A DNA stretch of 64,000 bases from a virus: the IMG/VR virus record IMGVR_UViG_3300045996_003734, positions 45,167 through 109,166 of that record, one strand, 5' to 3'. Positions 1 to 64,000 of this stretch are shown one piece after another (position 1 is the first letter of the stretch; every line of letters starts with the position of its first letter). The position numbers and the translations under genes were made by a program. The notes beneath the pieces were generated by a model. It made no database searches. It worked only from the letters and a program-made list of their open reading frames with translations, and was not told the DNA's origin.

Positions 1-1502
1 GCGATGCCCGCCGCCGCGCCGAGGCTCTTGCCGGCGGTGGACCACGCACCGTTCCTAGCGGCTTCCGCGGCGAGGTTCGCGCCGATGCTCTTGCCGAGCG
101 AGATGGCCTTGTCCTTGCCGAGCCCAGCGACGTCGCCCGCGATCGAGCCCGCCGCCGACATGCCAGCGCCCTTTCCAAGGAAAGCCGCTCCCGCGAGGAT
201 CGGATGGTCCGCTGCGAACTCGAGTAAGCTGGTGAAGCCGTTGGTCAGGCGCGGCAGCAGCTGCGCCAGCTTCTCCATCGAGGCCATCATCTCGGGCTTC
301 GTGAAGGCCGTCTTGAACCGGTTCATGACGTCGGCCATCACGCGGTCCGGGTCCTTGGCGGCGCGCTTCTTGGCCTCGGCCTCGAGCTGGGCGGCGGTCA
401 GGCTCGTCTTGCCGGCCGCCTCGAGTGCCTGGTGGAAGGCGTCGAGCGCCGCCGCGGTCTTCTTCTTGGCGGTACCCTCGGTCTCGGCGAACACCTTCTG
501 GTAGGTCTTGCCGAAGTCGCTCACCAGCTTGAGCGTGTCGCCCTGGAACACCTTCGAGAGCGTCTCTTCCTTGCCGCCAGTCTTGGCCAGGATCTTGTCG
601 AGCGCGTCCTTCCGAGCGCCTCCGCCCTTCTCGGTGATCTTGATGCCAAGGTCCTTCTCGATGCTCTTCAGCTTGTCGGCGTTGCCGAAGGTCTCCATCA
701 GGCTGGTGACCGCCGTCAGGTTCTTCTTGAAGCTGCCGGTGACGTTGTCGCCGACGTTCAGCATACCGAGCACCTGCTGAAGGCCGGCCTTTCCCTCGAG
801 GCCCATCTGCTTCGCAGACGCGCCAACGATACCGAGCTTGGCGCCGAGGTCGTCGATGTTCGCGCCGCCCTTGCTCGAGAGCTCGATGACGGAGGCCAGC
901 GCGTCCTGCATCTCGTTGCCGGCGATGCCGAACTTCTCGTTGAGGGTTCCAGCGATCGCGGTCAGCGTGTTGACGCTCTTGCCGCTGGCGTTCGCTGCGA
1001 TGGCGATGGCGTCGAGCGCGTCGGCAGAGAACTGCGCGTCCCCCGTCTCGTCGTAGAGCGCGGCGTAGGCGCCGGCGAGCTCGTTGACGTCGCGCTTCCA
1101 ACGCTTCGCCGCGCCCTCCACGTCCTTCTGGACGTCGGTCCACTCGACCGCCTTGCCTGTGCCCGTGCTGATGGCGAAGGCGAGGTCCTTGTAAATGCCG
1201 ACCAGCTCGGTGCCGCTCTTGGCGCCGGCGGCCACGGAGAGCGCGCCGCCGAGCGTGGCCGCCTGCCCGATGGTGTTCTTCAGCTCCTTGCCGAGGTCCG
1301 CAAGCGTGTCCTTGGCCGCGCCGAAGCCCTTCTTGATCGAGCCTAGTGCCGGGTGGAGCTTCCGCTCGGCCTTCTCGCCGGCCTCGCCCACTCCCTCGAT
1401 TTCGTGGCCGAGCTCGGCCGCTTTCTTCTCGATCTCCTTGAGCATCGAGAGGAAGCCGCCGGCGGCGAGCTCGAGCCGGACCTTGGCGTCTTTCTCAGAC
1501 AT
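1..1502 (-). CDS. Tail tape measure protein, copy A (5' part; runs off the window edge)
   Basis: ATG at 1502 (MSEKDAKVRLEL...); collinear with the full ORF 61772-63781; follows the tail chaperone. Confidence 0.88.
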   Translation of the reverse strand, partial: MSEKDAKVRLELAAGGFLSMLKEIEKKAAELGHEIEGVGEAGEKAERKLHPALGSIKKGFGAAKDTLADLGKELKNTIGQAATLGGALSVAAGAKSGTELVGIYKDLAFAISTGTGKAVEWTDVQKDVEGAAKRWKRDVNELAGAYAALYDETGDAQFSADALDAIAIAANASGKSVNTLTAIAGTLNEKFGIAGNEMQDALASVIELSSKGGANIDDLGAKLGIVGASAKQMGLEGKAGLQQVLGMLNVGDNVTGSFKKNLTAVTSLMETFGNADKLKSIEKDLGIKITEKGGGARKDALDKILAKTGGKEETLSKVFQGDTLKLVSDFGKTYQKVFAETEGTAKKKTAAALDAFHQALEAAGKTSLTAAQLEAEAKKRAAKDPDRVMADVMNRFKTAFTKPEMMASMEKLAQLLPRLTNGFTSLLEFAADHPILAGAAFLGKGAGMSAAGSIAGDVAGLGKDKAISLGKSIGANLAAEAARNGAWSTAGKSLGAAAGI

Positions 1503-1586
1503 CGTCCTTCCCCAGGTCGTTCAGGATTCTGCGCCACTCGGGGTCGGCGTTGTCGCCGCGCACGATGGCTGCGAGTTCGTTGAACT

Positions 1587-2192
1587 TCAGGGTTCCGGCG
1601 TCGAGGTCTCGGCAGATTGCAACCAGGACGGCGCCGTCGGTGAGCGCAAAGCTTCCCGCGCCATACGTATGATGCAGCTGGGCTGCTCGTGCCCAACGAT
1701 ACCGAGTAAAGGGAGGATGCTGCGTCGCTTCGCCACCTCGCTCAGCATGCGCCAGAAGGCGTCGTCGGTGGTGACGGGCTCGCGCGGATCGATGAGCGCC
1801 TTGTACGCGTTGATGCGCTCCTGAATGTCCTTCAGGCCGCCCTCGTCCCATGCCGCCAGCTCGGCGTAGTTCATGAGCTGGCCGTGCGGCGCGTCGAAGG
1901 TGCGGATGGCTCGAGCGAGCAGGCACACCTGCTCCATGTCGTCGAACAAGGCCTTGTCGCGGTCGGGGTCTAGCGCCTTTTTCGAGGCGAACCAAAGGCG
2001 CGCCTGCGTGCGGGCCTCGACCTCGTCGTCCGGGACGGGCACCCAGACGCGCACCTTTTTCTCCTCGACCTTCCCCAGTTCGTTGCGCCGACGGATCTTG
2101 TCTTCGAAGAGCAGCCGGCCCGACTCGTGGCGGACCAGCTCGAGCTCTTCCCATGATGCACCGCCGAACGCAGGGATCGCAGCGCCCGCCAT
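1587..2192 (-). CDS. Tail assembly chaperone (gpG-like); -1 frameshift product (gpGT-like) ends at 1495
   Basis: Lies between tube and TMP; in-frame slippery heptamer C CCT TTA. Confidence 0.85.
   Translation of the reverse strand: MAGAAIPAFGGASWEELELVRHESGRLLFEDKIRRRNELGKVEEKKVRVWVPVPDDEVEARTQARLWFASKKALDPDRDKALFDDMEQVCLLARAIRTFDAPHGQLMNYAELAAWDEGGLKDIQERINAYKALIDPREPVTTDDAFWRMLSEVAKRRSILPLLGIVGHEQPSCIIRMAREALRSPTAPSWLQSAETSTPEP
1707..1713 (-). promoter_or_regulatory. -1 programmed ribosomal frameshift site CCCTTTA
   Basis: X XXY YYZ in the chaperone frame; -1 frame open to 1495 and conserved at protein level in the second copy. Confidence 0.85.
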
Positions 2193-2578
2193 CAGACGGG
2201 GTCGCCCTGCGCCTTACCAACGAGGCTCACGCTGAACTCGATGGCGTTATCGACGTTGGCGACGATCTGCGGCTTCGTGAACCGACCGGTGCAGGTGAAC
2301 ACCAGGCCCGGCACCTTGAGGCGAAGGTTCTGGACCTTGCGCTTGCGGTAGCTCGTCATGTAGTCGCGCTCGAAACCTTCGTTCGAGATCAGCGACTTGA
2401 AGCTCACGGTGCAGCTGCGCATGCCGTGGGTCGAGCCCGCGGGGTTCATGCGCAGCGTCGCGAGGACTTTTTCCCCGTCTTCGAACGCGAACGTCACGTC
2501 CGCACAGTCGACGAGGTCGCCGGCGCCGAGAGCGACCTGGCCTTTTGGGTAGTCGAGAAAGTCGGAATTATCGGCCAT
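2192..2578 (-). CDS. Tail tube protein (Mu gpM-like)
   Basis: 128 aa beta-rich ORF directly after the sheath gene. Confidence 0.75.
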   Translation of the reverse strand: MADNSDFLDYPKGQVALGAGDLVDCADVTFAFEDGEKVLATLRMNPAGSTHGMRSCTVSFKSLISNEGFERDYMTSYRKRKVQNLRLKVPGLVFTCTGRFTKPQIVANVDNAIEFSVSLVGKAQGDPV

Positions 2579-2582
2579 TTGC

Positions 2583-4103
2583 TCAGCCCACCTTCGCCAC
2601 GACTAGGGAAATCTTAGCGAGAATCTTGAACGCTTTTGCCGGAATGAAGATGTCCAGCTGGTTCTCGTCGGCGCCATCGACCTCGCAAATCAGCGTGCCG
2701 TCGTCCACGGTGCTCTGGAACTTCACGCCGTCGATGACGCCCTTCGGCACGTGGAAGTTGAGCGTGCGCCGAATCACCCAGGCTTTGGCGTCGCGCTCCT
2801 CGATGACTCCCGCGGGGTTGGGGTCGTCGCCTTCTTTGCGGTTCTTCGCGATCTTTACTTGCCCGTCGGGGCTCATGAACTCCTGCGGGAGGCCGATGCG
2901 GAGGTCCTTGCTGTAGTCGTACAGCGCGTCGACCTCGTTCACGTCGAACACCCGACGGTCCTGGTTGCCGAGCGTGTCGATCGAGTGCGTCGTGACCGAG
3001 CGCAGGATAATGGGCGCGCCGCTCGCCGAGTAGCCGACGATGGACACGCCGTTGTTGAGCGCGTCGATGACCTCGGGATCCGAGGGCTGATCGCCGTTAA
3101 CGTCAGCGGAGCCGCGGACCCGCTTGAGCGGCTGAAGAACGCGATTAGCGTTGCTCTCCTTTGCACGCCGACGCATGCGATCGCCGGCCTCTGCGGCCGC
3201 GATTTCGCAGGGCAGGGACTCGTCGCTGACGCTAAGAACGTGCTGGAGGTTAGTGTGGTTGCGCGCGATGGCGCCGGTCTTGGCCTGGGCGATGCTGCCG
3301 GTTGAACCGTACACCGCTTGCTGCAGCCGGGAGTTGAAGCCCGTCACGTTCGCGTCGATGTGCGTCGCCACCCGCGCCGCGTTCGTGGAGCCGCCGGACG
3401 CCTGCGCATCGGCGTTGCTCAGGCAAGGGACGATGAAGTCGTACTCCTTCGAGAGCGCCGCGAGCGCGGCCGTCATATCGACTTCAACCGTGCCGCCCGT
3501 GAGAGTGGCGCCGCTGGGCGTGAGAGTAGCGCCGGTGCCGGTGAGCTGCTTTACACGCAAGCGAATGTCGTTGCCGGCCGTCCCCTTGCTCCGCGCGAGC
3601 AGGTTCATAGCGCCCGCCGTCCCTGCACTGGCAACGCAGAAGAGGTCCGTTCCCTTCTGATTGATGCGCGGGAAGTTGTTGTCACGCGCTGCCGTCGCAG
3701 CCTCGCCCACGTTCCAGAACACGTCGACCGAGACGCCCTGAATCCAAACGCGCCAGGAGCAATTGCTCGTGGGAGTGCCGGCAAAGGTCAACGTGCCGCT
3801 CGCGGCGACGCCCGCCGATTCCGTGCAGCACACCAGGTCCACGAGCGCCTGCGGATGGTTCTCGACGAACGACTGGAACGCGAAGTAGCCGAGGCAGCGC
3901 CCAGCCGCGACCTCGACGTCCTCCTTCGAGTAGACGGTGCGAGCTTCGTTGACGGGCAGGTCACCACCCGACGTTGCTGGCGGCGAGATGATGACCGCGC
4001 GAAGGCCGGCCACGCCGGGGCTTGAGGCGCCGCGCAAGAGCGCAACGGAGAGCGCGAGGCCGGGCCTCGGATTGCTCGGATCTACGGCGAGCGGGGCGAC
4101 CAT
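2583..4103 (-). CDS. Contractile tail sheath protein (Mu gpL-like)
   Basis: 506 aa; AASGTLTFAGT, ARSKGTAGNDI and ALNNGVS...RSVTT motifs typical of Mu-like sheaths. Confidence 0.9.
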   Translation of the reverse strand: MVAPLAVDPSNPRPGLALSVALLRGASSPGVAGLRAVIISPPATSGGDLPVNEARTVYSKEDVEVAAGRCLGYFAFQSFVENHPQALVDLVCCTESAGVAASGTLTFAGTPTSNCSWRVWIQGVSVDVFWNVGEAATAARDNNFPRINQKGTDLFCVASAGTAGAMNLLARSKGTAGNDIRLRVKQLTGTGATLTPSGATLTGGTVEVDMTAALAALSKEYDFIVPCLSNADAQASGGSTNAARVATHIDANVTGFNSRLQQAVYGSTGSIAQAKTGAIARNHTNLQHVLSVSDESLPCEIAAAEAGDRMRRRAKESNANRVLQPLKRVRGSADVNGDQPSDPEVIDALNNGVSIVGYSASGAPIILRSVTTHSIDTLGNQDRRVFDVNEVDALYDYSKDLRIGLPQEFMSPDGQVKIAKNRKEGDDPNPAGVIEERDAKAWVIRRTLNFHVPKGVIDGVKFQSTVDDGTLICEVDGADENQLDIFIPAKAFKILAKISLVVAKVG

Positions 4104-4546
4104 TACTTGTTCTTCTTCCTGCCCTCAGGCTTGGGCTCCGCCTCGGCAGGCGGGGTGATTTCGGGCTCGGGCTCGGGAGCTGGCTCGGGCTCGGGCTCGG
4201 GCTCGGGCGCGGGCTCGGGAGCTGGCGCGGGCGGAGGGAAACGCTCTGCCTCGCGGGCTTCCTCGAGCTGGAGCCACGCCAGCCAGTCCTCGCGGGTGCG
4301 CTCGACCAGGTCGCGGTGCTTCAGCGCATTCCGCAGCTCGCGGTCGTACCGCGCGCAGAAGGCGGCCGTGAGCGGGACGACACACTCGGTGTCCCAAACG
4401 ATCGCCTCAGCGCCCTCGGCGCGCTCCGCCGCCGTCGCGACGCGAGCGCCAAAGCTGCTGCCGTTGGCGTCCCAGCGCGACACGAGCCGCCCCTCGACGG
4501 ACGAGACGTAGCGCGCGAATTCGATGGCGGGAGCTTCGTCGGGCAT
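4103..4546 (-). CDS. Hypothetical tail-associated protein with (PE/PA)n tail
   Basis: Coupled to the sheath start; TCGGGC hexamer repeats at ~4160-4220. Confidence 0.65.
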   Translation of the reverse strand: MPDEAPAIEFARYVSSVEGRLVSRWDANGSSFGARVATAAERAEGAEAIVWDTECVVPLTAAFCARYDRELRNALKHRDLVERTREDWLAWLQLEEAREAERFPPPAPAPEPAPEPEPEPEPAPEPEPEITPPAEAEPKPEGRKKNK

Positions 4547-4574
4547 TGAGCCCGACTGGTCTAAACGCCGGGCC

Positions 4575-5528
4575 CTACGGTGACCCGTTCGGAGGCATCG
4601 GGTCGGTCACATCGGGCAGCTTGATGGGCGGCGAAATCGCCGGCCCCTCTCCGTTGGTCCCGGTGAGGTTCTGCATGCGCGTGCGGAGCCAGTCGTTGTA
4701 CTCGGTGGTCTGCCGTCGGTGCTGGAGCGTGACGGTGCAGCCGATACGCACGAGATCGATGTAGCTGGTGGGCGTGACGCCGAACACACGCGCGTCGAGC
4801 ACCTCGGCGCCAGGCTCGTTTGCGAGCCGCAGACCGCGCGCGCTCATGGTGTCGAAGAGCGTCTCGATGACGTCGGTGCGCAGCACGTCGCCTTCCATTT
4901 GCCGCTGTGCCTGGGTGTCGAGCCTGCCGGTGACGAGGAAGAGCGACCACGTGTGCCGGTAGAGAAACTTGCCGCGGCCGGTGCGCGCGAGACGCGAAAC
5001 GCCCTGCGCCGCCATCGGGCCGTCGAGCGGGCCGGTGCTTTCCCAGCAAAGGCAGACGCCAGGGAACTGCGACATTTGCGCGCGCAGGAACTGCTCGAAG
5101 GTCCCCTGCTCGAAGCGCTTGTAGGTCACGAGCTGCTGGATGGCGCCGACGCCCAGCTTGGCGATGCCACCGGTCAGCCCCGCCGGCGACACGCTTTCGA
5201 GCTCGATGCCCAGCTGCGGCAGCGACCAGCTGTACTGCGTCCCCGGACTGGTGTTGCCGACCGAGCCGCCTTGCAGCGACTCAACCGGCACGAGCACGCC
5301 GGTATTTGTGACCGGCCAGTCACCCCGCTCGTTAGCGGGGTTTTTCGTGACGAACACGGTGGCCTCTTCCAGCAAACCGCCGCGCACGATCGGAACCGCG
5401 CACGCGCCAAAGGGCAAGGTGCCGGTCGGGCCGTCCGACTTCACGAGCAGTTCGCCGGCAGCGACCGTTCCCATCAACGGCGCAAGGGCGGCCTGAATCG
5501 CTCGGCCGTTGGCGATGCTGTCACTCAT
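4575..5528 (-). CDS. Putative tail terminator/neck protein
   Basis: 317 aa; sits at the Mu gp37-like position; function from synteny only. Confidence 0.5.
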   Translation of the reverse strand: MSDSIANGRAIQAALAPLMGTVAAGELLVKSDGPTGTLPFGACAVPIVRGGLLEEATVFVTKNPANERGDWPVTNTGVLVPVESLQGGSVGNTSPGTQYSWSLPQLGIELESVSPAGLTGGIAKLGVGAIQQLVTYKRFEQGTFEQFLRAQMSQFPGVCLCWESTGPLDGPMAAQGVSRLARTGRGKFLYRHTWSLFLVTGRLDTQAQRQMEGDVLRTDVIETLFDTMSARGLRLANEPGAEVLDARVFGVTPTSYIDLVRIGCTVTLQHRRQTTEYNDWLRTRMQNLTGTNGEGPAISPPIKLPDVTDPMPPNGSP

Positions 5529-5728
5529 GAGGGCTGGTCGGGATGGTGCCAGGTGCCGGCGGCCTTGGCCCTCGACTCTGGCGCCTCGACCTCGCTCATG
5601 CCGCCGCGCCCGTTGCCGACGAGCAGCAGCGTTCGCCCGTCCGGGCCCGGGTCGCCCAGCGTGCGCGCCTGCAGGTGCCGGCCCTCCTTGTCGACGTAGA
5701 CGACGCGCAGCGGGTGCTTCCCGCTCAT
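5525..5728 (-). CDS. Small hypothetical protein
   Basis: ATGA overlaps with both neighbours. Confidence 0.6.
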   Translation of the reverse strand: MSGKHPLRVVYVDKEGRHLQARTLGDPGPDGRTLLLVGNGRGGMSEVEAPESRAKAAGTWHHPDQPS

Positions 5729-6153
5729 GGCGGCATCTGCGACAGGATGAGCTCCGCGGCCTCGTCCAAGATCGGACCCTCGAAGGGACCGAGGTTGTAG
5801 AAGTCGCGCAGGGGTATCTTTCGCCGGGGCTCGGGACTCACGTGGTAGACGTCATAGCTAACCAGCGACATGGCTTCTGCAAAGGTGTCGCTCCACGCTG
5901 GCGAGACGCTTCCCGCCATCATCCCGGAATCCTGTAGGATTTTTGCGCCGGCTCCGCTCTTCCGGCGGTTGGCCAGCGTCGAATCTTCGAGCCCCCTCCA
6001 GCCGGGACCCTCCGCCTCGAAGACGTCCGCGACGCCGGCGACGAGCAGCTCGGCGATGACCGGAAGCATGCCCGGCAACGCCTGCGCCTTGGCCTGCAGC
6101 GGCCGGAGCACGGTCGAGAGGTTGTGCTCGACCTTCAGCTCGAAGAACGACAC
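5725..6153 (-). CDS. Virion morphogenesis / tail completion protein (Mu gpG / P2 S-like)
   Basis: W..L..ST...R...KILQDSG.M..S and IP.R.F motifs. Confidence 0.8.
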   Translation of the reverse strand: MSFFELKVEHNLSTVLRPLQAKAQALPGMLPVIAELLVAGVADVFEAEGPGWRGLEDSTLANRRKSGAGAKILQDSGMMAGSVSPAWSDTFAEAMSLVSYDVYHVSPEPRRKIPLRDFYNLGPFEGPILDEAAELILSQMPP

Positions 6154-6627
6154 TCAGTAGCCCCCCGGTCGGGGCCGCCTCGCGTTCGGGGCGAACATGA
6201 ACTGCGGGCAGTCCGCGCTCGCGATGCGGCCGCGCACGTTCGGGTTGCGCCCCGCTTTCGCTTCGCCAACCGAGCGGAGCTGCCCTTGCACGATGAGCTC
6301 GAGCATCTTCAGCGCGTCGGTGCGGTGCGACGCGTACGGGGCGCCCTGCCCGCACCACTGCGGCTTGCCCTGCATGCCCTCGTACATGGCGATCGCGCAG
6401 AGCTGGCTCTTGACCGCGTCGTCCTCGGCGACGAGCGCTTCTCGCTGCTCGCGCGCCGGCCAAGCCTTCATGAGCACCGCCTCGCCCAGGCGCGTGGCCA
6501 CGACGCAGGCGACTGCAAGCCGAGGTCCCGGCTCGAGTCGCCCAGCGTCTGAGAACACCTGCGCAACGAATTGCGGCGGGTAGCGCTCCTCCAGGTCGAG
6601 CTGCGTAATGAGCGCCGGTGCGGGCAC
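6154..6627 (-). CDS. Head-tail adaptor (Mu gp36/DUF1320-like)
   Basis: DLEERY start, LCAIAMY and ALKMLELIVQGQ motifs; position after the capsid genes. Confidence 0.75.
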   Translation of the reverse strand: MPAPALITQLDLEERYPPQFVAQVFSDAGRLEPGPRLAVACVVATRLGEAVLMKAWPAREQREALVAEDDAVKSQLCAIAMYEGMQGKPQWCGQGAPYASHRTDALKMLELIVQGQLRSVGEAKAGRNPNVRGRIASADCPQFMFAPNARRPRPGGY

Positions 6628-6635
6628 CGGTCACC

Positions 6636-7232
6636 TCAGGAGTGGAGGAAGCCGCTCTGCTCGAGGTCTGCGAGCGTCTCCTTCGAGACGCGGTACACGA
6701 CCGCCTGCAGCCCGAGCTCCTGCTGAAGCTCGGCCACGTCGTCGTCCGACTTGGTGACGATGAGCACGTCGCCGGCCTTCGCGTGGAGGCGGCCGCCCTT
6801 GCCGACGCCCGCCACACCCGAGGCGATGGTGACGCACTCGTTCAGCTGGCGCGCGTTCTCGGGTAGGCCGGCGATGGCCGTGCCGGCATTCTTGGCAGCC
6901 GTGGTCGCCGCGGCCAGCGCGGCGGTCAGCTCCCCGACCTGCTGCTCGAGCGACTTGCGAGCTCCACGCTCGCGGTCGAGCTCGCCCTGCAAGCCGTTGG
7001 CGCGAGCCTCCGCCTGCGAGAGCTTCACTGCGAGCTCGCCCGTCTTTTGCTCGAGCTTGGCCTCCGCCTGCTGGCGGATGCGGGTCTCGTCGTTCGGGGG
7101 CGGGGCTACGCTCGCGGCCCCTGCGCCGGTCGCGGCCCCGCCCTCGGCAGTCGCGCTCTCGCCCTTCGCCGCGCCGGCACCCGGATCGAGGACCTCGGTA
7201 CCGCCCGCGGCTTGGTTCTTCGCCTTCGACAT
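6636..7232 (-). CDS. Coiled-coil hypothetical protein downstream of the capsid gene
   Basis: Heptad-rich central region; probable ATG at 7232. Confidence 0.6.
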   Translation of the reverse strand: MSKAKNQAAGGTEVLDPGAGAAKGESATAEGGAATGAGAASVAPPPNDETRIRQQAEAKLEQKTGELAVKLSQAEARANGLQGELDRERGARKSLEQQVGELTAALAAATTAAKNAGTAIAGLPENARQLNECVTIASGVAGVGKGGRLHAKAGDVLIVTKSDDDVAELQQELGLQAVVYRVSKETLADLEQSGFLHS

Positions 7233-7257
7233 TTGCGTCTTTCTCTCGAGCACCCTC

Positions 7258-8388
7258 TCAGGTGCTGAGCACGTCCTTGATGAGGCCGCCGGCGATGTTC
7301 GTCCCGAAGAACGTGGTCTCGCCGAAGCCGGCTTCGAACATGGTGCCGCCGTTGATGCCGCGGCCCTGCGGGATGTACTCGTTCGTCACGACGCCGGTGC
7401 CGCTGCGGCCCTTGGCGCGGAACGTCCAGCTGGTGGCGGTGCGCTTGCCGTCGCGCGGTAGACCCGGCGCCGGGTTCGACACCAGGACGACGTCGTCGCC
7501 GAGGATGTACTGCAGCGCGCCGCCAGCCGCCGGGATACGGCGGGCCGGGCAGATGTGAATGGTCGGCATGCCGACGATGTTGAGCTGCTGGTACCCCTGC
7601 ACGTCCGCAGCCTGGGCGATCTCCGGCTTGGGGCCGGCGGTGCCCATCGTGGTGTTGATGTACGCGCGCACGTTGTTGTCGGACAGGAACCAGTACGCGA
7701 CGTCGGGGTTCATGCCGATGTCGGTGATGGGCTGCGCCGACGCGAGGATGCGGGCGTGGATGTCCGCGCGAGGGTCCTTGGTCGAGCCGTTGTCCCACTT
7801 GAAGTTCGTGGTCAGCGACGTGCGGTTGTTGGCGTTCCAGTTGTTGAGGGTCGTGAGCGCACCGAACACGCGGATCTCGCGCGACAGGTACAGCTTGTTC
7901 ATGACCATCTCGCCGCTGGCCGCGCGCACGTCGTAGGCGTCGACCGCCTCGTTCTGCGCGCCCCACGGGATGAACGTCGCCAGACCGTGCTCGAAGGTCT
8001 GGTACTGCGTGGTCGCGCTGGCGTGCGCGATCTCGTTGATGGCGCCTTGCCGGCCCACCTCAGTGGGCACGTACTCGAACATGTTCTCGAGCGCGAAGTC
8101 GCGGCGGTTGCCCTTCTCCTTGTCGACCAGCACCACCGGGGAAAACAGGTCCGCGCAGTAGGCGAAGGGGCTGTAGCCGCCGAGGTAGGTGTCGAGCTCG
8201 CGCGCCTGGTCCCCGACCTCTGCCGGCGTCACGGCCATGAGCACGCGGGTGCCGGCCGCGCCGACGCCATCCACGTTTTCGGTCAAGGTGAAGAAGCGAT
8301 GGCCAGGAGGCGCACCGTTCTGATTCGAGAGAGTGTCGATGGCGAGCGGAAGCCCGTTGAAACTGGGCTGTCGGAGGGCTGCGTTCAT
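7258..8388 (-). CDS. Major capsid protein
   Basis: 376 aa; follows protease and decoration genes; RBS present; C-terminal GGLIKDV. Confidence 0.75.
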   Translation of the reverse strand: MNAALRQPSFNGLPLAIDTLSNQNGAPPGHRFFTLTENVDGVGAAGTRVLMAVTPAEVGDQARELDTYLGGYSPFAYCADLFSPVVLVDKEKGNRRDFALENMFEYVPTEVGRQGAINEIAHASATTQYQTFEHGLATFIPWGAQNEAVDAYDVRAASGEMVMNKLYLSREIRVFGALTTLNNWNANNRTSLTTNFKWDNGSTKDPRADIHARILASAQPITDIGMNPDVAYWFLSDNNVRAYINTTMGTAGPKPEIAQAADVQGYQQLNIVGMPTIHICPARRIPAAGGALQYILGDDVVLVSNPAPGLPRDGKRTATSWTFRAKGRSGTGVVTNEYIPQGRGINGGTMFEAGFGETTFFGTNIAGGLIKDVLST

Positions 8389-8436
8389 GATGAGGTGCGT
8401 TCCTTCAGAGGGTGACGAGCGAGAGAGCGAAGCGCC

Positions 8437-8823
8437 TCACGGCGCGATGAAGCGGCCCTTCCAGAGCTCGAGCTCGAAGAGCCCGTCAGCGCCGGCACAC
8501 GCCGACATGGCGCGACCCCAGATCGCACTCGCCGTGACAGCGGTAGCGAAGCGACCGTCGGTCCCGCATTGAACGAGTGCGTGGAGCGCGATAGCGGCCG
8601 AGCCTTTGGCCGTGACCTTGCCCTCGGTTTGCATCGAGCGGGTGCCGTTTTGCGGCAGGTCTTCGGTCGTCACGCCGCCAGGCAAGCTGGTGACCGCGGT
8701 GGGCAGGATGACTTCGTCCTGACCAACGCCGGGGATGACGCCAAGGCCCTTGCCGATGGCTGCGTTTACGTTCTTGGCCGTTCGGAAGTACGAGGGGCTG
8801 GTGATTTCTCTCGGAGTCGGCAT
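8437..8823 (-). CDS. Capsid decoration/cement protein (DUF2190-like)
   Basis: 128 aa Gly/Ala/Thr-rich ORF between protease and MCP. Confidence 0.6.
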   Translation of the reverse strand: MPTPREITSPSYFRTAKNVNAAIGKGLGVIPGVGQDEVILPTAVTSLPGGVTTEDLPQNGTRSMQTEGKVTAKGSAAIALHALVQCGTDGRFATAVTASAIWGRAMSACAGADGLFELELWKGRFIAP

Positions 8824-8881
8824 GGCTTTCCTCGGGTCGCTGTCAGTTCAAAATGGGAAGCGGTGGGTGTGGGCGCGGCGC

Positions 8882-10510
8882 TCAGAGCGCCAGCTGGCCC
8901 GTGCGGATGAAGCCGCTCGCGGCGCGGACCTGCGTCTGCAGCGGCAGGTCCTTGAAGCCGGGCGTCTTGTCCTTGTGAAACGCCGCGCACTTCTCGATTT
9001 CGTTGCGACCGGGGTAGGCCGCGAACAGCTGAACGTGCGCAGGCGGCGCGCCCGGGGCCCCGACGGCAGGAGCCGACGCCGGCGCGGGAGCGGCGGGCAC
9101 CACGACGCCGTTGAGCAGCTGGACGCCGTTCTGTCCGGCGACGAGGCTCTGCGAGAGCAGCGCCTTCGCTGCGTCGGGCCTCGGCAGGGGGTACTGCGCG
9201 TAGAACGCCGCGAGCTTGGTCTCCCGCTCCTTGGGGTCGTCCACGTTGCAGGCGAGTCGCGAGGTGAGGAGCAGCGGCTTGAACTTCGCCGCGGTGTCGC
9301 CGCTCAGGCCCATCGATGCGGCGATCTGCTCGACCTCCACCTCGGCCTCTTTCTTGTCCGCCGCGCCCAAGCGGTCGCGAGCGGCAGTCAAGCCGGCTAG
9401 GTACTCGTCGGCCTTCTTGGCCTTCTCGATGGTCTTGGCCGCGTCGCCGAGCAGCGCGGTCATGTCGTCAGACTCGAAGAGCCCGAGCAGCTGATCGAGC
9501 GTGTCGCCCTTGACCTTGGCCTTCTCGGCGGCAGCGAGCAGCACCGGCTCGGAGTCGCGGCAGTTGAACAGGTCGGCAAGCTTGCCGAGCAGGGCGGTCG
9601 CGAGAGCGGGAGCAGGGGCAGCGGGTGCGGTCATGGTGTTGTCCTCGGGGGCCGTTGGCGGCGAAGTGCTCGGGTCTGCAACGCCCATGACGAGCTGACC
9701 CGCCGTCGTGAGAATTTCGTCCGAGCTCGCGAGCACGCGCAGACCGAGCAGGCGGCGCACCGAGTCCACGAGGTAGCCAAAGCCATCGGGGAACGCGGCC
9801 GACGTCATGCCGTTCGCGACCGCGTTGCGCAGCGTCTCGATCTCTACGGCGACCTCCGCCGCGGCGGCGTCTCCCGGCAAGCCGAGCAGATCGCGCAGGC
9901 CCACGAGCGCCTCCTCAGCGCTGTCGGCCTTGCCGTAAACGCTCACGCTGGCGGCGATCGGCGCCATGCCCTTGATGAAAGGGTGATTGGTGAAGGCGAT
10001 GCTGGTGAGCAGCGCGCCGATCGGCTTGCCCGTTGCCGCGTCCTTCGCGCTCGGCCACACGGCTACGCTGGTCGACAGGTAGCCGCCCGCGCGAATCTGC
10101 TCTCGCGCCTGGTCGCTGAGCAGCGTGAGCGCCCACAGCTCGGCGCCGTTCTCGCCCTCGCGCAGCTGCAGCTCCGTCGCCCACGCCGGAGCCGGAGCGC
10201 CCGTGGAAGGCAGCGTACCCTCGGTCGGCGCCATCTCGCTCGCGTGTTCGTAGTCGTACGGCACAACGCGCTGCGTGCCGACGCCGTCGGGCCCCGGGCT
10301 GTACCAGGGGTTCGCGTGGAAGTTCGCGATGATTTGTTCGAACGACTTCCGCGTGAATTCGACGACGCGGCCGCTCGGGTGGCCCTCCCACTTGCCCTCG
10401 CGGGCGACCTGGATCCAGACGGCGCCGTCGTTCGCGACCTGCTCCGCGCTGAGCTTTACGGGTACGCCGAAGGCGCGGAGATGGAGCTTGGTGTCATTCT
10501 TGCGAGCCAC
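8882..10510 (-). CDS. Mu-like prohead protease/scaffold (gpI-like)
   Basis: WIQVAREG, DYEH, APAWA, GGYLSTS, FTNHPFIKGM motifs; helical scaffold-like C-terminus. Confidence 0.88.
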   Translation of the reverse strand: MARKNDTKLHLRAFGVPVKLSAEQVANDGAVWIQVAREGKWEGHPSGRVVEFTRKSFEQIIANFHANPWYSPGPDGVGTQRVVPYDYEHASEMAPTEGTLPSTGAPAPAWATELQLREGENGAELWALTLLSDQAREQIRAGGYLSTSVAVWPSAKDAATGKPIGALLTSIAFTNHPFIKGMAPIAASVSVYGKADSAEEALVGLRDLLGLPGDAAAAEVAVEIETLRNAVANGMTSAAFPDGFGYLVDSVRRLLGLRVLASSDEILTTAGQLVMGVADPSTSPPTAPEDNTMTAPAAPAPALATALLGKLADLFNCRDSEPVLLAAAEKAKVKGDTLDQLLGLFESDDMTALLGDAAKTIEKAKKADEYLAGLTAARDRLGAADKKEAEVEVEQIAASMGLSGDTAAKFKPLLLTSRLACNVDDPKERETKLAAFYAQYPLPRPDAAKALLSQSLVAGQNGVQLLNGVVVPAAPAPASAPAVGAPGAPPAHVQLFAAYPGRNEIEKCAAFHKDKTPGFKDLPLQTQVRAASGFIRTGQLAL

Positions 10511-10545
10511 GCGGGCAGCTTGGCCCGCACGTGGTCGCCCTGACC

Positions 10546-10860
10546 CTAGCCGCCGACGAGCTCGTCGGGCTGCCCCGCGCGGCGCCGCACGAGCTTGCCG
10601 TCCACGATGGTGACGACCTCGTCGCGGTCTTCACGCGTCAGCGCGTCGTCCACCGCGGCGTCGTTCTCCTTGCCGGCCTTCGTGCGGATGAGCTCGTTCG
10701 CGCGAGCCATCACCTCGGTGGGCTTGGCGACCAGGCGGAAGAACAGGCGCACGCCGTCGGGCGTGAGGCCTCCGGTGCGCTGGTACTCGGCGAGCTGCCG
10801 CGCAGCGGCCTCCACGTCATCGCGTGGAGGCGCGCCCTTCGGGAGCAGCGGGGCCGTCAT
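10546..10860 (-). CDS. Small protein coupled to the MuF fusion; candidate immunity protein/inhibitor
   Basis: ATGA overlap with the MuF stop; function inferred from position. Confidence 0.55.
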   Translation of the reverse strand: MTAPLLPKGAPPRDDVEAAARQLAEYQRTGGLTPDGVRLFFRLVAKPTEVMARANELIRTKAGKENDAAVDDALTREDRDEVVTIVDGKLVRRRAGQPDELVGG

Positions 10861-13616
10861 CCGGCCCCCAGCATTCGCGCCTGAACCTTTGCCAACTCCT
10901 TAAGCATTTCTTCCTTCTGCTCGGCCGTCAAGCCGAGCTCCCGCACCCACTCCGACACACCCTCCGCCCCGCTACCGCTCGAGCGAAGAAGCGCCGCTCT
11001 TTCGTGCGCTTTCGCCATCAGCTCCAGCGCCTCCTCCGAGCCGATGCCCTTCAGCTTTTGGAGCCGGTACCGGATGGCGTTGATCTCTCCGGAGTACGCC
11101 ATGCCCGCGTCCGAGAGCTTCAGCTTCGGTACCAGCTGGCGCATCACGCGGCGCGCCGTGAGCTCGGTCCCGATCTCCTCGACCACCACGCTGTGCGGGG
11201 TGACGTCGTGGAGGTTGCTGCCCGAGAGGCTGTGCACCTCCTCGTGCACCATGATGCGCAGGCCGTCGAGCTCCTTCCGGATCTCGGGCGTGAGCGTCTT
11301 GATGGGTCCGGAAGAGATGCGCTGCATCGCGCGCCGCGCGCGGTCGACGACGTCGGGCGAGTAGGTGACCTTGGCCGTGCCTGGCTCGAACATCGCCTCG
11401 AAGCCGTGCACCGCCACGTCCTCGCCCGAGACGGTCATGTCGCCGAGCACCGCGTCGCGCGCCTGCGGCACCGTCTCCCGCACCAGGTCGCGGAGCGCAA
11501 GGCGCGCCTCGGCGCCGTTGGCGAGCTGCCCGCTTGCCGTCCGCTCGAGCGCGGCGTTGAAGCGTCCGGGCAGCGCCGCGCGGCGCTCGGCCGTTGCGGC
11601 CTGCTGCATCGCAGCGCGCGCAGCCTCGAGCTTGCGCTGCGCCTCGGCCTCCGCGGCGGCCTTCGCGAAGTGGTCGGCAACCCGGTCCCGCTTCGCCGCG
11701 CTCTTCTTGAAGTACGCCTTGATTTCCTCGTACTTCGGATCCCCCGGGGCGACGTCGGCAGACATCGGGATGAGCCCGCCGTCCCCGTTCCCTCGCGCTC
11801 GCAGGAAGGCCTTGCCGACCTGCTCGCCGTCCACCTCGAGCATCGCCAGGTCGCGCACCCGAGGCAGCGCGTCCACCGCCTCGGCGGGGATGTGCGGGAA
11901 CGCCTTTTTGAACTGGCCCTTGAGGTTCTTGAGCTGGGTTGGGTTCGTGTCGAAGCCAGCGCGCGCCCAGACGTATTGGCCGTCCCACGCGGCCTCGAGC
12001 TTGATCTTTTTGACGCCCAGCTTCTCGTACTGCTCGAGCTGGTTGACGAGGATCCGGCTGCCGATGCCCGAGCCTTGGTGCTCCTTCGCCACCCGCAGGT
12101 AGCCGTGGTGCACCACCATGTCGCCGTTCTTCTCGAGCTTGTAGTCGCGCTGAACGGTGGCGACGTACTTCCCCTCACGGTCGACGATGCGCGCCTTGAG
12201 GTCGATGGCGTTGGACGTCGCGCTGATGCGGAAGTCGTCTAGCCGGTGCCCGTCGTCGAACGTCGCGGGCGAAACGAGGGCTTGGTACTCCTCGGGTGAG
12301 AGCGCCCGGCCAAAGCCCTTCTGGCTGACCGCGTGCAGGTGCTTCAGCTCGCTCGCCTCGAGCTCGATGGCGGCCGCCGTGAATTGGGCGTGGGTCGCTG
12401 GCGCAGCGGCGACCGGCAGCGGCACTGGAGGCAGCCGGATGGGCGGCGCCGGCGGCGCTGTGGACGGCGTGGGCAGCTCGATTGCGGGCGGCGGCACGGG
12501 GCGCGGGGGCGGAGCACGCACCGGCACAGGCGGGCGCTGCGGTGCCGGCGGCGGGGCGAGCGCGGCGGCCGGCACGCTGATGAGCTGGCTGGTGCCGGAC
12601 TCGAAGCCGGGGTCCGGCAAGCCTTTGGGGACCGGGCCCACCTCGATGCCCATGCGCTTGAGCCACGCCAGCGTGCGCGCGATGACGCGGCAGCGGCAGT
12701 TGAAGCCGAAAGGCGGGTAGGCCAGCTTCCAGAACGGGTGATTCGCCGGGAGCACGATGCCGTGCGCGCGCTTGTGCGTCTCGCGCTGGCGCGCGTCGGT
12801 GACGCCTCGGATCTGCCAGTACGGCAGCGCGGCCAGCACGGCGGGTTGGCTCATCTCGGCGCGCCGCCCGCTCGCCACGGCGCTCATGCTGTTCGTGCGG
12901 AAGATGGTCTCGACGTGGCTCGGGTTGTCTGGCGTCCAGCCCGCCGTCTTCAGGCGCTCCTTGGCGAACTTGCGGAAGTCTCGGAGGTTGGCGCCCTTCG
13001 GTGTGCTGCCGGGGGTGCCGGGCCGCCTGCCCTGCCCGTCGCGCAGCTGGCGGACGAGCTCGGCCTTGGTGGCGTTGAGCAGCTCCTCCTTGGCCATGCC
13101 GGCGACGGTGAAGGCCTGCTTCCGCGCACCCTCCTGCATCGCGCGAAACGCCGCCGGCGGCACGACCTTGCGCTGCTCGAACTGCGCGATCGCGGTCTCG
13201 CCCGGGAGGTGCACCAGGCCCGGCCGGCGCCGCACCGCGAACGTTGCCGGCGCCAGCTCCACGTCGTGCTCGCGCTCCCACTGCGAGTCGAGCGCACCGA
13301 GCATCAAGCCCCGCAGAATGGTCTGCTCTATCTCCTTCGCGAACGCGCCCACGTCGATGCGCGCGCGCTCGAGCGCGCTTCGAATTTCGAACTCCGTTTC
13401 GCTGTCGCCGATAGCCTCGAGGACGGCCTCTCCCCAGGCGGCCGTGATCCGAGTTGCCGCAGCCACGCCGTCTTCGACGAGCGCCTCCGGAGAACCGTTC
13501 GGGCTGTCGGGTTGCTCGGCGCAGCAGACGTGCTCGCCCAGCAAGTCCTGAGCGTTGAGCGAGGCGTAGAACCGCTCGAGCTCGAGGAGCTCCGCGCGCG
13601 CCTGCTCCGCGTTCAT
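10857..13616 (-). CDS. MuF (gpF/SPP1 gp7-like) head protein fused to GNAT acetyltransferase and zincin-like metallopeptidase domains
   Basis: MuF motifs TIFRTN, DARQRETH, PPFGFNCRC; Pro-rich linker; GNAT motif A HQGSGIG...WARAGF; HEEVH plus downstream Glu. Confidence 0.85.
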   Translation of the reverse strand: MNAEQARAELLELERFYASLNAQDLLGEHVCCAEQPDSPNGSPEALVEDGVAAATRITAAWGEAVLEAIGDSETEFEIRSALERARIDVGAFAKEIEQTILRGLMLGALDSQWEREHDVELAPATFAVRRRPGLVHLPGETAIAQFEQRKVVPPAAFRAMQEGARKQAFTVAGMAKEELLNATKAELVRQLRDGQGRRPGTPGSTPKGANLRDFRKFAKERLKTAGWTPDNPSHVETIFRTNSMSAVASGRRAEMSQPAVLAALPYWQIRGVTDARQRETHKRAHGIVLPANHPFWKLAYPPFGFNCRCRVIARTLAWLKRMGIEVGPVPKGLPDPGFESGTSQLISVPAAALAPPPAPQRPPVPVRAPPPRPVPPPAIELPTPSTAPPAPPIRLPPVPLPVAAAPATHAQFTAAAIELEASELKHLHAVSQKGFGRALSPEEYQALVSPATFDDGHRLDDFRISATSNAIDLKARIVDREGKYVATVQRDYKLEKNGDMVVHHGYLRVAKEHQGSGIGSRILVNQLEQYEKLGVKKIKLEAAWDGQYVWARAGFDTNPTQLKNLKGQFKKAFPHIPAEAVDALPRVRDLAMLEVDGEQVGKAFLRARGNGDGGLIPMSADVAPGDPKYEEIKAYFKKSAAKRDRVADHFAKAAAEAEAQRKLEAARAAMQQAATAERRAALPGRFNAALERTASGQLANGAEARLALRDLVRETVPQARDAVLGDMTVSGEDVAVHGFEAMFEPGTAKVTYSPDVVDRARRAMQRISSGPIKTLTPEIRKELDGLRIMVHEEVHSLSGSNLHDVTPHSVVVEEIGTELTARRVMRQLVPKLKLSDAGMAYSGEINAIRYRLQKLKGIGSEEALELMAKAHERAALLRSSGSGAEGVSEWVRELGLTAEQKEEMLKELAKVQARMLGAG

Positions 13617-15217
13617 CGCCCGCCGATGGTCGTGAGCAGCTTCAGCACGTGCGCGGCGCGAACGAGCTGCAGGGGGTCCCGGTCGGTGAACGTGTCTTGG
13701 TCAGGCAGGCCTTGGCCGTCATCGCCAAGGGGCGACGCGCCGCCGGCCCCGCTCTGCTGTCCGAATCCACCACCACCGCCGCCGCCGCCGGGCGACCCGA
13801 AGCCGCCCGCGGGCTGCGGCGCCTGCTGCACCACCAGGTCCTCGGGTTGCGGCTCGGCAAAGCCCACGCGCTCGTACACCTCCGAACGCTTGAGCGGGAT
13901 GCCCAGGCCGAACACCTTCGCGGTGCGCTCGATCTCCTGCCCACGCGTCGGCGTCACTTCGTACTTGAGCTCGATGCGGGGCGCGTGATCGAGCGCCTCC
14001 GCGCCGAAGTTCAGGACGATGATGTCCGCGCCGAGCTGCTCGGTGAGCAGGTCGGAGATGTCCCAGCCGTCCGCCGCGTACACGCTAGACTGCTCGTCCT
14101 GCCCGACCTCGTCGCCGGCGGAGCCGAGCGCGCCCGGCTTAGCGTCGTTCGTGCGCGTGGTCCCGGAGACCAGCTTGCTGATCTCGTCGTTGCATTCCGC
14201 CGCGACTTCCTTGTGGATGGTGCCGGAGTTGTGGTCGGGAGTCTCGAGCTGCAGCTTGACGCCGGGCGGCATCACGCCGGTGGCGTTCGCTCCGAGCGCG
14301 TCGGCGGAGATGGCCGCCTCGTCCAGCGTCTCCTGCTGGATCTGACCGTCCTCAGCCCAGACGATGCGCCAAGGCTTGCCGAACACCTCCAGCAGAATCA
14401 GGCGTTCTCGCCACGAGAAGCGCTTGAAGAAGCTGAAGTACATGCCGCGCGGACCGAAGCCCTCGCGCTCTGGGTAGTCGTTGAACTGCTGCGGCGTGAA
14501 GCTGATGAACTTGAACGGGATCTGCCGCAGCTCGAGCCCGCGCCGCTCGAAGGCGCCACCGGCGAAGCTGTCGTCACGCACGCGCAGCTCGCGCTCGGGG
14601 CCGAAGCTCAGCCGCCGCGGATGAATCCAGTTCAGGCTGTCGATGCGCCACTTGACCGTGCTGCCGGCGGGGTTCTCGCGCCAGACCTTCTCGAGCGCGG
14701 CGCGCCCGTGGCACTGCGCCCAGTTGAGCCTGCGCACCTGCTGGCGCCAATTTGGGATCCAGGCGAGCTGCTGGCGGACGACGTCGGCGTAGAGCTTGGC
14801 CTTGCTTGGGTCGATGCCGTCGCCGGAGGCCGCGATCACGTTGGGCTTGATGCTGGCGAGGGCTCGCACCCGCTTGCCCACCGCCGACGTGAAGTGCGGG
14901 TCGATGGCCAGCGTCTCGTACTGGAGGTCGGTGAGGTCCCGCATGTAACCGAGCTCCGCCGAGCGGACGGCTTGCTCGATGAACTCGGGGGTGAGGGAGC
15001 GGCCGTAGTACCGGCGGTTTTGCTCGGTGAGGGGGAGCTCCCCGCCGAACATCGATTCCTGCAGGTTTTGCCGGGCGACGAACTGATTGCCCGCAGCGTC
15101 GAAGCGGAGGCGGATGCCCTGGCGGGCAGCGCGCTCGATGGCGGCGATGCGCTGGCGTTCCTCGAGCGGGGCTCGCTGGAGGATACCCTGCCGGGTGTGC
15201 AACGGCGCCAGCTTCAC
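13613..15217 (-). CDS. Portal protein (Mu gp29/DUF935-like)
   Basis: DPHF...KR, EVFGKPW, EISKLV.G.T.T motifs; GTG at 15217 with GGAGG RBS. Confidence 0.88.
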   Translation of the reverse strand: MKLAPLHTRQGILQRAPLEERQRIAAIERAARQGIRLRFDAAGNQFVARQNLQESMFGGELPLTEQNRRYYGRSLTPEFIEQAVRSAELGYMRDLTDLQYETLAIDPHFTSAVGKRVRALASIKPNVIAASGDGIDPSKAKLYADVVRQQLAWIPNWRQQVRRLNWAQCHGRAALEKVWRENPAGSTVKWRIDSLNWIHPRRLSFGPERELRVRDDSFAGGAFERRGLELRQIPFKFISFTPQQFNDYPEREGFGPRGMYFSFFKRFSWRERLILLEVFGKPWRIVWAEDGQIQQETLDEAAISADALGANATGVMPPGVKLQLETPDHNSGTIHKEVAAECNDEISKLVSGTTRTNDAKPGALGSAGDEVGQDEQSSVYAADGWDISDLLTEQLGADIIVLNFGAEALDHAPRIELKYEVTPTRGQEIERTAKVFGLGIPLKRSEVYERVGFAEPQPEDLVVQQAPQPAGGFGSPGGGGGGGGFGQQSGAGGASPLGDDGQGLPDQDTFTDRDPLQLVRAAHVLKLLTTIGGR

Positions 15218-15555
15218 GAGCCGCGCCTCCACCACCGACGCGCAGGCGCCGGCGGCGGCGCGGCCTGCGCCGCTCGCGCCGCCTGCTCGTACTGCGCTCG
15301 CGCCCCGAGCTCCGCCGTGCGCAGCTGCGCGAGCTCGCTCTCGACCTGGGCCGCAAGCACCTCGATGCGTGAACACCACCGCTCAGTCAGCGCCCAAAGG
15401 AAGGCCGAGCGAACGGCGCCCAGCGGGCCGCCTGCCTTCGCTTCCGCCGCCCGCCACGTCGCTGCAGTCCGGCGCAGCTCGCCCACGAGGCGCTCGGCAA
15501 GCTCTCGCCTACCGGTTGCCAAGCCAAGGGAATGAGCCAGCTGGGTCGCGTCCAC
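15214..15555 (-). CDS. Hypothetical protein
   Basis: Helical ORF; GTGA overlap with the portal start. Confidence 0.55.
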   Translation of the reverse strand: MDATQLAHSLGLATGRRELAERLVGELRRTAATWRAAEAKAGGPLGAVRSAFLWALTERWCSRIEVLAAQVESELAQLRTAELGARAQYEQAARAAQAAPPPAPARRWWRRGS

Positions 15556-15593
15556 GCTGGACGATGTCAGCCCAGGCGCGACCTGGCCCCGCG

Positions 15594-18104
15594 TCAGGAG
15601 TCTTCCACGGTCGGGTCGCGCTCGAGCTCGGTCACCCGGACGGTGAGATGGGCGTCGGCGCCGAGCGTGTTTGTGACGCTGAGGCGCAGGTTGTTGCCGC
15701 TAATCGAGGCGTTAACGGTCAGGTTCACGGAGTCGCCCGAGGTGAACAAGCTGGACTGCACGGGCGTGCTCGCGGCGCCGCTTCCGGAGCGCTGGGTCTC
15801 AACGTGCACGATCTTCGTGCCTCGGTCGCCGGACGCATCCTCGGCCAGGACCTTCACGCGGAAGAGGTAGCGGGTGGACGGCAGGAGCGGCACGTCGATG
15901 TTGGCCGTGGTGCCGGCGCTCGCCACGTCCACGCTCGACAGCGAGCCGACCAAGCCGCCGATTCCGTCGTTCTCGATGGCCGCGGCTCCGATCTTGGTGT
16001 TCGTGCCGCCGTCGCTGAACGGCGAGCCGTTCCCCGAGATTCGCGTCTCCGCGATGCGCGTGCCGTCAGCGGAGCCTTCGATCTCGATGCCGTTCTGGGT
16101 GTTGCCGGTGACGACGCTGCCGCCGCCGATGAAGGCTCGGTCTCCGCGGATCTGGATGCCGTCGTCGGTGTTGTCGCGTGCCGTGACGCCGAGGAGGGAG
16201 GCGTCGTCGGCGCCGGCCGCAATGAGGAAGCCGTCGGCGTTGCCGTAGCTCGTGGTGCCGACGACCTTGTTTCGCAGCCCGTTCAGGATGACGCCGCGCG
16301 AGCAAGCGGTGAGCGAGCCACCTTGCACGACCGCGTCCGGCGCGTTCAGGTCGATGCCGCTCGAGAGGCCCGCGGACCCCGTCCCTGTCGCGTCGAAGCC
16401 CTTTACCTCGCAGAACACGGCCGTCGGCTCAGTGGTCAGCCCGGCCACGGCGCAGGCCTCCGCCGTGCAGTCGGTGACCTTCGTGCGGGGCCCGCGGATG
16501 CGGAAGCCGGAGCCCACCGCGGTGAAGGCGTTGCAGTCCGTCAGCCGCGTGAGGTCCGCCTCGCTGTCGACCAGGAAGGCCTCGTCGCCGGTGTCCTCGA
16601 CGTCGACCCCGATCACCTTGTTGCGCTTACCGTAGACGGTCACGCCGAGGAGCATGTCCTTCACGTAGCCGCCCTCGACCGTGACGTGGTCGGCCGCGAT
16701 GTAGACGCCTAGCGAGGTGGCGCCGTCGTTGCCGCGGCAGTTGAAGTTGCTGAGGTGCGCCCTGTGCCCGCCGAAGCCGACGCCGGGGTCGCCCATCACA
16801 CCCTCGCGGAAGCGGATGTAGTGCCCGTCGGGCGGCCCGTCGCTGGTCCAGACGTTCGTCACTTCGCACGGTCCCCGGATGTCCAAGCCGGCTTGCTCGG
16901 TCAGCGTCGTGTCGAGGCCCCAATGGCGCAGGTCGAGGTGCGCCAGGGACATCGAGCCGTTGCCGTTGCCGACGTTTTTCATGTCGATGCAGTCGGCGCC
17001 GGTGTGGTGGATGTACAGGTGGGAGAGGTCCACGCGCTTCTTGTCGCCGCCCTGCAGCCCCAGGCCGTAGCCGTAGCAGTTCTTGATCTCGACGCGGTGG
17101 ATGCGCAGACCGTCGCAGCCGCCCGTCCCCGTACGGAGACCGTGGACGGACGAGGTGTTGCCCGAGCCCGGGTTCACGAGCTGGCTGTTGCCGTCGAGAG
17201 TGAGGTCGCTGATCTCGATCTCGGTCGCGCCGTCGATGTTGAACAGGTTGGCGTTCGCGCCGTTCGCCGCGCGGATGATGGTCTTTCCCCGCCCTGCTCC
17301 GCGAAGCGTGACGTTGGCCAACCCGGTTAGCGAGAGGCACACGTCATCGATCGCGGACTCGTTCACCAGGTACGCGGCGCCGAGCCCGTCGGGCACGTAG
17401 ACCAGGCCCGCTCCAGCGGTGTTTGCGGCCGCGAGCGCCGCCTGAAGGGCCACGCGGTTGGCCGCCGCGAGCGCCGCCGGCGACGCTCCGTACGTGCCGA
17501 GCTTCACGTTGAAGTAGGCGAATAGGTCGCGCACCGCGATGCCGCCGTCCTTCAGCTCCTTGCCGTTGGCGCTCTGGAAGACCGGCACGCGGTCGACCAC
17601 GGCCGAGGCCGGCCCGAGCACGTCACCACCGCCCGGAGGCACCACGTCCACGTCGTCGTTCTGGTTGTCAGCCCAGCCGCCCGCCGAGTACTGCGTGCCC
17701 TCGGTGGCGATAATCTTGCGGCGGCCGAGCGCGCTCCGAACGCACACCAGGCGCTCGAACACGAAGTCCGCGCTCGGTCGGTCGTTCCGGTCGAGGCCTC
17801 CGTTCACGAGGCAGCGCACCACCCAGGAGGCCGCACCGGTGGCGGGAACGTTGAGCGAGACCGCCGTCGCCGGCGTCGCCGCGTCCACCTTCTGCCCCGT
17901 GCTCGAGCCGACCAGCGTGAGCAGCGCGGCCCCCTTGCTGGCCCTCGGCGACTTGTCGTCGCTGGCGCTGTACACCTCGTACGTCACCCGCCGCACTACG
18001 CCGGTGAGCGCCTCGAGCTGGAGCACGAGCGACGCGCCGCTCACCGTGTCGTAGCCACGCGCCGAGCTCGGGCTACCTTGGATGGTGAAACGGGCGAGGT
18101 TCAC
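15594..18104 (-). CDS. Right-handed beta-helix (pectate-lyase-like) tailspike/depolymerase
   Basis: GDVLGPAS...GKELKDGG linker; NV..YGA...N..ALQAAL...G.VYVP.G start; many parallel beta-helix repeats; probable GTG start at 18104. Confidence 0.8.
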   Translation of the reverse strand: MNLARFTIQGSPSSARGYDTVSGASLVLQLEALTGVVRRVTYEVYSASDDKSPRASKGAALLTLVGSSTGQKVDAATPATAVSLNVPATGAASWVVRCLVNGGLDRNDRPSADFVFERLVCVRSALGRRKIIATEGTQYSAGGWADNQNDDVDVVPPGGGDVLGPASAVVDRVPVFQSANGKELKDGGIAVRDLFAYFNVKLGTYGASPAALAAANRVALQAALAAANTAGAGLVYVPDGLGAAYLVNESAIDDVCLSLTGLANVTLRGAGRGKTIIRAANGANANLFNIDGATEIEISDLTLDGNSQLVNPGSGNTSSVHGLRTGTGGCDGLRIHRVEIKNCYGYGLGLQGGDKKRVDLSHLYIHHTGADCIDMKNVGNGNGSMSLAHLDLRHWGLDTTLTEQAGLDIRGPCEVTNVWTSDGPPDGHYIRFREGVMGDPGVGFGGHRAHLSNFNCRGNDGATSLGVYIAADHVTVEGGYVKDMLLGVTVYGKRNKVIGVDVEDTGDEAFLVDSEADLTRLTDCNAFTAVGSGFRIRGPRTKVTDCTAEACAVAGLTTEPTAVFCEVKGFDATGTGSAGLSSGIDLNAPDAVVQGGSLTACSRGVILNGLRNKVVGTTSYGNADGFLIAAGADDASLLGVTARDNTDDGIQIRGDRAFIGGGSVVTGNTQNGIEIEGSADGTRIAETRISGNGSPFSDGGTNTKIGAAAIENDGIGGLVGSLSSVDVASAGTTANIDVPLLPSTRYLFRVKVLAEDASGDRGTKIVHVETQRSGSGAASTPVQSSLFTSGDSVNLTVNASISGNNLRLSVTNTLGADAHLTVRVTELERDPTVEDS

Positions 18105-18142
18105 GGGCTCGGTATGCGAGCCGGGGGCCGCTCTGACCCTCG

Positions 18143-19690
18143 CTAGTAGCCGCCGGTCGCGACGCCCTTCCGCGCCCCCCGCGCCGGCACCTTGGGCTTG
18201 CTCGCCGGCTGCTTGTCCGCGAAGTCCCAGTTGTGCACGGTCGAGTCCACCTGGTCGTCCTCGGCGCCGTCCACGCCCGTAAACCGCTCGTGCTCCTTGA
18301 GGTACGGGCCGATCCACTTGCCCTCATCCCAGCACTCGAGTTCGCGTAGCAGTTTCTGCAACGCCACCGAGTCCAGGGTGGGGTCGTGGTCGAGCGGGAC
18401 CTGGAAGCGCCCTTGCCCCCAAGCGGCAGCGGCGGCTTGCGCGGCTGAGAACTTGTCGACGGTGCGCGGCACTTCCACGAGCCGGAGCTTCGGATTCAGG
18501 CGGCGGAGGTTCTGTGCGACGCTCTGCCCCTGCCCGCCCTGGGTCTCGATGACGATGGGCACGCCCGGCCAGCTCGCCTGCAGCACCGCCAGCACGCGCA
18601 CGACGTCCGGCGTCTCGAGCTGCATGCGGTAGCAGCGCAGCACCTGGCCGTAGAGCATGCCGGTCAGCACCACGCCCTCGGGGCTTTCCCAGGGCGCTCG
18701 CCAGTAGCAGCAGATGGTGATGGCTGTGTGGTCGGCGCTCGTCTTGGCGGTGCCGGCGGCGTCCACGGCGATGACGATTTGCCGGCCCTGCCGGATGGCC
18801 TGCCCCATGTAGCGGCGCGGCTCGCCGAAGACCGAGCCCCCCTTGGGCCGCGGCCGCTGCATGTACTGCGACCACCAGTTGTACTCCCCGACGACAGCGC
18901 GGATTTGAAGCAGCGCCTTCAGGTCGTAGCGCGCCTCCCAGAGCGGCTTGCCGTGCTCGTCGATGGCCGGCAGCGAGACGAACTCGAACGCCGGCATGTT
19001 CTCCGGGTCCTCCTCGCAGCGCTTCCGGATGCGCGCGAGCAGGTCGTCGTCGTTCCACCTCTGATGAAAGACGATGACGGATGCGCCCGGCTCGCGACGG
19101 GTGAACTGGTCGCCGATGAAGCTCTGCCAGACGGCTTCGCGCACCGTCTCGCTCTCGGCCTCCGCGCGGTTCTTAAAGGCGTCGTCGTTGAGCAGGAGGT
19201 CGAGGCCCTTGGAAACCAGGCCGCCGTCGCGCCCCACAGCGACGAACCCCCCGCCGCCCGCCGTCTGCCAGTGCCGCACGCTCGCGCTCGGGTCCCACTT
19301 CTTGCCGGGGCCGGAGCGCTGGAAGTCCACGCCCGCGTCGACCGCGCGCTGCCGCGCGATGCGGCTCTGGTCGTCCGCTACGTCCTGGCTGTAGGTCGAG
19401 TAGACGACGCGCTTGGAGGGCTTGTACTTGAGAAACCGCGCGGCCCCGTGGAAGACGATCTCGGACTTGCCGTGCCGCGGCGGCGCCTCCACCCCGGCGT
19501 AAACCTCCTCGCCCGCTTGGATGCGGTCGAAGAGGTCACACATGCGCGAGAGCGCGATGGGCGATGCGTAGCGCGGCGAAGCCCACGGGATGAACTCGAG
19601 CAGCTCCGTGCGGCCGCGAATCTCTTGGGTCCGGCGCCGCGCCAGCGCCCGCTGGTACGCCTCACTTTTTTGGTGCTGCTGGAGGTCCAA
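18143..19690 (-). CDS. terL: Terminase large subunit
   Basis: Walker A PPRHGKS, Walker B LLLNDD, QRW..DDL, YMQRP, nuclease VDAAG and DDQVDS. Confidence 0.95.
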   Translation of the reverse strand: MDLQQHQKSEAYQRALARRRTQEIRGRTELLEFIPWASPRYASPIALSRMCDLFDRIQAGEEVYAGVEAPPRHGKSEIVFHGAARFLKYKPSKRVVYSTYSQDVADDQSRIARQRAVDAGVDFQRSGPGKKWDPSASVRHWQTAGGGGFVAVGRDGGLVSKGLDLLLNDDAFKNRAEAESETVREAVWQSFIGDQFTRREPGASVIVFHQRWNDDDLLARIRKRCEEDPENMPAFEFVSLPAIDEHGKPLWEARYDLKALLQIRAVVGEYNWWSQYMQRPRPKGGSVFGEPRRYMGQAIRQGRQIVIAVDAAGTAKTSADHTAITICCYWRAPWESPEGVVLTGMLYGQVLRCYRMQLETPDVVRVLAVLQASWPGVPIVIETQGGQGQSVAQNLRRLNPKLRLVEVPRTVDKFSAAQAAAAAWGQGRFQVPLDHDPTLDSVALQKLLRELECWDEGKWIGPYLKEHERFTGVDGAEDDQVDSTVHNWDFADKQPASKPKVPARGARKGVATGGY

Positions 19691-20276
19691 ACCGCTCGGG
19701 CCTCTGACCCGTATCTCCGTAGGCTATGACCTCTTCCTCGGTCCAACCCTCGAAGGGGTCCGGTGCCTTGACCACGATGTTTTGGCGGAGCTCGCCCATG
19801 TGCTCGAGCAGCGTGCGCGCCGCCTGCACGCGGTCGCTCTCGTTCTCCTGGAGCACCTGGAGCAGTCGGAGCCTCGCAATGCTCACCAGCTTCTCCCGCT
19901 GCCCGGTGGTGTAGTCCACCAGCCTCGAGGCCTCGGCCGAGTAGTGCTGGACGGTCTTGACGCTCATCATCCACGCCGGCGAGCTCCACCGCTTCGCTAG
20001 CACCTTCGCCATGCTGGCCCGCCACTCTCCGGAGGCCATCAGCTGCGCGATTTCGAAGATGCGACCGCGCTTGATCTCTTGGGGCGTGAGCACCGGGGCG
20101 TTGGGGTCGGTCGGGATGTCCGCGGGCGTGAGAGGCGGCAAGTCGTCGGGGTCCTGCTCCTGCTCGCGCTCTGCCTTGGCGGCCTTGCGCTTCGACTTCT
20201 TCGCAGCCTTGCGCTTGGACGATGGAGCACGAGATCCATTCGGCGCCGTATCTGAGGGTCCAGCCGTCACGCCCAA
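19662..20276 (-). CDS. terS: Probable terminase small subunit
   Basis: Directly upstream of and overlapping terL; HTH-like/helical. Confidence 0.6.
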   Translation of the reverse strand: MGVTAGPSDTAPNGSRAPSSKRKAAKKSKRKAAKAEREQEQDPDDLPPLTPADIPTDPNAPVLTPQEIKRGRIFEIAQLMASGEWRASMAKVLAKRWSSPAWMMSVKTVQHYSAEASRLVDYTTGQREKLVSIARLRLLQVLQENESDRVQAARTLLEHMGELRQNIVVKAPDPFEGWTEEEVIAYGDTGQRPERFGPPAAPKK

Positions 20277-20323
20277 CAGCCCCCGCTTGACGCCGTGACA
20301 GAGGGGCCCTCTGCTGGGCGGTT

Positions 20324-20740
20324 ATGATCCGAGCGATTTGTACAATCTTGGTACTTCTTACAGTCGCCTGCAGCTCTGACGACGACGCGCAAGCGTGCGC
20401 CCTCGAGCATCGGGACGGCACGTACCTGCTTAAGATGACCGAGCGCTCTGGAAACTGCGGCGCCGTCCCCGACTCGGTCACCCGCCAGAATCCCACGCTC
20501 AACTCGATCGGTAACGGTTGCGCCCTCGATGCCGACGACGACCTGAGCGCCGACAAATGTTCTCTCTCTCGTTCGGCCACTTGCCCCACCGAGGACGGCG
20601 GCACAATTAGCTTGGTGGGGGTCGTCAAGGAGCAGGATGGCGGAGCGAAGCTTACCGGTCTGCTCACCGTGACCTTGCGCGATGACGCCGGCAGCACGCT
20701 CTGCATGGGCACCTACGACGCCACGTACACGCGGCAGTAG
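20324..20740 (+). CDS. Cys-containing lipoprotein (moron)
   Basis: Signal peptide with lipobox LTVAC; opposite strand to its neighbours. Confidence 0.75.
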   Translation: MIRAICTILVLLTVACSSDDDAQACALEHRDGTYLLKMTERSGNCGAVPDSVTRQNPTLNSIGNGCALDADDDLSADKCSLSRSATCPTEDGGTISLVGVVKEQDGGAKLTGLLTVTLRDDAGSTLCMGTYDATYTRQ

Positions 20741-20787
20741 CGACCTCCCGCGCGCGTCGCGCGCGTGACCTGGGGGGCATTGGGTGT

Positions 20788-21081
20788 TCAACCGACGCTC
20801 CGTCTCCGGTAGTCGTTCTGGGGCTTGCAGAGGTGAAACAGCGTGCAGTGTGGGCATTTGTAGGGCGTGACCTTGTTCCGGCCCTGGCCGCGCATGACGC
20901 GGGCGGCGTGCTTCGCGTTGGCCCGGGTCGAGTACGTGCGCTTGTCGGTGCAGGCGCGGGCCTCGAAGCTGGAGACGCCGCGGGCTTGCATGTCGAGCCG
21001 GCGTTGAGCCGCGCGCGCCGTGGGGAGCTGAGCCACTAGCGGGTACCCGCTAGTGGCGGTTCGAAGCCGCATGCGGGGCAA
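20788..21081 (-). CDS. Small zinc-finger phage protein (start uncertain)
   Basis: C..K..Y.....A...A ... PYKCPHC..FHL motif. Confidence 0.6.
   Translation of the reverse strand: MPRMRLRTATSGYPLVAQLPTARAAQRRLDMQARGVSSFEARACTDKRTYSTRANAKHAARVMRGQGRNKVTPYKCPHCTLFHLCKPQNDYRRRSVG
21032..21057. repeat. Perfect 26-bp palindrome GCCACTAGCGGGTACCCGCTAGTGGC
   Basis: Self reverse-complementary with no spacer. Confidence 0.9.
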
Positions 21082-21308
21082 CGGGGGTTGCCCTTGAAGT
21101 CGTGGCTTCGTGTGCCGTCAGCGCAGCGTGGCCACACTCCGAACGCCAGGTAGCGGTCCCTGTCGGCGAATCGCCTCAGGAGCCCCTGCATGAGCAACCC
21201 GCGAAGCGAGCCCGGCTCCGACATGGCGAACCGCGGCGGCACCTGAACAACCGGCGAGAGAAAGATGGCGCGCGCTTTCTGCCGGAAGCGGCGCAGCTTG
21301 GAGCCCAT
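21036..21308 (-). CDS. Hypothetical protein with C-terminal Cys/His finger
   Basis: C..G...H......CPAC; coupled to the upstream gene. Confidence 0.5.
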   Translation of the reverse strand: MGSKLRRFRQKARAIFLSPVVQVPPRFAMSEPGSLRGLLMQGLLRRFADRDRYLAFGVWPRCADGTRSHDFKGNPRCPACGFEPPLAGTR

Positions 21309-22111
21309 CAGGCCGTCGCCCCCAGCTCCAGTTGCTTCTCGTCAGCCCGTAGCGCGCGCGCCTCGATGATTTCGCCGGTGTCGAGCCGGGTGACCTCGAC
21401 CACCCCGAGCTTGTAGTTGGTCTTCTGCTCACACTCGACGGCGCGCTCTTCGATGGCTTGGCCGGAGGCGACCACCAGCCGGATGAACTCCTTTTGGCAT
21501 TCCGCGATTTGCGCGCGCTTTTCGCGCATCAGGTTCTTGAGCTCCGTCTCGAGCCGCTCGCGCTCGAGCAGCTTGCCGGCGGCGGCTTGCGCGGCCTTGT
21601 GGGACTGCTCGGGCGTGAGGGCGCAGGGCAGCGTGCGTTCGATTCGGATCTTCTTGATGGCTTGCTTGGTCACGGCGTCGCTCCTCGCCCAGCAAAGGGC
21701 CTCGTAGGTCAGCAGCCCGGCGTCCTCAGCAGCCGCCAGGGTTTGAATGGTGAAGTTGCGGCTCCAGCCGAGGCGCTTCGAGGCGATGGCCAAGAGCTCG
21801 TCGGGGGAGCTGCACTCGATGACGGCGGCGAGCTGCGAGGCGCGGGGGGCCCAGCAGGGGTCCGCGCAGGCCTCCCTGCCCTTCGTCGGTGCCCGAGGCT
21901 CGGTCGTGAAGTCCTCGTCCGGAGCGTGGTGCCGGAGCCAGTGCAGCGTCGACCGCAGGTCGTCCTCGGTGGCTTCCGGGAACTGGCGGCGTAGCGAGCC
22001 GAACAGGTAGGCCTGGCTCTTCTTGCGCTTCGCCACCTCGCGGATGGTCCCGCCGATGTTTCGAGCCGCCTTGGTGCAGACGTCGAGCGCGAAGTCGCGG
22101 AGAGCCCTCAG
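21308..22111 (-). CDS. Hypothetical phage protein (coiled coil plus VEC...RLDTGE motif); start uncertain
   Basis: 3' part of ORF 21308-22432; the 5' part overlaps a better ORF. Confidence 0.55.
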   Translation of the reverse strand: MRALRDFALDVCTKAARNIGGTIREVAKRKKSQAYLFGSLRRQFPEATEDDLRSTLHWLRHHAPDEDFTTEPRAPTKGREACADPCWAPRASQLAAVIECSSPDELLAIASKRLGWSRNFTIQTLAAAEDAGLLTYEALCWARSDAVTKQAIKKIRIERTLPCALTPEQSHKAAQAAAGKLLERERLETELKNLMREKRAQIAECQKEFIRLVVASGQAIEERAVECEQKTNYKLGVVEVTRLDTGEIIEARALRADEKQLELGATA

Positions 22112-22425
22112 CGGAGCCTCCGCAGGGCGGTCCGGAGTGAGCTGAGGTTGAAGTCGGAGCGCCCCCCGTTCGAGCCGTCCAGGATGTCGAGGGCGAGCTG
22201 CTGAGCCTCCGGGCCATGCTTCCCGTCCAGCGCCGCGTCGGCGAGGTCGAGCAGCTCCTGTCGCTCCTTGCGGAGCTTCTCCCGCTCGACGAGCTCTTGC
22301 TCGCGCTGGATGGCGGCTTGGCGCTCCGGGCTCAGCGTGGCACCCATCGCGCGCTCGACGTGGGCAAGCGCTTCGGCGTCGTAGCCGGCGCGCTTCATTG
22401 CTTCCGCGTTTCGATTCAGGTTCAA
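22108..22425 (-). CDS. Hypothetical protein downstream of the initiator
   Basis: 4-nt overlap with the initiator stop; helical. Confidence 0.55.
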   Translation of the reverse strand: MNLNRNAEAMKRAGYDAEALAHVERAMGATLSPERQAAIQREQELVEREKLRKERQELLDLADAALDGKHGPEAQQLALDILDGSNGGRSDFNLSSLRTALRRLR

Positions 22426-23552
22426 GATTCACCTACAGCGGCTAGGGTTGGCAGGACGGCACCGAGCAGCGCGGGGCCGCTCTTGGGGCCGCCCGAACGG
22501 TTGGGGTCGGGCTTCAGGCCGCTCTTGGCGCGGGCAATGCGCTCGAGCTGGTGCGGGGAAAGTTGGGTCTCGCGGGCGCCGGCCTGCTCGCGCCGAATGA
22601 CCTCCACGGACAGCGCGCCCAGGCTCCGAGGCTTGCCTCCGTCCGCGCGCCACCACGGCGACTTGGTCACCCCGCGCACGGCGGTCAGCAGCTCGTCGGG
22701 CTCGAAGCCGGCCGCGAGCAGCGCCACGACGGCTCGCACCCCGGAGTCCTTGGCGTACGGCAGCAAGCGCGCCGAGCCGCGCATCCCGTTCGCTTCGTGC
22801 ACGGCCTGCGCAACCGCTTGGACCTCCGGCCAGGTCTCCGGCGTGAGCCACTCGGCCATATGCCGGTTCCGTTCGGTGTACGCGGCTCGAGCGGCGATCG
22901 GCATGCGCATCGCCTCGGCCGGGTTTCGCGGCGTCTCGCCGACGAATGGCTGATCGGCAACCTCGACCGGTGCCGCCGGCGGTGGTGCTTCTTCGCGCGG
23001 TCGCGCGATCTCCGGCACGGCTGGCTTTGTACGGCTAGGCACAGCTGAGCTGGAGTGACCAACCGTGACCGGCTGTGACCGGTCGTGACGTTCGGTCACG
23101 GGCAGTGACTCGGCGTCACGAATCGTGACGGGTTGTGACGAGGTCTCCAGGACCGTGGCCACGACGGCCACCAGCTCGGCCGGCACGCCGGGCATCTCGG
23201 CCGCGCGGAGGGCTGCAGCGCGACGAGCGCGACTCTCGCGCTGGCGCTGCGCGTCGCTCTGCTTCGCCTCCTGCGCCCGAATGAAGTTCGGGACGAAGAG
23301 GACGCCGTCCGTCACCGCGACCACCTTGCGCTCGAGCAGCTTCGCCATGCCCGTGCGCGCGTGCTCGAGCGGGAGGTCGGCGAGAGCGGCTAACGCCTCG
23401 GCCGGCTCGAGGCCTTCGAGGTCCAGGACGCCGGCGCGGTCGACCTCCAAAAGCAGGGCGTGGAGGCACATGCGGCCGTCCCAGCCGAGCAGCTTCGTGG
23501 TGACGGTCTTGCGCGTGTAGACGCGAACGTAGCGTTCGTCTTCGAAGTTCAA
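22422..23552 (-). CDS. Putative replication initiator (lambda O/DnaD-like layout)
   Basis: N-terminal wHTH-like domain, AQRQRESRARR helix, low-complexity linker containing iterons; TTG start at 23552. Confidence 0.7.
   Translation of the reverse strand: MNFEDERYVRVYTRKTVTTKLLGWDGRMCLHALLLEVDRAGVLDLEGLEPAEALAALADLPLEHARTGMAKLLERKVVAVTDGVLFVPNFIRAQEAKQSDAQRQRESRARRAAALRAAEMPGVPAELVAVVATVLETSSQPVTIRDAESLPVTERHDRSQPVTVGHSSSAVPSRTKPAVPEIARPREEAPPPAAPVEVADQPFVGETPRNPAEAMRMPIAARAAYTERNRHMAEWLTPETWPEVQAVAQAVHEANGMRGSARLLPYAKDSGVRAVVALLAAGFEPDELLTAVRGVTKSPWWRADGGKPRSLGALSVEVIRREQAGARETQLSPHQLERIARAKSGLKPDPNRSGGPKSGPALLGAVLPTLAAVGES
23055..23139. repeat. Iteron array: nine GTSAC motifs at exact 10-bp period; probable replication origin
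   Basis: GTGAC/GTCAC at 23055, 65, 75, 85, 95, 23105, 15, 25, 35 inside the initiator gene. Confidence 0.8.
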
Positions 23553-23902
23553 ACCCAGGACTCCACGGCCGCGAAGGCCTCGACGACGTTGCGAACCACG
23601 GCGTAACGAACCCCGAGCCGCTCTGCCTTGGCCTGCCAAAGCTTCTGGCTAGGGAGCTGCCTGCCCTCTGCCGTCTTCACCTCGAGGCCGCCGAGGCGGC
23701 CGCCGGGGAGCACCAGGAGGATGTCCGGCGTGCCGGCAGGCGCCCCCTTGATCACGCGTCGCCGCGTGCGCACGGTGGCGCTGATGACCTGCGTCCCGCT
23801 GTTCGCCCGCCACGCCCAGATGCCTCGGAGGGCGAGCGCGCGGATGATGGCGGTGACGCGCGGGGACTCCTTGCCCCGTGCCCGGCGCCGATGCCTAAGC
23901 AC
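23549..23902 (-). CDS. VRR-NUC (PD-D/ExK) nuclease
   Basis: GTPDIL...LEVK...GRQ.PSQ..W motif. Confidence 0.85.
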   Translation of the reverse strand: MLRHRRRARGKESPRVTAIIRALALRGIWAWRANSGTQVISATVRTRRRVIKGAPAGTPDILLVLPGGRLGGLEVKTAEGRQLPSQKLWQAKAERLGVRYAVVRNVVEAFAAVESWV

Positions 23903-24419
23903 TGGTCACCTGCCGTCGGGCCGTCTTGGCCTGGTAGGTCGGGCGGCTCTCGAGCGCGGCGTGCAGGACCTCGCAGCTCTCGGCGCGCTTGTAGATGGTC
24001 AGGATGCTGATCTGCAGGGCGCGCGCGGCTCCCGTGATCGTCCCCTCAGCCAAGACGGCCGCGGCCATCTCCTCGCTGGTGATTCCCCGCGCCTTGTACT
24101 GGTACGTGGGCTTGTCGCACTCCGGGCAGGCGGCGACCGAGCGGAGGAAACCGTGTTCGCAGCGGGGCGTCAGGTAGAAGCGCTCCCGACCCACGAGTCG
24201 CCCCGACCGGTGCGACGGCTTCGACCGGTCGCGGTAGAAGTCCGACACGGACGTCTTGCACTCGATCAACGTGGACGTGCCGCGCGCCGTCCAGCCAAGC
24301 GCGTCCGGTGAGAGATTGGCGCAGAACGCCGAGCACTCGGTGACGACCACGACGCTCTTGCGAGTGTGAGTGAGCCAGCGAGCGGCGCGCTGGACGAGCT
24401 CAGCGTGCGTCTCAGCCAT
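23895..24419 (-). CDS. PD-(D/E)xK nuclease-like (MmcB-like) protein with C-terminal HTH
   Basis: PDALGW...IECKTSVSDF..D; ITGAARALQISILTIYKR. Confidence 0.6.
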   Translation of the reverse strand: MAETHAELVQRAARWLTHTRKSVVVVTECSAFCANLSPDALGWTARGTSTLIECKTSVSDFYRDRSKPSHRSGRLVGRERFYLTPRCEHGFLRSVAACPECDKPTYQYKARGITSEEMAAAVLAEGTITGAARALQISILTIYKRAESCEVLHAALESRPTYQAKTARRQVTSA

Positions 24420-24598
24420 GGGTCACCTGCTTGCGCGGACGACCCACGGGGCGCCCGGTGGGGACGTACGCTTGGCGCCTGAGGTCCCGCTCGCGCCGCT
24501 CCGTCTCCCGACCGACGAGGGTAACGCTGCCTAGCGGCTGCGTCGGCGCGGCCGGGCCGGTGCCGAGGCAGTCCAGGCAGTCGCAGCAGAGAGGGTGC

Positions 24599-24787
24599 TC
24601 AGCCACGGCCGGCCTCCTGCGCTTCCGCCCGCGCCTGCGCGGCCTTGCCCTTGGCGTACCGCTCCGCCTGGCACCCTTCGCACAGGCCGAGCAAGGCGTG
24701 GACGCCGTCGACCAGGTCCGTGCACTTCTTCGAGCAGCGCTCGCAGAGGTAGGTGACGGTGGGGCTCCGCTTACCGGCCACGGCCAC
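24599..24787 (-). CDS. Small Cys-rich protein
   Basis: Two CxxC pairs; coupled within the operon. Confidence 0.45.
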   Translation of the reverse strand: MAVAGKRSPTVTYLCERCSKKCTDLVDGVHALLGLCEGCQAERYAKGKAAQARAEAQEAGRG

Positions 24788-25067
24788 CTCCGCTCGCGTG
24801 CGCGCGCCCGTGCTTCAACCCCTGTTCGTAGGCGAGCAGCTGCCCGGCCTCCGGCTCCCAACCGCAGGCGGTGCAGCGGTAGCGGTGGGACTGCTCGCCC
24901 GTCGGGACGAGTTCGTGCAGCAGGCACGCCTGGGTCCTGGCGTGCTGGGCCTTGATGGCCTCGAAGCGAGCCCTGGCCTCGTCGCGGGACATGCCCGTCA
25001 GCGCACCGACAATCGCCGCGCCGTCGTACGTGCCGTCTGGGTTTTGGAACCGGCGCGGGTCAGCCAC
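24771..25067 (-). CDS. Small Zn-ribbon protein
   Basis: C..H ... YRCTACG. Confidence 0.55.
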   Translation of the reverse strand: MADPRRFQNPDGTYDGAAIVGALTGMSRDEARARFEAIKAQHARTQACLLHELVPTGEQSHRYRCTACGWEPEAGQLLAYEQGLKHGRAHASGGGRGR

Positions 25068-25281
25068 GGCCGCCCTCCCGCTCCAAGGCCTCGGCCACGT
25101 CCGCCATGGCCGCCAGGCGCTCGGCCCAGACGCGAGCGTTCGCCGGCGACAGGTCGAGCCCGGCGCCGTTGCTGAACTCGAGGATCACCTTGCCCGGCTC
25201 CGCCGACAGGTGGGCTGGCATTACGGACGGCCGAGCGGCCGCGCCTTGCCGATGGGCGGCCAGCTGAATGACCTTACCCAT
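25060..25281 (-). CDS. Small hypothetical protein
   Basis: Overlaps the int stop; MGKVIQL start. Confidence 0.55.
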   Translation of the reverse strand: MGKVIQLAAHRQGAAARPSVMPAHLSAEPGKVILEFSNGAGLDLSPANARVWAERLAAMADVAEALEREGGRG

Positions 25282-26815
25282 GGCGACGGGCCTCCTCCGC
25301 GATCTCCGCGACCGCCCCGTCCACGTCTCCGGCCAGGACCTTCTCGAGTGCGCGCGCTACCGCGAGGCCGGGCCGAAGTGGTAGGCTCGGGTCAACATCG
25401 GCCAACCGCTCCAGGCGGTGGACCCGGAGCAGGTTGTCGCGACGAGCCCCAAAAGGATCGTCTAACGAATCGTCTAGACCGCCCGCCGAGGCGACCGAGG
25501 GCCGACTCTCGCCCTCCGAATCAGCGCCAGAAACGGCATTTGGGGACCCTGCGCCGCCGGCGGGAGAATTCGAATCCCTCCCTCTCCGCAGCAGTTCCTC
25601 CGGTGAAACCGCAGATTCACCGGAGGCGTTAGACGATTCATAGACGAATCGCTGCAGGCTCTCCGGCAGAGGCGCGAACGGATCGCCGATGCTGGCGCCC
25701 AGCGCCTGGTGTCCGCGGCGGATGTAGATCTGCGTGGTCTTGAAGTCGGAGTGCCCAGCTCGCTCGCGAATCATGTTGTCCGTGTCTCCCCGCATGGCCA
25801 TGTAGGTGATGCCCGTTGCTCGCAGGTCGTGGAAGCGCAGCGCGCGCACACCCTTGCGGTTCTTCTTGTGGAGCGCCGGCCGGTCCACGCCGGCCGTAAG
25901 TAGGTCCTCACGGAGCACGTCGTACGGTCGCTCGACGATCTCGAACACCGACTCTCGACTGCGCCGCCGGTACATGGCCTCGAGCATGGGCCTTAGGAGC
26001 GGCTCGATGCTGAAGTGACGGGAGCGGCCTGTCTTCGTGTACTCGTGAAAGACTTGGGCCTTCGAGTCGAAGGACCGGTTCACGCGGACCATGCCGTGCG
26101 CTACGTCCACCCCGAGGCGCCAGAGCAGCGCGAGCACCTCACCCGGCCGGCAGCAGCAGTAGACGGCCACGGCGTAGAGGGCGCGCCGCTCTCGCGGCAC
26201 CTCCGGGCACGCTAGCAGCTTCTGGAGCTCGACCGGGAAGAGCCACTGCAGCTCCACCTCGCCCGGCGGGTCCGGCGGCACTACGCCCTCGGCAGGGTTT
26301 CGGGACAGCAGACGGAGCTCGCGCTTCTTGGAGTGCGCCAGGTCGCGGAACATCTTGGAGGCCACGGCCCAGCAGTTCTGGGCGGTCTTGGCGCTGAACG
26401 TGACCTCGCCGTCCTGGGCCTTCTCGTCCAACCACTGCACGAGGTCCCGGAGGTCGTCCGTCGTCACCTCGTCCACGTGCTTCTTGCCGATGATGGGGCT
26501 GATGTGGAGCCGGTACCGGTAGAGGTCCGAGCGCAGGGACTTCTTGCTCGAGCGCGACGGGATCCAGAGACGCTCGAAGTATTCGTCGCACGTCGGGCGC
26601 GTGCTGATAGGCGTCTTATCCTGCGGGGGCGACCAGACCTTGCCCTTAGCCGCCAGGCTCAGCTTGCGGGCAACCTCGCGCGCGTCGTCGTCCGACAACG
26701 CCGGATCGATCGGGATGTACGGCCGGACCGTCTTCCCCTCCGCGTTCTTGGCTGTGATGCGCGCGTACAGCGTGGTCGCGTTGACGCGCCAGATTGTGCC
26801 CTTGGTCTTGGTCAT
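25274..26815 (-). CDS. int: Tyrosine integrase with attP inside its 3' coding region
   Basis: Catalytic R (CRPGE), K (TKTG), HDLR, GH, Y (TQIY, ~aa 364); ~150-aa extension beyond the catalytic Tyr. Confidence 0.95.
   Translation of the reverse strand: MTKTKGTIWRVNATTLYARITAKNAEGKTVRPYIPIDPALSDDDAREVARKLSLAAKGKVWSPPQDKTPISTRPTCDEYFERLWIPSRSSKKSLRSDLYRYRLHISPIIGKKHVDEVTTDDLRDLVQWLDEKAQDGEVTFSAKTAQNCWAVASKMFRDLAHSKKRELRLLSRNPAEGVVPPDPPGEVELQWLFPVELQKLLACPEVPRERRALYAVAVYCCCRPGEVLALLWRLGVDVAHGMVRVNRSFDSKAQVFHEYTKTGRSRHFSIEPLLRPMLEAMYRRRSRESVFEIVERPYDVLREDLLTAGVDRPALHKKNRKGVRALRFHDLRATGITYMAMRGDTDNMIRERAGHSDFKTTQIYIRRGHQALGASIGDPFAPLPESLQRFVYESSNASGESAVSPEELLRRGRDSNSPAGGAGSPNAVSGADSEGESRPSVASAGGLDDSLDDPFGARRDNLLRVHRLERLADVDPSLPLRPGLAVARALEKVLAGDVDGAVAEIAEEARRHG
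25456..25650. promoter_or_regulatory. Integrase arm-type sites flanking the att core (consensus TAGACGAWTC)
   Basis: Minus-strand copies at 25456-25464 and 25467-25476; plus-strand copies at 25630-25639 and 25641-25650; the right pair has an 11-bp period, the left pair 12 bp. Confidence 0.75.
25569..25589 (+). other. attP core, matching a tRNA-Ser 3' end (TTCGAATCCCTCCCTCTCCGC)
   Basis: T-loop plus acceptor 3' strand of bacterial tRNA-Ser; no tRNA 5' half upstream. Confidence 0.82.
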
Positions 26816-27141
26816 CAGACCGCCTCCCGGAAGCCGCGGCGAAGGAGCGCCGCCTCGATGGGGTCGATGGTCGGAGCGGGCGGTGGCGCGGAAGCGGGCG
26901 CGACCCGCAGCACTGGCTCGACGCGAGCCTGCTCGATGTAGCGGTGCATGGCCGCGCGCTCCACGAGCACCCGGCCCGCGCGCTTGAACCCCGGCAGCGT
27001 GCCCTGGCGGACCAGCCGGCAGTGGGTCTGCTTGGGCAGCGGCGACGTGTCCTGGTCGTAGTACCGGGGCCCGTCATTCTGCTCGAGTCGGTCGGCGACC
27101 GCGTCGGCGAGCTGGTGGAGGAGGGCGCGGAGGTCGCTCAC
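26815..27141 (-). CDS. xis: Excisionase-like HTH protein
   Basis: LVRQGTLPGFKRAGRVLVERAAMHRYIE motif; directly upstream of int. Confidence 0.75.
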   Translation of the reverse strand: MSDLRALLHQLADAVADRLEQNDGPRYYDQDTSPLPKQTHCRLVRQGTLPGFKRAGRVLVERAAMHRYIEQARVEPVLRVAPASAPPPAPTIDPIEAALLRRGFREAV

Positions 27142-27357
27142 CCTTCGACCTCCATGTACTCGAACCCGCACCCAAGGCAGGTCACGTCGGTGATGCCGTC
27201 CCTGTAGCAGCGGCTTATCTGCACGTGCTCGCAGGTGACGAACGGGCCGCGCAGCCGGAACGCCTTACGCTTCGGCTTGGCCGCCAGTCCGAGCTGCGCG
27301 TCCAGACGCCGCTCCACCTCGGCGTGGTCGACGTAGTCCAACGGCATCGGTTGCATC
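27138..27357 (-). CDS. Small Zn-ribbon protein (start approximate)
   Basis: C.H ... C..CG; GTGA overlap with xis. Confidence 0.45.
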
Positions 27358-27625
27358 ACGAGGTGCTCTCCTGCTCTGCGCGCTTGAGCCGCTCCTCGGC
27401 CTCGCGCTGGTAGTTGCTCATCGCCTGGTCGAGGTGGATGCGGCCGCTCTTGGTCCAGTAGGCCCAGAGCTCCCGGCACACCGCGACGCGCTGCTCGTCG
27501 GTCAGCATTGCGGGTCCCCCGTTAGGAGCCAGGCGAGCACGCGCTTCGGCAGCTCTACCCGCTCGCGCTTGTTCTCGGGCCCGTCCCCGACGGTGAGCAC
27601 GATCGCTGCGGGCCAGCCCGAGCCG

Positions 27626-27871
27626 TCAGCGCGCCGCACCTCGCGGATGCTTCGGGTCGACGTGTGCCCGAACGGGTTCGCGTCGTCGCAGACCCAGCCG
27701 TCCAGCTCGAACGGCCCGGCGCTCGGAGCGGCAGCCGTTGCAGACACGGGAACGACAGCCGGGGTTGGCGAAGTGGTAGTCCGTGAGCGGCCACCACTCG
27801 TCGCAGCGGTTGCAGCAACGCTCAATGATGCCGTCTTCGGCGGGTCGATCGGGGACGCGCTCCCAGAGCAT
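27626..27871 (-). CDS. Small Cys4 zinc-finger protein
   Basis: RCCNRCDEWWP...F...C.GC; GGAGG RBS. Confidence 0.55.
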   Translation of the reverse strand: MLWERVPDRPAEDGIIERCCNRCDEWWPLTDYHFANPGCRSRVCNGCRSERRAVRAGRLGLRRREPVRAHVDPKHPRGAAR

Positions 27872-27884
27872 GATCGCCTCCGCA

Positions 27885-28604
27885 CTAGGCCGCCCTCCGC
27901 GCCACGCCCTCGGCTGCCCCACCCCGAGCGGCATCGTCCCAAGCCTGAACGCAATGACGCCGGAGGGCGTCAGATTCAGTGCAGGGGCGCAGCGGGGCAG
28001 GCTGCGGCGCGCAGCGGAATGCCACAGCATCGGGCAAAAAAAAGGGCGCCGCGCGGTCGATTCGAACGACCTCATTCCCCGCTTCACCGGCCGGCATGGC
28101 GGGGACCCGGCTCAACAGACCGGTGACCTTCCCACAGGTCGAGCGCGCGTCTTGTGGTGCTAAGTGCGAGGTGGCCAGTTCCAGCAGCCTGGCTTCGGCG
28201 TCTCGCTGAAGGGAACGTCCGTGTTGAAGAACTGTCCCGTCGGGTTCAGGATGCAAAGGCCCACGCTGTCGTTGGGCCCGAAATTCACCTGCGTCACCAC
28301 CGCCGCTCTCGGCGCCGGCAGGTACTCGCCGCCCGGCGTTCCGTAGCTCTGGTAGTGCACGATCCGTCCCACGCTCGGTTTCTGGTCCATTGGTTTCTCC
28401 GTTCAGCTCGAGCACGCACAGCGCCTCGAGAGCAGTCATGCGGGCGCGGCCGAGCTCGAGGTCACGCAGCGTCCGGACGCCGATGCCGAGCTCGTGGGCG
28501 GCGCGCTCCTGCGACCAGCCGCGGGCAACGCGGGCTCGACGGAGGCGACCGGCAGCCGCCCGCCTCGCCCCACCCCGCAGGGTGAACAGCTTTCCCTCAG
28601 ACAT
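27885..28604 (-). CDS. XRE-family HTH protein (domain at ~28390-28604; long overlapping tail doubtful)
   Basis: LRRARVARGWSQERAAHELGIGVRTLRDLELG. Confidence 0.55.
   Translation of the reverse strand: MSEGKLFTLRGGARRAAAGRLRRARVARGWSQERAAHELGIGVRTLRDLELGRARMTALEALCVLELNGETNGPETERGTDRALPELRNAGRRVPAGAESGGGDAGEFRAQRQRGPLHPEPDGTVLQHGRSLQRDAEARLLELATSHLAPQDARSTCGKVTGLLSRVPAMPAGEAGNEVVRIDRAAPFFLPDAVAFRCAPQPAPLRPCTESDALRRHCVQAWDDAARGGAAEGVARRAA
28036..28071 (-). terminator. Possible intrinsic terminator (T8 run after the tRNA-like stems)
   Basis: A8 on the plus strand at 28036-28043, rare in this GC-rich DNA. Confidence 0.45.
28044..28149 (-). tRNA. Atypical tRNA-like RNA (anticodon GTT/Asn) with 35-nt variable arm, imperfect acceptor stem, no CCA
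   Basis: D-arm GACC-tgtgggaa-GGTC; anticodon arm CCGGT-ctgttga-GCCGG; T-arm GGTCG-ttcgaat-CGACC; followed by T8. Confidence 0.65.
28160..28390 (-). CDS. Conserved small phage protein (PSVGRIVHY...W.WP family)
   Basis: Recognisable motif; GGAGA RBS. Confidence 0.75.
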   Translation of the reverse strand: MDQKPSVGRIVHYQSYGTPGGEYLPAPRAAVVTQVNFGPNDSVGLCILNPTGQFFNTDVPFSETPKPGCWNWPPRT

Positions 28605-28914
28605 GGTCACCTTGAAGCAAGCGCTCGCGGACGTGCTCGACCGCTGCCGCGAAGCGCTCGTCCTGGAGCCGAGCCCGAGCGGCGCGCAGCAGGGCGGTAG
28701 CCGCCCCGCCCGTCCGACCGAGGGCCACGGCCACCTCGGCATCGCTCATGACGGTGTGGTCGTGGAGCAGCAGAGCGGCGACGTGGCGAGCGAAGCCGAG
28801 GCTCCGGGCGATGCGAGGGCCGCGGAGGTCGACGACGGCGATCCCGAAGTGCTCAGCAGCCCGCTCGATGATGAGCGGAGCCGGGAGCAGACGGAGGGCT
28901 GGTGCGGCTCCCAT
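28597..28914 (-). CDS. DnaA C-terminal (domain IV)-like HTH protein
   Basis: IIE..AEHFGI...DL.G.R......ARHVA..L...T.MS..E....LGR pattern. Confidence 0.75.
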   Translation of the reverse strand: MGAAPALRLLPAPLIIERAAEHFGIAVVDLRGPRIARSLGFARHVAALLLHDHTVMSDAEVAVALGRTGGAATALLRAARARLQDERFAAAVEHVRERLLQGDHV

Positions 28915-29094
28915 TCAGCCCTCCCCGCGGTTGGAGAAGCCCTTGAAGACGGCCGGCTTCACCTCGACCAGCTCCCGGAGCGGCTGCTCGAGCACGCGAG
29001 CGCCTTGGGCCTTGGCCACCTGGGCCTCACGGGCGAACACCAGCGCGAAGCGGTGCTCTCCGGCTACCTCGGTTTCGGCGAGCCAGGACTGCAT

Positions 29095-29367
29095 TTAGGC
29101 CGCCTCTTTGCGGTCGCAGACCCGGAGGTAGCGGATGAACTCCCGCCGCAAGCGCCCGCTCCGGAGGACGGCTCGGAGGTTCAGCGGGGCGGTGCCGGCC
29201 ACCCAGGCCTGCATCGTTCGGAGGCTGACGCGGCACCAGCGCGCGGCATCGGACTGCGACGCGCCCGCCTTGGCGATGGCGTAGCGCAGCGCATGCGCAG
29301 AATGCTGCGTAACCTGTTGCTCCGACCAGGTTACCCCGATGTGCGGGATGACCGTACGCTTGGCCAT
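29095..29367 (-). CDS. HTH regulator (cII-position)
   Basis: SQSDAARWCRVSLRTMQAWVAG; follows the cro-like gene. Confidence 0.65.
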   Translation of the reverse strand: MAKRTVIPHIGVTWSEQQVTQHSAHALRYAIAKAGASQSDAARWCRVSLRTMQAWVAGTAPLNLRAVLRSGRLRREFIRYLRVCDRKEAA

Positions 29368-29368
29368 G

Positions 29369-29608
29369 TTAGGCAGCCCCCTTGTCCGGCTCCCGCTCGG
29401 AAGCAGCCGGCTCACTCCACCACGCCGGATCGATTGGAACCTCCGGATCGTCCTTCAGCTTTTGACTGTTCTCGGTCGTCGGCGCCGTGCCGCCGCGCGC
29501 GAGCCTCGACAGTCTCGGTTGAGAGATACCAGTGCGGCTCGCGAGCCGTTTCTGGACCCCTCGGGTTTGGAAGGCTTTTGCCAACGTTTGAGAGGCCCGC
29601 GAATGCAT
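29369..29608 (-). CDS. Cro-like repressor
   Basis: QKRLASRTGISQPRLSRLARG HTH; divergent from cI-like gene. Confidence 0.7.
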   Translation of the reverse strand: MHSRASQTLAKAFQTRGVQKRLASRTGISQPRLSRLARGGTAPTTENSQKLKDDPEVPIDPAWWSEPAASEREPDKGAA

Positions 29609-29646
29609 CAGCGTCGCAAGTATGCACTCGCGGATATATCCGTCAA
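29594..29646. promoter_or_regulatory. Operator pair and leftward promoter (TTGACG-16-CATACT)
   Basis: ATGCATTCGCGGGCC (-, 29594-29608) and ATGCACTCGCGGATA (+, 29622-29636). Confidence 0.6.
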
Positions 29647-30320
29647 CGCAAAAACGGACTACTTGCGTGGAGGCCCCGGAATTTGGAGCATTCGGCGTGC
29701 CCGCTCACCCAGGCCCGTTGAAGGCCAAGCCACCGAAGACACGACCCGCGGGGTGGACCGATGGTCAGTGGCAGTTTCCCAAGCGTCTCGAGGCGCTTGG
29801 CGTCGAGTGTGGCTGGGACCCGGCGGAGGTGCAGCGAATCGCCCAGGTCTCGCAGGCCACCGTCTCGCGTTGGCTGGCATACAAGTCGAAGCAGCCAGAT
29901 CCGCTTGCGGTGAAGCGATTGGAGATAGCTGCAAAACGGCCGCCAGGCTGGCTCTTGCGCGAGCCCGACGAGGGAACAACAGCTGCAGCGTCGGGCGTTT
30001 CCACGCAACTCGCGCTGCGGCTTGTCCGAGCAGGCCTGAGCAACGACTTGCTAACTCTCTCGGATGAGGAGCTAGGGGCAGTGGAACGGTTTCGACCTGA
30101 GTTGAGAAAGGCGATCTTGGGGATCGTCCACGTGTACGACGTGCCGCTTGAGCGCGCCGCCGCTTTGGCGGACATCGCCGTGGGCGCTGAGCCATCGATG
30201 GTGGGGCATCCGTCGGGAGACGCGCCTTTCTGGTTTGAGCGAATGGCTAGACGGGTGCCGCCGAGAAAGGAAAGCGGCAGCTTTCCGTCGTCGGGCTCGA
30301 TAAAAATTCCGAAGCGATAA
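29622..30320 (+). CDS. CI-like HTH immunity repressor (true start may be downstream)
   Basis: VQRIAQVSQATVSRWL HTH; flanked by operator repeats; no S24 peptidase domain recognised. Confidence 0.7.
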   Translation: MHSRIYPSTQKRTTCVEAPEFGAFGVPAHPGPLKAKPPKTRPAGWTDGQWQFPKRLEALGVECGWDPAEVQRIAQVSQATVSRWLAYKSKQPDPLAVKRLEIAAKRPPGWLLREPDEGTTAAASGVSTQLALRLVRAGLSNDLLTLSDEELGAVERFRPELRKAILGIVHVYDVPLERAAALADIAVGAEPSMVGHPSGDAPFWFERMARRVPPRKESGSFPSSGSIKIPKR

Positions 30321-30370
30321 CTTAGCAACTACGAGCGGTTATCCGAGGTCGCGCCGCTGCGCACAGTTCT

Positions 30371-30405
30371 ATGCGCTTGCGCATTCATCCGCGAACGCAT
30401 ATATC
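30371..30405. promoter_or_regulatory. Second operator pair over a rightward promoter (TTGCGC-17-TATATC)
   Basis: ATGCGCTTGCGCATT (+, 30371-30385) and ATGCGTTCGCGGATG (-, 30386-30400). Confidence 0.6.
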
Positions 30406-30411
30406 CAAGCC

Positions 30412-30705
30412 ATGCACAGCGCGCTCGACCCCGCCGCCCTCAGGAAGCTCGCCACGGTCTACGCCGACCGGAAGAGCACCGCTCACCGCCCGATCCACGC
30501 TGCCGTGACAGCGGTGCTCCGGGGCGCCTGCCAGAGCCCGGTGGTCGAGCTCGGCGTGGAGAACCTGCTCGCCCACTACGACGGCAAGGCCGACCTCTGC
30601 GACGTCGAGCGCGCTGAGCGGTACCTGGTCGAGTGCTGGGCTGAATGCGCCCCGCCTGCCCCCGCCGCCGCGCTGCCCTCGGTGGCGTGCGGCTCGCTTA
30701 ACTGA
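30412..30705 (+). CDS. Hypothetical early protein
   Basis: First ORF after the rightward promoter. Confidence 0.6.
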   Translation: MHSALDPAALRKLATVYADRKSTAHRPIHAAVTAVLRGACQSPVVELGVENLLAHYDGKADLCDVERAERYLVECWAECAPPAPAAALPSVACGSLN

Positions 30706-30724
30706 GCTCTCCGGCCTTCGAGGC

Positions 30725-30793
30725 CTCGAGTGGGTGTCGCTCCGGGGAGTCAACCCTCCCCCCGACCTGACCTCGGAGCGACACCCACTCGAG
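30725..30793. repeat. Perfect 20-bp inverted repeat with C-rich loop
   Basis: CTCGAGTGGGTGTCGCTCCG at 30725-30744 and its reverse complement at 30774-30793. Confidence 0.9.
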
Positions 30794-31056
30794 TCCGCGC
30801 AAGCGACTCGACCAACCAGGAGCTGCAATCCCGTGACCATCAACCTGCACAACTGCCGAATCCTCCTCGCGCTCACGCCCGAGCAGTTCGAGAGGCTCAT
30901 CGAGGCCACTCGTGACGGCGCCGCCATCGTAACCACGGCGGAGCCCGTACCGCCGAACGACCCGCCGTCGAGCACCTTCCCCGCTGCTCCGGCCGCAACC
31001 GCCGAGAGCTCGGAGCCCGCCCTCCGCAACGTCGTCCCCCTCCGTCGGGTGGCAGC

Positions 31057-31335
31057 GTGAGCACCCGCTACTCGCAGGTGCACGCGCGCTCGGTAGCCGT
31101 AAAGCCCGAGCCCGCTGCCTCTCCAAAGGAGGCGATCATCAAGCTTCTCGACACGGAGACGCTGGTCACCGAGGCCATCGAGAACCTCGTCCGAGGACCC
31201 GAAAGCCTCGAGTGCCGCGACGGCGCCGACGCGCTGCTTGGTGACGCCATGCGCCGCATTGCGCAGGCCCGCGCCATCCTCCACGAGCTGCGCCGCGCCG
31301 CGTGCGGGCAGCCCACGATCGCGAGTGTCGGCTGA
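31057..31335 (+). CDS. Hypothetical protein
   Basis: Coupled overlaps with neighbours. Confidence 0.5.
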   Translation: MSTRYSQVHARSVAVKPEPAASPKEAIIKLLDTETLVTEAIENLVRGPESLECRDGADALLGDAMRRIAQARAILHELRRAACGQPTIASVG

Positions 31336-31646
31336 TGGCCGGCCGGTGCAACTGCTGCGCGCGCCCCGTGGCCATCACGGAGGCGAGTCGCTTCCGAACG
31401 GTCGTGTACCGGGACCCGCGCTCGGATGCGCCGTACCTGTATCTCGCGATGTTCGAGTGCCTTTGCCAGAACACGCTCGCGGTCGTGCTGTGGGAGGACG
31501 AGGCGACTGCTCTCGAGTCGCACGAGGCAGACGTGGCCGAAGCCGCCCGCGCCGCCGCCTACGAACGCGACGAGGCGCCGTACGACCGCGCCGTTTCTCG
31601 CGGCTTCTTTTCGCTCACTCACGAGCTCGCCAGTCGCGGGCTGTAG
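31335..31646 (+). CDS. Hypothetical Cys-containing protein
   Basis: ATG overlaps the previous TGA. Confidence 0.5.
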   Translation: MAGRCNCCARPVAITEASRFRTVVYRDPRSDAPYLYLAMFECLCQNTLAVVLWEDEATALESHEADVAEAARAAAYERDEAPYDRAVSRGFFSLTHELASRGL

Positions 31647-31676
31647 GGCGCGCTGCGCCCAGAAGGTTGGGGACTC

Positions 31677-32801
31677 ATGCAATCGACTCTTTTGATTCCT
31701 GTGGGGCGCGCCAAGGGCGAGCCGATCGCTTCGTGCTCGCTCGAGAACCTGGACTGGACCATCAACTTCATCGCGAAGAAGCTGCGGGAAGAGCCGACCG
31801 GCAGGTTTGCAGCCGACAACCGGCGCTGGCTCGACGAGGCGCAGCGCGTCTTCGGCGAGCGCAGCGAGGGCGTGGTGGTCGAGGGCCCGACGGCTGGTGC
31901 CGCGCCGGCCGCCATAACGCAGCCGCGCCCGCACGCCCCCCTCGCTACGCAGCTGGTAAATGTGCCCGTCGGGGCCATTCGCGAGGCCGCGGCCGCCACC
32001 ACGGCACTGGTCAAGGCGCGCGAGCTTGGGCACCTCATCTCCCCCGCCCCGGCCGTGGGCAACCTCCCGGAAGGCTGCGCGATCAACGTCTCCGCCGTCG
32101 TCGTCGACATCGACCGCGAGACGTACGCGATGAGCGGCACGAGCGAGCGCGGGCTCAGCAAGGTGGCCCTCGACAAGATCGCCAGCGCGCTCGGCGTCGA
32201 CTGGGACCCGCAACTCTCGCAGCGGCTCGATGACGGCTCGCACCCGCACTACTGCCACTTCCAGGCCGTCGGCCGCGTGCGCAACTTCGACGGCACGTGG
32301 CGCACCATCCAGGCTCACAAGGAGCTCGACCTCCGCGACGGCTCCGCGCTTATCGAAGACATCCTGGCGCGGGAGGCGAAGAAGCAGCAGGAGCAGGGCA
32401 ACAGCTACAAGGGCGACGGCGGCAAGAAGGAGATCGCGGGCAAGCGTCTGCACATCCTGTCGCTGTGCGAGACCGAGGCTCGGCTCCGCGCGGTGCGCTC
32501 GATGGGCCTCCGCACCGGCTACACCCGGGAGGAGCTCGCCAAGCCGTTCGTGATCGCGCAGATCTCCTTTGACGGCTACAGCGAGGACCCGGAAGCGCGG
32601 GCGCAATTCCGCGAGGGCATCATGGCCAATTTCCTCGGCGGATCGCGGGCCCTCTACGGCAAGCCTCCCGTGAAGGAGCTGCAGCAGCACGCCCCGCCGC
32701 CCCCGCTTAGCGCGTACGGCGACGCGGGCGACGAAGACGACGGGCCGCCCAACTACGGCTTCAGCGAGCCCCGGCGCACAGGAACGGGAGGGCCGTACTG
32801 A
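31677..32801 (+). CDS. Putative recombination / single-strand annealing protein
   Basis: Directly upstream of the sbcD-sbcC-like pair; acidic Pro/Gly-rich tail; function inferred. Confidence 0.5.
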   Translation: MQSTLLIPVGRAKGEPIASCSLENLDWTINFIAKKLREEPTGRFAADNRRWLDEAQRVFGERSEGVVVEGPTAGAAPAAITQPRPHAPLATQLVNVPVGAIREAAAATTALVKARELGHLISPAPAVGNLPEGCAINVSAVVVDIDRETYAMSGTSERGLSKVALDKIASALGVDWDPQLSQRLDDGSHPHYCHFQAVGRVRNFDGTWRTIQAHKELDLRDGSALIEDILAREAKKQQEQGNSYKGDGGKKEIAGKRLHILSLCETEARLRAVRSMGLRTGYTREELAKPFVIAQISFDGYSEDPEARAQFREGIMANFLGGSRALYGKPPVKELQQHAPPPPLSAYGDAGDEDDGPPNYGFSEPRRTGTGGPY

Positions 32802-33943
32802 TGCGCCTTCTCGCCTCCGGCGACAACCACTTCGCCGAGCACCTGCGCTTCGACGAGTGCATCAAGGTCCACGCCTCGATGGTCGAGCAGGCGCGCGACG
32901 TGAAAGCCGACGTCTTCTTGGACAGCGGCGACGTCTTCGACGCTGCGAGCACCCCGCGCGAGCGACAGGCCGTCGCTGAGTGGATCGTGGCGATGGCCGA
33001 GGTTTGCCCGGTCGTATTTGCGAAGGGCAACCACGACCGCCCCCTCGACGTCGCGCTCATGCGCCGCTTGTCGACGAAGCACCCGGTGATCGTCGAGGAG
33101 GGCGCCGCCGTCCACCACGTCGCCGGGGCTGCAATCGCGGTGATGGCGTGGCCCGAGCGCGCCCACCTGCTCGCGGCGCTGGGTAGCGCGGCGGCTGCGG
33201 ACCTCGGCATGCGAGAGGCGCTCCAGGGCGTGCTGCGCGGCCTCGGCCAGCAGCTCGAGCAGCACGACGGGCCGCGCGTCCTGCTCGGTCATTTCATGGT
33301 CGACGGCTCCGTCGCGAGCACCGGTCAGCCCTTGCTCGGAATGCCGATCAACGTGGGCCTGGCCGACCTGGCGCTGGCGCGCGCTCACCTGACGGTCATG
33401 GGCCACATCCACAAGGCCCAGAGCTGGGAGCTCGAGACGGGGCCCGCCATCTACACGGGCTCGCCTTTCCGGACGGACTTCGGCCAGCTCGAGCGCAAGA
33501 GCATCCTGTTCGCCGAGTTCGACGGGCAGCGACTGCTCCGCACGGAGGAGCTGGAGACGCCGTGCACGCCGATGGTGCACATGGACGGGTCGCTTGAGCG
33601 CGTCGCGGGCAGAGCGTTCTTCGCGGTAGGGCCCCACGCCGACGTGCGTGGCGCCGAGATCCGACTGCGATACAGCGTCGCGCCAGAGGATCGCGACACC
33701 GTCCGCCACCTTGCCGACGAGGCGAAGAGCGAGCTGATTGCTCGCGGCGCGCACAGCGTGAAGGTCGAAGAGGTCGTGATCGCAGAGCGCCGCGCGCGCG
33801 CTCCGGAGGTCGCGAAGGCGACGAGTGTGCAGGACAAGCTGGACGCGCACTGGCTCTCGCTCGGGTACGACCCGGGGGGGCAGCGCGGGGAGCTGCATGT
33901 GATGGCCGCGGAGTTGGAGCAGGAGGTGGCGAATGCGTCTTGA
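32801..33943 (+). CDS. sbcD: SbcD/Mre11-like metallophosphoesterase nuclease
   Basis: DNH, GDVFD, GNHD, GH and GHIH motifs. Confidence 0.9.
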   Translation: MRLLASGDNHFAEHLRFDECIKVHASMVEQARDVKADVFLDSGDVFDAASTPRERQAVAEWIVAMAEVCPVVFAKGNHDRPLDVALMRRLSTKHPVIVEEGAAVHHVAGAAIAVMAWPERAHLLAALGSAAAADLGMREALQGVLRGLGQQLEQHDGPRVLLGHFMVDGSVASTGQPLLGMPINVGLADLALARAHLTVMGHIHKAQSWELETGPAIYTGSPFRTDFGQLERKSILFAEFDGQRLLRTEELETPCTPMVHMDGSLERVAGRAFFAVGPHADVRGAEIRLRYSVAPEDRDTVRHLADEAKSELIARGAHSVKVEEVVIAERRARAPEVAKATSVQDKLDAHWLSLGYDPGGQRGELHVMAAELEQEVANAS

Positions 33944-36362
33944 AAAAGCCGTGTGGCACAACATGGGCCCGCACCGGGATTGGACCCTCGACCTGACGGA
34001 GCTGGACCCCTCGGCGAAGCTGGTGGCGCTGGTCGGCAAGAACGGCCGCGGCAAGAGCTTCAGCTTGGAGAGCGCGGTGGCCGGCGCCTGCTACGGCAGC
34101 ATGCCCACGCAAGGCTCTGTGGTGAAGCGCGCCACGGCGGCGGACAGCTACCTCGAAAGCACGCTCGTGCACGCCGGAGCGCGGTACCGCATCCGCCACT
34201 TGGCGAACGCCTCCACCGGCAAGGGCGAGGTGCTCTGCCAGGTGGACGACGGCACGGGCCGTTTCGTGCCGGCCTACGAGGGAGGCACCGGCATCAAGCT
34301 CTTCAAGGCGGAAGCCGCTCGTCGGCTGCCAGATCCGGACGTGCTCTTCGCGAGCATCTTCGCCGCCCAGCAGAGCGAGGGCTTCGTGAAGATGAGCTCC
34401 GGAGACCGCATCGGAGTCATTCTCCGAGTGCTCGGGGTGGCGAAGTTCGAGCGCATGGCTGAGGCCGCGCGGAAGCGGAAGGCCGCCGCCGCTGACCAGC
34501 TCGCCGCGCTCGGGCGACGCATCGCCGACATTCGAGGCGGCAGCAAGGGCGTCGCCGCGTGCGAGGCCGACCTCGCTGTAGCGACCGAGGCCGTGGCGGA
34601 ACTGCGGCGCGCAGCCAGCGAGGCGGAGACCGCGGTGACCGATGGCAAGGAGCGGGACGCCGAGGTCCGCGTGCTCACGGCCCAGCGTGACGCGGCCGTG
34701 CGCGAGCTCGCGGCGCTCCAGCAGCAGCTCGGAGAGGCCTCGCGCCAGCTGGCCGACACGGCCGTGAAGGTGCGGAACAACCGCGCCGTTCTCGCCGACG
34801 CCGAGAACATCCGCAAGGCCGCGGCATCGGTGGTCCAGCTCGAGCACCAGCTCCAGGGGCACGAGCTGGCGCTGGCGAAGACCCAGGCCGAGCTCGACGG
34901 GATGCGTGCTCGGGGTCGCGACGCCGCGACGGCAATCGAAGCCGCGTCGACTCGCGCCAACCGCGCTCGGGCGCGCGCGGCCGACGCACCGAAAGTGCAA
35001 GCCGCGAAGGAGGCTCTGCCCGGACTGCGGGACGCGCTCGACGAGGCTGAAGCGGAGGTCACGCGAGCAACCGCCAAGTTCGAAGAGGTGCAGAGCGCTC
35101 ACGTGGCCGGATCTGGCGAGCGCATCACGGCGCTGCGCCGCCATATCAGCACGGCGCGCACGCTGGCTCACGACCGCGCGGACCACGAGCGGATCCATCA
35201 GACCCTGGGTGATGCCATCGAAGGGGACGACGCGGCGGTGCTCGCGGCGCAGCAGACCCCGACGCTTGTGCAGGAAGCGAGCAGCCGCGTGGGGGATGCT
35301 CGCGTGAACGCGCAGCACGCGCGAGCGGCCCTCTTCGCGGCGGAGAAGCTCGCCGCCCGAAGCGCTGAGGTCGACTCCGCCGAGCAAGAGCTCCGCGAGG
35401 CGACCGCCGAGGTGCAACGGCTTCTCGGCCAGGGGCAGATCGTGACCGAGCGCGCTGAGGACAAGGTCGTAGAGCTGACCAACGCCATCGCCGCGAACCA
35501 GCAGATGCAGGCCGCCCTCCGCCCCCTCGCCTCCAAAGTCGCCCCGCTCGACAACGCTGAGGCACGGCTGGCGGCGCTCCTGCCGGTGATCGAGCAGCAG
35601 GGCGCAGACGTTGCTCGGCTGGAGGCCGCCATCGCCGCGCTGCCGGCGCTCGACGTCGTGCCCGTGCGCCCGAACCTCCCCGCCCTCCAAGCCTCCCTGG
35701 AGAGCGCGCAGCAAGCCCTCCGCGTCGCCGAGGGCACCGTTTCCCGGGCGCAGGCGGCGCTCGATCGCGCCCGCGAGGTGGAAGCGCAGGTGGCTGGCCT
35801 CGAGGCGGAGGCGGCCACCACGCAGACCGTCCTGGAGCGCGCCAGCCGGCTCGCCCTCGACCTCGGCCGCGACGGCATTCAGAGCGCCGAGGTCGACTCC
35901 GCCGGCCCCGAGCTGACCGAGCTCATCAACGACTTGCTCCACACCTGCCAAGGCCCCCGCTTCACCGTCTCGGTCGAGACGCAGCGAGCCTCGGCCGACG
36001 GCAAGAAGACGATCGAAGAATGCAACATCCGCGTCATCGACACCGTCGCCGGTACCGACAAGGAGATCGCGGAGCACTCCGGCGGAGAGCGCGTGATCCT
36101 CGGGGAAGCGGTGAGCCTCGCCCTCACCATGCTCGCCTGCCGCCGCGCCGGGTGGGAGCGCCCTACCCTCATCCGCGACGAGAGCGCCGCCGCCCTGGAC
36201 CCCGGGAACGCCCGGGCGTGGGTAGCCATGATGCGCCGCGCGGTCGAGCTCACAGGCGCCGACCGCCTGCTCTTCGTGAGCCACAGCCCCGACGTGGTGG
36301 AGATGGCCGACGCTCAGATCGAAGTGGGCGCGCCGAGCGCGACGGAAGCGAGGGCAGCGTGA
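33933..36362 (+). CDS. sbcC: SbcC/Rad50-like SMC ATPase
   Basis: Walker A GKNGRGKS, long coiled coil, signature SGGE, Walker B LIRDE, VSH. Confidence 0.9.
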   Translation: MRLEKAVWHNMGPHRDWTLDLTELDPSAKLVALVGKNGRGKSFSLESAVAGACYGSMPTQGSVVKRATAADSYLESTLVHAGARYRIRHLANASTGKGEVLCQVDDGTGRFVPAYEGGTGIKLFKAEAARRLPDPDVLFASIFAAQQSEGFVKMSSGDRIGVILRVLGVAKFERMAEAARKRKAAAADQLAALGRRIADIRGGSKGVAACEADLAVATEAVAELRRAASEAETAVTDGKERDAEVRVLTAQRDAAVRELAALQQQLGEASRQLADTAVKVRNNRAVLADAENIRKAAASVVQLEHQLQGHELALAKTQAELDGMRARGRDAATAIEAASTRANRARARAADAPKVQAAKEALPGLRDALDEAEAEVTRATAKFEEVQSAHVAGSGERITALRRHISTARTLAHDRADHERIHQTLGDAIEGDDAAVLAAQQTPTLVQEASSRVGDARVNAQHARAALFAAEKLAARSAEVDSAEQELREATAEVQRLLGQGQIVTERAEDKVVELTNAIAANQQMQAALRPLASKVAPLDNAEARLAALLPVIEQQGADVARLEAAIAALPALDVVPVRPNLPALQASLESAQQALRVAEGTVSRAQAALDRAREVEAQVAGLEAEAATTQTVLERASRLALDLGRDGIQSAEVDSAGPELTELINDLLHTCQGPRFTVSVETQRASADGKKTIEECNIRVIDTVAGTDKEIAEHSGGERVILGEAVSLALTMLACRRAGWERPTLIRDESAAALDPGNARAWVAMMRRAVELTGADRLLFVSHSPDVVEMADAQIEVGAPSATEARAA

Positions 36363-36724
36363 GCGCGCTCTCCAATCGCCTTAAGTGCGCCGTCCACCCG
36401 GGCCTTCCCAACCCCGTGACCCGCGTGCCGTTCGGGCAGGAGTCCCGGAGCAAGGAAGAGGTGGGCCTCCTCGAGGCAGAGCTGCAGGTGGTCGTGGCCG
36501 TCGTGGCTGCCGACTTCACCCAGGTGGGCCCGGTATCTCGTGAGGACATCGACCGCATCGTGGCCTGCGAGGCCACCAACTACATGGCTCGGCTCGAGCG
36601 CAGCGGTTGGGTGGAGGTGGTGGGCGTGCTCCCGCGGTCCACCAGCAAGCTCTACCGGGCAACGTCGAAGGCTCGGAGGGTGCTTGGGCTCGAGGGTTGG
36701 TCGCTGCTCCGGGAGGTCGCGTGA
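36359..36724 (+). CDS. Winged-helix-like protein
   Basis: MARLERSGWVE...LYRATSKA; GTGA overlap with sbcC. Confidence 0.55.
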   Translation: MSALSNRLKCAVHPGLPNPVTRVPFGQESRSKEEVGLLEAELQVVVAVVAADFTQVGPVSREDIDRIVACEATNYMARLERSGWVEVVGVLPRSTSKLYRATSKARRVLGLEGWSLLREVA

Positions 36725-36913
36725 TGCACGAGTCAGAAGAAGACGGCACGGGTCGAAGTCGCCTGCTCACGAACACCTGCAATCGGTGCGGGCGCCACAC
36801 CGACTCGGTGCGCGTGTTCCCGCCGACGCAGTTCAGCCCAGCTCAAGCCTACACGCCCCGCTTTTGCCGGGGCTGCGAAGACGTTGTTTCGAATCAGCGG
36901 GGCGAGGGGTCTC

Positions 36914-37192
36914 GTGGCTAACCGCCCCTCCCTCGACCGTCTCGCCGAGCTCGAGACGCTAGCGCCCGACGAGGACTGCCCGCCGGACGCTCGCTTCTCG
37001 GTACCTGCCTCGGACCTGCGCGACCTGCTGGCGCTGATTCCGATGGTGCGAGCCGCCGACCGCGTCGCGGCTGCTGCGAGCGTAGTCAAAGTTCACGCTG
37101 TAACCCTGCGCCAGGAAGAGCTCGCCGCCGAGCTGCTCGGCGCCCTGCTGGAGTACGATCCGCAGATCGTTCTGGGGGCGAGTCGTGGCTGA
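36914..37192 (+). CDS. Hypothetical protein
   Basis: GTG with GAGG RBS; coupled to the next gene. Confidence 0.5.
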   Translation: MANRPSLDRLAELETLAPDEDCPPDARFSVPASDLRDLLALIPMVRAADRVAAAASVVKVHAVTLRQEELAAELLGALLEYDPQIVLGASRG

Positions 37193-37505
37193 GAGCACCC
37201 CCGACATGTTCGCTATCGGCTCGCTCCGCTGGCCTGGCCTCTCCAAGGTCGCCGAGGAGTCCGGAGAGGTGGTGCAGGTCATCGGGAAGCTCATGGGCAC
37301 CGGGGGAGAGCCGGCGCACTGGGACGGCTCGGACCTCCGCGTGCGCTTGCAGGAAGAGCTGGGCGACCTGCTCGCGGCCGTCGACTACGTGCTGCGAGTC
37401 AACCCGTACGCGCTGAACGAGCTCGAGGTGGCCGTGCGGCGCAGCCAGAAACTGGAGACGTTCTTGCGGTGGCACCGCCAGCAAGGAGGCCCCGATGCCG
37501 GGTGA
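37185..37505 (+). CDS. MazG-like nucleotide pyrophosphohydrolase
   Basis: EESGEVVQ..GK ... LQEELGDLL motif. Confidence 0.8.
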   Translation: MAESTPDMFAIGSLRWPGLSKVAEESGEVVQVIGKLMGTGGEPAHWDGSDLRVRLQEELGDLLAAVDYVLRVNPYALNELEVAVRRSQKLETFLRWHRQQGGPDAG

Positions 37506-38010
37506 CGCTCGCTACTCGCGCTGGATCCACACGCAGCCGTGCGCGGTCTGCGACACGACGTTGCAGGTCGAAGGCCACCACTCGCTCTACGGCACCACGT
37601 ACAGCCCGGAGGACGCGCGGCCGACGAAGGCCATCGAGGGCGCCCGCAAGGGCATGGCCCAGAAAAGCCACGACTACTTCCTCATCCCGCTGTGCTTGAA
37701 GCACCACGAGCCCGGCATCCACCAGCTGGGGAACTACTTCGAGGGCTGGTCCCGCGCGGAGGCCAACGCTTGGGAGGAGGAGCAGGTCGGCATCCACCGG
37801 AACCGCTACGCCATGCAAGCCCCCGCACCTGCGGCGGCTCCCGCGCGCGCCACCCGCCCCGTCAAAGCCACCAGCTCCCTCGAGCGGGAGCGCGTGCTCG
37901 AGCAGATCGAAACCTGGGCAGGAGCCCGACGCCTGAAAGCCGAGGAGCACCAGCTCATCCACGACTTGGTCAACGACTTGAGGGCGGAGTCGCCCGGGAA
38001 GCAATTCTGA
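37495..38010 (+). CDS. DUF968/HNH-like zinc-binding putative nuclease
   Basis: Y.RWI..QPC.VC, HH, D...IPLC..HH. Confidence 0.7.
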   Translation: MPGDARYSRWIHTQPCAVCDTTLQVEGHHSLYGTTYSPEDARPTKAIEGARKGMAQKSHDYFLIPLCLKHHEPGIHQLGNYFEGWSRAEANAWEEEQVGIHRNRYAMQAPAPAAAPARATRPVKATSSLERERVLEQIETWAGARRLKAEEHQLIHDLVNDLRAESPGKQF

Positions 38011-38603
38011 TGGCTAGCCTCTTCAACCGCCACATCGCGAAGCTCTTGCCGTCGCTGACCTGGCGCCACTTCGGCGTCGGCGCGCTACAGGCCTACCTGT
38101 CCGAGGACGGACGGCTCGAGCAGCGGCTCCACATCTGGCACCCGAGCCTGATTCGGTCGGGCATCCAAGGGCGCGGGGACTGCCACAACCACCGCTTTTC
38201 GTTCGTTTCGCAGGTGCTTTGCGGCGCCATCGTGAACGAACAGTGGGACCTCCGAGCCTTTGAGGCCGGCGACTACGCACTCTACGAGGTCGAGCACGCT
38301 CGTGCCGCGCTGCAGCGCACCGGCGCTTTCGACTGCGACTACCGCCTGGTCGCCCGCTGTCACGCCGCACCCATCGGCCGGACCTGGACCCACGCGGGCG
38401 GCTCCTACGAATTCGAGCGTGGCGCCTTTCACCGCACAAGCTGCCTCGGTCTGACCGTCACGCTGGTCACCAAATTCGACCAGCAGGAGGAGCGAGCGCG
38501 CATCCTGTGCCCGCACGGTGAGCGCCTCGTGCAGGCCTTCGGCGGTCCCAAGCCTGATGTCCAGGCGGTGCTGCGCGACGCGCAGGAGGCTCTTTGCCGA
38601 TGA
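38010..38603 (+). CDS. Cupin-fold (cysteine-dioxygenase-like) protein
   Basis: RLHIW, HNH.FSF.S.VL.G, later FH. Confidence 0.65.
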   Translation: MASLFNRHIAKLLPSLTWRHFGVGALQAYLSEDGRLEQRLHIWHPSLIRSGIQGRGDCHNHRFSFVSQVLCGAIVNEQWDLRAFEAGDYALYEVEHARAALQRTGAFDCDYRLVARCHAAPIGRTWTHAGGSYEFERGAFHRTSCLGLTVTLVTKFDQQEERARILCPHGERLVQAFGGPKPDVQAVLRDAQEALCR

Positions 38604-38778
38604 AGCGCACCTATCCTCGCTGGGCCTGCACCCACACTCGCTTCGCTTGGGAGGGCTCTCCGTACGAGGCTTGTCCGGGCTGCCGCAACCAGGTGCGCCG
38701 CTTCTTCCGGCATTGGTCGGCCCTCACCCTGGCCGTCGGCATCGCGTTCTTGGTGCTCTGCGCCGCGGCAGGTGCCAG

Positions 38779-39408
38779 GTGAGCGGCGACCCCAAAAAGG
38801 CTGTGATTGAAGAGTCCGGCAAGTGCATCGGCTGGGTCTGCGTGGCCTGCAGCCGGCTGCACACCACGGCCATTTACCTCGCGAAGGACGAGGAAGCAGC
38901 GGCCGCGGCGCTTGATGCCGCAACACGATGCTGCGTCACACCGCTGTGCGCGTGCGGAGCGGAGGCCAAGGTCTACGCCAAGCTGTGCTCGAAGTGCTGG
39001 CGCGCCGAGCAGGACGCGAAGGACGACGCCCGCTGGGAAGCGGCGCCGAAGAAGACAATCGCGGAGTACCTGGCGGAGCACCCGGACGGCTTCCTCTCGG
39101 ACGGTGACGAGAAGTTTTGGCCGGTCAGCGACTACATCGACGATGAGGCTTATCTTCGGCACCCACGCGTGTGGTTTTGCGAGCCGAGGCGCGGAATCAA
39201 GCTCGACGCCGACGACATCACCGAATCGTGGGCGGACGACCGGCACGAGGACGCCCGAGACGATCTCGACCTGAAGGGCCTCCAAGAGCTGCTCGACAGG
39301 TGGTGCGCGGAGCAGGTGACCACCAGCTGGTACGTCGACGGCAGCGCGCTGGACCCCGCGGAGGTCGAGCGACTCCGCGAGGACGCAGCCGCACCGGAGG
39401 CCACGTGA
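38779..39408 (+). CDS. Cys-rich hypothetical protein
   Basis: Several CxxC motifs; GTGA overlap. Confidence 0.6.
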   Translation: MSGDPKKAVIEESGKCIGWVCVACSRLHTTAIYLAKDEEAAAAALDAATRCCVTPLCACGAEAKVYAKLCSKCWRAEQDAKDDARWEAAPKKTIAEYLAEHPDGFLSDGDEKFWPVSDYIDDEAYLRHPRVWFCEPRRGIKLDADDITESWADDRHEDARDDLDLKGLQELLDRWCAEQVTTSWYVDGSALDPAEVERLREDAAAPEAT

Positions 39409-39825
39409 CCGCCATCGGCAAGGTGCACGAGCTCGACGCCTCGGGCCTCTTCGACAGCAACCACCGCCACGCGGGGCTAGTCGTCGTCACCATCACCTGC
39501 ACTCACGAGCAGGCCGAAGCGTGGGGGCTCCTTTGGGGCCATCACGTCCAGGCGCTCCCATTCATCCCACCTGCCGAGCGCGGCTCGGAGAAGCGCTGAT
39601 CATGCCCGACGAAACCGAGACTGACGAGACGAGAGGAACGACCGTGATGCACAAGGAAACCGGAGCCGTGGCCACGTTCGAGACGAAGACCGATGCGGAC
39701 GCCGCCGGCTACACCGTGCCGCTCTCGCAGGACCAATACGACATGGCCCTGCACATGAACCGCAAGCAGCGCCGCGCGTGGGCGGCGCAGCAGCGGGGCG
39801 CGAAGAAGCCGAAAGCGGTGGCGTC

Positions 39826-41604
39826 TTGAGCTCGGCTCTGGCCGTTTCCGAGGCCGTCGTCGACTACCCCCTGGCCGCAATTCTCGACCCGACGATCAAA
39901 AACTACCGCACCAACTTCCGCGGCATCGAAGAGCTGGAGGCCTCCGTCCGAGAGTCGGGCATTCGGGTGCCGCTCGTGCTCCGCCCCTCCCCCCTCACGC
40001 CCGACGCGCACGAGCTCGCAATCGGCGCGCGCCGACGCGAGGCTGCCCGACGAGCGGGCCTCGAGACGGTGCCCGTCATCATCCGCGAGCTCACGGACGA
40101 GGAGGTGCACACCGAACGCGCGATAGAGAACCTGCAGCGCGTTGACCCCGACCCCTTGGACGAGGCCGACGGCTTCGCTGCGATGGTCAAGCTCGGTTGG
40201 TCGGAGGGGTTGATCGCGACCCGGCTCGGCAAGCCGACTCGCTACGTGGTCGAGCGCCTCGCGCTCTGTAACCTCTGCGAGGAGGGCCGCAAGGCACTCA
40301 CCGAGGGGCACATGCTGGTGGGCGTCGCCATCGAGGTCGCCAAGCTCGCGCCGTCGCTGCAGCCCGAAGCGGTGAAGGAGGTCGGCTCGCACTGGGCAGG
40401 CAGCCTCTACACCGTCGCCGACGCTCGAGACGCCATCAGCAAGCGCATCATGCTTCGGCTCGACCGAGCCCCGTTCGCGCTCGACGACCCAGCACTGGTC
40501 CCCGAGGTGGGCCCCTGCACCACCTGCCGGAAGCGCACGGGCACCCAGGCGGAGCTGTTCGCCGGCTTCGATGCGGACCTCTGCACCGACAGCGCCTGCC
40601 ACAAGGGCAAGCTGGATGCGCTCTGGAAGCTCCGCGTGAAGACCGCCAAGGCCGACGGCGTCACGGTGCTGAGCAAGAAGGACGGGGCGGAGGCGCTCAA
40701 GAGCGCGCGCGCCAACTACGGCTCGGGAGCTTTCGTGCGCCTCGACGAAGAGGTGTACCTCGGAGCCAAGAGGCCCAAGTCCCTCAAGGCAGCGTTCGGG
40801 AAGGAGCTGCCGCCCGTCACGCTCGCTCGCGACGAGGACAGCGGGACACCGGTGGAGCTCGTGCCCCGCAAAGCTGTGGAGGCGCTCCTGAAGGCGCACA
40901 GCCCTGCGCGGGGCGGCACGGACCAGTCACCCAAGGCCGACGCGAAAGCCAAAGCCGAGCGCGAGGCCGAGCGCGTCAAAGCCGAGGTAAACCGCCGCGC
41001 GATGACCGCGATCGTGGAGGCTGCCGACGCCGCCACCCGCAAGGGTAAGGCGCCCCGCGCGCTGCTCCGCCTGGCCGTCCGTGGCGCCCTGGACTCGGTC
41101 TGGACGGACGTCACCAAGAAGGTGGCCGACCGCCGAGGTCTGCCGCTCACCGACGAAGCGCAGGGCACCACCAGGAAAGGGGCGAAGCGCCAGCTCGAGC
41201 GCCTAACTCCAGCCGTGCGCATCGAGCGGCTGCTGGAGACGCTCGATGAGGGAGCGCTGTTCGCCCTGCTGCTCGAGCTCGCGATGGGCCGCTCCGTGCC
41301 GGGCAAGTGGAGCGAGGGGTCGGACTGCTACGTCGACCTCTGCGCGGAGCTGGGTGTCGACACGAAGGCTCTCGAGAAAGCCGTGAAGGCGGAGCGGAAA
41401 GAGAAGGCGCAGGCCAAGACCCCTCCCCGCCCGGAGCACCCCGCCACCGGGCAGGTGGTCCACTACATCGACCCCACCGGCCTCAGAAAGACGGGCGTGG
41501 CTTGCGGCGGCAAGGTCGGAGACGGCAAGGGTATCGTTACCGACGACGCCGCGAGGGTCACCTGCAAGAGCTGCGGGCGGACCGCCCGCCTCGAGATCGA
41601 CTAG
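39826..41604 (+). CDS. ParB/Spo0J-family protein with Cys cluster
   Basis: ELEASVRESGIRVPL.LR, G.RR..AA..AGL..VP, ENLQR.D.DP.DEA, HTH, CxxC...C.D..C. Confidence 0.85.
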   Translation: MSSALAVSEAVVDYPLAAILDPTIKNYRTNFRGIEELEASVRESGIRVPLVLRPSPLTPDAHELAIGARRREAARRAGLETVPVIIRELTDEEVHTERAIENLQRVDPDPLDEADGFAAMVKLGWSEGLIATRLGKPTRYVVERLALCNLCEEGRKALTEGHMLVGVAIEVAKLAPSLQPEAVKEVGSHWAGSLYTVADARDAISKRIMLRLDRAPFALDDPALVPEVGPCTTCRKRTGTQAELFAGFDADLCTDSACHKGKLDALWKLRVKTAKADGVTVLSKKDGAEALKSARANYGSGAFVRLDEEVYLGAKRPKSLKAAFGKELPPVTLARDEDSGTPVELVPRKAVEALLKAHSPARGGTDQSPKADAKAKAEREAERVKAEVNRRAMTAIVEAADAATRKGKAPRALLRLAVRGALDSVWTDVTKKVADRRGLPLTDEAQGTTRKGAKRQLERLTPAVRIERLLETLDEGALFALLLELAMGRSVPGKWSEGSDCYVDLCAELGVDTKALEKAVKAERKEKAQAKTPPRPEHPATGQVVHYIDPTGLRKTGVACGGKVGDGKGIVTDDAARVTCKSCGRTARLEID

Positions 41605-42002
41605 GCGCCTTTTCCGCCGTCCCCGCTTATAAATTCCTGGAGGAGTTGTCTCGCGTTCCGCGCGATAGCGAGCGAGCTATTCAGCTGCGCAGACGTAAGG
41701 GGGCGCGTGGCGTCGTAGTCCGCGTGCTTCCGAAGCGTCAGCAATTGTCTGCCGTGATTCGCAAGCTTGGGTGCCTTGCCTGGCTGAAAAGCGAGCTCGT
41801 TCCACAGCTTCCCATGCGCTGACGACTCCTTCGTCGAGACGTCGAGCCCCTTCGATTGGGCGTAGTCACGAGCGGCGTTGTACGTCGCGTAATACGCTCT
41901 GCCGACGGCGGTACGTCTCTTGGCCTCGCTCTGCTCGGTGTCAGCCTGAGTCGCGAGGTCTTCCGCGAGCTGTAAAAAGTCAGCCCACGGGAATGAGCTC
42001 AC
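41601..42002 (-). CDS. HEPN-domain protein (putative RNase toxin)
   Basis: F.W.DFL.LA, R.AVGRAYYA.Y, H..LW, LR..ADYD. Confidence 0.82.
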   Translation of the reverse strand: MSSFPWADFLQLAEDLATQADTEQSEAKRRTAVGRAYYATYNAARDYAQSKGLDVSTKESSAHGKLWNELAFQPGKAPKLANHGRQLLTLRKHADYDATRPLTSAQLNSSLAIARNARQLLQEFISGDGGKGA

Positions 42003-42516
42003 GCCCCACTCCCATGGCGCCTCGAACGTGCGGTGGCAGCTGCAGCCACTCCTGGTCGATAACAGCTTCGACCGACGCCCACGCCTGCGCGTCGTCTTCG
42101 CGCATCACGACGTTCACCATAAGGAATGCGTCCTCGGCATCGTCGTCGGGGTTCTTCACCACCTCCAACAATGTTTGGTAGCCGGGCAACGCTGCCTCGA
42201 CCGCACTCAGGATGTCGTCCACACCTTCACGCACGTCCTGCTTTGCGAGAAAAGACGATACGTCGCCCTTCATCGTCGGCGCTAAAGCACGGGTCTTGAT
42301 CGTTGTACCACCGGCGTCCGCCGTGAAAGGCTCGGGCCCGCTAGCGCCCGTCTCCGCCCGGCAGATCATCGCGCTCATGGTGGTGCTGTCCGGCCGATAA
42401 ACGTGCAGGGAGGGCACGTCCGCGCCTGCGGCAGGCCCGAAACGGCGGTCCCTGGCGACGGCCACAACCGCGCCTCCGCTCACCGTAATCGCTGCGCATA
42501 CCGTGAAAGCCCACAT
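41980..42516 (-). CDS. Putative antitoxin partner of HEPN
   Basis: Overlaps the HEPN gene; acidic C-terminal domain LEVV.NPD...L.VNV...EW; low-complexity N-terminal arm. Confidence 0.55.
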   Translation of the reverse strand: MWAFTVCAAITVSGGAVVAVARDRRFGPAAGADVPSLHVYRPDSTTMSAMICRAETGASGPEPFTADAGGTTIKTRALAPTMKGDVSSFLAKQDVREGVDDILSAVEAALPGYQTLLEVVKNPDDDAEDAFLMVNVVMREDDAQAWASVEAVIDQEWLQLPPHVRGAMGVGRELIPVG

Positions 42517-42518
42517 GG

Positions 42519-43232
42519 TTAGTGCCCCTCGACGAGAACTTGCAAGGAGGCCTCTAGCTCAGCATGCCACGCCTGGGCTTGGCGAACAAAAACGGTCGCG
42601 TCATCCGCCAAAAAGCGAACTTGAGGCAGTTGCGGCCGGGTATTGATGTCCGTGCTGATAAAAAGCTTATCGCGAGGCTCCGCTCCGGGTAGCGTCACTT
42701 CAACTCTTCGGAGGGCTGCGATAGTGTTCAGTTCCTCGGTGTGTTCGTTGAAGGTGCGGCGGATATGTGTGGCCGCCCTCCAATCCCACTCGAAGAGCGA
42801 CTGGTCAAACGGGGCGCCGCGCGTCAGAAGCCGGGTGCTCAGCGCATCGAGTTCTTCGGGCGTCTTATTGGCGAACCCCTCGCGCACCAGCGCGATCCGG
42901 TGTGCCGGCTGGCCGACGATGGTCAAGCAGGCCCCGATGTAGCGGGATGCCTTTTCGCAGAACTGCGCGAACGGCTCCCCAGGGCTTCCAAGCAGCGGAG
43001 AGTACATCACGTCCGCGCTCTCCGAGGTCAGGCTAACCAGCCACTCCCCGCTCAGGGACGCAGCGCCCAAGCGTTGCACGGTTGCCCCCGTCGGCGTCAG
43101 TTCCATTATCGGCCGAGGCAGGAAGTCGTCTCCGAGGCGCGTAAGTAAGTCGCCGTAAGCCGCCGCCCGCACTTGTACGTGGCCCGAGTTGGCGAAAGCG
43201 CGAGCTAGGTAGCGTACGGGTATCTCGATCAA
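42519..43232 (-). CDS. Hypothetical protein, TIGR04255-like
   Basis: RIAL and DINT motifs; probable TTG start at 43232 with GAGG; family recalled, not searched. Confidence 0.5.
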   Translation of the reverse strand: MIEIPVRYLARAFANSGHVQVRAAAYGDLLTRLGDDFLPRPIMELTPTGATVQRLGAASLSGEWLVSLTSESADVMYSPLLGSPGEPFAQFCEKASRYIGACLTIVGQPAHRIALVREGFANKTPEELDALSTRLLTRGAPFDQSLFEWDWRAATHIRRTFNEHTEELNTIAALRRVEVTLPGAEPRDKLFISTDINTRPQLPQVRFLADDATVFVRQAQAWHAELEASLQVLVEGH

Positions 43233-43367
43233 AGAGCGGTCCTCGCGGGTCCCACTACGAACGGTGCCCGCGGAAGTAAAGAGCAAAGCGCGTGCCGCCG
43301 CAGTAACCGCACGGGCGTTCAGTAAAGATTTGAACACGGCGCAGCGAAGCGCAAAGCTCTACGCCCG

Positions 43368-43670
43368 ATGCCCCGTCCGCCCAAGAAGCCGCACTGGCAG
43401 ACGCTGCTCCCCAAGCCCGAGTGGGCAGGTGGGCCGCCGCACGTGTCGCGGGAGGTCATCACGGACCGGGTCCTCGTCGGGCACAGCACGCCGACGGGCT
43501 CGGGGCAGCTTTGGCGCATCCGGCGGGTCGCAGCCGACGGCTCGAGCGAGCTCGTGACGATGGCCGGCGAGCCGTGGGAGGGGACGGGGACACAGGCAGC
43601 TCTGCGCGCCCAGGTGCTCGGGCAGGAAGACCCGGACGGTCGCTACATCCCCGAGAAGGTTGAAAGCTAG
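43368..43670 (+). CDS. Small hypothetical protein (paralog 1)
   Basis: WRIRRVAADGSSELVTMAGEPWEG. Confidence 0.65.
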   Translation: MPRPPKKPHWQTLLPKPEWAGGPPHVSREVITDRVLVGHSTPTGSGQLWRIRRVAADGSSELVTMAGEPWEGTGTQAALRAQVLGQEDPDGRYIPEKVES

Positions 43671-43676
43671 CGGCGC

Positions 43677-43859
43677 CTACGAAGCCTTACCGAGGCGGGC
43701 GCGCACGGCTGAGGCACTGGGGCCCACCTCGTCGACCACCTCGCGAAGGCGGTCGGTGCTGATGCCGAGGGCCTCCGTCCAGTAGCGAACCTCGTAATCC
43801 TCGCTGAGATTGATGCGTGAAGAGTCCTGTGGGCTTCTCTTGGTCTTGTCGTCGGACAT
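43677..43859 (-). CDS. DUF3606-family protein
   Basis: MSDDKTKR.PQD..RINL.EDYEVRYW...LG.....L...V..VG. Confidence 0.85.
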   Translation of the reverse strand: MSDDKTKRSPQDSSRINLSEDYEVRYWTEALGISTDRLREVVDEVGPSASAVRARLGKAS

Positions 43860-43985
43860 GCGACAGCCCCAGCACGACGCATGCCAGACGGCCATTGCGG
43901 CGGTTCCTCAACGTGACGAGGACGCAAACGCCACAAGCCCTTCGTTGGTTGTGCCGCGTGTAGCGAAGGCGTACGGCATTGGGCA

Positions 43986-44219
43986 ATGGTCCCCTCCTAT
44001 CGCCCGCCACCGAAGCCGGTGGTCCTCGCGTTTTGGCGCGTAGAGCGCGTGTTCGGTGACGGGCGCCGCGAACTCGTCACGCTGGGCGGTGAGCCTTGGG
44101 AGGGTGCGGAGGAGCAGGCTCTAGAGCGCGCGCGGGTCATGCAGGCTGAGGAGACCGACGTGAAGTTCGAGCTGCTGTCGGTCGTTAGGACGCAACTGGG
44201 CAGGCCGGCGTCCGAATAG
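43986..44219 (+). CDS. Small hypothetical protein (paralog 2)
   Basis: WRVERVFGDGRRELVTLGGEPWEG. Confidence 0.65.
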   Translation: MVPSYRPPPKPVVLAFWRVERVFGDGRRELVTLGGEPWEGAEEQALERARVMQAEETDVKFELLSVVRTQLGRPASE

Positions 44220-44224
44220 GGGAA

Positions 44225-44279
44225 GCCAGCCCGCCGAAGGCTCACACCCAACCGTTTTCCTTGATGGCGGCGGGCTGGC
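44225..44279. terminator. Hairpin between convergent genes
   Basis: GCCAGCCCGCCG (44225-44236) pairs with CGGCGGGCTGGC (44268-44279); no U-tract. Confidence 0.45.
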
Positions 44280-44280
44280 C

Positions 44281-44493
44281 CTACGTGTCCCGTGAGGGGT
44301 GGGCGAACTCGAACGCCACCGACTCAATGAGCACCCGGCCGTTGAGGGAGCACGCGTACCAGGCCTCCACGAGCCTAGCCAATCGCGCGCGATCGAGTTG
44401 GCAGAGCTCCCCGTGCAGGCGGGCGATGATGGCTGCCGTGGGGTCAGGCGGCTCGTTCCTGCGCCGGGTCGGCTCGTCGTCGAGGTCGACCAT
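44281..44493 (-). CDS. Small hypothetical protein at the end of the late operon
   Basis: ATG overlaps the stop of the upstream gene. Confidence 0.5.
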   Translation of the reverse strand: MVDLDDEPTRRRNEPPDPTAAIIARLHGELCQLDRARLARLVEAWYACSLNGRVLIESVAFEFAHPSRDT

Positions 44494-46505
44494 CAGAGCG
44501 CCTCGCTGCGAGCGAGCACGTCCCCAAGGACGACGGTCTCGAACGACAGACCACGAATGACACTGGGGAGCGTCGTGGCAGTCGCAAACAGCTGGACGGC
44601 CGCGACACCATCGATCACCTGCAGAGCGCGCCCCACGCCGATCGCAGAGACGTAGCCGAAGCTGACGCCCGTCCCGTTGCCGAAGCCGAGGTTGACCGAG
44701 GTTCCCACACCGAGGCCGAGCCCAGCGAACGCCGCGAGACCTACCCCCGCCACGGTGGCGCCGCCGACGGCTACAGCGACGCCTCCCAGAGCTCCCACAG
44801 CAGGCGCCGACGCGATCGTGAGCCCATTTCCTGGCGCGACGGCACCCGAGTGAGCTGCGCCAACACCGGCCACGCTCTGCAGCGCCCAGGGAATGGCGAC
44901 GACAACGGCTGCGCCGGCAGCAACACCCGGGGCGCGCTGCGTCATTCGACCATCGGCGACGCCGACAGTCTGCCCGAGTCCCACGCCCGCGGCGGTGGCG
45001 AGGGCCACGCCGTTGCCTGGGGCCGCGGCCGCGCTCCCGCCGGCCATCACGCCCGTCTGCTGCTCGAGCATCCGAGCCACCGCGGCAGCGACGACCGAGC
45101 CCACGGCCACCCCAAGTGCGCGCTGAGTGGTCGCGCCGGCCGCGACGGCAAAGGCGCTCCCACCGACCGCGACGCCGTCCGCCAGCACGGTGCTCTGGGC
45201 TAAGGACGAACCGATGCCGCTCGCCCCGCCGGCAACGAAGCCGACGCCCGAGCACACCTCTCGAGAGGCACCCACGGCCACGCACGCAACGGCGCCCACG
45301 CCGACGCGGGCCTGAATGTCGCGGCCCACCCCAACGCCCAGAGCGGCGGTGAGCGCCGCGCCCGGAGCAGATTGAACCGCCACCGGGGCACCCACCGCCA
45401 CCAGCGCGGCAGGACCGACGCCGGCGGTGCGCTGCAGCGCCGAGCCGGCGCCGATGACCATGAAACCGCCCACGCCCACACCCGTGCCGCTCGCGACGAC
45501 AGGGGAGGAAGCGGAGGCGAAGAACGCAGCCGACCCGCGCCGAGCCGTCGTGGTGAACGTCTCAATCGGGCGCTCGTCCGTCGCCTGATACAGGCCCAGC
45601 ACGTCGTTGACGGCAGCGGGAGTACCAGCGAAGAACGTGCGCGGACGGCGCGCTTGCTCGTTCGTAGCGAGCCACTCTTGGTTGAAGACTCGCCGCCGCA
45701 AGGCGAAGAATGGAATCGCAGCGGCCACCACGGCGAACGCGAACGGTCGCCTCAGTGTCGTCGTGAACGTCTCGATCGGGCGCCCGTCCACGAGCTCGCG
45801 CTTGACCGAGGCTGTGTAGTCCGGCGTCCCGCCGCCGCCACCGCCGCCGCCGTCGTGGGACACGAGCAGCATGCCCCACTGCGCGGCGCCGCCGATGCCC
45901 CAGGTCACCGCCTGCGCACCAGCGGTGCCCGCGAGGCGCCAGACAGCACCCCCGTACTCGAAGGCACCAGACGCCACGCTGAACTCCGTCGTCCAGCCAG
46001 GGCTCGGAGGGGTGTGCACGGGGCTACCACCGTCGGCGTACACGTAAACCGACGTGATCTCGTCGCCCACTTGCGTCAGCGCGTCCGTCGTCGCCGTCGG
46101 AGCGTTCGTGTTCCCCGACGCCGTGACCGGGGTCCCGCGCACCGCGCCTGCGCCAGAAATCTCGACGATCGCTCCCGTCGTGTAGTGGCCGTCCGGGGTC
46201 CCCACTCCGCTGTATGTAATGGTGACCGTGTGAGCGGCGCCCGGCGGCACCACGGCTTCCCAAAGCTCAGCCTGGTTCAGGTTGTTGGGCGACTGGGTGC
46301 AGCGGCCCACCATCGTCGCTGCTGCACCGTTGATCGTGACCGCGCTGACGAGATGCGTCTGGACCGACGAGTAGTGGACCAGCAGGACGCGAACGGTGTT
46401 GCCCGGAGTGAAGTCCGACAGCGTGTTCGCGATTGTGTGCGGGCCAACCGTCGTGACGCCCGAGTGAGGCGCTGCGATGGCTTGGCCTTGGACGCGGGTT
46501 GCCAT
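44493..46505 (-). CDS. Putative virion fibre/structural protein with Ala/Gly/Val repeats
   Basis: Thr-rich beta N-domain, Gly linker, duplicated RPIETFTTT, long AGV-rich tail; GAGGAG RBS. Confidence 0.6.
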   Translation of the reverse strand: MATRVQGQAIAAPHSGVTTVGPHTIANTLSDFTPGNTVRVLLVHYSSVQTHLVSAVTINGAAATMVGRCTQSPNNLNQAELWEAVVPPGAAHTVTITYSGVGTPDGHYTTGAIVEISGAGAVRGTPVTASGNTNAPTATTDALTQVGDEITSVYVYADGGSPVHTPPSPGWTTEFSVASGAFEYGGAVWRLAGTAGAQAVTWGIGGAAQWGMLLVSHDGGGGGGGGTPDYTASVKRELVDGRPIETFTTTLRRPFAFAVVAAAIPFFALRRRVFNQEWLATNEQARRPRTFFAGTPAAVNDVLGLYQATDERPIETFTTTARRGSAAFFASASSPVVASGTGVGVGGFMVIGAGSALQRTAGVGPAALVAVGAPVAVQSAPGAALTAALGVGVGRDIQARVGVGAVACVAVGASREVCSGVGFVAGGASGIGSSLAQSTVLADGVAVGGSAFAVAAGATTQRALGVAVGSVVAAAVARMLEQQTGVMAGGSAAAAPGNGVALATAAGVGLGQTVGVADGRMTQRAPGVAAGAAVVVAIPWALQSVAGVGAAHSGAVAPGNGLTIASAPAVGALGGVAVAVGGATVAGVGLAAFAGLGLGVGTSVNLGFGNGTGVSFGYVSAIGVGRALQVIDGVAAVQLFATATTLPSVIRGLSFETVVLGDVLARSEAL

Positions 46506-46511
46506 GGCTCC

Positions 46512-47201
46512 TCAGAGAGACGGCGGGAGCGCCGGGACTATCGCGTCCAGCGCCAGCACGGAGTAGCCCGCGGCGGTCAGGTGGATCTGCGTGCCGTCGT
46601 AGTAGGTCGTGTCGCTAGGTGTCTGGAGCCTCGCGTCCGCGGCCGCGTCAGCGATGAGCGGGAATTTCGCGGGGTTGCCTTTGAGGAGCGCGATGAGCGC
46701 GAGCCGCGCCGCGTTGTACTGCGTGTTGTTGGACGGCGGGGAGGATGTCGTCTCGTAGAAAGCGGGCGAGGTCACCGCCATCGGCGTAAAGCCCGCTGCG
46801 ATTACAGCGTCGGCCCACAACGCGCTCTGGTCGTAGCAAGCCTGCGCGGCCGCGGAGGGGTTAGACAGCGTGAGCCCGTCTCCCCATTCGCCGCGGGTGT
46901 CCGCGAGGTAGTTGCAGGCCTCGAGCAGGACCGCGATGTTCAGCCGCCCGGGCATGTACTGGCTCGTCACCGTCGAGACGCGGGAGAGCAAGGTGACGAT
47001 ATCGCCGCCCATGAGCCCCTCGGCGACGTTCGCCGTCGGCTTTGCGGCTGCGATGAGGGCTCGCGGCGTCTGGCCTCCCGAGACGCCCGAGCCCTCCAAG
47101 ATCGAGTTGCCGTGGAGGATGACGTTGAGCAACTGCAGCGGCGCGGGCGGAGCCGCCACACGCCGGTAACCGCCGCGCCCAGAAAAGCGCGCGCCTGGCA
47201 C
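46512..47201 (-). CDS. SGNH/GDSL hydrolase
   Basis: Block I variant HGNSI; block V D...IHLTAAGY. Confidence 0.75.
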   Translation of the reverse strand: MPGARFSGRGGYRRVAAPPAPLQLLNVILHGNSILEGSGVSGGQTPRALIAAAKPTANVAEGLMGGDIVTLLSRVSTVTSQYMPGRLNIAVLLEACNYLADTRGEWGDGLTLSNPSAAAQACYDQSALWADAVIAAGFTPMAVTSPAFYETTSSPPSNNTQYNAARLALIALLKGNPAKFPLIADAAADARLQTPSDTTYYDGTQIHLTAAGYSVLALDAIVPALPPSL

Positions 47202-47202
47202 G

Positions 47203-47694
47203 TTATCCGCCGTCGAGCTCGGCGAAGACCAGGGAGCCGGACCAGAGGGTCAGGCCCGTAGGAGCAGCGCGGAGCTTCACGGCTAGCGCAGCGCCGCCGC
47301 CCCCTGGGACAATCAAGCGTTTGCGTTCGGTGCGTTGCCAGAGGTAGCCCGTGAGGTTCCAGAACGCGTCGGGGATTTTTTCCGTGAACGCGCCGGCGCC
47401 CTCGGCCGAAGCCAGGACGCCCGACGTGCCTGCCGCGCCCGCAGTACCGCCGGTGATGTAGGAGTTGGCGTCGCTCGACTTGGTCTTTTCCGGAGTCGCC
47501 GAAACGAGCGTCGGGAATGCCGTCGCCTTGAACCCGATCGACACGCCGACCATCTCACCCGTCGTGGTGCCGCGCTGGTTGAGCTGCACCTCGATGAGCT
47601 CGATCACGCCAACGGCGGGAGGGTTCGCGAAGAGCAGCGTTTGTGCACCGCTGAGGGTCTGATCCGTGAACTTAACGATGTATTCGCGTGCCAT
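47203..47694 (-). CDS. Hypothetical virion protein
   Basis: Beta-rich; RBS; in late operon. Confidence 0.55.
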   Translation of the reverse strand: MAREYIVKFTDQTLSGAQTLLFANPPAVGVIELIEVQLNQRGTTTGEMVGVSIGFKATAFPTLVSATPEKTKSSDANSYITGGTAGAAGTSGVLASAEGAGAFTEKIPDAFWNLTGYLWQRTERKRLIVPGGGGAALAVKLRAAPTGLTLWSGSLVFAELDGG

Positions 47695-47706
47695 GGGGCT
47701 GTTCCT

Positions 47707-48423
47707 TCAGCTCAGACGGATGAGCGTCGCGGTGGAAAGTTGGGGGTCCGTGTTCTGGTTCACCTGCAGGGGGACCACCTTGGTGGCGATGCCGCTGCCG
47801 AGAGACGAGATCGCGATCGATGCGCCGCCCTGCGTGGCCGAGACGGTGAAGCGGTCCGTGGTGAGGCCGGTCGAGCGCACCCAGTACACGGTGCCTTCGG
47901 TGACGCCGCCGGGGAGCGCGCCGCCCGACTCGATGTCGAAGAACGCGATGCGGTCGTCCGCCACGAGGCCGTGAGCGGGGACAAGAATGGTGTCCGCCGT
48001 GGCGTCGTCGCACATGAAGGCGCGAGCGCCGAAAGTCGCATCACCGAAGACGCCCCACGCGTGCATCTCGGTTGCGCCGGACGCCGCGAACCCGAGCGAC
48101 CAGTACGGAATCACCACCGTCGCGCCGTTGTCCGTGCGGATGCCGAGGCTCACCGCGGCCGCGAGGTTGATGACGCCGTTGCTCGCCGCGCCGAAGCCCG
48201 CACCGCGCGCACAAGCGCCGCGGGCGTAGCCCGTGTAAGCAGCCTCGCTGACCTGCTGGCTAGCAGGCGCCTCGCCCGGCCACGCCGTGTGGCCCGCGAA
48301 GTACAAGCTGCCGGCGGTAGCCGAGGGCTGAAGTCCGGACGCGTCCCCGACGTTGGCGGCCGCCACGTTCCGGAGCCACAGGTTGAGCATCTTGTTTTCG
48401 AACGGGGTGACGAGCATTCCCAT
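47707..48423 (-). CDS. Tail-fibre-associated structural protein
   Basis: EN..LNL, LY...HT..PGE, E..YTGYAR motifs; HGL...D and GTVYWV repeat. Confidence 0.65.
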   Translation of the reverse strand: MGMLVTPFENKMLNLWLRNVAAANVGDASGLQPSATAGSLYFAGHTAWPGEAPASQQVSEAAYTGYARGACARGAGFGAASNGVINLAAAVSLGIRTDNGATVVIPYWSLGFAASGATEMHAWGVFGDATFGARAFMCDDATADTILVPAHGLVADDRIAFFDIESGGALPGGVTEGTVYWVRSTGLTTDRFTVSATQGGASIAISSLGSGIATKVVPLQVNQNTDPQLSTATLIRLS

Positions 48424-48434
48424 GGCAGCGATCC

Positions 48435-48749
48435 TTACGGAGTTGGGTGCGGAACGACGTGGAGCTTGAACAGCCGGCAGCGTCGTGACCCGGGCTCGAG
48501 GACTGGCTCGATGATGTAGGCCCCGGCCTGCGCCACCTCCGCTCCGAGAGAGTCGAATTCGTGCCGGGCAACCACCTCGTACTGCGTCGCGCCGGAGAGC
48601 ACGGTGTCCCACGTGGTGGTCGTGCCGTCGGGCCTCGTGACGTGGAGAGTGCAGGCGACGATGCCGGCCATGTTCAGGCCGGTCGTGCCGGGGAGCAGGG
48701 TGACGCGCAACGCCTCTGGCCCCCTTGCGCCCTGCAGCAACGTGGTCAT
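48435..48749 (-). CDS. BppU/Ig-like structural protein
   Basis: L.VTRPDGT...W, D/E..QAG.Y pattern. Confidence 0.55.
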   Translation of the reverse strand: MTTLLQGARGPEALRVTLLPGTTGLNMAGIVACTLHVTRPDGTTTTWDTVLSGATQYEVVARHEFDSLGAEVAQAGAYIIEPVLEPGSRRCRLFKLHVVPHPTP

Positions 48750-49210
48750 CGCCGCCCCGGGTTCTCTGACACCGACTCCGCCGCGATGCGGCCCACGCAG
48801 GCCCCCCGCTCTGCGCCGTCGCGGAGCTCGCGGCAGATGTCTAGCTTGCGGTCGAATTCGCTGCGCTGAATGACGGTCTGCGTGGGGGGCGGCGCCGGCG
48901 TCGTGATCCGCACCATGAAGCCAGCGAAGCCGCCGGAGCCCAGCATGCCCAAGAACACCTTGACTGTCGTGGACGCGGCGAAAGCCTTTGCTCTCTTCGC
49001 CAGCAGCTCGAACTCCGTGAGGCGCTGGTCGAGCGCCAAAAAGGACCCCTCGAGCTTGCCGAGGCGCTCGCCCAGCCGCTGCTCGACGGCGATCGCCACC
49101 TGCTCGGCTTGGTGGGCAGCCCGAACGGCGCGCTCGAACTCGTCCCCATGGTCCTCAGAAGGCATGGGGAGGCGTCGGCCTGGGATTCCGGGAGCGTTCG
49201 GTGGTGCCAT
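48746..49210 (-). CDS. Coiled-coil membrane protein (lysis-associated?)
   Basis: One TM segment; downstream of the endolysin. Confidence 0.5.
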   Translation of the reverse strand: MAPPNAPGIPGRRLPMPSEDHGDEFERAVRAAHQAEQVAIAVEQRLGERLGKLEGSFLALDQRLTEFELLAKRAKAFAASTTVKVFLGMLGSGGFAGFMVRITTPAPPPTQTVIQRSEFDRKLDICRELRDGAERGACVGRIAAESVSENPGRR

Positions 49211-49214
49211 GACG

Positions 49215-49481
49215 TCACTTCGCCACGGCAGCGATGGCGCAAACGAAGCTCACGAGGGCGGCAGCTACGCCGATGAGCGCGGGCAGCCACCGCTCTCGGC
49301 GCATGCTGACGACCTCCGCCTTCAGTGTCTTGTGCTCCTCGAACATCCGGAGGCTGATGTCGTGCGAGCGCTCGGCGTAGACCTTCGTCTGTCGAGCTTC
49401 GTCCTCGGTGCGAGAGCACGACGCGAGTATCAGCTCGAGCGTGTCTTTCCGGTCGGTCGGCGTCTTGTCGTCATCGCTCAT
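49215..49481 (-). CDS. Small C-terminally anchored membrane protein
   Basis: WLPALIGVAAALVSFVCAIAAVAK; overlaps the lysin end. Confidence 0.55.
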   Translation of the reverse strand: MSDDDKTPTDRKDTLELILASCSRTEDEARQTKVYAERSHDISLRMFEEHKTLKAEVVSMRRERWLPALIGVAAALVSFVCAIAAVAK

Positions 49482-50334
49482 TGGCGTACGGCTCCGATTC
49501 GGGGGCGAGCTCGCTGGGGTCGGTGTCGCTGGCGGCGTGCGAGGCGAGACGCGCGTGCTCACGCAGGTTCGCCCCCGCCATGCCGACGGCGTTCTGGATG
49601 CGCTCCCAGTGGCTGGCCTGGAGCTGCTCGAGCAAGTCCTCCAGCCCCTCGTCGCCGTCTTCTGGCGGCGGCGGAAGCGTGCTGTTCACGAGGTCCCGCG
49701 CCGTTGCGATGAGCGGCAGCTCGCCGAGCAGGCGGTTCTGGTCGAGGACAGGCGCCTGGCTGTCGTAGCCGCCCGCGCCGTCCGGGTCGTACGGGGCCAC
49801 TCGGTGCTGCCAGATCGTTGCGGCCGCCCCGCCCGGCGTCGCGGGCTTCGAGGCGCCCGTGTAGTGAGCCACCCAGAGCGGACGGTCGAGCAGCCACGCG
49901 GGCTTGCCCAGCATCCCGAACTCGCGCTGGGTGATGTACACCATGGCGTCGCCGTACTGCTCCACGAGATCGTCGAGGATGTGCTTCACGCCGTCCTGCC
50001 AAGCCGGCGAGACGTGGGCACCCGGCTTCGGGAGCGGGTCGGCCTCGACGTCCAGTGTGGGCACGATGTCGCCCGGGCCGATGTGCGCGGCGGCGAGCTG
50101 GTCACGAAAGACGGCCAGCTGATCTGCCGCGTCCTGGCTCGGTCTGAAGAAGTGATAGAGCCCCACCTTCAGCCCGGCGGACCGCGCTCGTCGCACGTGC
50201 TCGAGCGTGACGCGGTCCTTCATGAGCCCGTAGCTGCCGCGAATGATGGCGAAGCTCGACGTGAGCGCGAACGTCGCCCAGGGAAGCGACGCAGGGTTTT
50301 GATGGTGACTGACGTCGATTCCGTACTTCTTCAC
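49471..50334 (-). CDS. Endolysin, GH25 muramidase
   Basis: GIDVSHHQ, GLYHFF, LDVE, LWVAHY, IWQ, LDQN. Confidence 0.93.
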   Translation of the reverse strand: MKKYGIDVSHHQNPASLPWATFALTSSFAIIRGSYGLMKDRVTLEHVRRARSAGLKVGLYHFFRPSQDAADQLAVFRDQLAAAHIGPGDIVPTLDVEADPLPKPGAHVSPAWQDGVKHILDDLVEQYGDAMVYITQREFGMLGKPAWLLDRPLWVAHYTGASKPATPGGAAATIWQHRVAPYDPDGAGGYDSQAPVLDQNRLLGELPLIATARDLVNSTLPPPPEDGDEGLEDLLEQLQASHWERIQNAVGMAGANLREHARLASHAASDTDPSELAPESEPYANER

Positions 50335-50834
50335 GCCGCAGAGTCCTTCCGGGTGAGCTTCTCGATCTGCCCTGCGAGCCAGCGCTCGAAGGACTTGGGG
50401 TCTTTGCGGCAGCGCTCGAGCGTGGCCTGCACCTCGACGAGCACAGTGAAGCGGACACTCGAGTGCTCGTGCTGCTTTCGCTCCTGCAGCGCTTCGCGGC
50501 GGTCGAGCCGCGCTGGCTCGATGCCCACCTTCCGCACGGCCGTGCGCGCGTTGTAGACCTTGGCGTTGTCACGGCAGCGCGAGCACGTCTTGAACGCCTC
50601 GTCCTCCCGCTCGCCGCCGCACTTGCATCGGCCCTCGCGCGCATACTGAGCGCGGCGCTCGGCCAGCTGGAGGCGGGCGTGGGTGCGCGCCGCCAGCTGC
50701 GAAGCGGCGGCTGCCGTCTTGGCAGCGAAGAAGAACACGCCTCCCTTAGCGTCGCCCTTGCTGGCTACCGGCCTGCAGTCGGTGACCTTGCCCGTGCCGT
50801 CCACGGTGACGCGGAACCAGCTCCTCGTTTTCAT
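50331..50834 (-). CDS. Basic protein with Cys4 finger inside the lysis cassette
   Basis: GRCKCG...CSRC. Confidence 0.55.
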   Translation of the reverse strand: MKTRSWFRVTVDGTGKVTDCRPVASKGDAKGGVFFFAAKTAAAASQLAARTHARLQLAERRAQYAREGRCKCGGEREDEAFKTCSRCRDNAKVYNARTAVRKVGIEPARLDRREALQERKQHEHSSVRFTVLVEVQATLERCRKDPKSFERWLAGQIEKLTRKDSAA

Positions 50835-51040
50835 CAGACGCCGCTTCCCGGCACCTTGCCGACACCGAGGTCAGGCCGGCGATAGGCTTGCTTCGAGAGG
50901 GCCACGACCGTCGCCCTCTCGACCGCCGACACCGGGTCACGGTGACCGAGCAGCGCGTTGATGAGCGCCTCCAGCGCCGTCTCCCCCACCTTCGCCGCGA
51001 GCTGGACTGCGGCCGTCTCGAGCGGCTCGGGGAGGTTCAC
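50834..51040 (-). CDS. Small hypothetical protein
   Basis: GTGA/TGATG overlaps with both neighbours. Confidence 0.5.
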   Translation of the reverse strand: MNLPEPLETAAVQLAAKVGETALEALINALLGHRDPVSAVERATVVALSKQAYRRPDLGVGKVPGSGV

Positions 51041-51678
51041 TTGCACCGCTCCTCGACCCAACGGTCGCAGCGCTCGACGATGGCCCTGCAGCCCGGCGTC
51101 GCGTCGCACTTGTCGTCGGGCGTGTCGGGGAACTTGGCCTGCCGCTCCGCAGCGCAGCTCGCGTTGTGCAAAGCCAACGGGCCCGTCGCGAAGTCCTCGG
51201 TCGAGCAAGGCGCGAAGTCCCGGGCGCAGCCGGTCAGGTAGGGCCACGTCGACACCAGTGCCGCGGGCACGAACAGGTAGAGGACCGGCAGCGTCGGCGG
51301 CCCCTTGATGCGTCCGACCGCGCCCGTGTACGGCAGCCACGGGGCGGCCTTCGCAAACTCGTGCGCTAGGGCAGCCAACGCTCCGAACAGCGCACCCTTG
51401 ACCGCGTGCGTGACGTCGGCTCCCGAGACTAAGGCAGCGGCTGCAGCGCCGAGCAGCGCGCCGGGCAATGCCTGCCAGGACTTCGACAGCAGTAAGAGCA
51501 GCGGCGCGGGGTCGATCACCGGCACCGGCACGACGCTCGCGAATAGCTCCCAGGCTCGCGGGAAGGCCTTTCGAAGCAGGTAGACGCAGGCAAAAACGAG
51601 AGCCACGAGCAGGCCGCGAGGTAGCGCTGGGTCGATGGCGGTAAGCCACGCAAGCGCTTGCTGGAGTTGCGAGAGCAT
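51037..51678 (-). CDS. Holin-like multi-TM protein with internal lipobox and Cys-rich tail
   Basis: 3-4 hydrophobic segments, LTGC, Cys-rich C-terminus; first gene of the lysis cluster. Confidence 0.55.
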   Translation of the reverse strand: MLSQLQQALAWLTAIDPALPRGLLVALVFACVYLLRKAFPRAWELFASVVPVPVIDPAPLLLLLSKSWQALPGALLGAAAAALVSGADVTHAVKGALFGALAALAHEFAKAAPWLPYTGAVGRIKGPPTLPVLYLFVPAALVSTWPYLTGCARDFAPCSTEDFATGPLALHNASCAAERQAKFPDTPDDKCDATPGCRAIVERCDRWVEERCK

Positions 51679-51714
51679 GCGCGCCAGCGTGGCGGCGACC
51701 CGGCCTCGTGACCC

Positions 51715-52074
51715 CTAGACGGGTTTCGGCGGCTCGATCAGCTCGCCCTCGACGGTGAGGTTCAGCGTCCCAAACCAACGATTATGGGCCACCTCCCGCA
51801 GAATCACCGTGAACGGCCCACCCTCTCGAGGCGTGAAGATGACCGCGCCCGGCGCCGCCCGGGTGTACTCGCGACGCACGTAGCTCGCTCGGCTGGGTCC
51901 CTGCACCTCGAGCAGGAGCGGCAGCATCACGCCTTCCGGCAGCGTCTTCGCGTAGCTCACCGTGAGCAGCAGCGGTCGCCCCGCGCTCACCTTGGCGCCC
52001 TGTTCCACCGCCAGCGTGATGCGCTTGTCCCGCACGTAAGCGGGCGACAGCTCGTCGAGAGTCGTCTCAGCCAT
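51715..52074 (-). CDS. Hypothetical Ig-like tail protein
   Basis: FTP.EGG...V.LRE motif. Confidence 0.55.
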   Translation of the reverse strand: MAETTLDELSPAYVRDKRITLAVEQGAKVSAGRPLLLTVSYAKTLPEGVMLPLLLEVQGPSRASYVRREYTRAAPGAVIFTPREGGPFTVILREVAHNRWFGTLNLTVEGELIEPPKPV

Positions 52075-52447
52075 TGCCCACGTCCAGCTGGATGTGCTCG
52101 TTCCCGCCGTCGGGGCGGCGGATACGGACGGTGTGGTGACCGACGCGGTCGGCCGTGAAGGTCACTCGGGACGAGTATCCGAGCGGGGACTCGAGCTTCG
52201 CGGCGGGAGCGTTGGGCGCCTCAGTCACCGCGGCCACGAACAGGCGACCTCCGAGCGCGGCATCCGCCGGCCCCACTACGCCGCCCACGACCGCCTGGAG
52301 CACCACGGGCACACCGACGGTCGCGACGTAGCGCTTCATGGGGCGCCCGGCGCGCGCGTTCAGCCGGCTGGGCCGCGCCGAGGTGGCGGGGTCCAGCCAA
52401 TCGCTCACGATGACGCCGCTGGTCACGCGCACGGTGAAGTCTGCCAC
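52067..52447 (-). CDS. Hypothetical Ig-like tail protein
   Basis: VTFT.D..GH.TV motif. Confidence 0.55.
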   Translation of the reverse strand: MADFTVRVTSGVIVSDWLDPATSARPSRLNARAGRPMKRYVATVGVPVVLQAVVGGVVGPADAALGGRLFVAAVTEAPNAPAAKLESPLGYSSRVTFTADRVGHHTVRIRRPDGGNEHIQLDVGNG

Positions 52448-53563
52448 TCAGAAGCCCGACCCGATCGTGAGGTAGGTGGAGACGTCGTCGCCGTACACCA
52501 GCTGCCGACCGTTGGCCGCAAGCATCGCGTCGGCCGATGCCGGGAAGAATCCCGCCGCGAACTTCCACGAAGCGCCCGCGTCCTGGCTGTAGAGCATCAT
52601 GTTTCCGGACACGAAGCTCGAGCTCACGAAGAGGTAGACGGTGCGGCCGAACGCGACGGCCATCGTGTCCAAGCCCAGGCTGAAGGTGCCGCTGTTCGGC
52701 GGCAGCGTGAAGGCCTGATTGGTCCAAGTGATGCCGTCGGTCGACACCGCGACCGCAACCATGCCGGCGCCGCCGCCCTCGCCGATCGCCACGTACTTTT
52801 CGAGCTGCGGGACGTAGACCACGTTGGTCCAGGCCTGCGAGGAAGGCAGCGTCCGCTCGATCCAGTTGATGCCATCCACCGAGTGAATGAGCTTGTTCGT
52901 GGTCGTGCTCGAGGTGATCACGATCCCGCCGCTCGAGCCGTTGACCGGGCCGACCGCCATGCTGATGCGCGGGTTGTTATTGGGGACCGTCCGCGAGGTG
53001 AAGGTGAGCGCGTCCGCCGACGTCTCGACGACGCCGGTGCCCTCGTGGCCCGCGACCCAGAGTCCGAGTTGCGCCACCCATTTCAGGCACGCTACTGCCG
53101 TCGTGTTCGTCTGCGAGCTCACCGTGGTGGCCATCGTGGACGTGAAGCAGGTGGGAAACCGGACGTACTTCTTGTTGCTCGATGCTCCGGGCAGGCCGCC
53201 GACGAGCCCGACCCCAGCCGTGGGATTGAAGTCCGCTGCGCGTTTGCGCGGACGGAGCGCGCTGATCGATGCCGTGTTGATGATCGTGAGTGCGCCCGAG
53301 CTGCCGAGCAGCACCCTGGCGCGCGGGTTGCTGCCGTTCACGTCGACGGTCACCCACACGTCCGAGACGGAGTTGTAGAACGCCGCGAGTCCCGGCGCGG
53401 CTTGCGGTGGCCCCCAGTTTTTGAACGCCGCGACGTCCGTCCAGACCGCGCCATCGGCGGCTTGCGCCTGCTGTTCGTCCAGCTTGTTCAGGTCGCTGTG
53501 CGTGGGGACCTGATTGTTCACGAGCCCACCCGGCCAAATCAACGAAAACGGCCACTTTGCCAT
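52448..53563 (-). CDS. Tail fibre / receptor-binding protein with Asp-box (BNR) repeats
   Basis: SADALTF, SVDGINW, STDGITW, SQDAGASW; follows the baseplate genes. Confidence 0.7.
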   Translation of the reverse strand: MAKWPFSLIWPGGLVNNQVPTHSDLNKLDEQQAQAADGAVWTDVAAFKNWGPPQAAPGLAAFYNSVSDVWVTVDVNGSNPRARVLLGSSGALTIINTASISALRPRKRAADFNPTAGVGLVGGLPGASSNKKYVRFPTCFTSTMATTVSSQTNTTAVACLKWVAQLGLWVAGHEGTGVVETSADALTFTSRTVPNNNPRISMAVGPVNGSSGGIVITSSTTTNKLIHSVDGINWIERTLPSSQAWTNVVYVPQLEKYVAIGEGGGAGMVAVAVSTDGITWTNQAFTLPPNSGTFSLGLDTMAVAFGRTVYLFVSSSFVSGNMMLYSQDAGASWKFAAGFFPASADAMLAANGRQLVYGDDVSTYLTIGSGF

Positions 53564-54291
53564 CAGCCTACTCCTCCGAATCCAATCGGGGTGACGCCCA
53601 CGTGCCACTGGCCGGGGGTTGCGTCGGCGCCGCTGTCGACGGCGATCGAGAAGTCAGTGGTGGACGGCAGCGCGTCGCGCAGCACGGCACGGGCGCGCTC
53701 GACGATCGCGAGCTCCGCGCTGGTCAGAGAGCCCGTGTGGCCGACCGCGAACAGTACTCGCACGACTTGGTCGGACGAGTACGCCGGACACTGCACGTGC
53801 CCTCGCTCGAGCACAAAGGGTGGCTCCTCGAGGTCGGTAGCGAGCGGCCCGAATACCCGCCCGTCCTGCACGGTGGCCGCCTGGTCGTGGGGCGACTCGA
53901 TGAGCGAGAAGCGCGCGTCCACCGCTTCAAGACGCTCGGCAAGGGTCGGCGTGTCGCTCGCTGCGCGCTTCGTCCACGCCTCGGTGACCACCAGCCGGCG
54001 CTGCGCCTCAGTGGCGTTCGTCTCGGGGATGATGCCGAGGATGCGCTCGTAGTAGGGCAGCAGGTCCGTCGCCAAGTGGGGGAAGGCCTGCAGCAGCGCG
54101 CGCCGGCAATGGCTCGCGCCAGCCGCCAGGCCCTTCGCTTCAGAGCGCCGCCACAGGCCCTCAATGCCGCGGTCGTTGGGCGCGCTGCCGCCCTCCCCGA
54201 CCGCGTTGCGGAGCGTCTCGTACGCGCGCTGCGTCGGCGTCGGGCCGCCGCCCACGCGAAACGGCAGCGGGTTGTAGCTGCCCAACGGCAT
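53563..54291 (-). CDS. Baseplate wedge protein (Mu gp48/DUF2313-like)
   Basis: P..ATDLLP.YERILGI......T...RR motif. Confidence 0.75.
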   Translation of the reverse strand: MPLGSYNPLPFRVGGGPTPTQRAYETLRNAVGEGGSAPNDRGIEGLWRRSEAKGLAAGASHCRRALLQAFPHLATDLLPYYERILGIIPETNATEAQRRLVVTEAWTKRAASDTPTLAERLEAVDARFSLIESPHDQAATVQDGRVFGPLATDLEEPPFVLERGHVQCPAYSSDQVVRVLFAVGHTGSLTSAELAIVERARAVLRDALPSTTDFSIAVDSGADATPGQWHVGVTPIGFGGVG

Positions 54292-54785
54292 CAGAACACC
54301 TCGAGCCAGAACGGATGGTCGACGCCCGTGCCCGCGGCGTCCCACAAGCGCACGTTGATCACGAGCGGGTTGCCGGCATCGCGCCACGCGTGCGCCTCAA
54401 TGCGCTGCGAGAACGAACTCAGGTCGCGGTGACAGGTCACCCGCGCCGCGAACAGGACCGTCGCGATGTCGACGGCCTCCTGGTCCTTGTAGTTGGCGGC
54501 GAAAGTGTAGGTGTACGCGCCGGCGCCGCTGCGCGCGAGCTCAGGGTGGAGCTGCGCGTTCTCGGGGTTCCACGCCTCGGCCTGGTGCGCGACGGCGAAC
54601 GCTCCCCCGGTGTAGCTGGCGATCACCGCAGCACGCGGGACGACGAGGTTCATGCCGGCAACCGCGTGGAATGCTGCGTTAAACTGCCGGTCGCCGATGT
54701 CGTTCTCCGGCTGCTCCACCGGGATGGTGTTGACGAATTTAGGCCCGAGCAGGCTGCGCAGGAAGCGAGTGGGGAAGCTGGACAT
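54291..54785 (-). CDS. Hypothetical baseplate-region protein
   Basis: Coupled between gpJ and the gp48-like gene. Confidence 0.6.
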   Translation of the reverse strand: MSSFPTRFLRSLLGPKFVNTIPVEQPENDIGDRQFNAAFHAVAGMNLVVPRAAVIASYTGGAFAVAHQAEAWNPENAQLHPELARSGAGAYTYTFAANYKDQEAVDIATVLFAARVTCHRDLSSFSQRIEAHAWRDAGNPLVINVRLWDAAGTGVDHPFWLEVF

Positions 54786-56383
54786 CAGATCTCGTAGAGG
54801 CCGACGTGCCCGCAGACGAGCATGTTCGGGCCGAGCATGAGGTTGGTCGGATAGGTTGGGATGGTCTGCGAAATGTCGGCCAGCTCGCCGTCGGCGGACG
54901 AGCCACCGAGCGCCTCGATGACGCGCGTCGCGAGCAGTGCTCCCGCGCGGAAGGGCTGTTCCTCAACAGCGCTGGGGAACCGCCCGCCGCGTCCGCCGCG
55001 AACGTCCTCGTCGAGGTCGAAGAGCTGGCCAGGACCGAGCCCATCGAAGTACGCGGTGATTGCGTCCTGCACGAGTAGGGCGCGCGTGTTCTTCAGAGCC
55101 GGGCTTACGCGCTGTCCGACCTGCACCCCGCCGGCGGGCGGCGCGCTGAGTTGTACTCGGTAGACCGAGCCGCCGAGGTCGGTCACGGTTTCAGGCGATA
55201 GCTGTACGAAGCGCGACTCCGCTCGATGCCAAAGCATCATCTGCGGCGCTTGCGCTCCGCTCAACGCGGCGCCGGCCAGCTGAGCAGGCAGCGTCGCATC
55301 CGCTGGGCACGAGATCGTGAAGTCGGTATGGCTGGTCCAACCAACCACGCGCGGCGTGGTCGCGTGATACGAGGGGAAGGGCCGCGCATCGACGAAGCCA
55401 GCCGCGCTGCCCTTCTGCAGACTCAAGCGCAGGGCTACGTCGCAGTACTCGGGGTTCCATCCGGTGACGACCACGAACGCTCGGGACGGGAACACCGGCG
55501 AGAGCGGAGGCGTCAGGTAGCCGATCGCCGCCGCAAGCGTGCCGGGACTAGGCTGCCGCCCGAGCGGCCCAGTCGTCACGCGCTTCTGGGTGATGCAGAC
55601 CAGCGTCGAACCCGCGTAGAACGCACACGGGTAGACGAAGCCTTCGCCGATCGCGTTAGACGCCGCGCGCGCCCAGGCGCGCACGTGGGAGTCGTTGCCG
55701 CCACCAGGCCGGTGACGGATGATTCCCGCGATGCGCGCGGCTTGCTCGGCGTCCGTCTCGCGGTCCGTTCCGCCGGAAAAGTCCTGGGCGACCGTCGCCT
55801 GCGGTCCCATGTTGGGGTCGCGCGTGATCCAGGTGAGCTGCGCCCCCGCCGTCGGGTTGGTTCCGATGCCAACGCCAACGCACTGCAGGGTCACCTGCAG
55901 GACGCCCGTCCCATCGATGACGCCGCCCGTGATCGCCTGGTAGACGTTGCCCGCGCCGTCACGTGCCTTGTACGCGCTCGGGTCGCCGAGCGTCGTCGAG
56001 GCCAGGACGATCGTGTCGGGCACGCCCGGGACGTTCACCGCGCCGCTGCCGCCGGTCGCGTCCAGCTTCCTCTCGCCCCAAAGGCGTGCATGGTAGCCCT
56101 CGAGCCACTTCGTCGACGCGCGCTCGAGCCGAATCTGGTCAGCCAGCCAGAGCGCTTTGCGCTGCTCGCTCTGCCCGTAATCGTCGATGGCCTGTGCCGC
56201 TACGTACCAGCGCGAGCGCGGCTGCGTGGCACGCTGGATTTCGTCGAACGTGAACGGCTGCCCCGTCTCCGGATTCGTGAGCGAGCGGAGGCCTTCGCGG
56301 AAGTTCGCGAGCACGACGCGGTCACGGATGTGCCCGACCGGCAGCACAGCGAACTCCCGGTCTACGGGCGTGGCTAACGGCAT
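54785..56383 (-). CDS. Baseplate J-like protein (Mu gp47)
   Basis: FSGGTDRETD.E...RI, GGN...WA motifs. Confidence 0.88.
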   Translation of the reverse strand: MPLATPVDREFAVLPVGHIRDRVVLANFREGLRSLTNPETGQPFTFDEIQRATQPRSRWYVAAQAIDDYGQSEQRKALWLADQIRLERASTKWLEGYHARLWGERKLDATGGSGAVNVPGVPDTIVLASTTLGDPSAYKARDGAGNVYQAITGGVIDGTGVLQVTLQCVGVGIGTNPTAGAQLTWITRDPNMGPQATVAQDFSGGTDRETDAEQAARIAGIIRHRPGGGNDSHVRAWARAASNAIGEGFVYPCAFYAGSTLVCITQKRVTTGPLGRQPSPGTLAAAIGYLTPPLSPVFPSRAFVVVTGWNPEYCDVALRLSLQKGSAAGFVDARPFPSYHATTPRVVGWTSHTDFTISCPADATLPAQLAGAALSGAQAPQMMLWHRAESRFVQLSPETVTDLGGSVYRVQLSAPPAGGVQVGQRVSPALKNTRALLVQDAITAYFDGLGPGQLFDLDEDVRGGRGGRFPSAVEEQPFRAGALLATRVIEALGGSSADGELADISQTIPTYPTNLMLGPNMLVCGHVGLYEI

Positions 56384-56838
56384 CAGCCTACCGCCCTTCC
56401 CAGCAACTGATTCAGCGCCAGCGGCACCATGCGCGCCTGGTTTCGCGCGACGTTGAAGTAGTGCACCTGGATTTCCACGGTGTCGACGACCTCGACGTAC
56501 TCGAGGCGATCGAGCGAGATTTGCTTCGTGCTCGTCAGGTGGTCCAGCGCGAGCCGAACCTCTTCGCGGAAGAACGACTCGAGCTGCGGAGTGATGAGCT
56601 TCGCTTCTCGGAAGTTGTGCCCCACGTCCTCGACCGCGCTGCCGGAGGCCTTCGCCGTGCGCAGCGCCGTGAAGACGGCCGCATCCGTGGGGTCGAAGCC
56701 GCGCTCAATTGAGAGCAGCTCGCCCGTCGCAAAGTCGACGGGGTCGGCGAGCATGCCGATCGGCTCGCCGGTAGCCACGAAGTGGACCGGCGTGAAAAAG
56801 ACAGCTGGCGTTACACCTGCCTGCGGGAGCGACGTCAC
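56383..56838 (-). CDS. Baseplate protein (Mu gp46/gpW-like)
   Basis: 151 aa; directly upstream of gpJ. Confidence 0.65.
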   Translation of the reverse strand: MTSLPQAGVTPAVFFTPVHFVATGEPIGMLADPVDFATGELLSIERGFDPTDAAVFTALRTAKASGSAVEDVGHNFREAKLITPQLESFFREEVRLALDHLTSTKQISLDRLEYVEVVDTVEIQVHYFNVARNQARMVPLALNQLLGRAVG

Positions 56839-56865
56839 CCTGCAGGCTACCTGCGAGGGCTCTTG

Positions 56866-57591
56866 CTAACCCGGGCAGCACATCCCCGTGTACAGAACGG
56901 GAGCGACGCATGCCTGAGGCACCGGGAAGGAGCCGACGCACGACGTGAAGACAGGCTTGTCTTGCGGGCAGGCCGCGTACGGCTTTCCCCAGTCGCGCCC
57001 AGCATCCCGCATGCATTGCAGGCAGCACCAGCTGCTTTCCCCGTCGCCAGCGGGCTGGTTCGCGGAGCCAACACAAGGGGGTCGTGGCGGAGCCGCCTCG
57101 TTGCGGCAGAGCCAGACCTTGGGCTGAGGAAACGTGGCGCCGCCGCAGAGTTGGGCAGGATTCGCGCCTGTGCGTTCTTCGCAGTTTACGCTCCAAGGAA
57201 CGGGCTCCGCCCCGCCCGCGCCGCCTCCACCCTTCCCGCCACTGCCTGCCGCGCTCCCCCCGACACCAGCACCGCCTGAGGCGCCGCCTCCTGGGCCGCT
57301 GCCACCCCGTCCCCCGGCGCCACCTGGGCGATCCGGCTCGCCGCCGACACCTGCACCACCGTCGACAACCGGCGGAGCGCCCGCATGTCCGGCGTCGCTC
57401 GGCGTAGTACCTTTTCCAGCACTGCCGCCGTCGCTCGGCTCGCCCGCGCTCGCGGTGCCCGCTACCGAAGGAGCCTCGCCGCCGGTGCTCGCTCCGCTCT
57501 CGCCGCCATCTTGCGGGTTTGGCGTCTTATCCTCACCCGAACATGCGATGCAGAGTGCGAGAGCGAGCAGAGTCCAGGCGTATTTGCCCAT
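56866..57591 (-). CDS. Lipoprotein with Gly-rich linker and Cys-rich C-domain (moron)
   Basis: MGKYAWTLLALALCIAC lipobox; sigma70-like promoter 7 nt upstream of ATG 57591. Confidence 0.75.
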   Translation of the reverse strand: MGKYAWTLLALALCIACSGEDKTPNPQDGGESGASTGGEAPSVAGTASAGEPSDGGSAGKGTTPSDAGHAGAPPVVDGGAGVGGEPDRPGGAGGRGGSGPGGGASGGAGVGGSAAGSGGKGGGGAGGAEPVPWSVNCEERTGANPAQLCGGATFPQPKVWLCRNEAAPPRPPCVGSANQPAGDGESSWCCLQCMRDAGRDWGKPYAACPQDKPVFTSCVGSFPVPQACVAPVLYTGMCCPG

Positions 57592-57598
57592 TCGACCC

Positions 57599-57640
57599 AC
57601 GCTAGCCATGCGCTCCCATCGCGTCAACGGGCGGTTGACG
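57599..57640. promoter_or_regulatory. Divergent sigma70-like promoter region; leftward TTGACG-17-TAGCGT
   Basis: Back-to-back TTGACG at 57622-57627 (-) and 57635-57640 (+). Confidence 0.6.
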
Positions 57641-57671
57641 GTGCCGCCACGAACCTATTTCCTGGGTGGTC

Positions 57672-58238
57672 ATGGCCAAGGGGAAAGGCGGCAACGTCGG
57701 TTGCCTAGGACTCTTCATCGTGATGCTGCCCTTCTGGTGGGCGTACGACAAGTGCACCGGCGGTGACGAGCGACGCGCTCAGGAGAAGATCGTGGCCGAG
57801 ACCCAGGAGGTCGCTCGCCAAGCAGCTGCCGCGGCGCAGGTTCGCCGCGTGGCGCAGGCGAGGGCCGAGCAGGAAGCGGCGCTGGCCGCTGCGAAGGTCG
57901 AAGTGCGCCGAGGCCAACTCGCCCAGCTTGCAGCGTGGAAGCCCTACCAACGATCGCAGGCGCTCGCGCAGTGCTTCAAGTCGGAGTGCCCTGACGGCGT
58001 TCCGGACGAAGCGGCGCTGCTCGAGTCGGCGAAGAGCGACGCCGAGCGGAAGCAGCTCAGCGCGATGAAGGGCCAACTCGAGAAGGCGCAGGAGCGCGCC
58101 GAGAAGGCTGCCTCTCGCTCAAGCGCCGCGCTTCGTTGCTGCGACGGTTCGCTCTCGCCCAAATGCACCTGCGGCGGCGGTCGCCGCGGTTGCTGCTCGA
58201 GGCACGGTGGCGTCTGCGGTTGCTCTGCCGACGACTAG
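57672..58238 (+). CDS. Membrane-anchored protein with Cys-rich DUF3761-like C-terminus (moron)
   Basis: N-terminal TM, coiled coil, CCDG..S..C.C...RGCCS.HGGVCGC. Confidence 0.7.
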   Translation: MAKGKGGNVGCLGLFIVMLPFWWAYDKCTGGDERRAQEKIVAETQEVARQAAAAAQVRRVAQARAEQEAALAAAKVEVRRGQLAQLAAWKPYQRSQALAQCFKSECPDGVPDEAALLESAKSDAERKQLSAMKGQLEKAQERAEKAASRSSAALRCCDGSLSPKCTCGGGRRGCCSRHGGVCGCSADD

Positions 58239-58552
58239 GGATCGAGTGGACAGAACAGCGCGGGCAGTCCGGGCAACGACGGCAGCGACGGCACCGCGAG
58301 CCCGGGCAACCCGAACCCCGGCAGCGGCAGCGAGGGCAGGCCCGGGAGCGACGGGAGAGCCGGCAGCCCCGGGAGCGCCGGAAGGCTCGGCACGGCCAGC
58401 GAGGGCAGCGCGAATCCCGGCAGCGGCAGCGCGGGGAGCCCGGGCAGGGGCGGGAGCGCCGGCAGGCCCGGCAGCACTGGCAACACTGGCAGCGCGAGCC
58501 CCGGCAGGCCGAACCCCGGCAGCGGCAGCGGCGGGAAAGCGCAGCGGCTCAC
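58235..58552 (-). CDS. Leu-Pro-X repeat protein
   Basis: About 30 LPX triplets between SRC and FCPLD ends; coupled to the upstream gene. Confidence 0.6.
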   Translation of the reverse strand: MSRCAFPPLPLPGFGLPGLALPVLPVLPGLPALPPLPGLPALPLPGFALPSLAVPSLPALPGLPALPSLPGLPSLPLPGFGLPGLAVPSLPSLPGLPALFCPLDP

Positions 58553-58875
58553 GACACCGTTCCGGAGGCGCTACCGGTGGCGGTGGTCGTCCCGGTCTGC
58601 GCCGTTGCTGAGCCGATCGTCGACACGGCGATCCCGCTCGCCACCGTCGCCGACACGGTCGCGTTGTCCTTAATGTGCGAAATGATTTTCGCGATCGCGC
58701 GAGCCATCACCGCGAGCTGCTCGAGCGCTTTCGCCTTCGCCACTGGGTTTGCGTCGAGACTCGAGAGGTCGTTGCCCTCCACCAGCACGTCGAAGACCTC
58801 GCCTGCGGCACCGGTGCTCGTCGTCACGACTCCGGTCAGCGCGTTGATCACTATCGACCCTTCGACCATTGCCAT
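58549..58875 (-). CDS. Hypothetical spike-associated protein
   Basis: A.AIA..I..HIK.NA.V motif; G/T-rich end. Confidence 0.6.
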   Translation of the reverse strand: MAMVEGSIVINALTGVVTTSTGAAGEVFDVLVEGNDLSSLDANPVAKAKALEQLAVMARAIAKIISHIKDNATVSATVASGIAVSTIGSATAQTGTTTATGSASGTVS

Positions 58876-58886
58876 AGCGAGAACTC

Positions 58887-59603
58887 CTAGAGAGGGCTCA
58901 CGAAAACGCTCGGGGAAGGCGGGGACGCGGGCCCAGCGAGCAGGGGGATGCCCGTCTCCGCCGAGGCACCGAGGTAGACGTTGCCCTTCAGCATGATCTT
59001 CGGCGCCTGCAGCGTGAACTCGCCCGGCTTGGCGCGGAGGAAGGTGTCCGAGTCGAGCAGCGCCACGAGGCCATCCTCCTTGGTGAGCGAGAGCTGGTAG
59101 CCCTCTCCGTGGGTGATGCTGATGCTCTCGTTCCCCTCGGTGGGGTCCACAATGATCGCGTGCGCCTTGGTCGGAACGCCGCCGACGAACGCGTAGGGTA
59201 CGTAGAGCGTCATGACGCTCTCCTGTGCCGCGTTGTCGTCGAAGCTCAGGAAGCCCCCGCCGTAGCTGCTGAGCCCCGTCGTGCCGACCTTCGGAGGCAA
59301 CGTCGTCTGCAGGCGCAGGTCGCGGGCAACCAGCGGAATCAGCCCACCACCCTTGCGCACGGCGATGCCCTCCGCGCCCACCTGCTTTCCGCCAAGGTCG
59401 GCCGGCGGCCGTGGGCGCCACACGACGGGTCCGGTGTACTGCTCCTTGTCCGTGAACTTCTCGCCGGCGCCTTCGCCGAGCGGGTCGTCTACGTCGCCGA
59501 CCGCGCCCTCCCCGCCCCACAGCACGGCGCTGTGCTCGCCCACGACGGTGGAGCCGAGGATCCGCACGAAGCTCAGCGCCCAGTCACTCAGGTGAGAAAC
59601 CAT
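58887..59603 (-). CDS. Baseplate spike/assembly protein (Mu gp45-like)
   Basis: Follows the hub gene; RD.R...P..G.T..YG..G pattern and beta-repeat C-terminus. Confidence 0.65.
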   Translation of the reverse strand: MVSHLSDWALSFVRILGSTVVGEHSAVLWGGEGAVGDVDDPLGEGAGEKFTDKEQYTGPVVWRPRPPADLGGKQVGAEGIAVRKGGGLIPLVARDLRLQTTLPPKVGTTGLSSYGGGFLSFDDNAAQESVMTLYVPYAFVGGVPTKAHAIIVDPTEGNESISITHGEGYQLSLTKEDGLVALLDSDTFLRAKPGEFTLQAPKIMLKGNVYLGASAETGIPLLAGPASPPSPSVFVSPL

Positions 59604-60742
59604 CAGAGAGCCCAAATCCCGCGACCACAGGCGGTCAGCGTGGTGGCGTGCGAGCGGTCCGCAGAGCCGGATTGCTTGCACTGGTACACGAGGTAGGGAC
59701 CGTTCGCGCCGCCAGCGATGTCCACGGACACGAAGGCGACGGTGTCGATTCCGTAGGCCACGCGCTGAGAGCCGGTCCAGTAGCTCAAACCGTCGGCCTC
59801 TAGCACCCACGAATCGGAGGCCAGTCGGCGCTTCATGAGCTCCCTTCGCGCGCGCGCGACGGCCTGCGACTGCGTGACAATTGACTCGTCGATGACCATC
59901 GCCGTGCGGTCGAGGAACGGGTCCACCCCAGCAAGCACCGGGTCCGAGGCCAGGAACTTGATTCGCGCTTTCGACTGGTCGCGCCCGCCCCCCACGCCGT
60001 ACACCCAGAGCTGCGTCGGCACGTCTTCGAAGTCTTCGGTCTTCGTCGCCGCGAGGAGGTTATTGGTGCGCGCAGCGATGCCTCGGTGCGCGGTCATGAA
60101 GTAGCTCGCGCTCTGCTCGTCGTTCGGCGCGCCGATCACGATGCGTCCGTCCGGCGCGTCCCACATCATCAAGTGGAAGCGCGAGAGATGCCGCTCGACG
60201 AAGGCCCACACGCTCTCCGGTGGGTGCGGCCGCGCCTCGTCTTCCTTCATGGCCGCGAGGTCGGGCGTGGCGGTGCCGCCCTTCCCCTTGCCCGTCACCA
60301 GGTCGCGCGCGAGGTCGGTGGCGAAGATGAAGTCGGCACTTGTGAGGCCCATGCGCGCGAAAGCCGCGAGCACTACTGCCTGCAGCGTTGTGTTGCTCAC
60401 TCCGATCTTGGGGTCGACCGCGGTGAACATCGCGTCCGCCAGCTTCGTGCGCACCACGACCTGGACGGTCCCGCCGGCGTCGGCCGACACGGCCAGGTTC
60501 CGCGTGAGCAGGCGCCCCGTGATGCGCGGCTTGTCGTTCACGCTCACCGAGAATTGCCCGCCGATCGCGAGCGCTTCGCGGATGGCCGACCACGTGCCGT
60601 CGTCGCCGAGCTCGAATCGCGCCGCGCTCGGCCCGGTGAGGTCGGTCAGGATCTCGTACTGCGTGGCGCGGTCGACGACGATGCTGAAGCCGCCGCCGCG
60701 GACGCTCTCGATGAGCACGGTGTCTCGAAGGCGTCGGGCCAT
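59603..60742 (-). CDS. Baseplate hub protein (Mu gpP/gp44-like)
   Basis: P.ESVW.F..R......MW..PDG..VI and NN motifs. Confidence 0.8.
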   Translation of the reverse strand: MARRLRDTVLIESVRGGGFSIVVDRATQYEILTDLTGPSAARFELGDDGTWSAIREALAIGGQFSVSVNDKPRITGRLLTRNLAVSADAGGTVQVVVRTKLADAMFTAVDPKIGVSNTTLQAVVLAAFARMGLTSADFIFATDLARDLVTGKGKGGTATPDLAAMKEDEARPHPPESVWAFVERHLSRFHLMMWDAPDGRIVIGAPNDEQSASYFMTAHRGIAARTNNLLAATKTEDFEDVPTQLWVYGVGGGRDQSKARIKFLASDPVLAGVDPFLDRTAMVIDESIVTQSQAVARARRELMKRRLASDSWVLEADGLSYWTGSQRVAYGIDTVAFVSVDIAGGANGPYLVYQCKQSGSADRSHATTLTACGRGIWAL

Positions 60743-60745
60743 GGG

Positions 60746-61768
60746 TTACTCCGCGAACACCTTCACGCTGGTCCCCTGCTCGATGTAGGAGAAGTCCTCG
60801 ACGTCGCTGTTAATCGACATAAGCTCGCGCGCGTTCTGTCGCAGCTCGGTGGCGATGAGCCAGATGGTGGTGCGACGCTGCGCGATGTAGCCGCGCGTCT
60901 TCGGGAGGGAGGCCAGCGCTTCCGCTTCCGCGTTGGCCGCGAGCTCAAGCAGGGCGAGGAGCTTGGCTCGAGCGCTCGCGCCCTCGGGGCCGTTCATCTG
61001 GTCCCGCCCCTCGTCGCCCGACGAGAAGGCGTTCATCAAAATCTTGCCCGCGCGCCGGAGCCGCTGGGCTTGCGCCGCGATGGCCTGCGCGAATTCGTTC
61101 GGCTGGTTGATCAGGTCCGCCAGACTGGCGGCGAGCTCGACGATGTTGGCCCCCGGGTCACCCAGGCCGCCGAAGTTGGAGACGCTCCGGAGGCTATCCG
61201 CGGCGGCCGCGCTCATGCCGTCCTGCTCAAGCGCGAACACAGCTTCCTCCGCGGCCCGCTTCACGTTGGCTTTGACGGCCACGGCCTCGAAGGCCTCGCG
61301 GTCAAGCGCGTCCTCGTTATCCTGCTTGAACGCGACGCTCAGCGACTCGCCACCGCGGTTTTCGTCCGAAGTGCCGCGGCGCTGCCAGGTGAGCGGCTTC
61401 ACTCGCAGCCCGCGCTTCCACGGCAGGTGCAGGGTCGCCGTCCTGCCGGTCTTGAACTGGCGCACGAGCGCCTCCAGCAGGTCCGGCCAAATCTGGATGC
61501 CCTGCGTGTCCAGCTCCGGCTCGCTGACGTCGTTGTTGAAGATGAAGCCCAGCGTGAAGACGTCCGGCATGGCCCCGGTCTCGTCGAGCTTGGCGCCCGG
61601 CTGCCAAGGGCGCACGCGCTCCACCACGCGCAAGCCGCCGTCCTCGCCCACCTCGCGTAGCGCGAGCAGCAGCGCGGTTTCCCCGTCGGCTTGGTACGAC
61701 GTCGGCCCGAGCAGGAGCCACGGATCGCCGTCCGTCTCCAGCGCGGTCGTGAGTTTCTCGCGAGCCAT
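60746..61768 (-). CDS. DNA circularization protein (Mu gpN-like), LysM-like C-terminus
   Basis: GG.RVV...RPW..GA..D.TG, L.LPW; follows the TMP. Confidence 0.75.
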   Translation of the reverse strand: MAREKLTTALETDGDPWLLLGPTSYQADGETALLLALREVGEDGGLRVVERVRPWQPGAKLDETGAMPDVFTLGFIFNNDVSEPELDTQGIQIWPDLLEALVRQFKTGRTATLHLPWKRGLRVKPLTWQRRGTSDENRGGESLSVAFKQDNEDALDREAFEAVAVKANVKRAAEEAVFALEQDGMSAAAADSLRSVSNFGGLGDPGANIVELAASLADLINQPNEFAQAIAAQAQRLRRAGKILMNAFSSGDEGRDQMNGPEGASARAKLLALLELAANAEAEALASLPKTRGYIAQRRTTIWLIATELRQNARELMSINSDVEDFSYIEQGTSVKVFAE

Positions 61769-61771
61769 TGG

Positions 61772-63781
61772 CTACTTTGGCGTGCTGCCGCTCTGGTTAC
61801 CCGGCGCCGGCGGCAGACCGTTGTTGCCGCCGCCTCCACCGCCTGGCGGCTTCACCTTGTCCATCGCCTTGGCCAAGCGCTCGGCGGCCTGCGCCGCGCG
61901 GTCGTGCGCCTGCGCGACCTTGTCGCCGCCCTTCGCTCCCTTGGACATGGCGACCTCGAGCTCACGGAGCTCCGCCTCAGCCTTCGCCAGCACGTTGGCC
62001 TGCACGTCGCCCTTCACCTCTCCGCCGCTGAAGAGGTGCGCGGCAGCGCCGAACGTGTCGTCCATGAAGCCCCCCACTCCCTCGCGGTTCTTCTTGGCGG
62101 CGTCGATACGCGCGCGCAGCGAGTCGGCCTCCTTGGCCATTCGCCCCTTGTCGCCGCTCGCTTTCGCAGCAGCGGCGCCAGCGCCGGCAGAGGCGAGGTC
62201 GCCCTGGTCCTTGGCCTTGTCCTCGTAGACGCTGTCGATGGCGGCCTTGCCGAGCTCGTACGCGACCGCGGCCGCAACGGCGATGCCGGCAGCAGCGCCG
62301 AGGTTCTTGCCAGCCGTCGACCACGCGCCATTCCTTGCCGCTTCGGCCGCCAAGTTTGCACCGATGCTCTTGCCGAGCGAGACGGCCTTGTCCTTGCCAA
62401 GGCCCGCGACGTCACCGGCAACCGAGCCGAGCGCCGACATGCCCGCGCCCTTTCCGACGAACGCCGCTCCAGCGAGGATTGGATGGTCTGCCGCGAACTC
62501 CAGCAACGTGGTGAAGCCGTTGGTCAGACGCGGGAGCAGCTGCGCCAGCTTCTCCATCGACGCCATCATCTCGGGCTTGGTGAACGCCGTTTTGAACCGG
62601 TTCATCACGTCGGCCATGACGCGGTCCGGGTCGGTCGCGGCGCGCTTCTTGGCCTCGGCCTCGAGCTGCGCCGCCGTCAGGCTCGTCTTCCCCGCTTCCT
62701 CCAGCGCCTTGTGGAAGGCGTCGAGCGCGGCCGCGGTCTTCTTCTTGGCGTTGCCCTCGGTCTCCGCGAACACCTTCTGATAGGTCTTCCCGAAGTCGCT
62801 CACCAGCTTGAGCGTGTCGCCCTGGAACACCTTCGAGAGCGTTTCTTCCTTGCCGCCCGTCTTGGCCAGGATCTTGTCGAGCGCGTCCTTGCGGGCGCCG
62901 CCGCCCTTGTCGGTGATTTTGACGCCGAGGTCCTTCTCGATGCTCTTGAGCTTGTCGGCGTTCCCGAAGGTCTCCATCAGGCCGGTAACGGCGGTCAGGT
63001 TCTTCTTGAAGCTGCCGGTGACGTTGTCACCGACGTTGAGCATGCCGAGCACCTGCTGCAGGCCGGCCTTGCCCTCGAGACCCATCTGCTTCGCCGAGGC
63101 ACCGACGATTCCCAGCTTGGCGCCGAGGTCGTCGATGTTGGCGCCGCCCTTGCTCGAGAGCTCAATGACGGACGCCAGCGCGTCCTGCATCTCGTTCCCC
63201 GCGATGCCGAACTTCTCGTTCAGCGTGCCGGCGATCGCGGTCAGCGTGTTGACGCTTTTCCCGCTGGCATTGGCCGCGATGGCGATGGCGTCCAGCGCAT
63301 CGGCCGAAAACTGCACGTCGCCCGTCTCGTCGTAGAGCGCGGCGTACGCGCCCGCGAGTTCATTCACGTCGCGCTTCCAGCGCTTCGCAGCACCCTCCAC
63401 GTCCTTCTGGACGTCGGTCCACGCTATCGCCTGACCCGTGCCCGTGCTGATGGCGAAGGCCAGGTCCTTGTAGATGGCGACGAGTTCGGTGCCGCTCTTG
63501 GCGCCGGCCGCCACGGAGAGGGCGCCGCCGAGCGTGGCGGCCTGCCCGATGGTGTTCTTCAGCTCCTTGCCGAGGTCCGCGAGCGTGTCCTTGGCCGCGC
63601 CTAGGCCTTTCTTTATCGAGCCGAGCGCGGGGTGCAGCTTGCGCTCGGCCTTCGCGCCCGACTCGCCGACGCCCTCGAGCTCTTTGCCAAGCGCGCCGGC
63701 CTCCTTCTCGATGTTCTTGAGCATCGAGAGAAACCCGCCGGCGGCGAGCTCAAGTCGGACCTTTGCGTCTTTCTCAGACAT
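61772..63781 (-). CDS. Tail tape measure protein, copy B (complete, 669 aa)
   Basis: Ala/Gly/Lys-rich helical protein between chaperone and gpN. Confidence 0.9.
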   Translation of the reverse strand: MSEKDAKVRLELAAGGFLSMLKNIEKEAGALGKELEGVGESGAKAERKLHPALGSIKKGLGAAKDTLADLGKELKNTIGQAATLGGALSVAAGAKSGTELVAIYKDLAFAISTGTGQAIAWTDVQKDVEGAAKRWKRDVNELAGAYAALYDETGDVQFSADALDAIAIAANASGKSVNTLTAIAGTLNEKFGIAGNEMQDALASVIELSSKGGANIDDLGAKLGIVGASAKQMGLEGKAGLQQVLGMLNVGDNVTGSFKKNLTAVTGLMETFGNADKLKSIEKDLGVKITDKGGGARKDALDKILAKTGGKEETLSKVFQGDTLKLVSDFGKTYQKVFAETEGNAKKKTAAALDAFHKALEEAGKTSLTAAQLEAEAKKRAATDPDRVMADVMNRFKTAFTKPEMMASMEKLAQLLPRLTNGFTTLLEFAADHPILAGAAFVGKGAGMSALGSVAGDVAGLGKDKAVSLGKSIGANLAAEAARNGAWSTAGKNLGAAAGIAVAAAVAYELGKAAIDSVYEDKAKDQGDLASAGAGAAAAKASGDKGRMAKEADSLRARIDAAKKNREGVGGFMDDTFGAAAHLFSGGEVKGDVQANVLAKAEAELRELEVAMSKGAKGGDKVAQAHDRAAQAAERLAKAMDKVKPPGGGGGGNNGLPPAPGNQSGSTPK

Positions 63782-64000
63782 CGGCGTCCTTCGTCAGCTC
63801 AGCCAACGCCTTCCGCCAATCGGGGTCGGCGTTGTCGCCGCGGATGATGGCTGCCAGCTCGGCGAGCTTCAGTGTTCCGGCGTCGAGGTCTCGGCAGATT
63901 GCAACCAGGACGGCGCCGTCGGTGAGCGCAAAGCTTCCCGCGCCATACGTATGATGCAGCTGGGCTGCTCGTGCCCAACGATACCGAGTAAAGGGAGGAT
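62280..64000. repeat. Diverged direct repeat, copy B (matches 1-1718)
   Basis: See copy A; one in-frame 3-nt indel near 63785. Confidence 0.95.
63774..64000 (-). CDS. 3' end of tail chaperone G (stop at 63869) / GT (stop at 63774), copy B; slippery site at 63989-63995
   Basis: Homologous to 1495-1718. Confidence 0.8.
   Translation of the reverse strand, partial: PPFTRYRWARAAQLHHTYGAGSFALTDGAVLVAICRDLDAGTLKLAELAAIIRGDNADPDWRKALAELTKDADV

Follow-up and report, generated by a model that had tools for sequence, protein, structure and literature searches.

Tn916 is a conjugative transposon rather than a phage. In it and in similar integrative elements, the genes gated by excision are those for transfer, which are transcribed across the junction of the two ends once the element has become a circle, and only then. 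In lambda int/sib retroregulation and in Bertani's split-operon model for P2 int, integration alters the cis linkage of int. Lambda O-type initiators, or replisome organisers, carry the origin inside their own gene. For Mx8 and its host Myxococcus xanthus, lysogens and int/uoi constructs exist. Mx8 reportedly integrates at tRNA-Asp sites, the activity of its IntX is said to be reduced, and tandem lysogens are said to occur.

According to a review, the attP of Mx8 lies within int and integration creates a new int 3′ end (PMC6070905). A PICI embedded in its helper reportedly holds back a late gene until it has excised (PMC10111431), and promoter switching is reported for ICEKp1 (PMC13023037). 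The Mx8 genes follow in the order imm, uoi, int, p19, p20 (DnaC-like), and terminase, all co-oriented. Mx8 int contains an antisense tRNA-Asp-like stretch (15/16 nt), and int is followed by intergenic gaps (47, 169, and 57 nt) that leave room for promoters. A literature search, with most older journals outside its scope, found no paper testing split operon gating in a phage.

The locus analyzed here belongs to a temperate, ~62-kb, Mu-like-headed myovirus of Polyangiales (Myxococcota) from soil, of which the window, i.e. the whole 64-kb stretch of DNA that was analyzed, is a part. The 109-kb record containing the window comprised 1.75 head-to-tail units of two phages with 72–93% identity, and the whole contig was phage, without host DNA; the two diverged units and the lack of host DNA suggest a chimeric assembly. 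The second, diverged phage on the contig (copy 1) showed the same early layout, with a tRNA-Asn fragment within its int tail. At the nucleotide level, the int-xis-attP cassettes of the two phages had no homology, and their flanks were 80–93% identical; judging from this comparison, the cassette is a swappable module. A tandem arrangement of two prophages sharing one att site was ruled out for the contig by the different integrases and tRNA cores of the copies and by the intactness of both attP sites. No lysogen and no near-identical prophage of the window phage was found in isolated phages, viral contigs, and the other searches: the 10.4-kb region gave no megablast match to isolated phages, tblastn of Int against isolated phages gave three weak matches and nothing closer, and the viral contigs scanned with Int gave 0 matches. 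Of the sequencing runs listed for 21000-30000, none was of RNA; the one DNA run, stored as contigs of related strains, yielded no usable junctions at attP.

Early promoter and gene chain

The features of the early region were as follows.

30377..30405, + strand: second promoter-like element P_R (TTGCGC, 17-nt spacer, TATATC), before the + strand gene at 30412
29622..30320, + strand: candidate cI-like repressor, divergent from cro; start codon uncertain
29619..29646, − strand: early leftward promoter P_cro (TTGACG, 16-nt spacer, CATACT)
29598..29632: operator-like inverted half-sites CGCGARTGCAT around the −10 hexamer (29598-29608 on +, 29622-29632 on −)
29369..29608, − strand: cro-like HTH gene, first in the chain (Pfam HTH_3, E 1.2e-6, 28.8 bits vs. 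a cut-off of 23)
27138..29367, − strand: seven small early genes (Pfam; starts and overlaps mapped)
29095-29367, − strand: HTH_23-like gene (Pfam, weak match)
28597-28914, − strand: DnaA_C-like HTH gene (Pfam)
27885-28604, − strand: HTH_3 gene (Pfam)
26815..27141, − strand: putative excisionase gene xis (HTH_17, E 1.5e-4, 22.4 bits, below the Pfam cut-off of 27)
25274..26815, − strand: tyrosine integrase gene int, 513 aa (PF00589, E 1.9e-11, residues 192-366)
23895..25281, − strand: five small ORFs past int of 73, 98 (Zn-ribbon-like), 60, 64, and 174 aa
23549..23902, − strand: VRR-NUC nuclease (Pfam VRR_NUC, E 8.4e-5, 23.0 bits, just under the cut-off of 23.8)
22422..23552, − strand: candidate replication initiator or replisome organiser, 376 aa, assigned via homologues
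23055..23139: origin-like iteron array within the candidate initiator gene, nine GTSAC pentamers with a spacing of exactly 10 nt
20788..22425, − strand: last four ORFs of the early chain, no function assigned

P_cro was the sole sigma-70-like match in 19.5–31.5 kb (1 found vs. 0.4 expected), and its exact pattern occurred once in 64 kb against 0.02 expected. The ATG of cro was located 11 nt past the −10 hexamer, and the promoter was kept in copy 1. The two half-sites, which form an inverted repeat, were the only exact matches to CGCGARTGCAT in the window, and an operator copy with one mismatch was located at 30390-30400, within P_R. P_R was read by eye and was not called by the promoter scan; it was also kept in copy 1. 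The candidate repressor showed a weak match to HTH_3 (E 0.006) and a match to a PHROG transcriptional repressor (E 6.6e-4).

Analysis of GC3 by frame, together with the mapping of start codons, revealed 17 consecutive minus-strand genes from cro to the initiator, including HTH genes, xis, the tyrosine integrase, and the VRR-NUC nuclease. With the start codons chosen nearest to the stop of the upstream gene, the junctions among these genes had a gap of 1 nt at most and an overlap of up to 11 nt. The first-pass annotation had described a co-oriented, mostly overlap-coupled chain with several nucleases; the chain was recovered as described, with one recognised nuclease in place of the plural. The nuclease gene also matched a PHROG endonuclease (E 9e-13). 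The five small ORFs past int overlapped each neighbour by 8–11 nt, and their PHROG matches were all of unknown function. Past the initiator, four further minus-strand ORFs extended down to 20788, and the array was ended by a conserved + strand gene (20324-20740). These four ORFs had no family match in Pfam or PHROG except for phrog_15216 (unknown function), matched by 20788-21081.

The attachment site in the int reading frame

The xis gene is immediately upstream of int, its stop codon overlapping the int ATG by 1 nt. The putative excisionase was 52% identical to the product of the gene upstream of int at L002, a junction of a Polyangiaceae element in genome G001, and its counterpart in copy 1 matched HTH_17 with an E of 8e-17. 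Int matched phrog_1 (E 9e-37). Its frame was intact, with the catalytic-domain and family-conserved residues present, and the R, H, R, and Y positions were invariant in a 29-sequence family alignment. The catalytic domain ended near residue 366, and the frame ran on for 147 codons through attP, which had the following parts.

25455..25650: attP, within the 3′ tail of the int reading frame
25628-25650: P arm, two putative sites
25597-25626: 11-bp hairpin
25569-25589: core of 21 nt, corresponding to the tRNA-Ser(GCT) 3′ end, sense on the + strand and antisense to int
25455-25479: P′ arm, two inverted putative sites

The first-pass annotation had placed attP, without coordinates, between the cro promoter and the initiator/origin, and the core at 25569-25589 in the int frame bears this out. 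Two Polyangiales genomes (MAGs) contained tRNA-Ser(GCT) genes and fragments that matched the core at every position, and the core overlaps a near-palindrome. All three exact matches to ATCGTCTA in the 64 kb and a one-mismatch copy fell within attP; the arm repeats comprise two putative ATCGTCTA-type sites on each side of the core, in inverted orientation. Nucleotide homology with L002 broke at 25620, about 30 nt before the core. A sense orientation of the tRNA-like fragment relative to int was also considered and was rejected, as ARAGORN called the fragments antisense in the two relatives submitted to it (L009 and L010). The cassette targets differ between the two phages, being tRNA-Ser in the window phage and tRNA-Asn in the sister phage. 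The location of attP inside the int coding sequence, a hallmark of Mx8, and the gene order shared with Mx8 were both absent from the first-pass annotation.

The Int family was surveyed in 51 metagenome loci, each with 200 nt or more of downstream sequence. In 29 of them, an entire tRNA or tmRNA gene converging on int was located 38–138 nt past the position of residue 387, and in 28 of these 29 integrated loci the int frame entered this gene. Int tails in the integrated loci were mostly 29–73 codons long, compared with 126 in the window, and long window-like tails were found in 8 of the remaining 22 loci. Similarly, among 40 homologous proteins, 14 aligned to residue 497 or beyond and 13 stopped aligning at 383–412. 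Eight or more tRNA species or tmRNA serve as targets in the loci examined, and a family member was detected at E 1e-40 or better in 60 of 301 Polyangiales-order genomes. At junction L002, int and the P arm adjoined the core; at the far-end junction of the G001 element (L013), the core was accompanied by the P′ arm, by an int tail (60% identical), and by an initiator relative (30% identical). One relative (E1, in G001 and G002) had a core orientation inverted with respect to that of the window. As far as sequence comparison can tell, Polyangiales elements commonly have their attachment site inside int, with two predicted isoforms of Int. L113, an integrated element of 14.9 kb whose integrase is related, had an AT-rich, inverted-repeat-flanked, promoter-like region, read by eye, just inside attR, which suggests that independent promoters occur in this family. 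The locus in the window is otherwise an ordinary, well-formed temperate-phage early region.

Position of the initiator relative to the early promoter

The initiator was assigned transitively, through homologues, and is therefore treated as a candidate; the protein itself had no direct Pfam or PHROG family match. Alignment A2, consisting of the window protein and 33 homologues, contained matches to phrog_16167 and phrog_1408, both replication initiation families (8/34 and 7/34 sequences, respectively), to a DnaD-like loader and an O-like initiator (3/34 each), and to Pfam DnaT (5/34). The atlas neighbours of the candidate included Phage_rep_org_N. Its AlphaFold2 model (pLDDT 74.4) had generic winged-helix regulators as sole matches, with E of 0.2 or worse, and its profile had one match among solved structures (E 0.81). 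The profile gave 0 matches in the 301 Polyangiales-order genomes, a search that also missed the known G001 relative. GTSAC occurred nine times within 100 nt at the iteron array, compared with a background of 0.25 per 100 nt and 3 occurrences in the next-best window, and the array was picked up by a second detection too.

P_cro, attP, and the candidate initiator are co-oriented on the minus strand, with the promoter and its target on opposite sides of attP. Because attP is located between P_cro and the initiator/origin in one gap-free chain, integration cuts the chain, and integration at the core must separate the initiator from the only recognisable early promoter. The position of the replication genes at the opposite prophage end, as proposed in the first-pass annotation, follows from the position of the core, and the split is visible in integrated relatives, for instance at the G001 junctions L002 and L013. 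That annotation had also seen no intergenic gap for a promoter between int and the initiator, in agreement with our mapping, which gave no gap of more than 1 nt. A relaxed minus-strand promoter scan found nothing in 25568-20788 and one weak extra site at 27241-27214 (2 found vs. 1.4 expected); scans of this kind, based on consensus motifs, overlook promoters within coding sequence that are weak, activator-dependent, or of the ECF type. No sigma-54-like site was found on the minus strand of the same stretch past attP. Operator copies were confined to P_cro and P_R, with none between attP and the initiator, and no 40-nt window from attP to the initiator start was below 50% GC. Copy 1 and L025, a relative in the attP form, shared the gap-free layout past attP; in the relative L061, the downstream genes were co-oriented, yet with gaps between them.

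These negative motif scans point to a possible excision-gated safeguard against in-situ replication. In the proposed mechanism, repressor-controlled transcription from P_cro would enter the chain and pass through cro, the HTH regulators, xis, int, the five ORFs, the nuclease, the initiator, and the four last ORFs. Recombination at the core must linearise the genome there: one end of the prophage then consists of the tRNA, the truncated int, xis, the regulators, and P_cro, and the opposite end holds the int tail, the nuclease, the initiator/origin, and the late genes. The integrated int frame would acquire a different C-terminus, as in IntP and IntX of Mx8. The distal half would probably have no promoter of its own, and derepression would yield cro through int′ alone. 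For P_cro to be linked with the initiator again, either excision or a junction between tandem prophages would be needed, and excision would therefore come before replication. The best explanation as a whole, an Mx8-type module in the early operon that is split by integration, with replication gated by excision, seems to us equally likely to be right or wrong. Extended to Int-family phages including Mx8, it would mean that the cut operon fixes the order of induction, that the same cut switches the Int isoforms, and that swapped cassettes keep this logic, with the initiator, the origin-bearing gene, and the nucleases transcribed solely from the excised circle or a tandem junction; we propose this extension tentatively, at a little below an even chance.

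The split may instead be real and have no regulatory effect, if unrecognised promoters in coding sequence, such as the int tail or the small ORFs, drive the nuclease and the initiator in the prophage. The layout would then be a by-product of Int switching between isoforms and of an int-attP cassette having come to lie in the early chain. We regard this as a serious possibility that nevertheless falls on the improbable side. The swappability of the cassette between copies, the AT-rich promoter-like region just inside attR of L113, and the intergenic gaps after int in Mx8 are consistent with it, as is the existence of promoter types outside the coverage of the scans, whereas the stretch from attP to the initiator contained no gap of more than 1 nt, AT-rich stretch, operator copy, or consensus match, and its gap-free layout recurred in copy 1 and L025, albeit with gaps in L061.

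It is very unlikely that the element never integrates and that the split state is absent in this phage, be it that the int-attP module is a relic or that the contig was assembled as a chimera. Such a reading would account for the 1.75-unit, two-phage record without host DNA and for the failure to find a near-identical prophage, but the int frame with its catalytic and family-conserved residues is intact, the 21-nt tRNA match is perfect and accompanied by four arm sites, and relatives are integrated in many genomes, with a family member in 60 of the 301 examined. Least credible of all is an attP elsewhere, with the tRNA-Ser-like 21-mer as a chance or relic match: the overlap of the core with a near-palindrome and the opposite core orientation of E1 in G001 and G002 argue for it, but the position and orientation of the core agree with those in the 29 integrated relatives, the L002 homology breaks shortly before it, and the arm repeats occur nowhere else in the window.

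Comparison with known systems

Should the distal genes indeed lack their own promoter, the split operon would be a simple topological means to ensure excision before replication, and in-situ over-replication of the host chromosome would be avoided. As a tandem junction restores the operon, replication competence would then be tied to prophage copy number. The arrangement proposed here resembles that of Tn916 in that promoter and targets flank the attachment site and would form one transcription unit solely in the excised circle; it differs in that the window element is a phage and the gated genes would be those for replication. Expression also differs between prophage and circle in lambda int/sib and P2, where the affected gene is int, not the replication genes. 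As in lambda O-type systems, the iterons of the window are located in the linker of the initiator gene, and homologues of the protein belong to replication-initiation, O-like, and DnaD-like PHROG families. In contrast to those systems, the iteron is a 5-mer with 10-nt spacing, and the protein has no direct family match.

The replication proteins of Mx8 and the window phage are unrelated (window initiator vs. p19, E 1.3; ORF two genes downstream of the initiator vs. the DnaC-like p20, E 3.3). The window phage also differs from Mx8 in its target, tRNA-Ser(GCT), in the absence of intergenic gaps after int, and in its virion module, which is that of a Mu-like myovirus. The two integrases are distant, with 26% identity over residues 47–302 in pairwise BLASTP (E 1e-13), and Mx8 was not among the matches of tblastn with Int against the phage collection at E 1e-5. 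Both phages, whose hosts belong to Myxococcota, encode a tyrosine integrase of ~510–530 aa and carry attP, with arms and a tRNA-derived core, in the 3′ coding tail, roughly 100–115 codons before the int stop. Both have an HTH excisionase gene (uoi in Mx8, the putative xis in the window) directly upstream of int, in a co-oriented chain leading from immunity or early genes through int to replication-type genes. Mx8 is already known with the same layout, and the window phage is a further case of that design.

Gene order and promoters of the early chain

Because of the high GC content, true frames were told from shadow ORFs by codon-position GC, and start codons were then mapped adjoining each upstream stop. 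GC was about 69% over the window. Seventeen consecutive minus-strand genes were found from cro to the initiator gene (22422–23552), neighbours being at most 1 nt apart or overlapping by up to 11 nt, in agreement with the first-pass annotation, which had described the early genes as co-oriented and mostly overlap-coupled. Four further minus-strand ORFs lie beyond the initiator, down to 20788, where the array is terminated by a plus-strand gene (20324–20740) conserved in both phage genomes on the record, namely that of the window and a diverged sister (copy 1). The gene content listed earlier was recovered for cro, the HTH genes, xis, int and the initiator candidate; of the proposed "nucleases", one (VRR-NUC) was recognised.

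Genes recognised in the early chain
29369–29608, minus strand: cro; HTH_3, E 1.2e-6
Chain, minus strand: other early genes; HTH_23-like (weak), DnaA_C-like HTH (E 2.3e-7) and HTH_3 (E 8e-7)
Chain, upstream of int, minus strand: putative xis; HTH_17, E 1.5e-4, under the Pfam cut-off
Chain, minus strand: int; Phage_integrase, E 1.9e-11
Chain, minus strand: VRR-NUC nuclease; Pfam E 8.4e-5, PHROG endonuclease match 9e-13

The only sigma-70-like promoter match in 19.5–31.5 kb was TTGACG-16-CATACT at 29646–29619 (P_cro), which stands out as a conserved island when the two phage copies are compared. P_cro is flanked by two inverted CGCGARTGCAT half-sites with no other exact copies in the window. A second promoter-like element (P_R; 30377–30405), also conserved, precedes the rightward genes following a cI-like gene and contains an operator copy with one mismatch. 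The operator is present at P_cro and P_R only, and the integrated map places the initiator downstream of neither. The rightward genes faced by P_R include SbcCD-like, MazG and HNH genes and one for a 608-aa ParB-like protein; a 34-nt inverted repeat (85% complementary; 30714–30804) immediately follows the first of them and is a possible terminator or attenuator. The lowest GC of the region (38% over 40 nt) was found at 20277–20360, between a divergent terminase-side gene and a plus-strand 138-aa gene, and this is likely a late promoter region.

The 376-aa initiator protein had no direct Pfam or PHROG match. When this protein and 33 homologues (34 sequences) were each scanned singly, eight matched phrog_16167 and seven matched phrog_1408, both "replication initiation protein"; other matches were to Pfam DnaT (5/34), a DnaD-like loader family (3/34), an O-like initiator family (3/34) and Phg_2220_C (2/34). 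Language-model neighbours of the initiator carry Phage_rep_org_N, and its AlphaFold2 model (pLDDT 74.4) contains an N-terminal winged helix, with generic structural matches only. Nine GTSAC pentamers spaced by exactly 10 nt lie within the gene (23055–23139); this compares with a background of 0.25 per 100 nt and with three in the second-densest 100-nt window. Because of the family matches among the homologues and the GTSAC array, "initiator/origin" is a reasonable putative label for 22422–23552, the family assignment being transitive.

Position of attP within int and in integrated relatives

The int frame extends 147 codons beyond the catalytic domain. The attP core was placed inside this tail; it thereby lies between the cro promoter and the initiator/origin, the interval in which the first-pass annotation had located attP.

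Attachment-site features
25569–25589, plus strand (antisense to int): attP core TTCGAATCCCTCCCTCTCCGC, inside the int tail
25457–25476 and 25630–25648, both sides of the core: predicted arm sites ATCGTCTA, comprising all three exact matches in the 64-kb window and one one-mismatch copy

In one Polyangiales MAG, the tRNA-Ser(GCT) genes (L009 and L010) terminate in the identical 21-mer, which also marks several tRNA fragments adjoining integrated elements in two MAGs. The arm-type repeats stand two on each side of the core in inverted orientation, and the P arm is separated from the core by an 11-bp hairpin. Nucleotide homology to L002, a Polyangiaceae locus (xis and int, 71% identity), ends at 25620. 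After integration at 25569–25589, P_cro, the regulators, xis and catalytic int must lie apart from the int tail, the nuclease, the initiator/origin and the late genes, and the Int C-terminus would be changed too. We are highly confident that attP cuts the early chain in this way; as had been proposed, the replication genes of a single prophage would lie at the far side from the cro promoter.

The closest cellular relatives of the integrase are in Polyangiales and Polyangiaceae MAGs, and 60 of the 301 genomes sampled from the order contain the Int family (E 1e-40 or better). Among 40 Int homologues, the alignment ran through residue 497 or beyond in 14 and ended at residues 383–412, the core position, in 13. 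Int relatives are encoded at 64 metagenome loci, and the 51 with a catalytic end and at least 200 nt downstream were counted. A complete tRNA or tmRNA gene convergent with int was present in 29 of these 51, starting 38–138 nt past the residue-387 position (Asp 11, Gly 5, tmRNA 4, Glu 3, Val 2, Lys 2, Ser 1, Pro 1), and the int frame entered it in 28. Tails of 109–168 codons were present in 8 of the 22 tRNA-less loci; that of the window has 126.

Two junction loci were found in one Polyangiales MAG (G001). At L002, ParB, a sigma70_r4 protein, xis, int, the P arm and the core are followed by an integrase remnant and host kdpAB. At L013, the order is the end of a different element, core, P′ arm, int tail (60% identical to residues 454–513), a sigma70_r4 protein and an initiator relative (30% identity). 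A single consensus is common to the arm repeats of both loci. Judged from sequence, these junctions are the split state in a relative. That relative is an island rather than a complete phage, bears a PRTase-CE/ORC-CDC6-like conflict system and has its core inverted relative to that of the window. Beside the int tail of L013 (12826–15614), a PRTase-CE and ORC-CDC6-like gene pair (Pfam E 8e-41 and 7e-116) precedes a methylase-like gene and a DEAD/Lhr-type helicase gene, likely forming a conflict or defence system.

In elements of two Polyangiales MAGs whose Int is 70% identical (L002 11180–11290; L004; L013 10892–10960), the tRNA-Ser core has an inverted orientation with respect to int, and the core-to-arm spacing is mirrored (88 and 35 nt, compared with 38 and 90 nt for the window); the stretch bounded by the inverted arm repeats looks flipped. 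In G001 and another such MAG, G002 (L003–L010 and L013), the 3′ end of tRNA-Ser(GCT) is a hot spot for integration; each genome has several tRNA-Ser(GCT) fragments, which mark tandem arrays of three or more distinct elements, among them the integrase remnant by kdpAB.

Two small elements are bounded by a tRNA gene and its 3′ fragment (14.9 kb, tRNA-Ala; 12.4 kb, tRNA-Asp), and nearly all genes of both are co-oriented with int. In the former (L113), an AT-rich stretch between inverted CGTCGTCCA repeats at about 14460–14640, just inside attR, is a candidate independent promoter for the distal genes. In two attP-form relatives (L025 and L061), int is followed by co-oriented genes, overlapping in L025, which include an endonuclease gene (L025) and a DnaC-like loader gene (L061).

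The record and the sister phage

The window is the final 64 kb of a 109,166-bp record, which by self-comparison comprises 1.75 units arranged head to tail (period about 62.15 kb) and contains no host DNA. The two phage genomes are only 72–93% identical, both attP sites are intact, and the window positions concerned are 1–1718 versus 62280–64000. Tandem prophages at one att site were rejected, since the two copies carry different integrases and tRNA cores and both attP sites are intact; the record resembles either a chimera assembled from two strains present together or a hetero-concatemer. The virion genes belong to a Mu-like-headed myovirus (Mu-type portal, Mu F, Mu-like protease, sheath, baseplate J and tape measure), together with terminase, and the window contains no tRNA genes. 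The tail region contains, at 58257–58553, three tandem 99-nt Gly/Pro/Ser-rich repeats that share 70–75% identity with the reference copy.

Copy 1 has the same order as the window: cro-like and HTH genes, a DnaA_C-like gene, xis, int, small ORFs, VRR-NUC and a large ORF. The 463-aa integrase of copy 1 is unrelated to that of the window at the nucleotide level, and an antisense fragment within the int tail of copy 1 agrees with tRNA-Asn(GTT) at 21/22 nt. The xis-int-attP cassette and two small ORFs have been exchanged between the phages (window 24763–27164 versus contig 8577–10723, locus L011) within flanks of 80–93% identity, the targets being tRNA-Ser(GCT) in one and tRNA-Asn(GTT) in the other. 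In the one soil DNA run containing the region (X1), contig depth over int-xis (window 25340–27040) was 2–3 versus 10–20 on most flanking bins, which suggests a different integration cassette in most strains of that sample. At the nucleotide level, the initiator/origin modules of the two copies (window 22102–23548) share no homology, and the GTSAC array is absent from copy 1; therefore, the replication specificity module has been swapped as well.

Expression of the distal genes and comparison with known systems

Motif, operator and GC scans of the minus strand from attP to the initiator start revealed no gap, sigma-70-like or sigma-54-like motif, operator copy or GC minimum; the earlier statement that int and the initiator leave no intergenic gap for a promoter was borne out, none being larger than 1 nt. 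Because of this, the distal genes would depend on read-through from P_cro, and we give an even chance to the proposal that excision gates them. Alternatively, the distal genes may have their own promoter, against which the same scans argue. Promoter motif scans are, however, weak evidence in Myxococcota, the related 14.9-kb element has its promoter-like region just inside attR, and Myxococcus phage Mx8 has gaps after int. No paper testing excision-gated transcription for a phage was found in the literature searched.

Gating by excision would resemble the circularisation-dependent transcription of Tn916 and the old split-operon idea for P2. Reduced IntX activity and tandem lysogens are known for Mx8. 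In its GenBank record, imm, p2–p10, uoi, int, p13–p19 and p20 (DnaC-like) lie on one strand throughout, on to terminase, and positions 6453–6468 of the record, inside int, have an antisense match to a tRNA-Asp T-arm stretch (15/16 nt; E 0.16, weak alone). A review (PMC6070905) places the Mx8 attP within int and describes a new 3′ end arising by integration. Like the window, Mx8 has attP inside int and a co-oriented chain through int to a replication-type gene; unlike the window, it has gaps after int. The layout of the window belongs to this already known kind, and the window is an ordinary, though well-supported, example of a design that is under-described, most useful as a hypothesis testable in Mx8.

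Follow-up and report, generated by a model that had tools for sequence, protein, structure and literature searches.

A tRNA-Asn(GUU)-type element with a hairpin inserted into its variable loop in the early operon of a temperate phage

What is the tRNA-shaped element that lies between a conserved small gene and a run of eight T residues on the minus strand of this phage: a working decoder of Asn codons, a mimic with a task of its own, or the remnant of a decoder? The phage is temperate and has a high-GC genome. The window, that is, the whole stretch of 64,000 nt that was analysed, comprises bases 45167-109166 of a 109,166-bp IMG/VR record. Self-BLAST resolves this record into two collinear, diverged copies of a ~62-kb phage, which are 73-93% identical. 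Copy A (phage A) occupies bases 1-62148, and copy B (phage B), which carries the element, begins at 62149, or window position 16983. The early operon runs along the minus strand in the order promoter-like site (29646-29619), HTH genes, a 76-aa gene of family phrog_2293 (28160..28390), element, T8 run, conserved block (27888..28037), small ORFs, xis-like HTH_17 gene (26815-27171) and tyrosine integrase gene (25274-26815). The conserved block was defined by comparison of A and B. It is possibly an ORF of ~50 codons that starts in or after T8, and by this comparison a conserved coding or DNA stretch is more likely here than a second structured RNA; its first 17 codons are the same in both copies, with four of four substitutions synonymous, and it is missing from a metagenomic relative, L181. 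A 285-codon ORF (27885-28742) that spans the element was rejected as a real gene over this stretch. Its amino-acid sequence is not conserved between A and B, and the corresponding frame of phage A runs across a bona fide tRNA-Trp gene.

The element occupies 28149-28044 on the minus strand and has the form of a five-arm cloverleaf followed by T8. Every feature that the first-pass annotation had listed, namely the D-arm, the CT-GTT-GA loop, the T-arm, the 35-nt variable arm and the T8 run, is present in the minus-strand sequence. Position 1, the first base of the acceptor 5' strand (CGCGCGC, 28143..28149), lies 10 nt past the stop codon of the upstream gene. U8 and C9 separate this strand from the D-arm (28125..28140, pair probability 1.00), which has a GACC/GGTC stem, extendable to 5 bp, and the loop TGTGGGAA. 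The D-arm holds G18 G19 and A21, and position 14 is a U. The anticodon arm (28107..28123, pair probability 0.84) has a 5-bp stem, CCGGT/GCCGG, and a 7-nt loop, CTGTTGA, with U33, the anticodon GTT at 28116-28114 and a G at position 37. The variable region of 35 nt (28072..28106, pair probability 0.98) is composed of a single G, a 30-nt hairpin and the bases ATGA. The hairpin itself (28105-28076) consists of a 7-bp stem, TCCCCGC/GCGGGGA, a 3x3 internal loop, a 3-bp stem and a GGCC loop. The T-arm (GGTCG-TTCGAAT-CGACC, 28055..28071, pair probability 1.00) has a consensus T-loop and the G53-C61 pair, and other phages have the identical 17-mer in genuine genes for tRNA-Asn, tRNA-Ile and tRNA-Pro. 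The acceptor 3' strand, GCGCGGCG and then CCC (28044..28054), pairs through 28054-28047 and is followed directly by T8 (28036..28043). CCA is not encoded, as had been read earlier from the sequence together with G37 in place of A37.

The acceptor stem (pair probability 0.67) can be read in two ways: one has 7 bp, a bulged G and C73, the other 5 bp, the mismatches G.G and C.C, and G73. The 5-bp, bulge-free stem described in the first-pass annotation is thus one of the two readings and has the 7-bp stem as its alternative. The D, anticodon and T stems measure 4, 5 and 5 bp at standard spacing, and the acceptor reaches 7 bp only with the bulged G. Among the invariant and semi-invariant bases, U8, G10, G18 G19, A21, U33, G53, T54 T55 C56, A58 and C61 are present; the exceptions are A14, here U, and R15:Y48, here G/A. 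The minimum-free-energy structure from RNAfold is the five-arm cloverleaf. The fold energy is not significantly better than that of shuffled sequences (z-score -0.23). Since the DNA is 69% GC, an unremarkable z-score is to be expected and is uninformative here. The exact words of the D-arm, anticodon arm and T-arm are unique within the 109-kb record.

Standard detectors do not see the element. ARAGORN with default settings reports zero tRNAs in the 64,000-nt window, and Rfam gives no match for the element at the gathering threshold or at E<=10, so that the detector check that had been proposed for it came back empty with these two. The reason was located with a deletion series, in which the variable hairpin was shortened from its apex in steps of two bases and each variant was submitted to ARAGORN at default settings. 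Variants whose variable region measured at most 27 nt were all called as tRNA-Asn(gtt); those of 29 nt and longer were never called. The 35-nt variable region alone therefore accounts for the failure of both programs. It exceeds any class II arm that ARAGORN accepts, which bears out the earlier description of an unusually long arm and of a tRNA-shaped, non-canonical element: the sequence folds as a cloverleaf, and its full-length form is missed. When the whole 30-nt hairpin is deleted, the remaining G+ATGA forms a standard 5-nt class I variable loop and ARAGORN calls a 75-nt tRNA. The body is thus that of a class I tRNA, not that of a Ser, Leu, Tyr or Sec tRNA, and carries a 30-nt hairpin insertion that interrupts the variable loop between positions 44 and 45. 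An alternative ARAGORN solution, a tRNA-Gly(GCC) with a 22-nt 'intron', was rejected: it splits the 7-bp variable stem and has the loop TTGCCGG. To our knowledge, bacteria do not splice an 'intron' of this kind.

The position of the element becomes intelligible when the two copies are compared. Phage A has a paralogous 76-aa gene with 83% DNA identity to that of B. The gene is followed by a 70-nt spacer with hairpins, a tRNA-Trp(CCA) gene (genome c[11311-11384]; 54 bits in Rfam), which is the sole standard tRNA of the record, a further 60 nt, the motif CCC-T8-GCCC and the conserved block, which is 88% identical to that of B. The flanks of this interval are thus 83-88% identical between A and B, and T8 + GCCC is kept in the sister phage, whereas nothing between gene and T-run is common to the two. 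In L181, whose small protein is 80% identical, an A-type spacer leads directly into T7-GCCC; the arrangement is that of a plain hairpin and T-run from which the tRNA is absent. Judging by this configuration and by the conservation of the T-run, the run probably goes back to the tail of an ancestral terminator that ended the small upstream gene, and tRNA cassettes appear to have been placed in front of it. In phage B the ancestral hairpins are missing and the acceptor stem abuts the T-run. Judged from these comparisons, the interval between the phrog_2293 stop codon and the conserved T-run is a polymorphic tRNA slot: empty in L181, occupied by tRNA-Trp in the sister phage, and filled with tRNA arrays or degenerate tRNA-like elements in other relatives. 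The A/B/L181 comparison is a clean example of tRNA cassettes that are swapped in and out at one fixed point, before a T-run and after a conserved small gene. Derivation of the element from the tRNA-Trp of phage A or from the tRNA-Asn of relatives was considered and rejected, there being no specific similarity beyond generic tRNA positions. The hairpin was likewise rejected as a repeated mobile palindrome, as the record holds no second copy with up to 6 mismatches.

Synteny also bears on the simplest objection, that a GC-rich terminator region merely resembles a tRNA by chance. The unremarkable fold energy and the silence of Rfam would fit this view. Against it stand a consensus T-arm, a D-arm with GG and a loop with U33, all at correct spacings, and the location of the element, which is syntenic with a real tRNA gene. 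ARAGORN at default settings calls the variants with a shortened arm, and its false-call rate is two calls in 4.4 Mb of block-shuffled genome. By this shuffle rate, the deletion series and synteny, a chance origin is close to refuted. It is safe to say that the element is a real tRNA-derived phage gene of Asn(GUU) type, with a class I body, in a tRNA slot.

The neighbouring gene is itself associated with tRNAs. Genes of family phrog_2293 recur in or beside phage tRNA arrays, mostly with Trp and Asn tRNAs. In Mycobacterium phage Yuna and its kin, a tRNA-Trp gene lies 50-100 nt downstream of the phrog_2293 gene; three large Gordonia-type phage records have Trp and Asn tRNAs near it; in Nocardia prophages tRNAs flank it on both sides, 13 of them in locus L087; and seven surround it in L184. 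The link is recurrent and not universal, as most of the 240 phrog_2293-anchored loci are without a tRNA. Degenerate tRNA-like elements also occur near the gene (loci L072, L182, L184, L100 and L087), and these are either called by ARAGORN only at -ps85 or left uncalled. The phrog_2293 protein has 13 residues that are invariant across phyla, and its predicted fold is a small SH3/Tudor-like barrel (pLDDT 92). Searches of Pfam, NCBIfam, the PDB by sequence and by fold, and the Atlas returned no family or function for it; the PDB matches, to bL19 and chromo domains, were weak (E about 0.3).

Relatives of the element with a long arm were sought at several depths. No homologue was found by blastn of the element against the 50,697 phage records of INPHARED. 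In IMG/VR, probing with exact 17-mers from three of the arms (anticodon, D and T) and with a gapped version of the variable stem retrieved only chance matches or ordinary tRNAs. A covariance model, R1, was built from the element; in other phages it finds true tRNAs, which it matches with the variable arm deleted (Lys 33 bits, Met 29, Asn 25-30, Trp 24). Applied to the 240 phrog_2293-anchored loci from IMG/VR, GTDB genomes and JGI metagenomes, it uncovered no long-armed relative; its best foreign matches there were normal tRNAs for Lys (33 bits), Met (29), Asn (25-26) and Trp (24). The tRNA-Asn of L267, which was found through the identical T-arm 17-mer, scores 30.5 bits with R1. Among 405 actinobacterial genomes, four of Nocardia searched with R1 and 401 of the same order searched with BLAST, there was no homologue, and no host tRNA with the same T-arm was found in the four Nocardia genomes. 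A 22-nt match to the apex of the arm recurs in ~25 genomes and was set aside as chance; it lies inside the gene of a conserved housekeeping protein. Across the searches made, the element appears as a one-off, a single unconserved example. The covariation check that had been proposed for related phages found no long-armed homologue to draw on in the searched sets.

From a working tRNA-Asn the element deviates in features that touch folding, decoding and identity or processing. In folding, A14 is near-universal in tRNA and pairs with U8; the element has U14 instead, and its G15 faces A48, so that two core tertiary pairs are broken. In decoding, its loop is CTGTTGA with G37, against CTGTTAA in seven of seven aligned tRNA-Asn genes of relatives and in the L267 gene. 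tRNAs that read ANN codons normally need t6A on A37, a modification that G37 excludes. As to identity and processing, bacterial tRNA-Asn has a U1-A72 first pair and a G73 discriminator. The element starts with C1 and has no U1-A72, whereas the same seven genes and that of L267 all start with T; G73 is present solely in the bulge-free reading of the acceptor, and the acceptor top is imperfect in either reading, through a bulge or two mismatches. The hairpin is a further departure: in engineered class I tRNAs, hairpin insertions in the V-loop retained only marginal tRNA activity (cited in PMC7590224).

These observations are best accommodated by a crippled or retired decoder, which would be a pseudo-tRNA of recent origin or, at most, a tRNA-Asn of weak activity, and would have acquired no new dedicated function. 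This is the most likely reading, held with about half of our confidence, and it draws on the off-consensus U14, G15/A48, G37, acceptor top and C1, on the absence of an encoded CCA and of any Rfam tRNA match at E<=10, on the frequency of degenerate tRNA-like elements in such slots and on the marginal activity of V-loop insertions. Two observations weigh on the other side. All five helices are intact with one irregularity and the hairpin is fully paired, which argues against long neutral decay at a locus whose flanks differ by 12-17% between copies. The core lies above the default ARAGORN threshold, unlike the degenerate elements of relatives that need -ps85, and in ARAGORN it does as well as ordinary tRNAs. 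A rival reading is a working tRNA-Asn variant that would be charged and used in translation, and that host nucleases of defence or toxin systems would cleave poorly owing to its G37 and bulky arm, in line with a general proposal for phage tRNAs. The complete cloverleaf, the standard 7-nt anticodon loop with U33 and GUU, a core that passes ARAGORN by default and G73 in the bulge-free reading are in its favour, and an Asn tRNA is in a sense 'expected', as relatives with the phrog_2293 gene often bear tRNA-Asn(GUU) and tRNA-Trp(CCA). AsnRS and AspRS, both class II enzymes, sit on the variable side of the tRNA, where the 30-nt hairpin may clash with them. The loss of t6A37, the two broken core pairs, the imperfect acceptor top without the U1-A72 of relatives' tRNA-Asn, the poor record of engineered V-loop insertions and the lack of conserved homologues in the searches made all tell against full function. 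There is precedent on the other side, in phage tRNAs with changes in the anticodon loop at nuclease sites, for which escape from host anticodon nucleases has been proposed (PMC10264068), and in the tolerance of the translation apparatus for extended V-arms in engineered tRNAs (PMC7590224). On balance a fully working tRNA is considered unlikely. A variation on this theme, less likely again and regarded as a long shot, is a natural 'hairpin-tagged' tRNA, in which a chargeable tRNA-Asn frame would have been kept and the variable-loop hairpin would serve as a handle, as nature's equivalent of the engineered aptamer-tagged tRNAs. The hairpin would be bound by a protein of phage or host, or would block host tRNA-cutting enzymes, and the tRNA could thereby be protected, sequestered or routed apart from host tRNA-Asn. 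The first candidate partner would be the conserved SH3-like protein that is encoded 10 nt upstream and recurs in phage tRNA arrays.

A different class of explanation gives up decoding altogether. The element could be a tRNA mimic with its own job: a decoy for enzymes that bind or cut tRNA, a processing signal through which RNase P fixes where the upstream mRNA ends, a terminator stem before T8 or a tRNA frame on which a protein-binding hairpin is displayed. Such a role would fit an intact acceptor/T-arm minihelix combined with off-consensus decoding features, a perfectly paired inserted hairpin, and an element that abuts the conserved T8 where the ancestral terminator hairpin of A and L181 is gone. 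Phage contigs L272, L268 and L276 hold comparable tRNA-like elements with a canonical T-arm and acceptor and a non-canonical interior, and that of L272 is also followed by a T-run. The shape of the anticodon arm is fully standard, unlike that of known non-decoding tRNA-shaped RNAs, a simple terminator scan does not call the element, and the failure to find a homologue leaves no sign of selection on mimic features. The first-pass annotation had favoured this class. Its suggestion of a decoy or attenuator finds no homologue through which selection for such a role could be seen, and its comparison with regulators of the P1 C4 and P4 CI type is not borne out, because the 109-kb record has no complementary site elsewhere and so lacks an antisense target. 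Complements of the arm apex, anticodon arm and D-arm (16-17 nt, <=2 mismatches, both senses) match nothing in the 109-kb record beyond the opposite strand of the element itself. For the 5' strand of the variable arm there is a single match with 2 mismatches, at genome position 94737, a chance-level result given an average of 0.2 for shuffled probes. The tRNA slot and the class I body provide a simpler origin than a dedicated decoy or regulator, and we judge a mimic improbable, about on a par with the fully working tRNA. Very much less probable is a missense tRNA whose long arm recruits seryl-tRNA synthetase, so that Ser would be inserted at Asn codons. The long helical variable arm and the G73 of the bulge-free reading invite the idea, and allo-tRNAs with long V-arms and many different anticodons are charged by SerRS (PMC5389517, PMC7590224). 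The element has instead a class I body, with a 4-5 bp D-stem, an 8-nt loop and a 5-nt variable loop after removal of the hairpin; its acceptor/T geometry is 7/5 and not 8/4 or 9/3; and there are mismatches at the top of the acceptor. On its 3' side the arm is followed by four unpaired bases, and natural Ser arms are far shorter.

For the impaired decoder preferred here, the following route to an RNA is proposed. The element has no promoter of its own, and its transcription probably starts at the promoter-like site near 29646-29619, together with the rest of the early operon on the minus strand. Cleavage by RNase P would then free position 1, and the 3' end would be made at T8 or trimmed back from it. 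Should the RNA prove to be transcribed and aminoacylated, it would be a natural case of a class I tRNA whose variable loop bears a helical insertion of 30 nt. Genes of this kind would escape standard tRNA finders through the length limit alone, a point that bears on censuses of phage tRNAs and on tRNA engineering. As a single unconserved example, the element lends modest weight to these implications.

Comparison with known systems places the element closest to the tRNA genes of actinobacteriophages and prophages (RF00005; Yuna-type, Nocardia). It occupies the same slot downstream of the phrog_2293 gene and shares with them the cloverleaf, the consensus T-loop, G18 G19 and U33, as well as the GUU anticodon of their tRNA-Asn. 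It differs in the 35-nt variable region, U14, G37, C1, the imperfect acceptor top, the absence of CCA and its non-detection. P1 C4 and P4 CI are RNase P-processed antisense immunity RNAs that base-pair with repeated target sites in the same operon. The likeness is that of a small structured RNA in a temperate-phage early operon that could be released by RNase P; the element, however, is a full cloverleaf with an anticodon arm and has no complementary site, whereas those RNAs are not full cloverleaves.

A helical extra arm between the anticodon arm and T-arm is common to the element, class II tRNAs (Ser, Leu, Tyr, Sec) and allo-tRNAs (PMC5389517). The arm of the element is longer, a 30-nt hairpin with 10 bp in two segments, and is combined with an Asn anticodon, while the D-arm and the residual 5-nt loop are of class I, in contrast to class II tRNAs. 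Allo-tRNAs and tRNA-Sec have an acceptor branch of 12-13 bp that is split 8/4, 9/3 or 8/5 (PMC5389517), and the split in the element is 7/5. In architecture the element matches V-Spinach tRNAs and aptamer-tagged allo-tRNAs (PMC7590224), where a hairpin has been added to the variable loop or arm of a tRNA, although these are man-made and have known protein or ligand partners. In the phage tRNAs described in PMC10264068, the resemblance lies in a non-standard anticodon loop next to the anticodon, here the change of A37 to G. Those are otherwise canonical, conserved tRNAs of cluster C1 mycobacteriophages, whereas the present element is a singleton with further defects.

The 109-kb virus record consists of two head-to-tail, collinear copies of a temperate phage of about 62 kb, which have diverged from one another (73-93% identity). 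The end of copy A occupies window positions 1-16982, and copy B, which is truncated by the end of the record, occupies positions 16983-64000. The boundary between the phage units is located away from the integrase/att region, so that the record, rather than being a simple tandem prophage, is either an assembly chimera, made from related phages that occurred together, or a heterodimer that really exists.

The tRNA-like element of copy B adjoins a 76-aa phrog_2293 gene (window 28160-28390, minus strand; the paralogue in phage A lies at about 11456-11686 of genome C1, also minus). This protein, predicted to fold as an SH3/Tudor-like barrel (pLDDT 92), is strongly conserved among prophages of Actinomycetota, Paenibacillus, Acidobacteriota, Myxococcota and others (loci L006-L259). 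Its gene recurs within or alongside phage tRNA arrays, where it mostly adjoins tRNA-Trp and tRNA-Asn. In two relatives, the tRNAs directly adjoining it have 8-nt anticodon loops according to ARAGORN (L061:1759-1834, anticodon 'atcc'; L089:1376-1452, 'tgag'). An 'empty' version of the slot between this gene and the T-run is found in relative L181 (365-460): the phrog_2293 gene is followed by spacer hairpins of the phage A type and then directly by T7-GCCC, so that the slot holds no tRNA and its end is plain and terminator-like.

Within the copy B element, the stretch from the anticodon arm to the inserted hairpin spans window 28076-28123 (minus strand). The apex of this hairpin, GCCGG-CCGGT, presents both strands of the anticodon stem again in swapped order, which is why ARAGORN offers an alternative fold, a 'tRNA-Gly with intron'. 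The repeat could have arisen by duplication or template switch, or could be merely a CCGG palindrome.

Two possible coding sequences bear on the region. (i) The block that follows the T8 run (window 27888-28037, minus strand), absent from L181, is 92% identical between phages A and B. In one frame (VAFRCAPQPAPLRPCTE...) each of the four A/B differences is synonymous, which suggests a gene of about 50 codons with a putative TTG or GTG start codon that lies within the T-run or beyond it. (ii) An XRE-type helix-turn-helix (HTH) gene (HTH_3, E=7e-8) begins at an ATG at position 28604, and no in-frame stop is met over 240 codons (window 27885-28604, minus strand). The open frame spans the 76-aa gene, which is read in another frame, and continues across the tRNA-like element, the T8 run (read as PFFL) and the conserved block beyond. 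Substitutions between A and B in the HTH gene fall mostly at third codon positions. The corresponding frame of phage A is likewise open, running across a true tRNA-Trp, and the length difference between the two frames, 108 nt, is divisible by 3; the protein sequence of the middle part is not conserved. The frame may be explained as a shadow ORF of GC-rich DNA or as a genuine non-stop gene.

In three other IMG/VR phage contigs, a T-arm identical over all 17 nt to that of the copy B element is combined with a paired acceptor stem and a non-canonical or enlarged interior (L272:10232-10317, L268:5807-5940 and L276:5447-5580, all minus strand); ARAGORN made no call for any of these elements. The L272 element resembles that of copy B in its 3' end, where A-CC precedes a T-rich run. 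Near the phrog_2293 gene of five relatives lie degenerate tRNA-like elements, called by ARAGORN only at a relaxed threshold, as Thr(cgt) (L182:1584-1660), Ser(gga) (L072:1911-1995), '???(ac)' (L087:845-916), His(gtg) (L184:2061-2134) and '???(caac)' (L100:1913-1981). These combine an intact acceptor and T-arm with aberrant D or anticodon parts.
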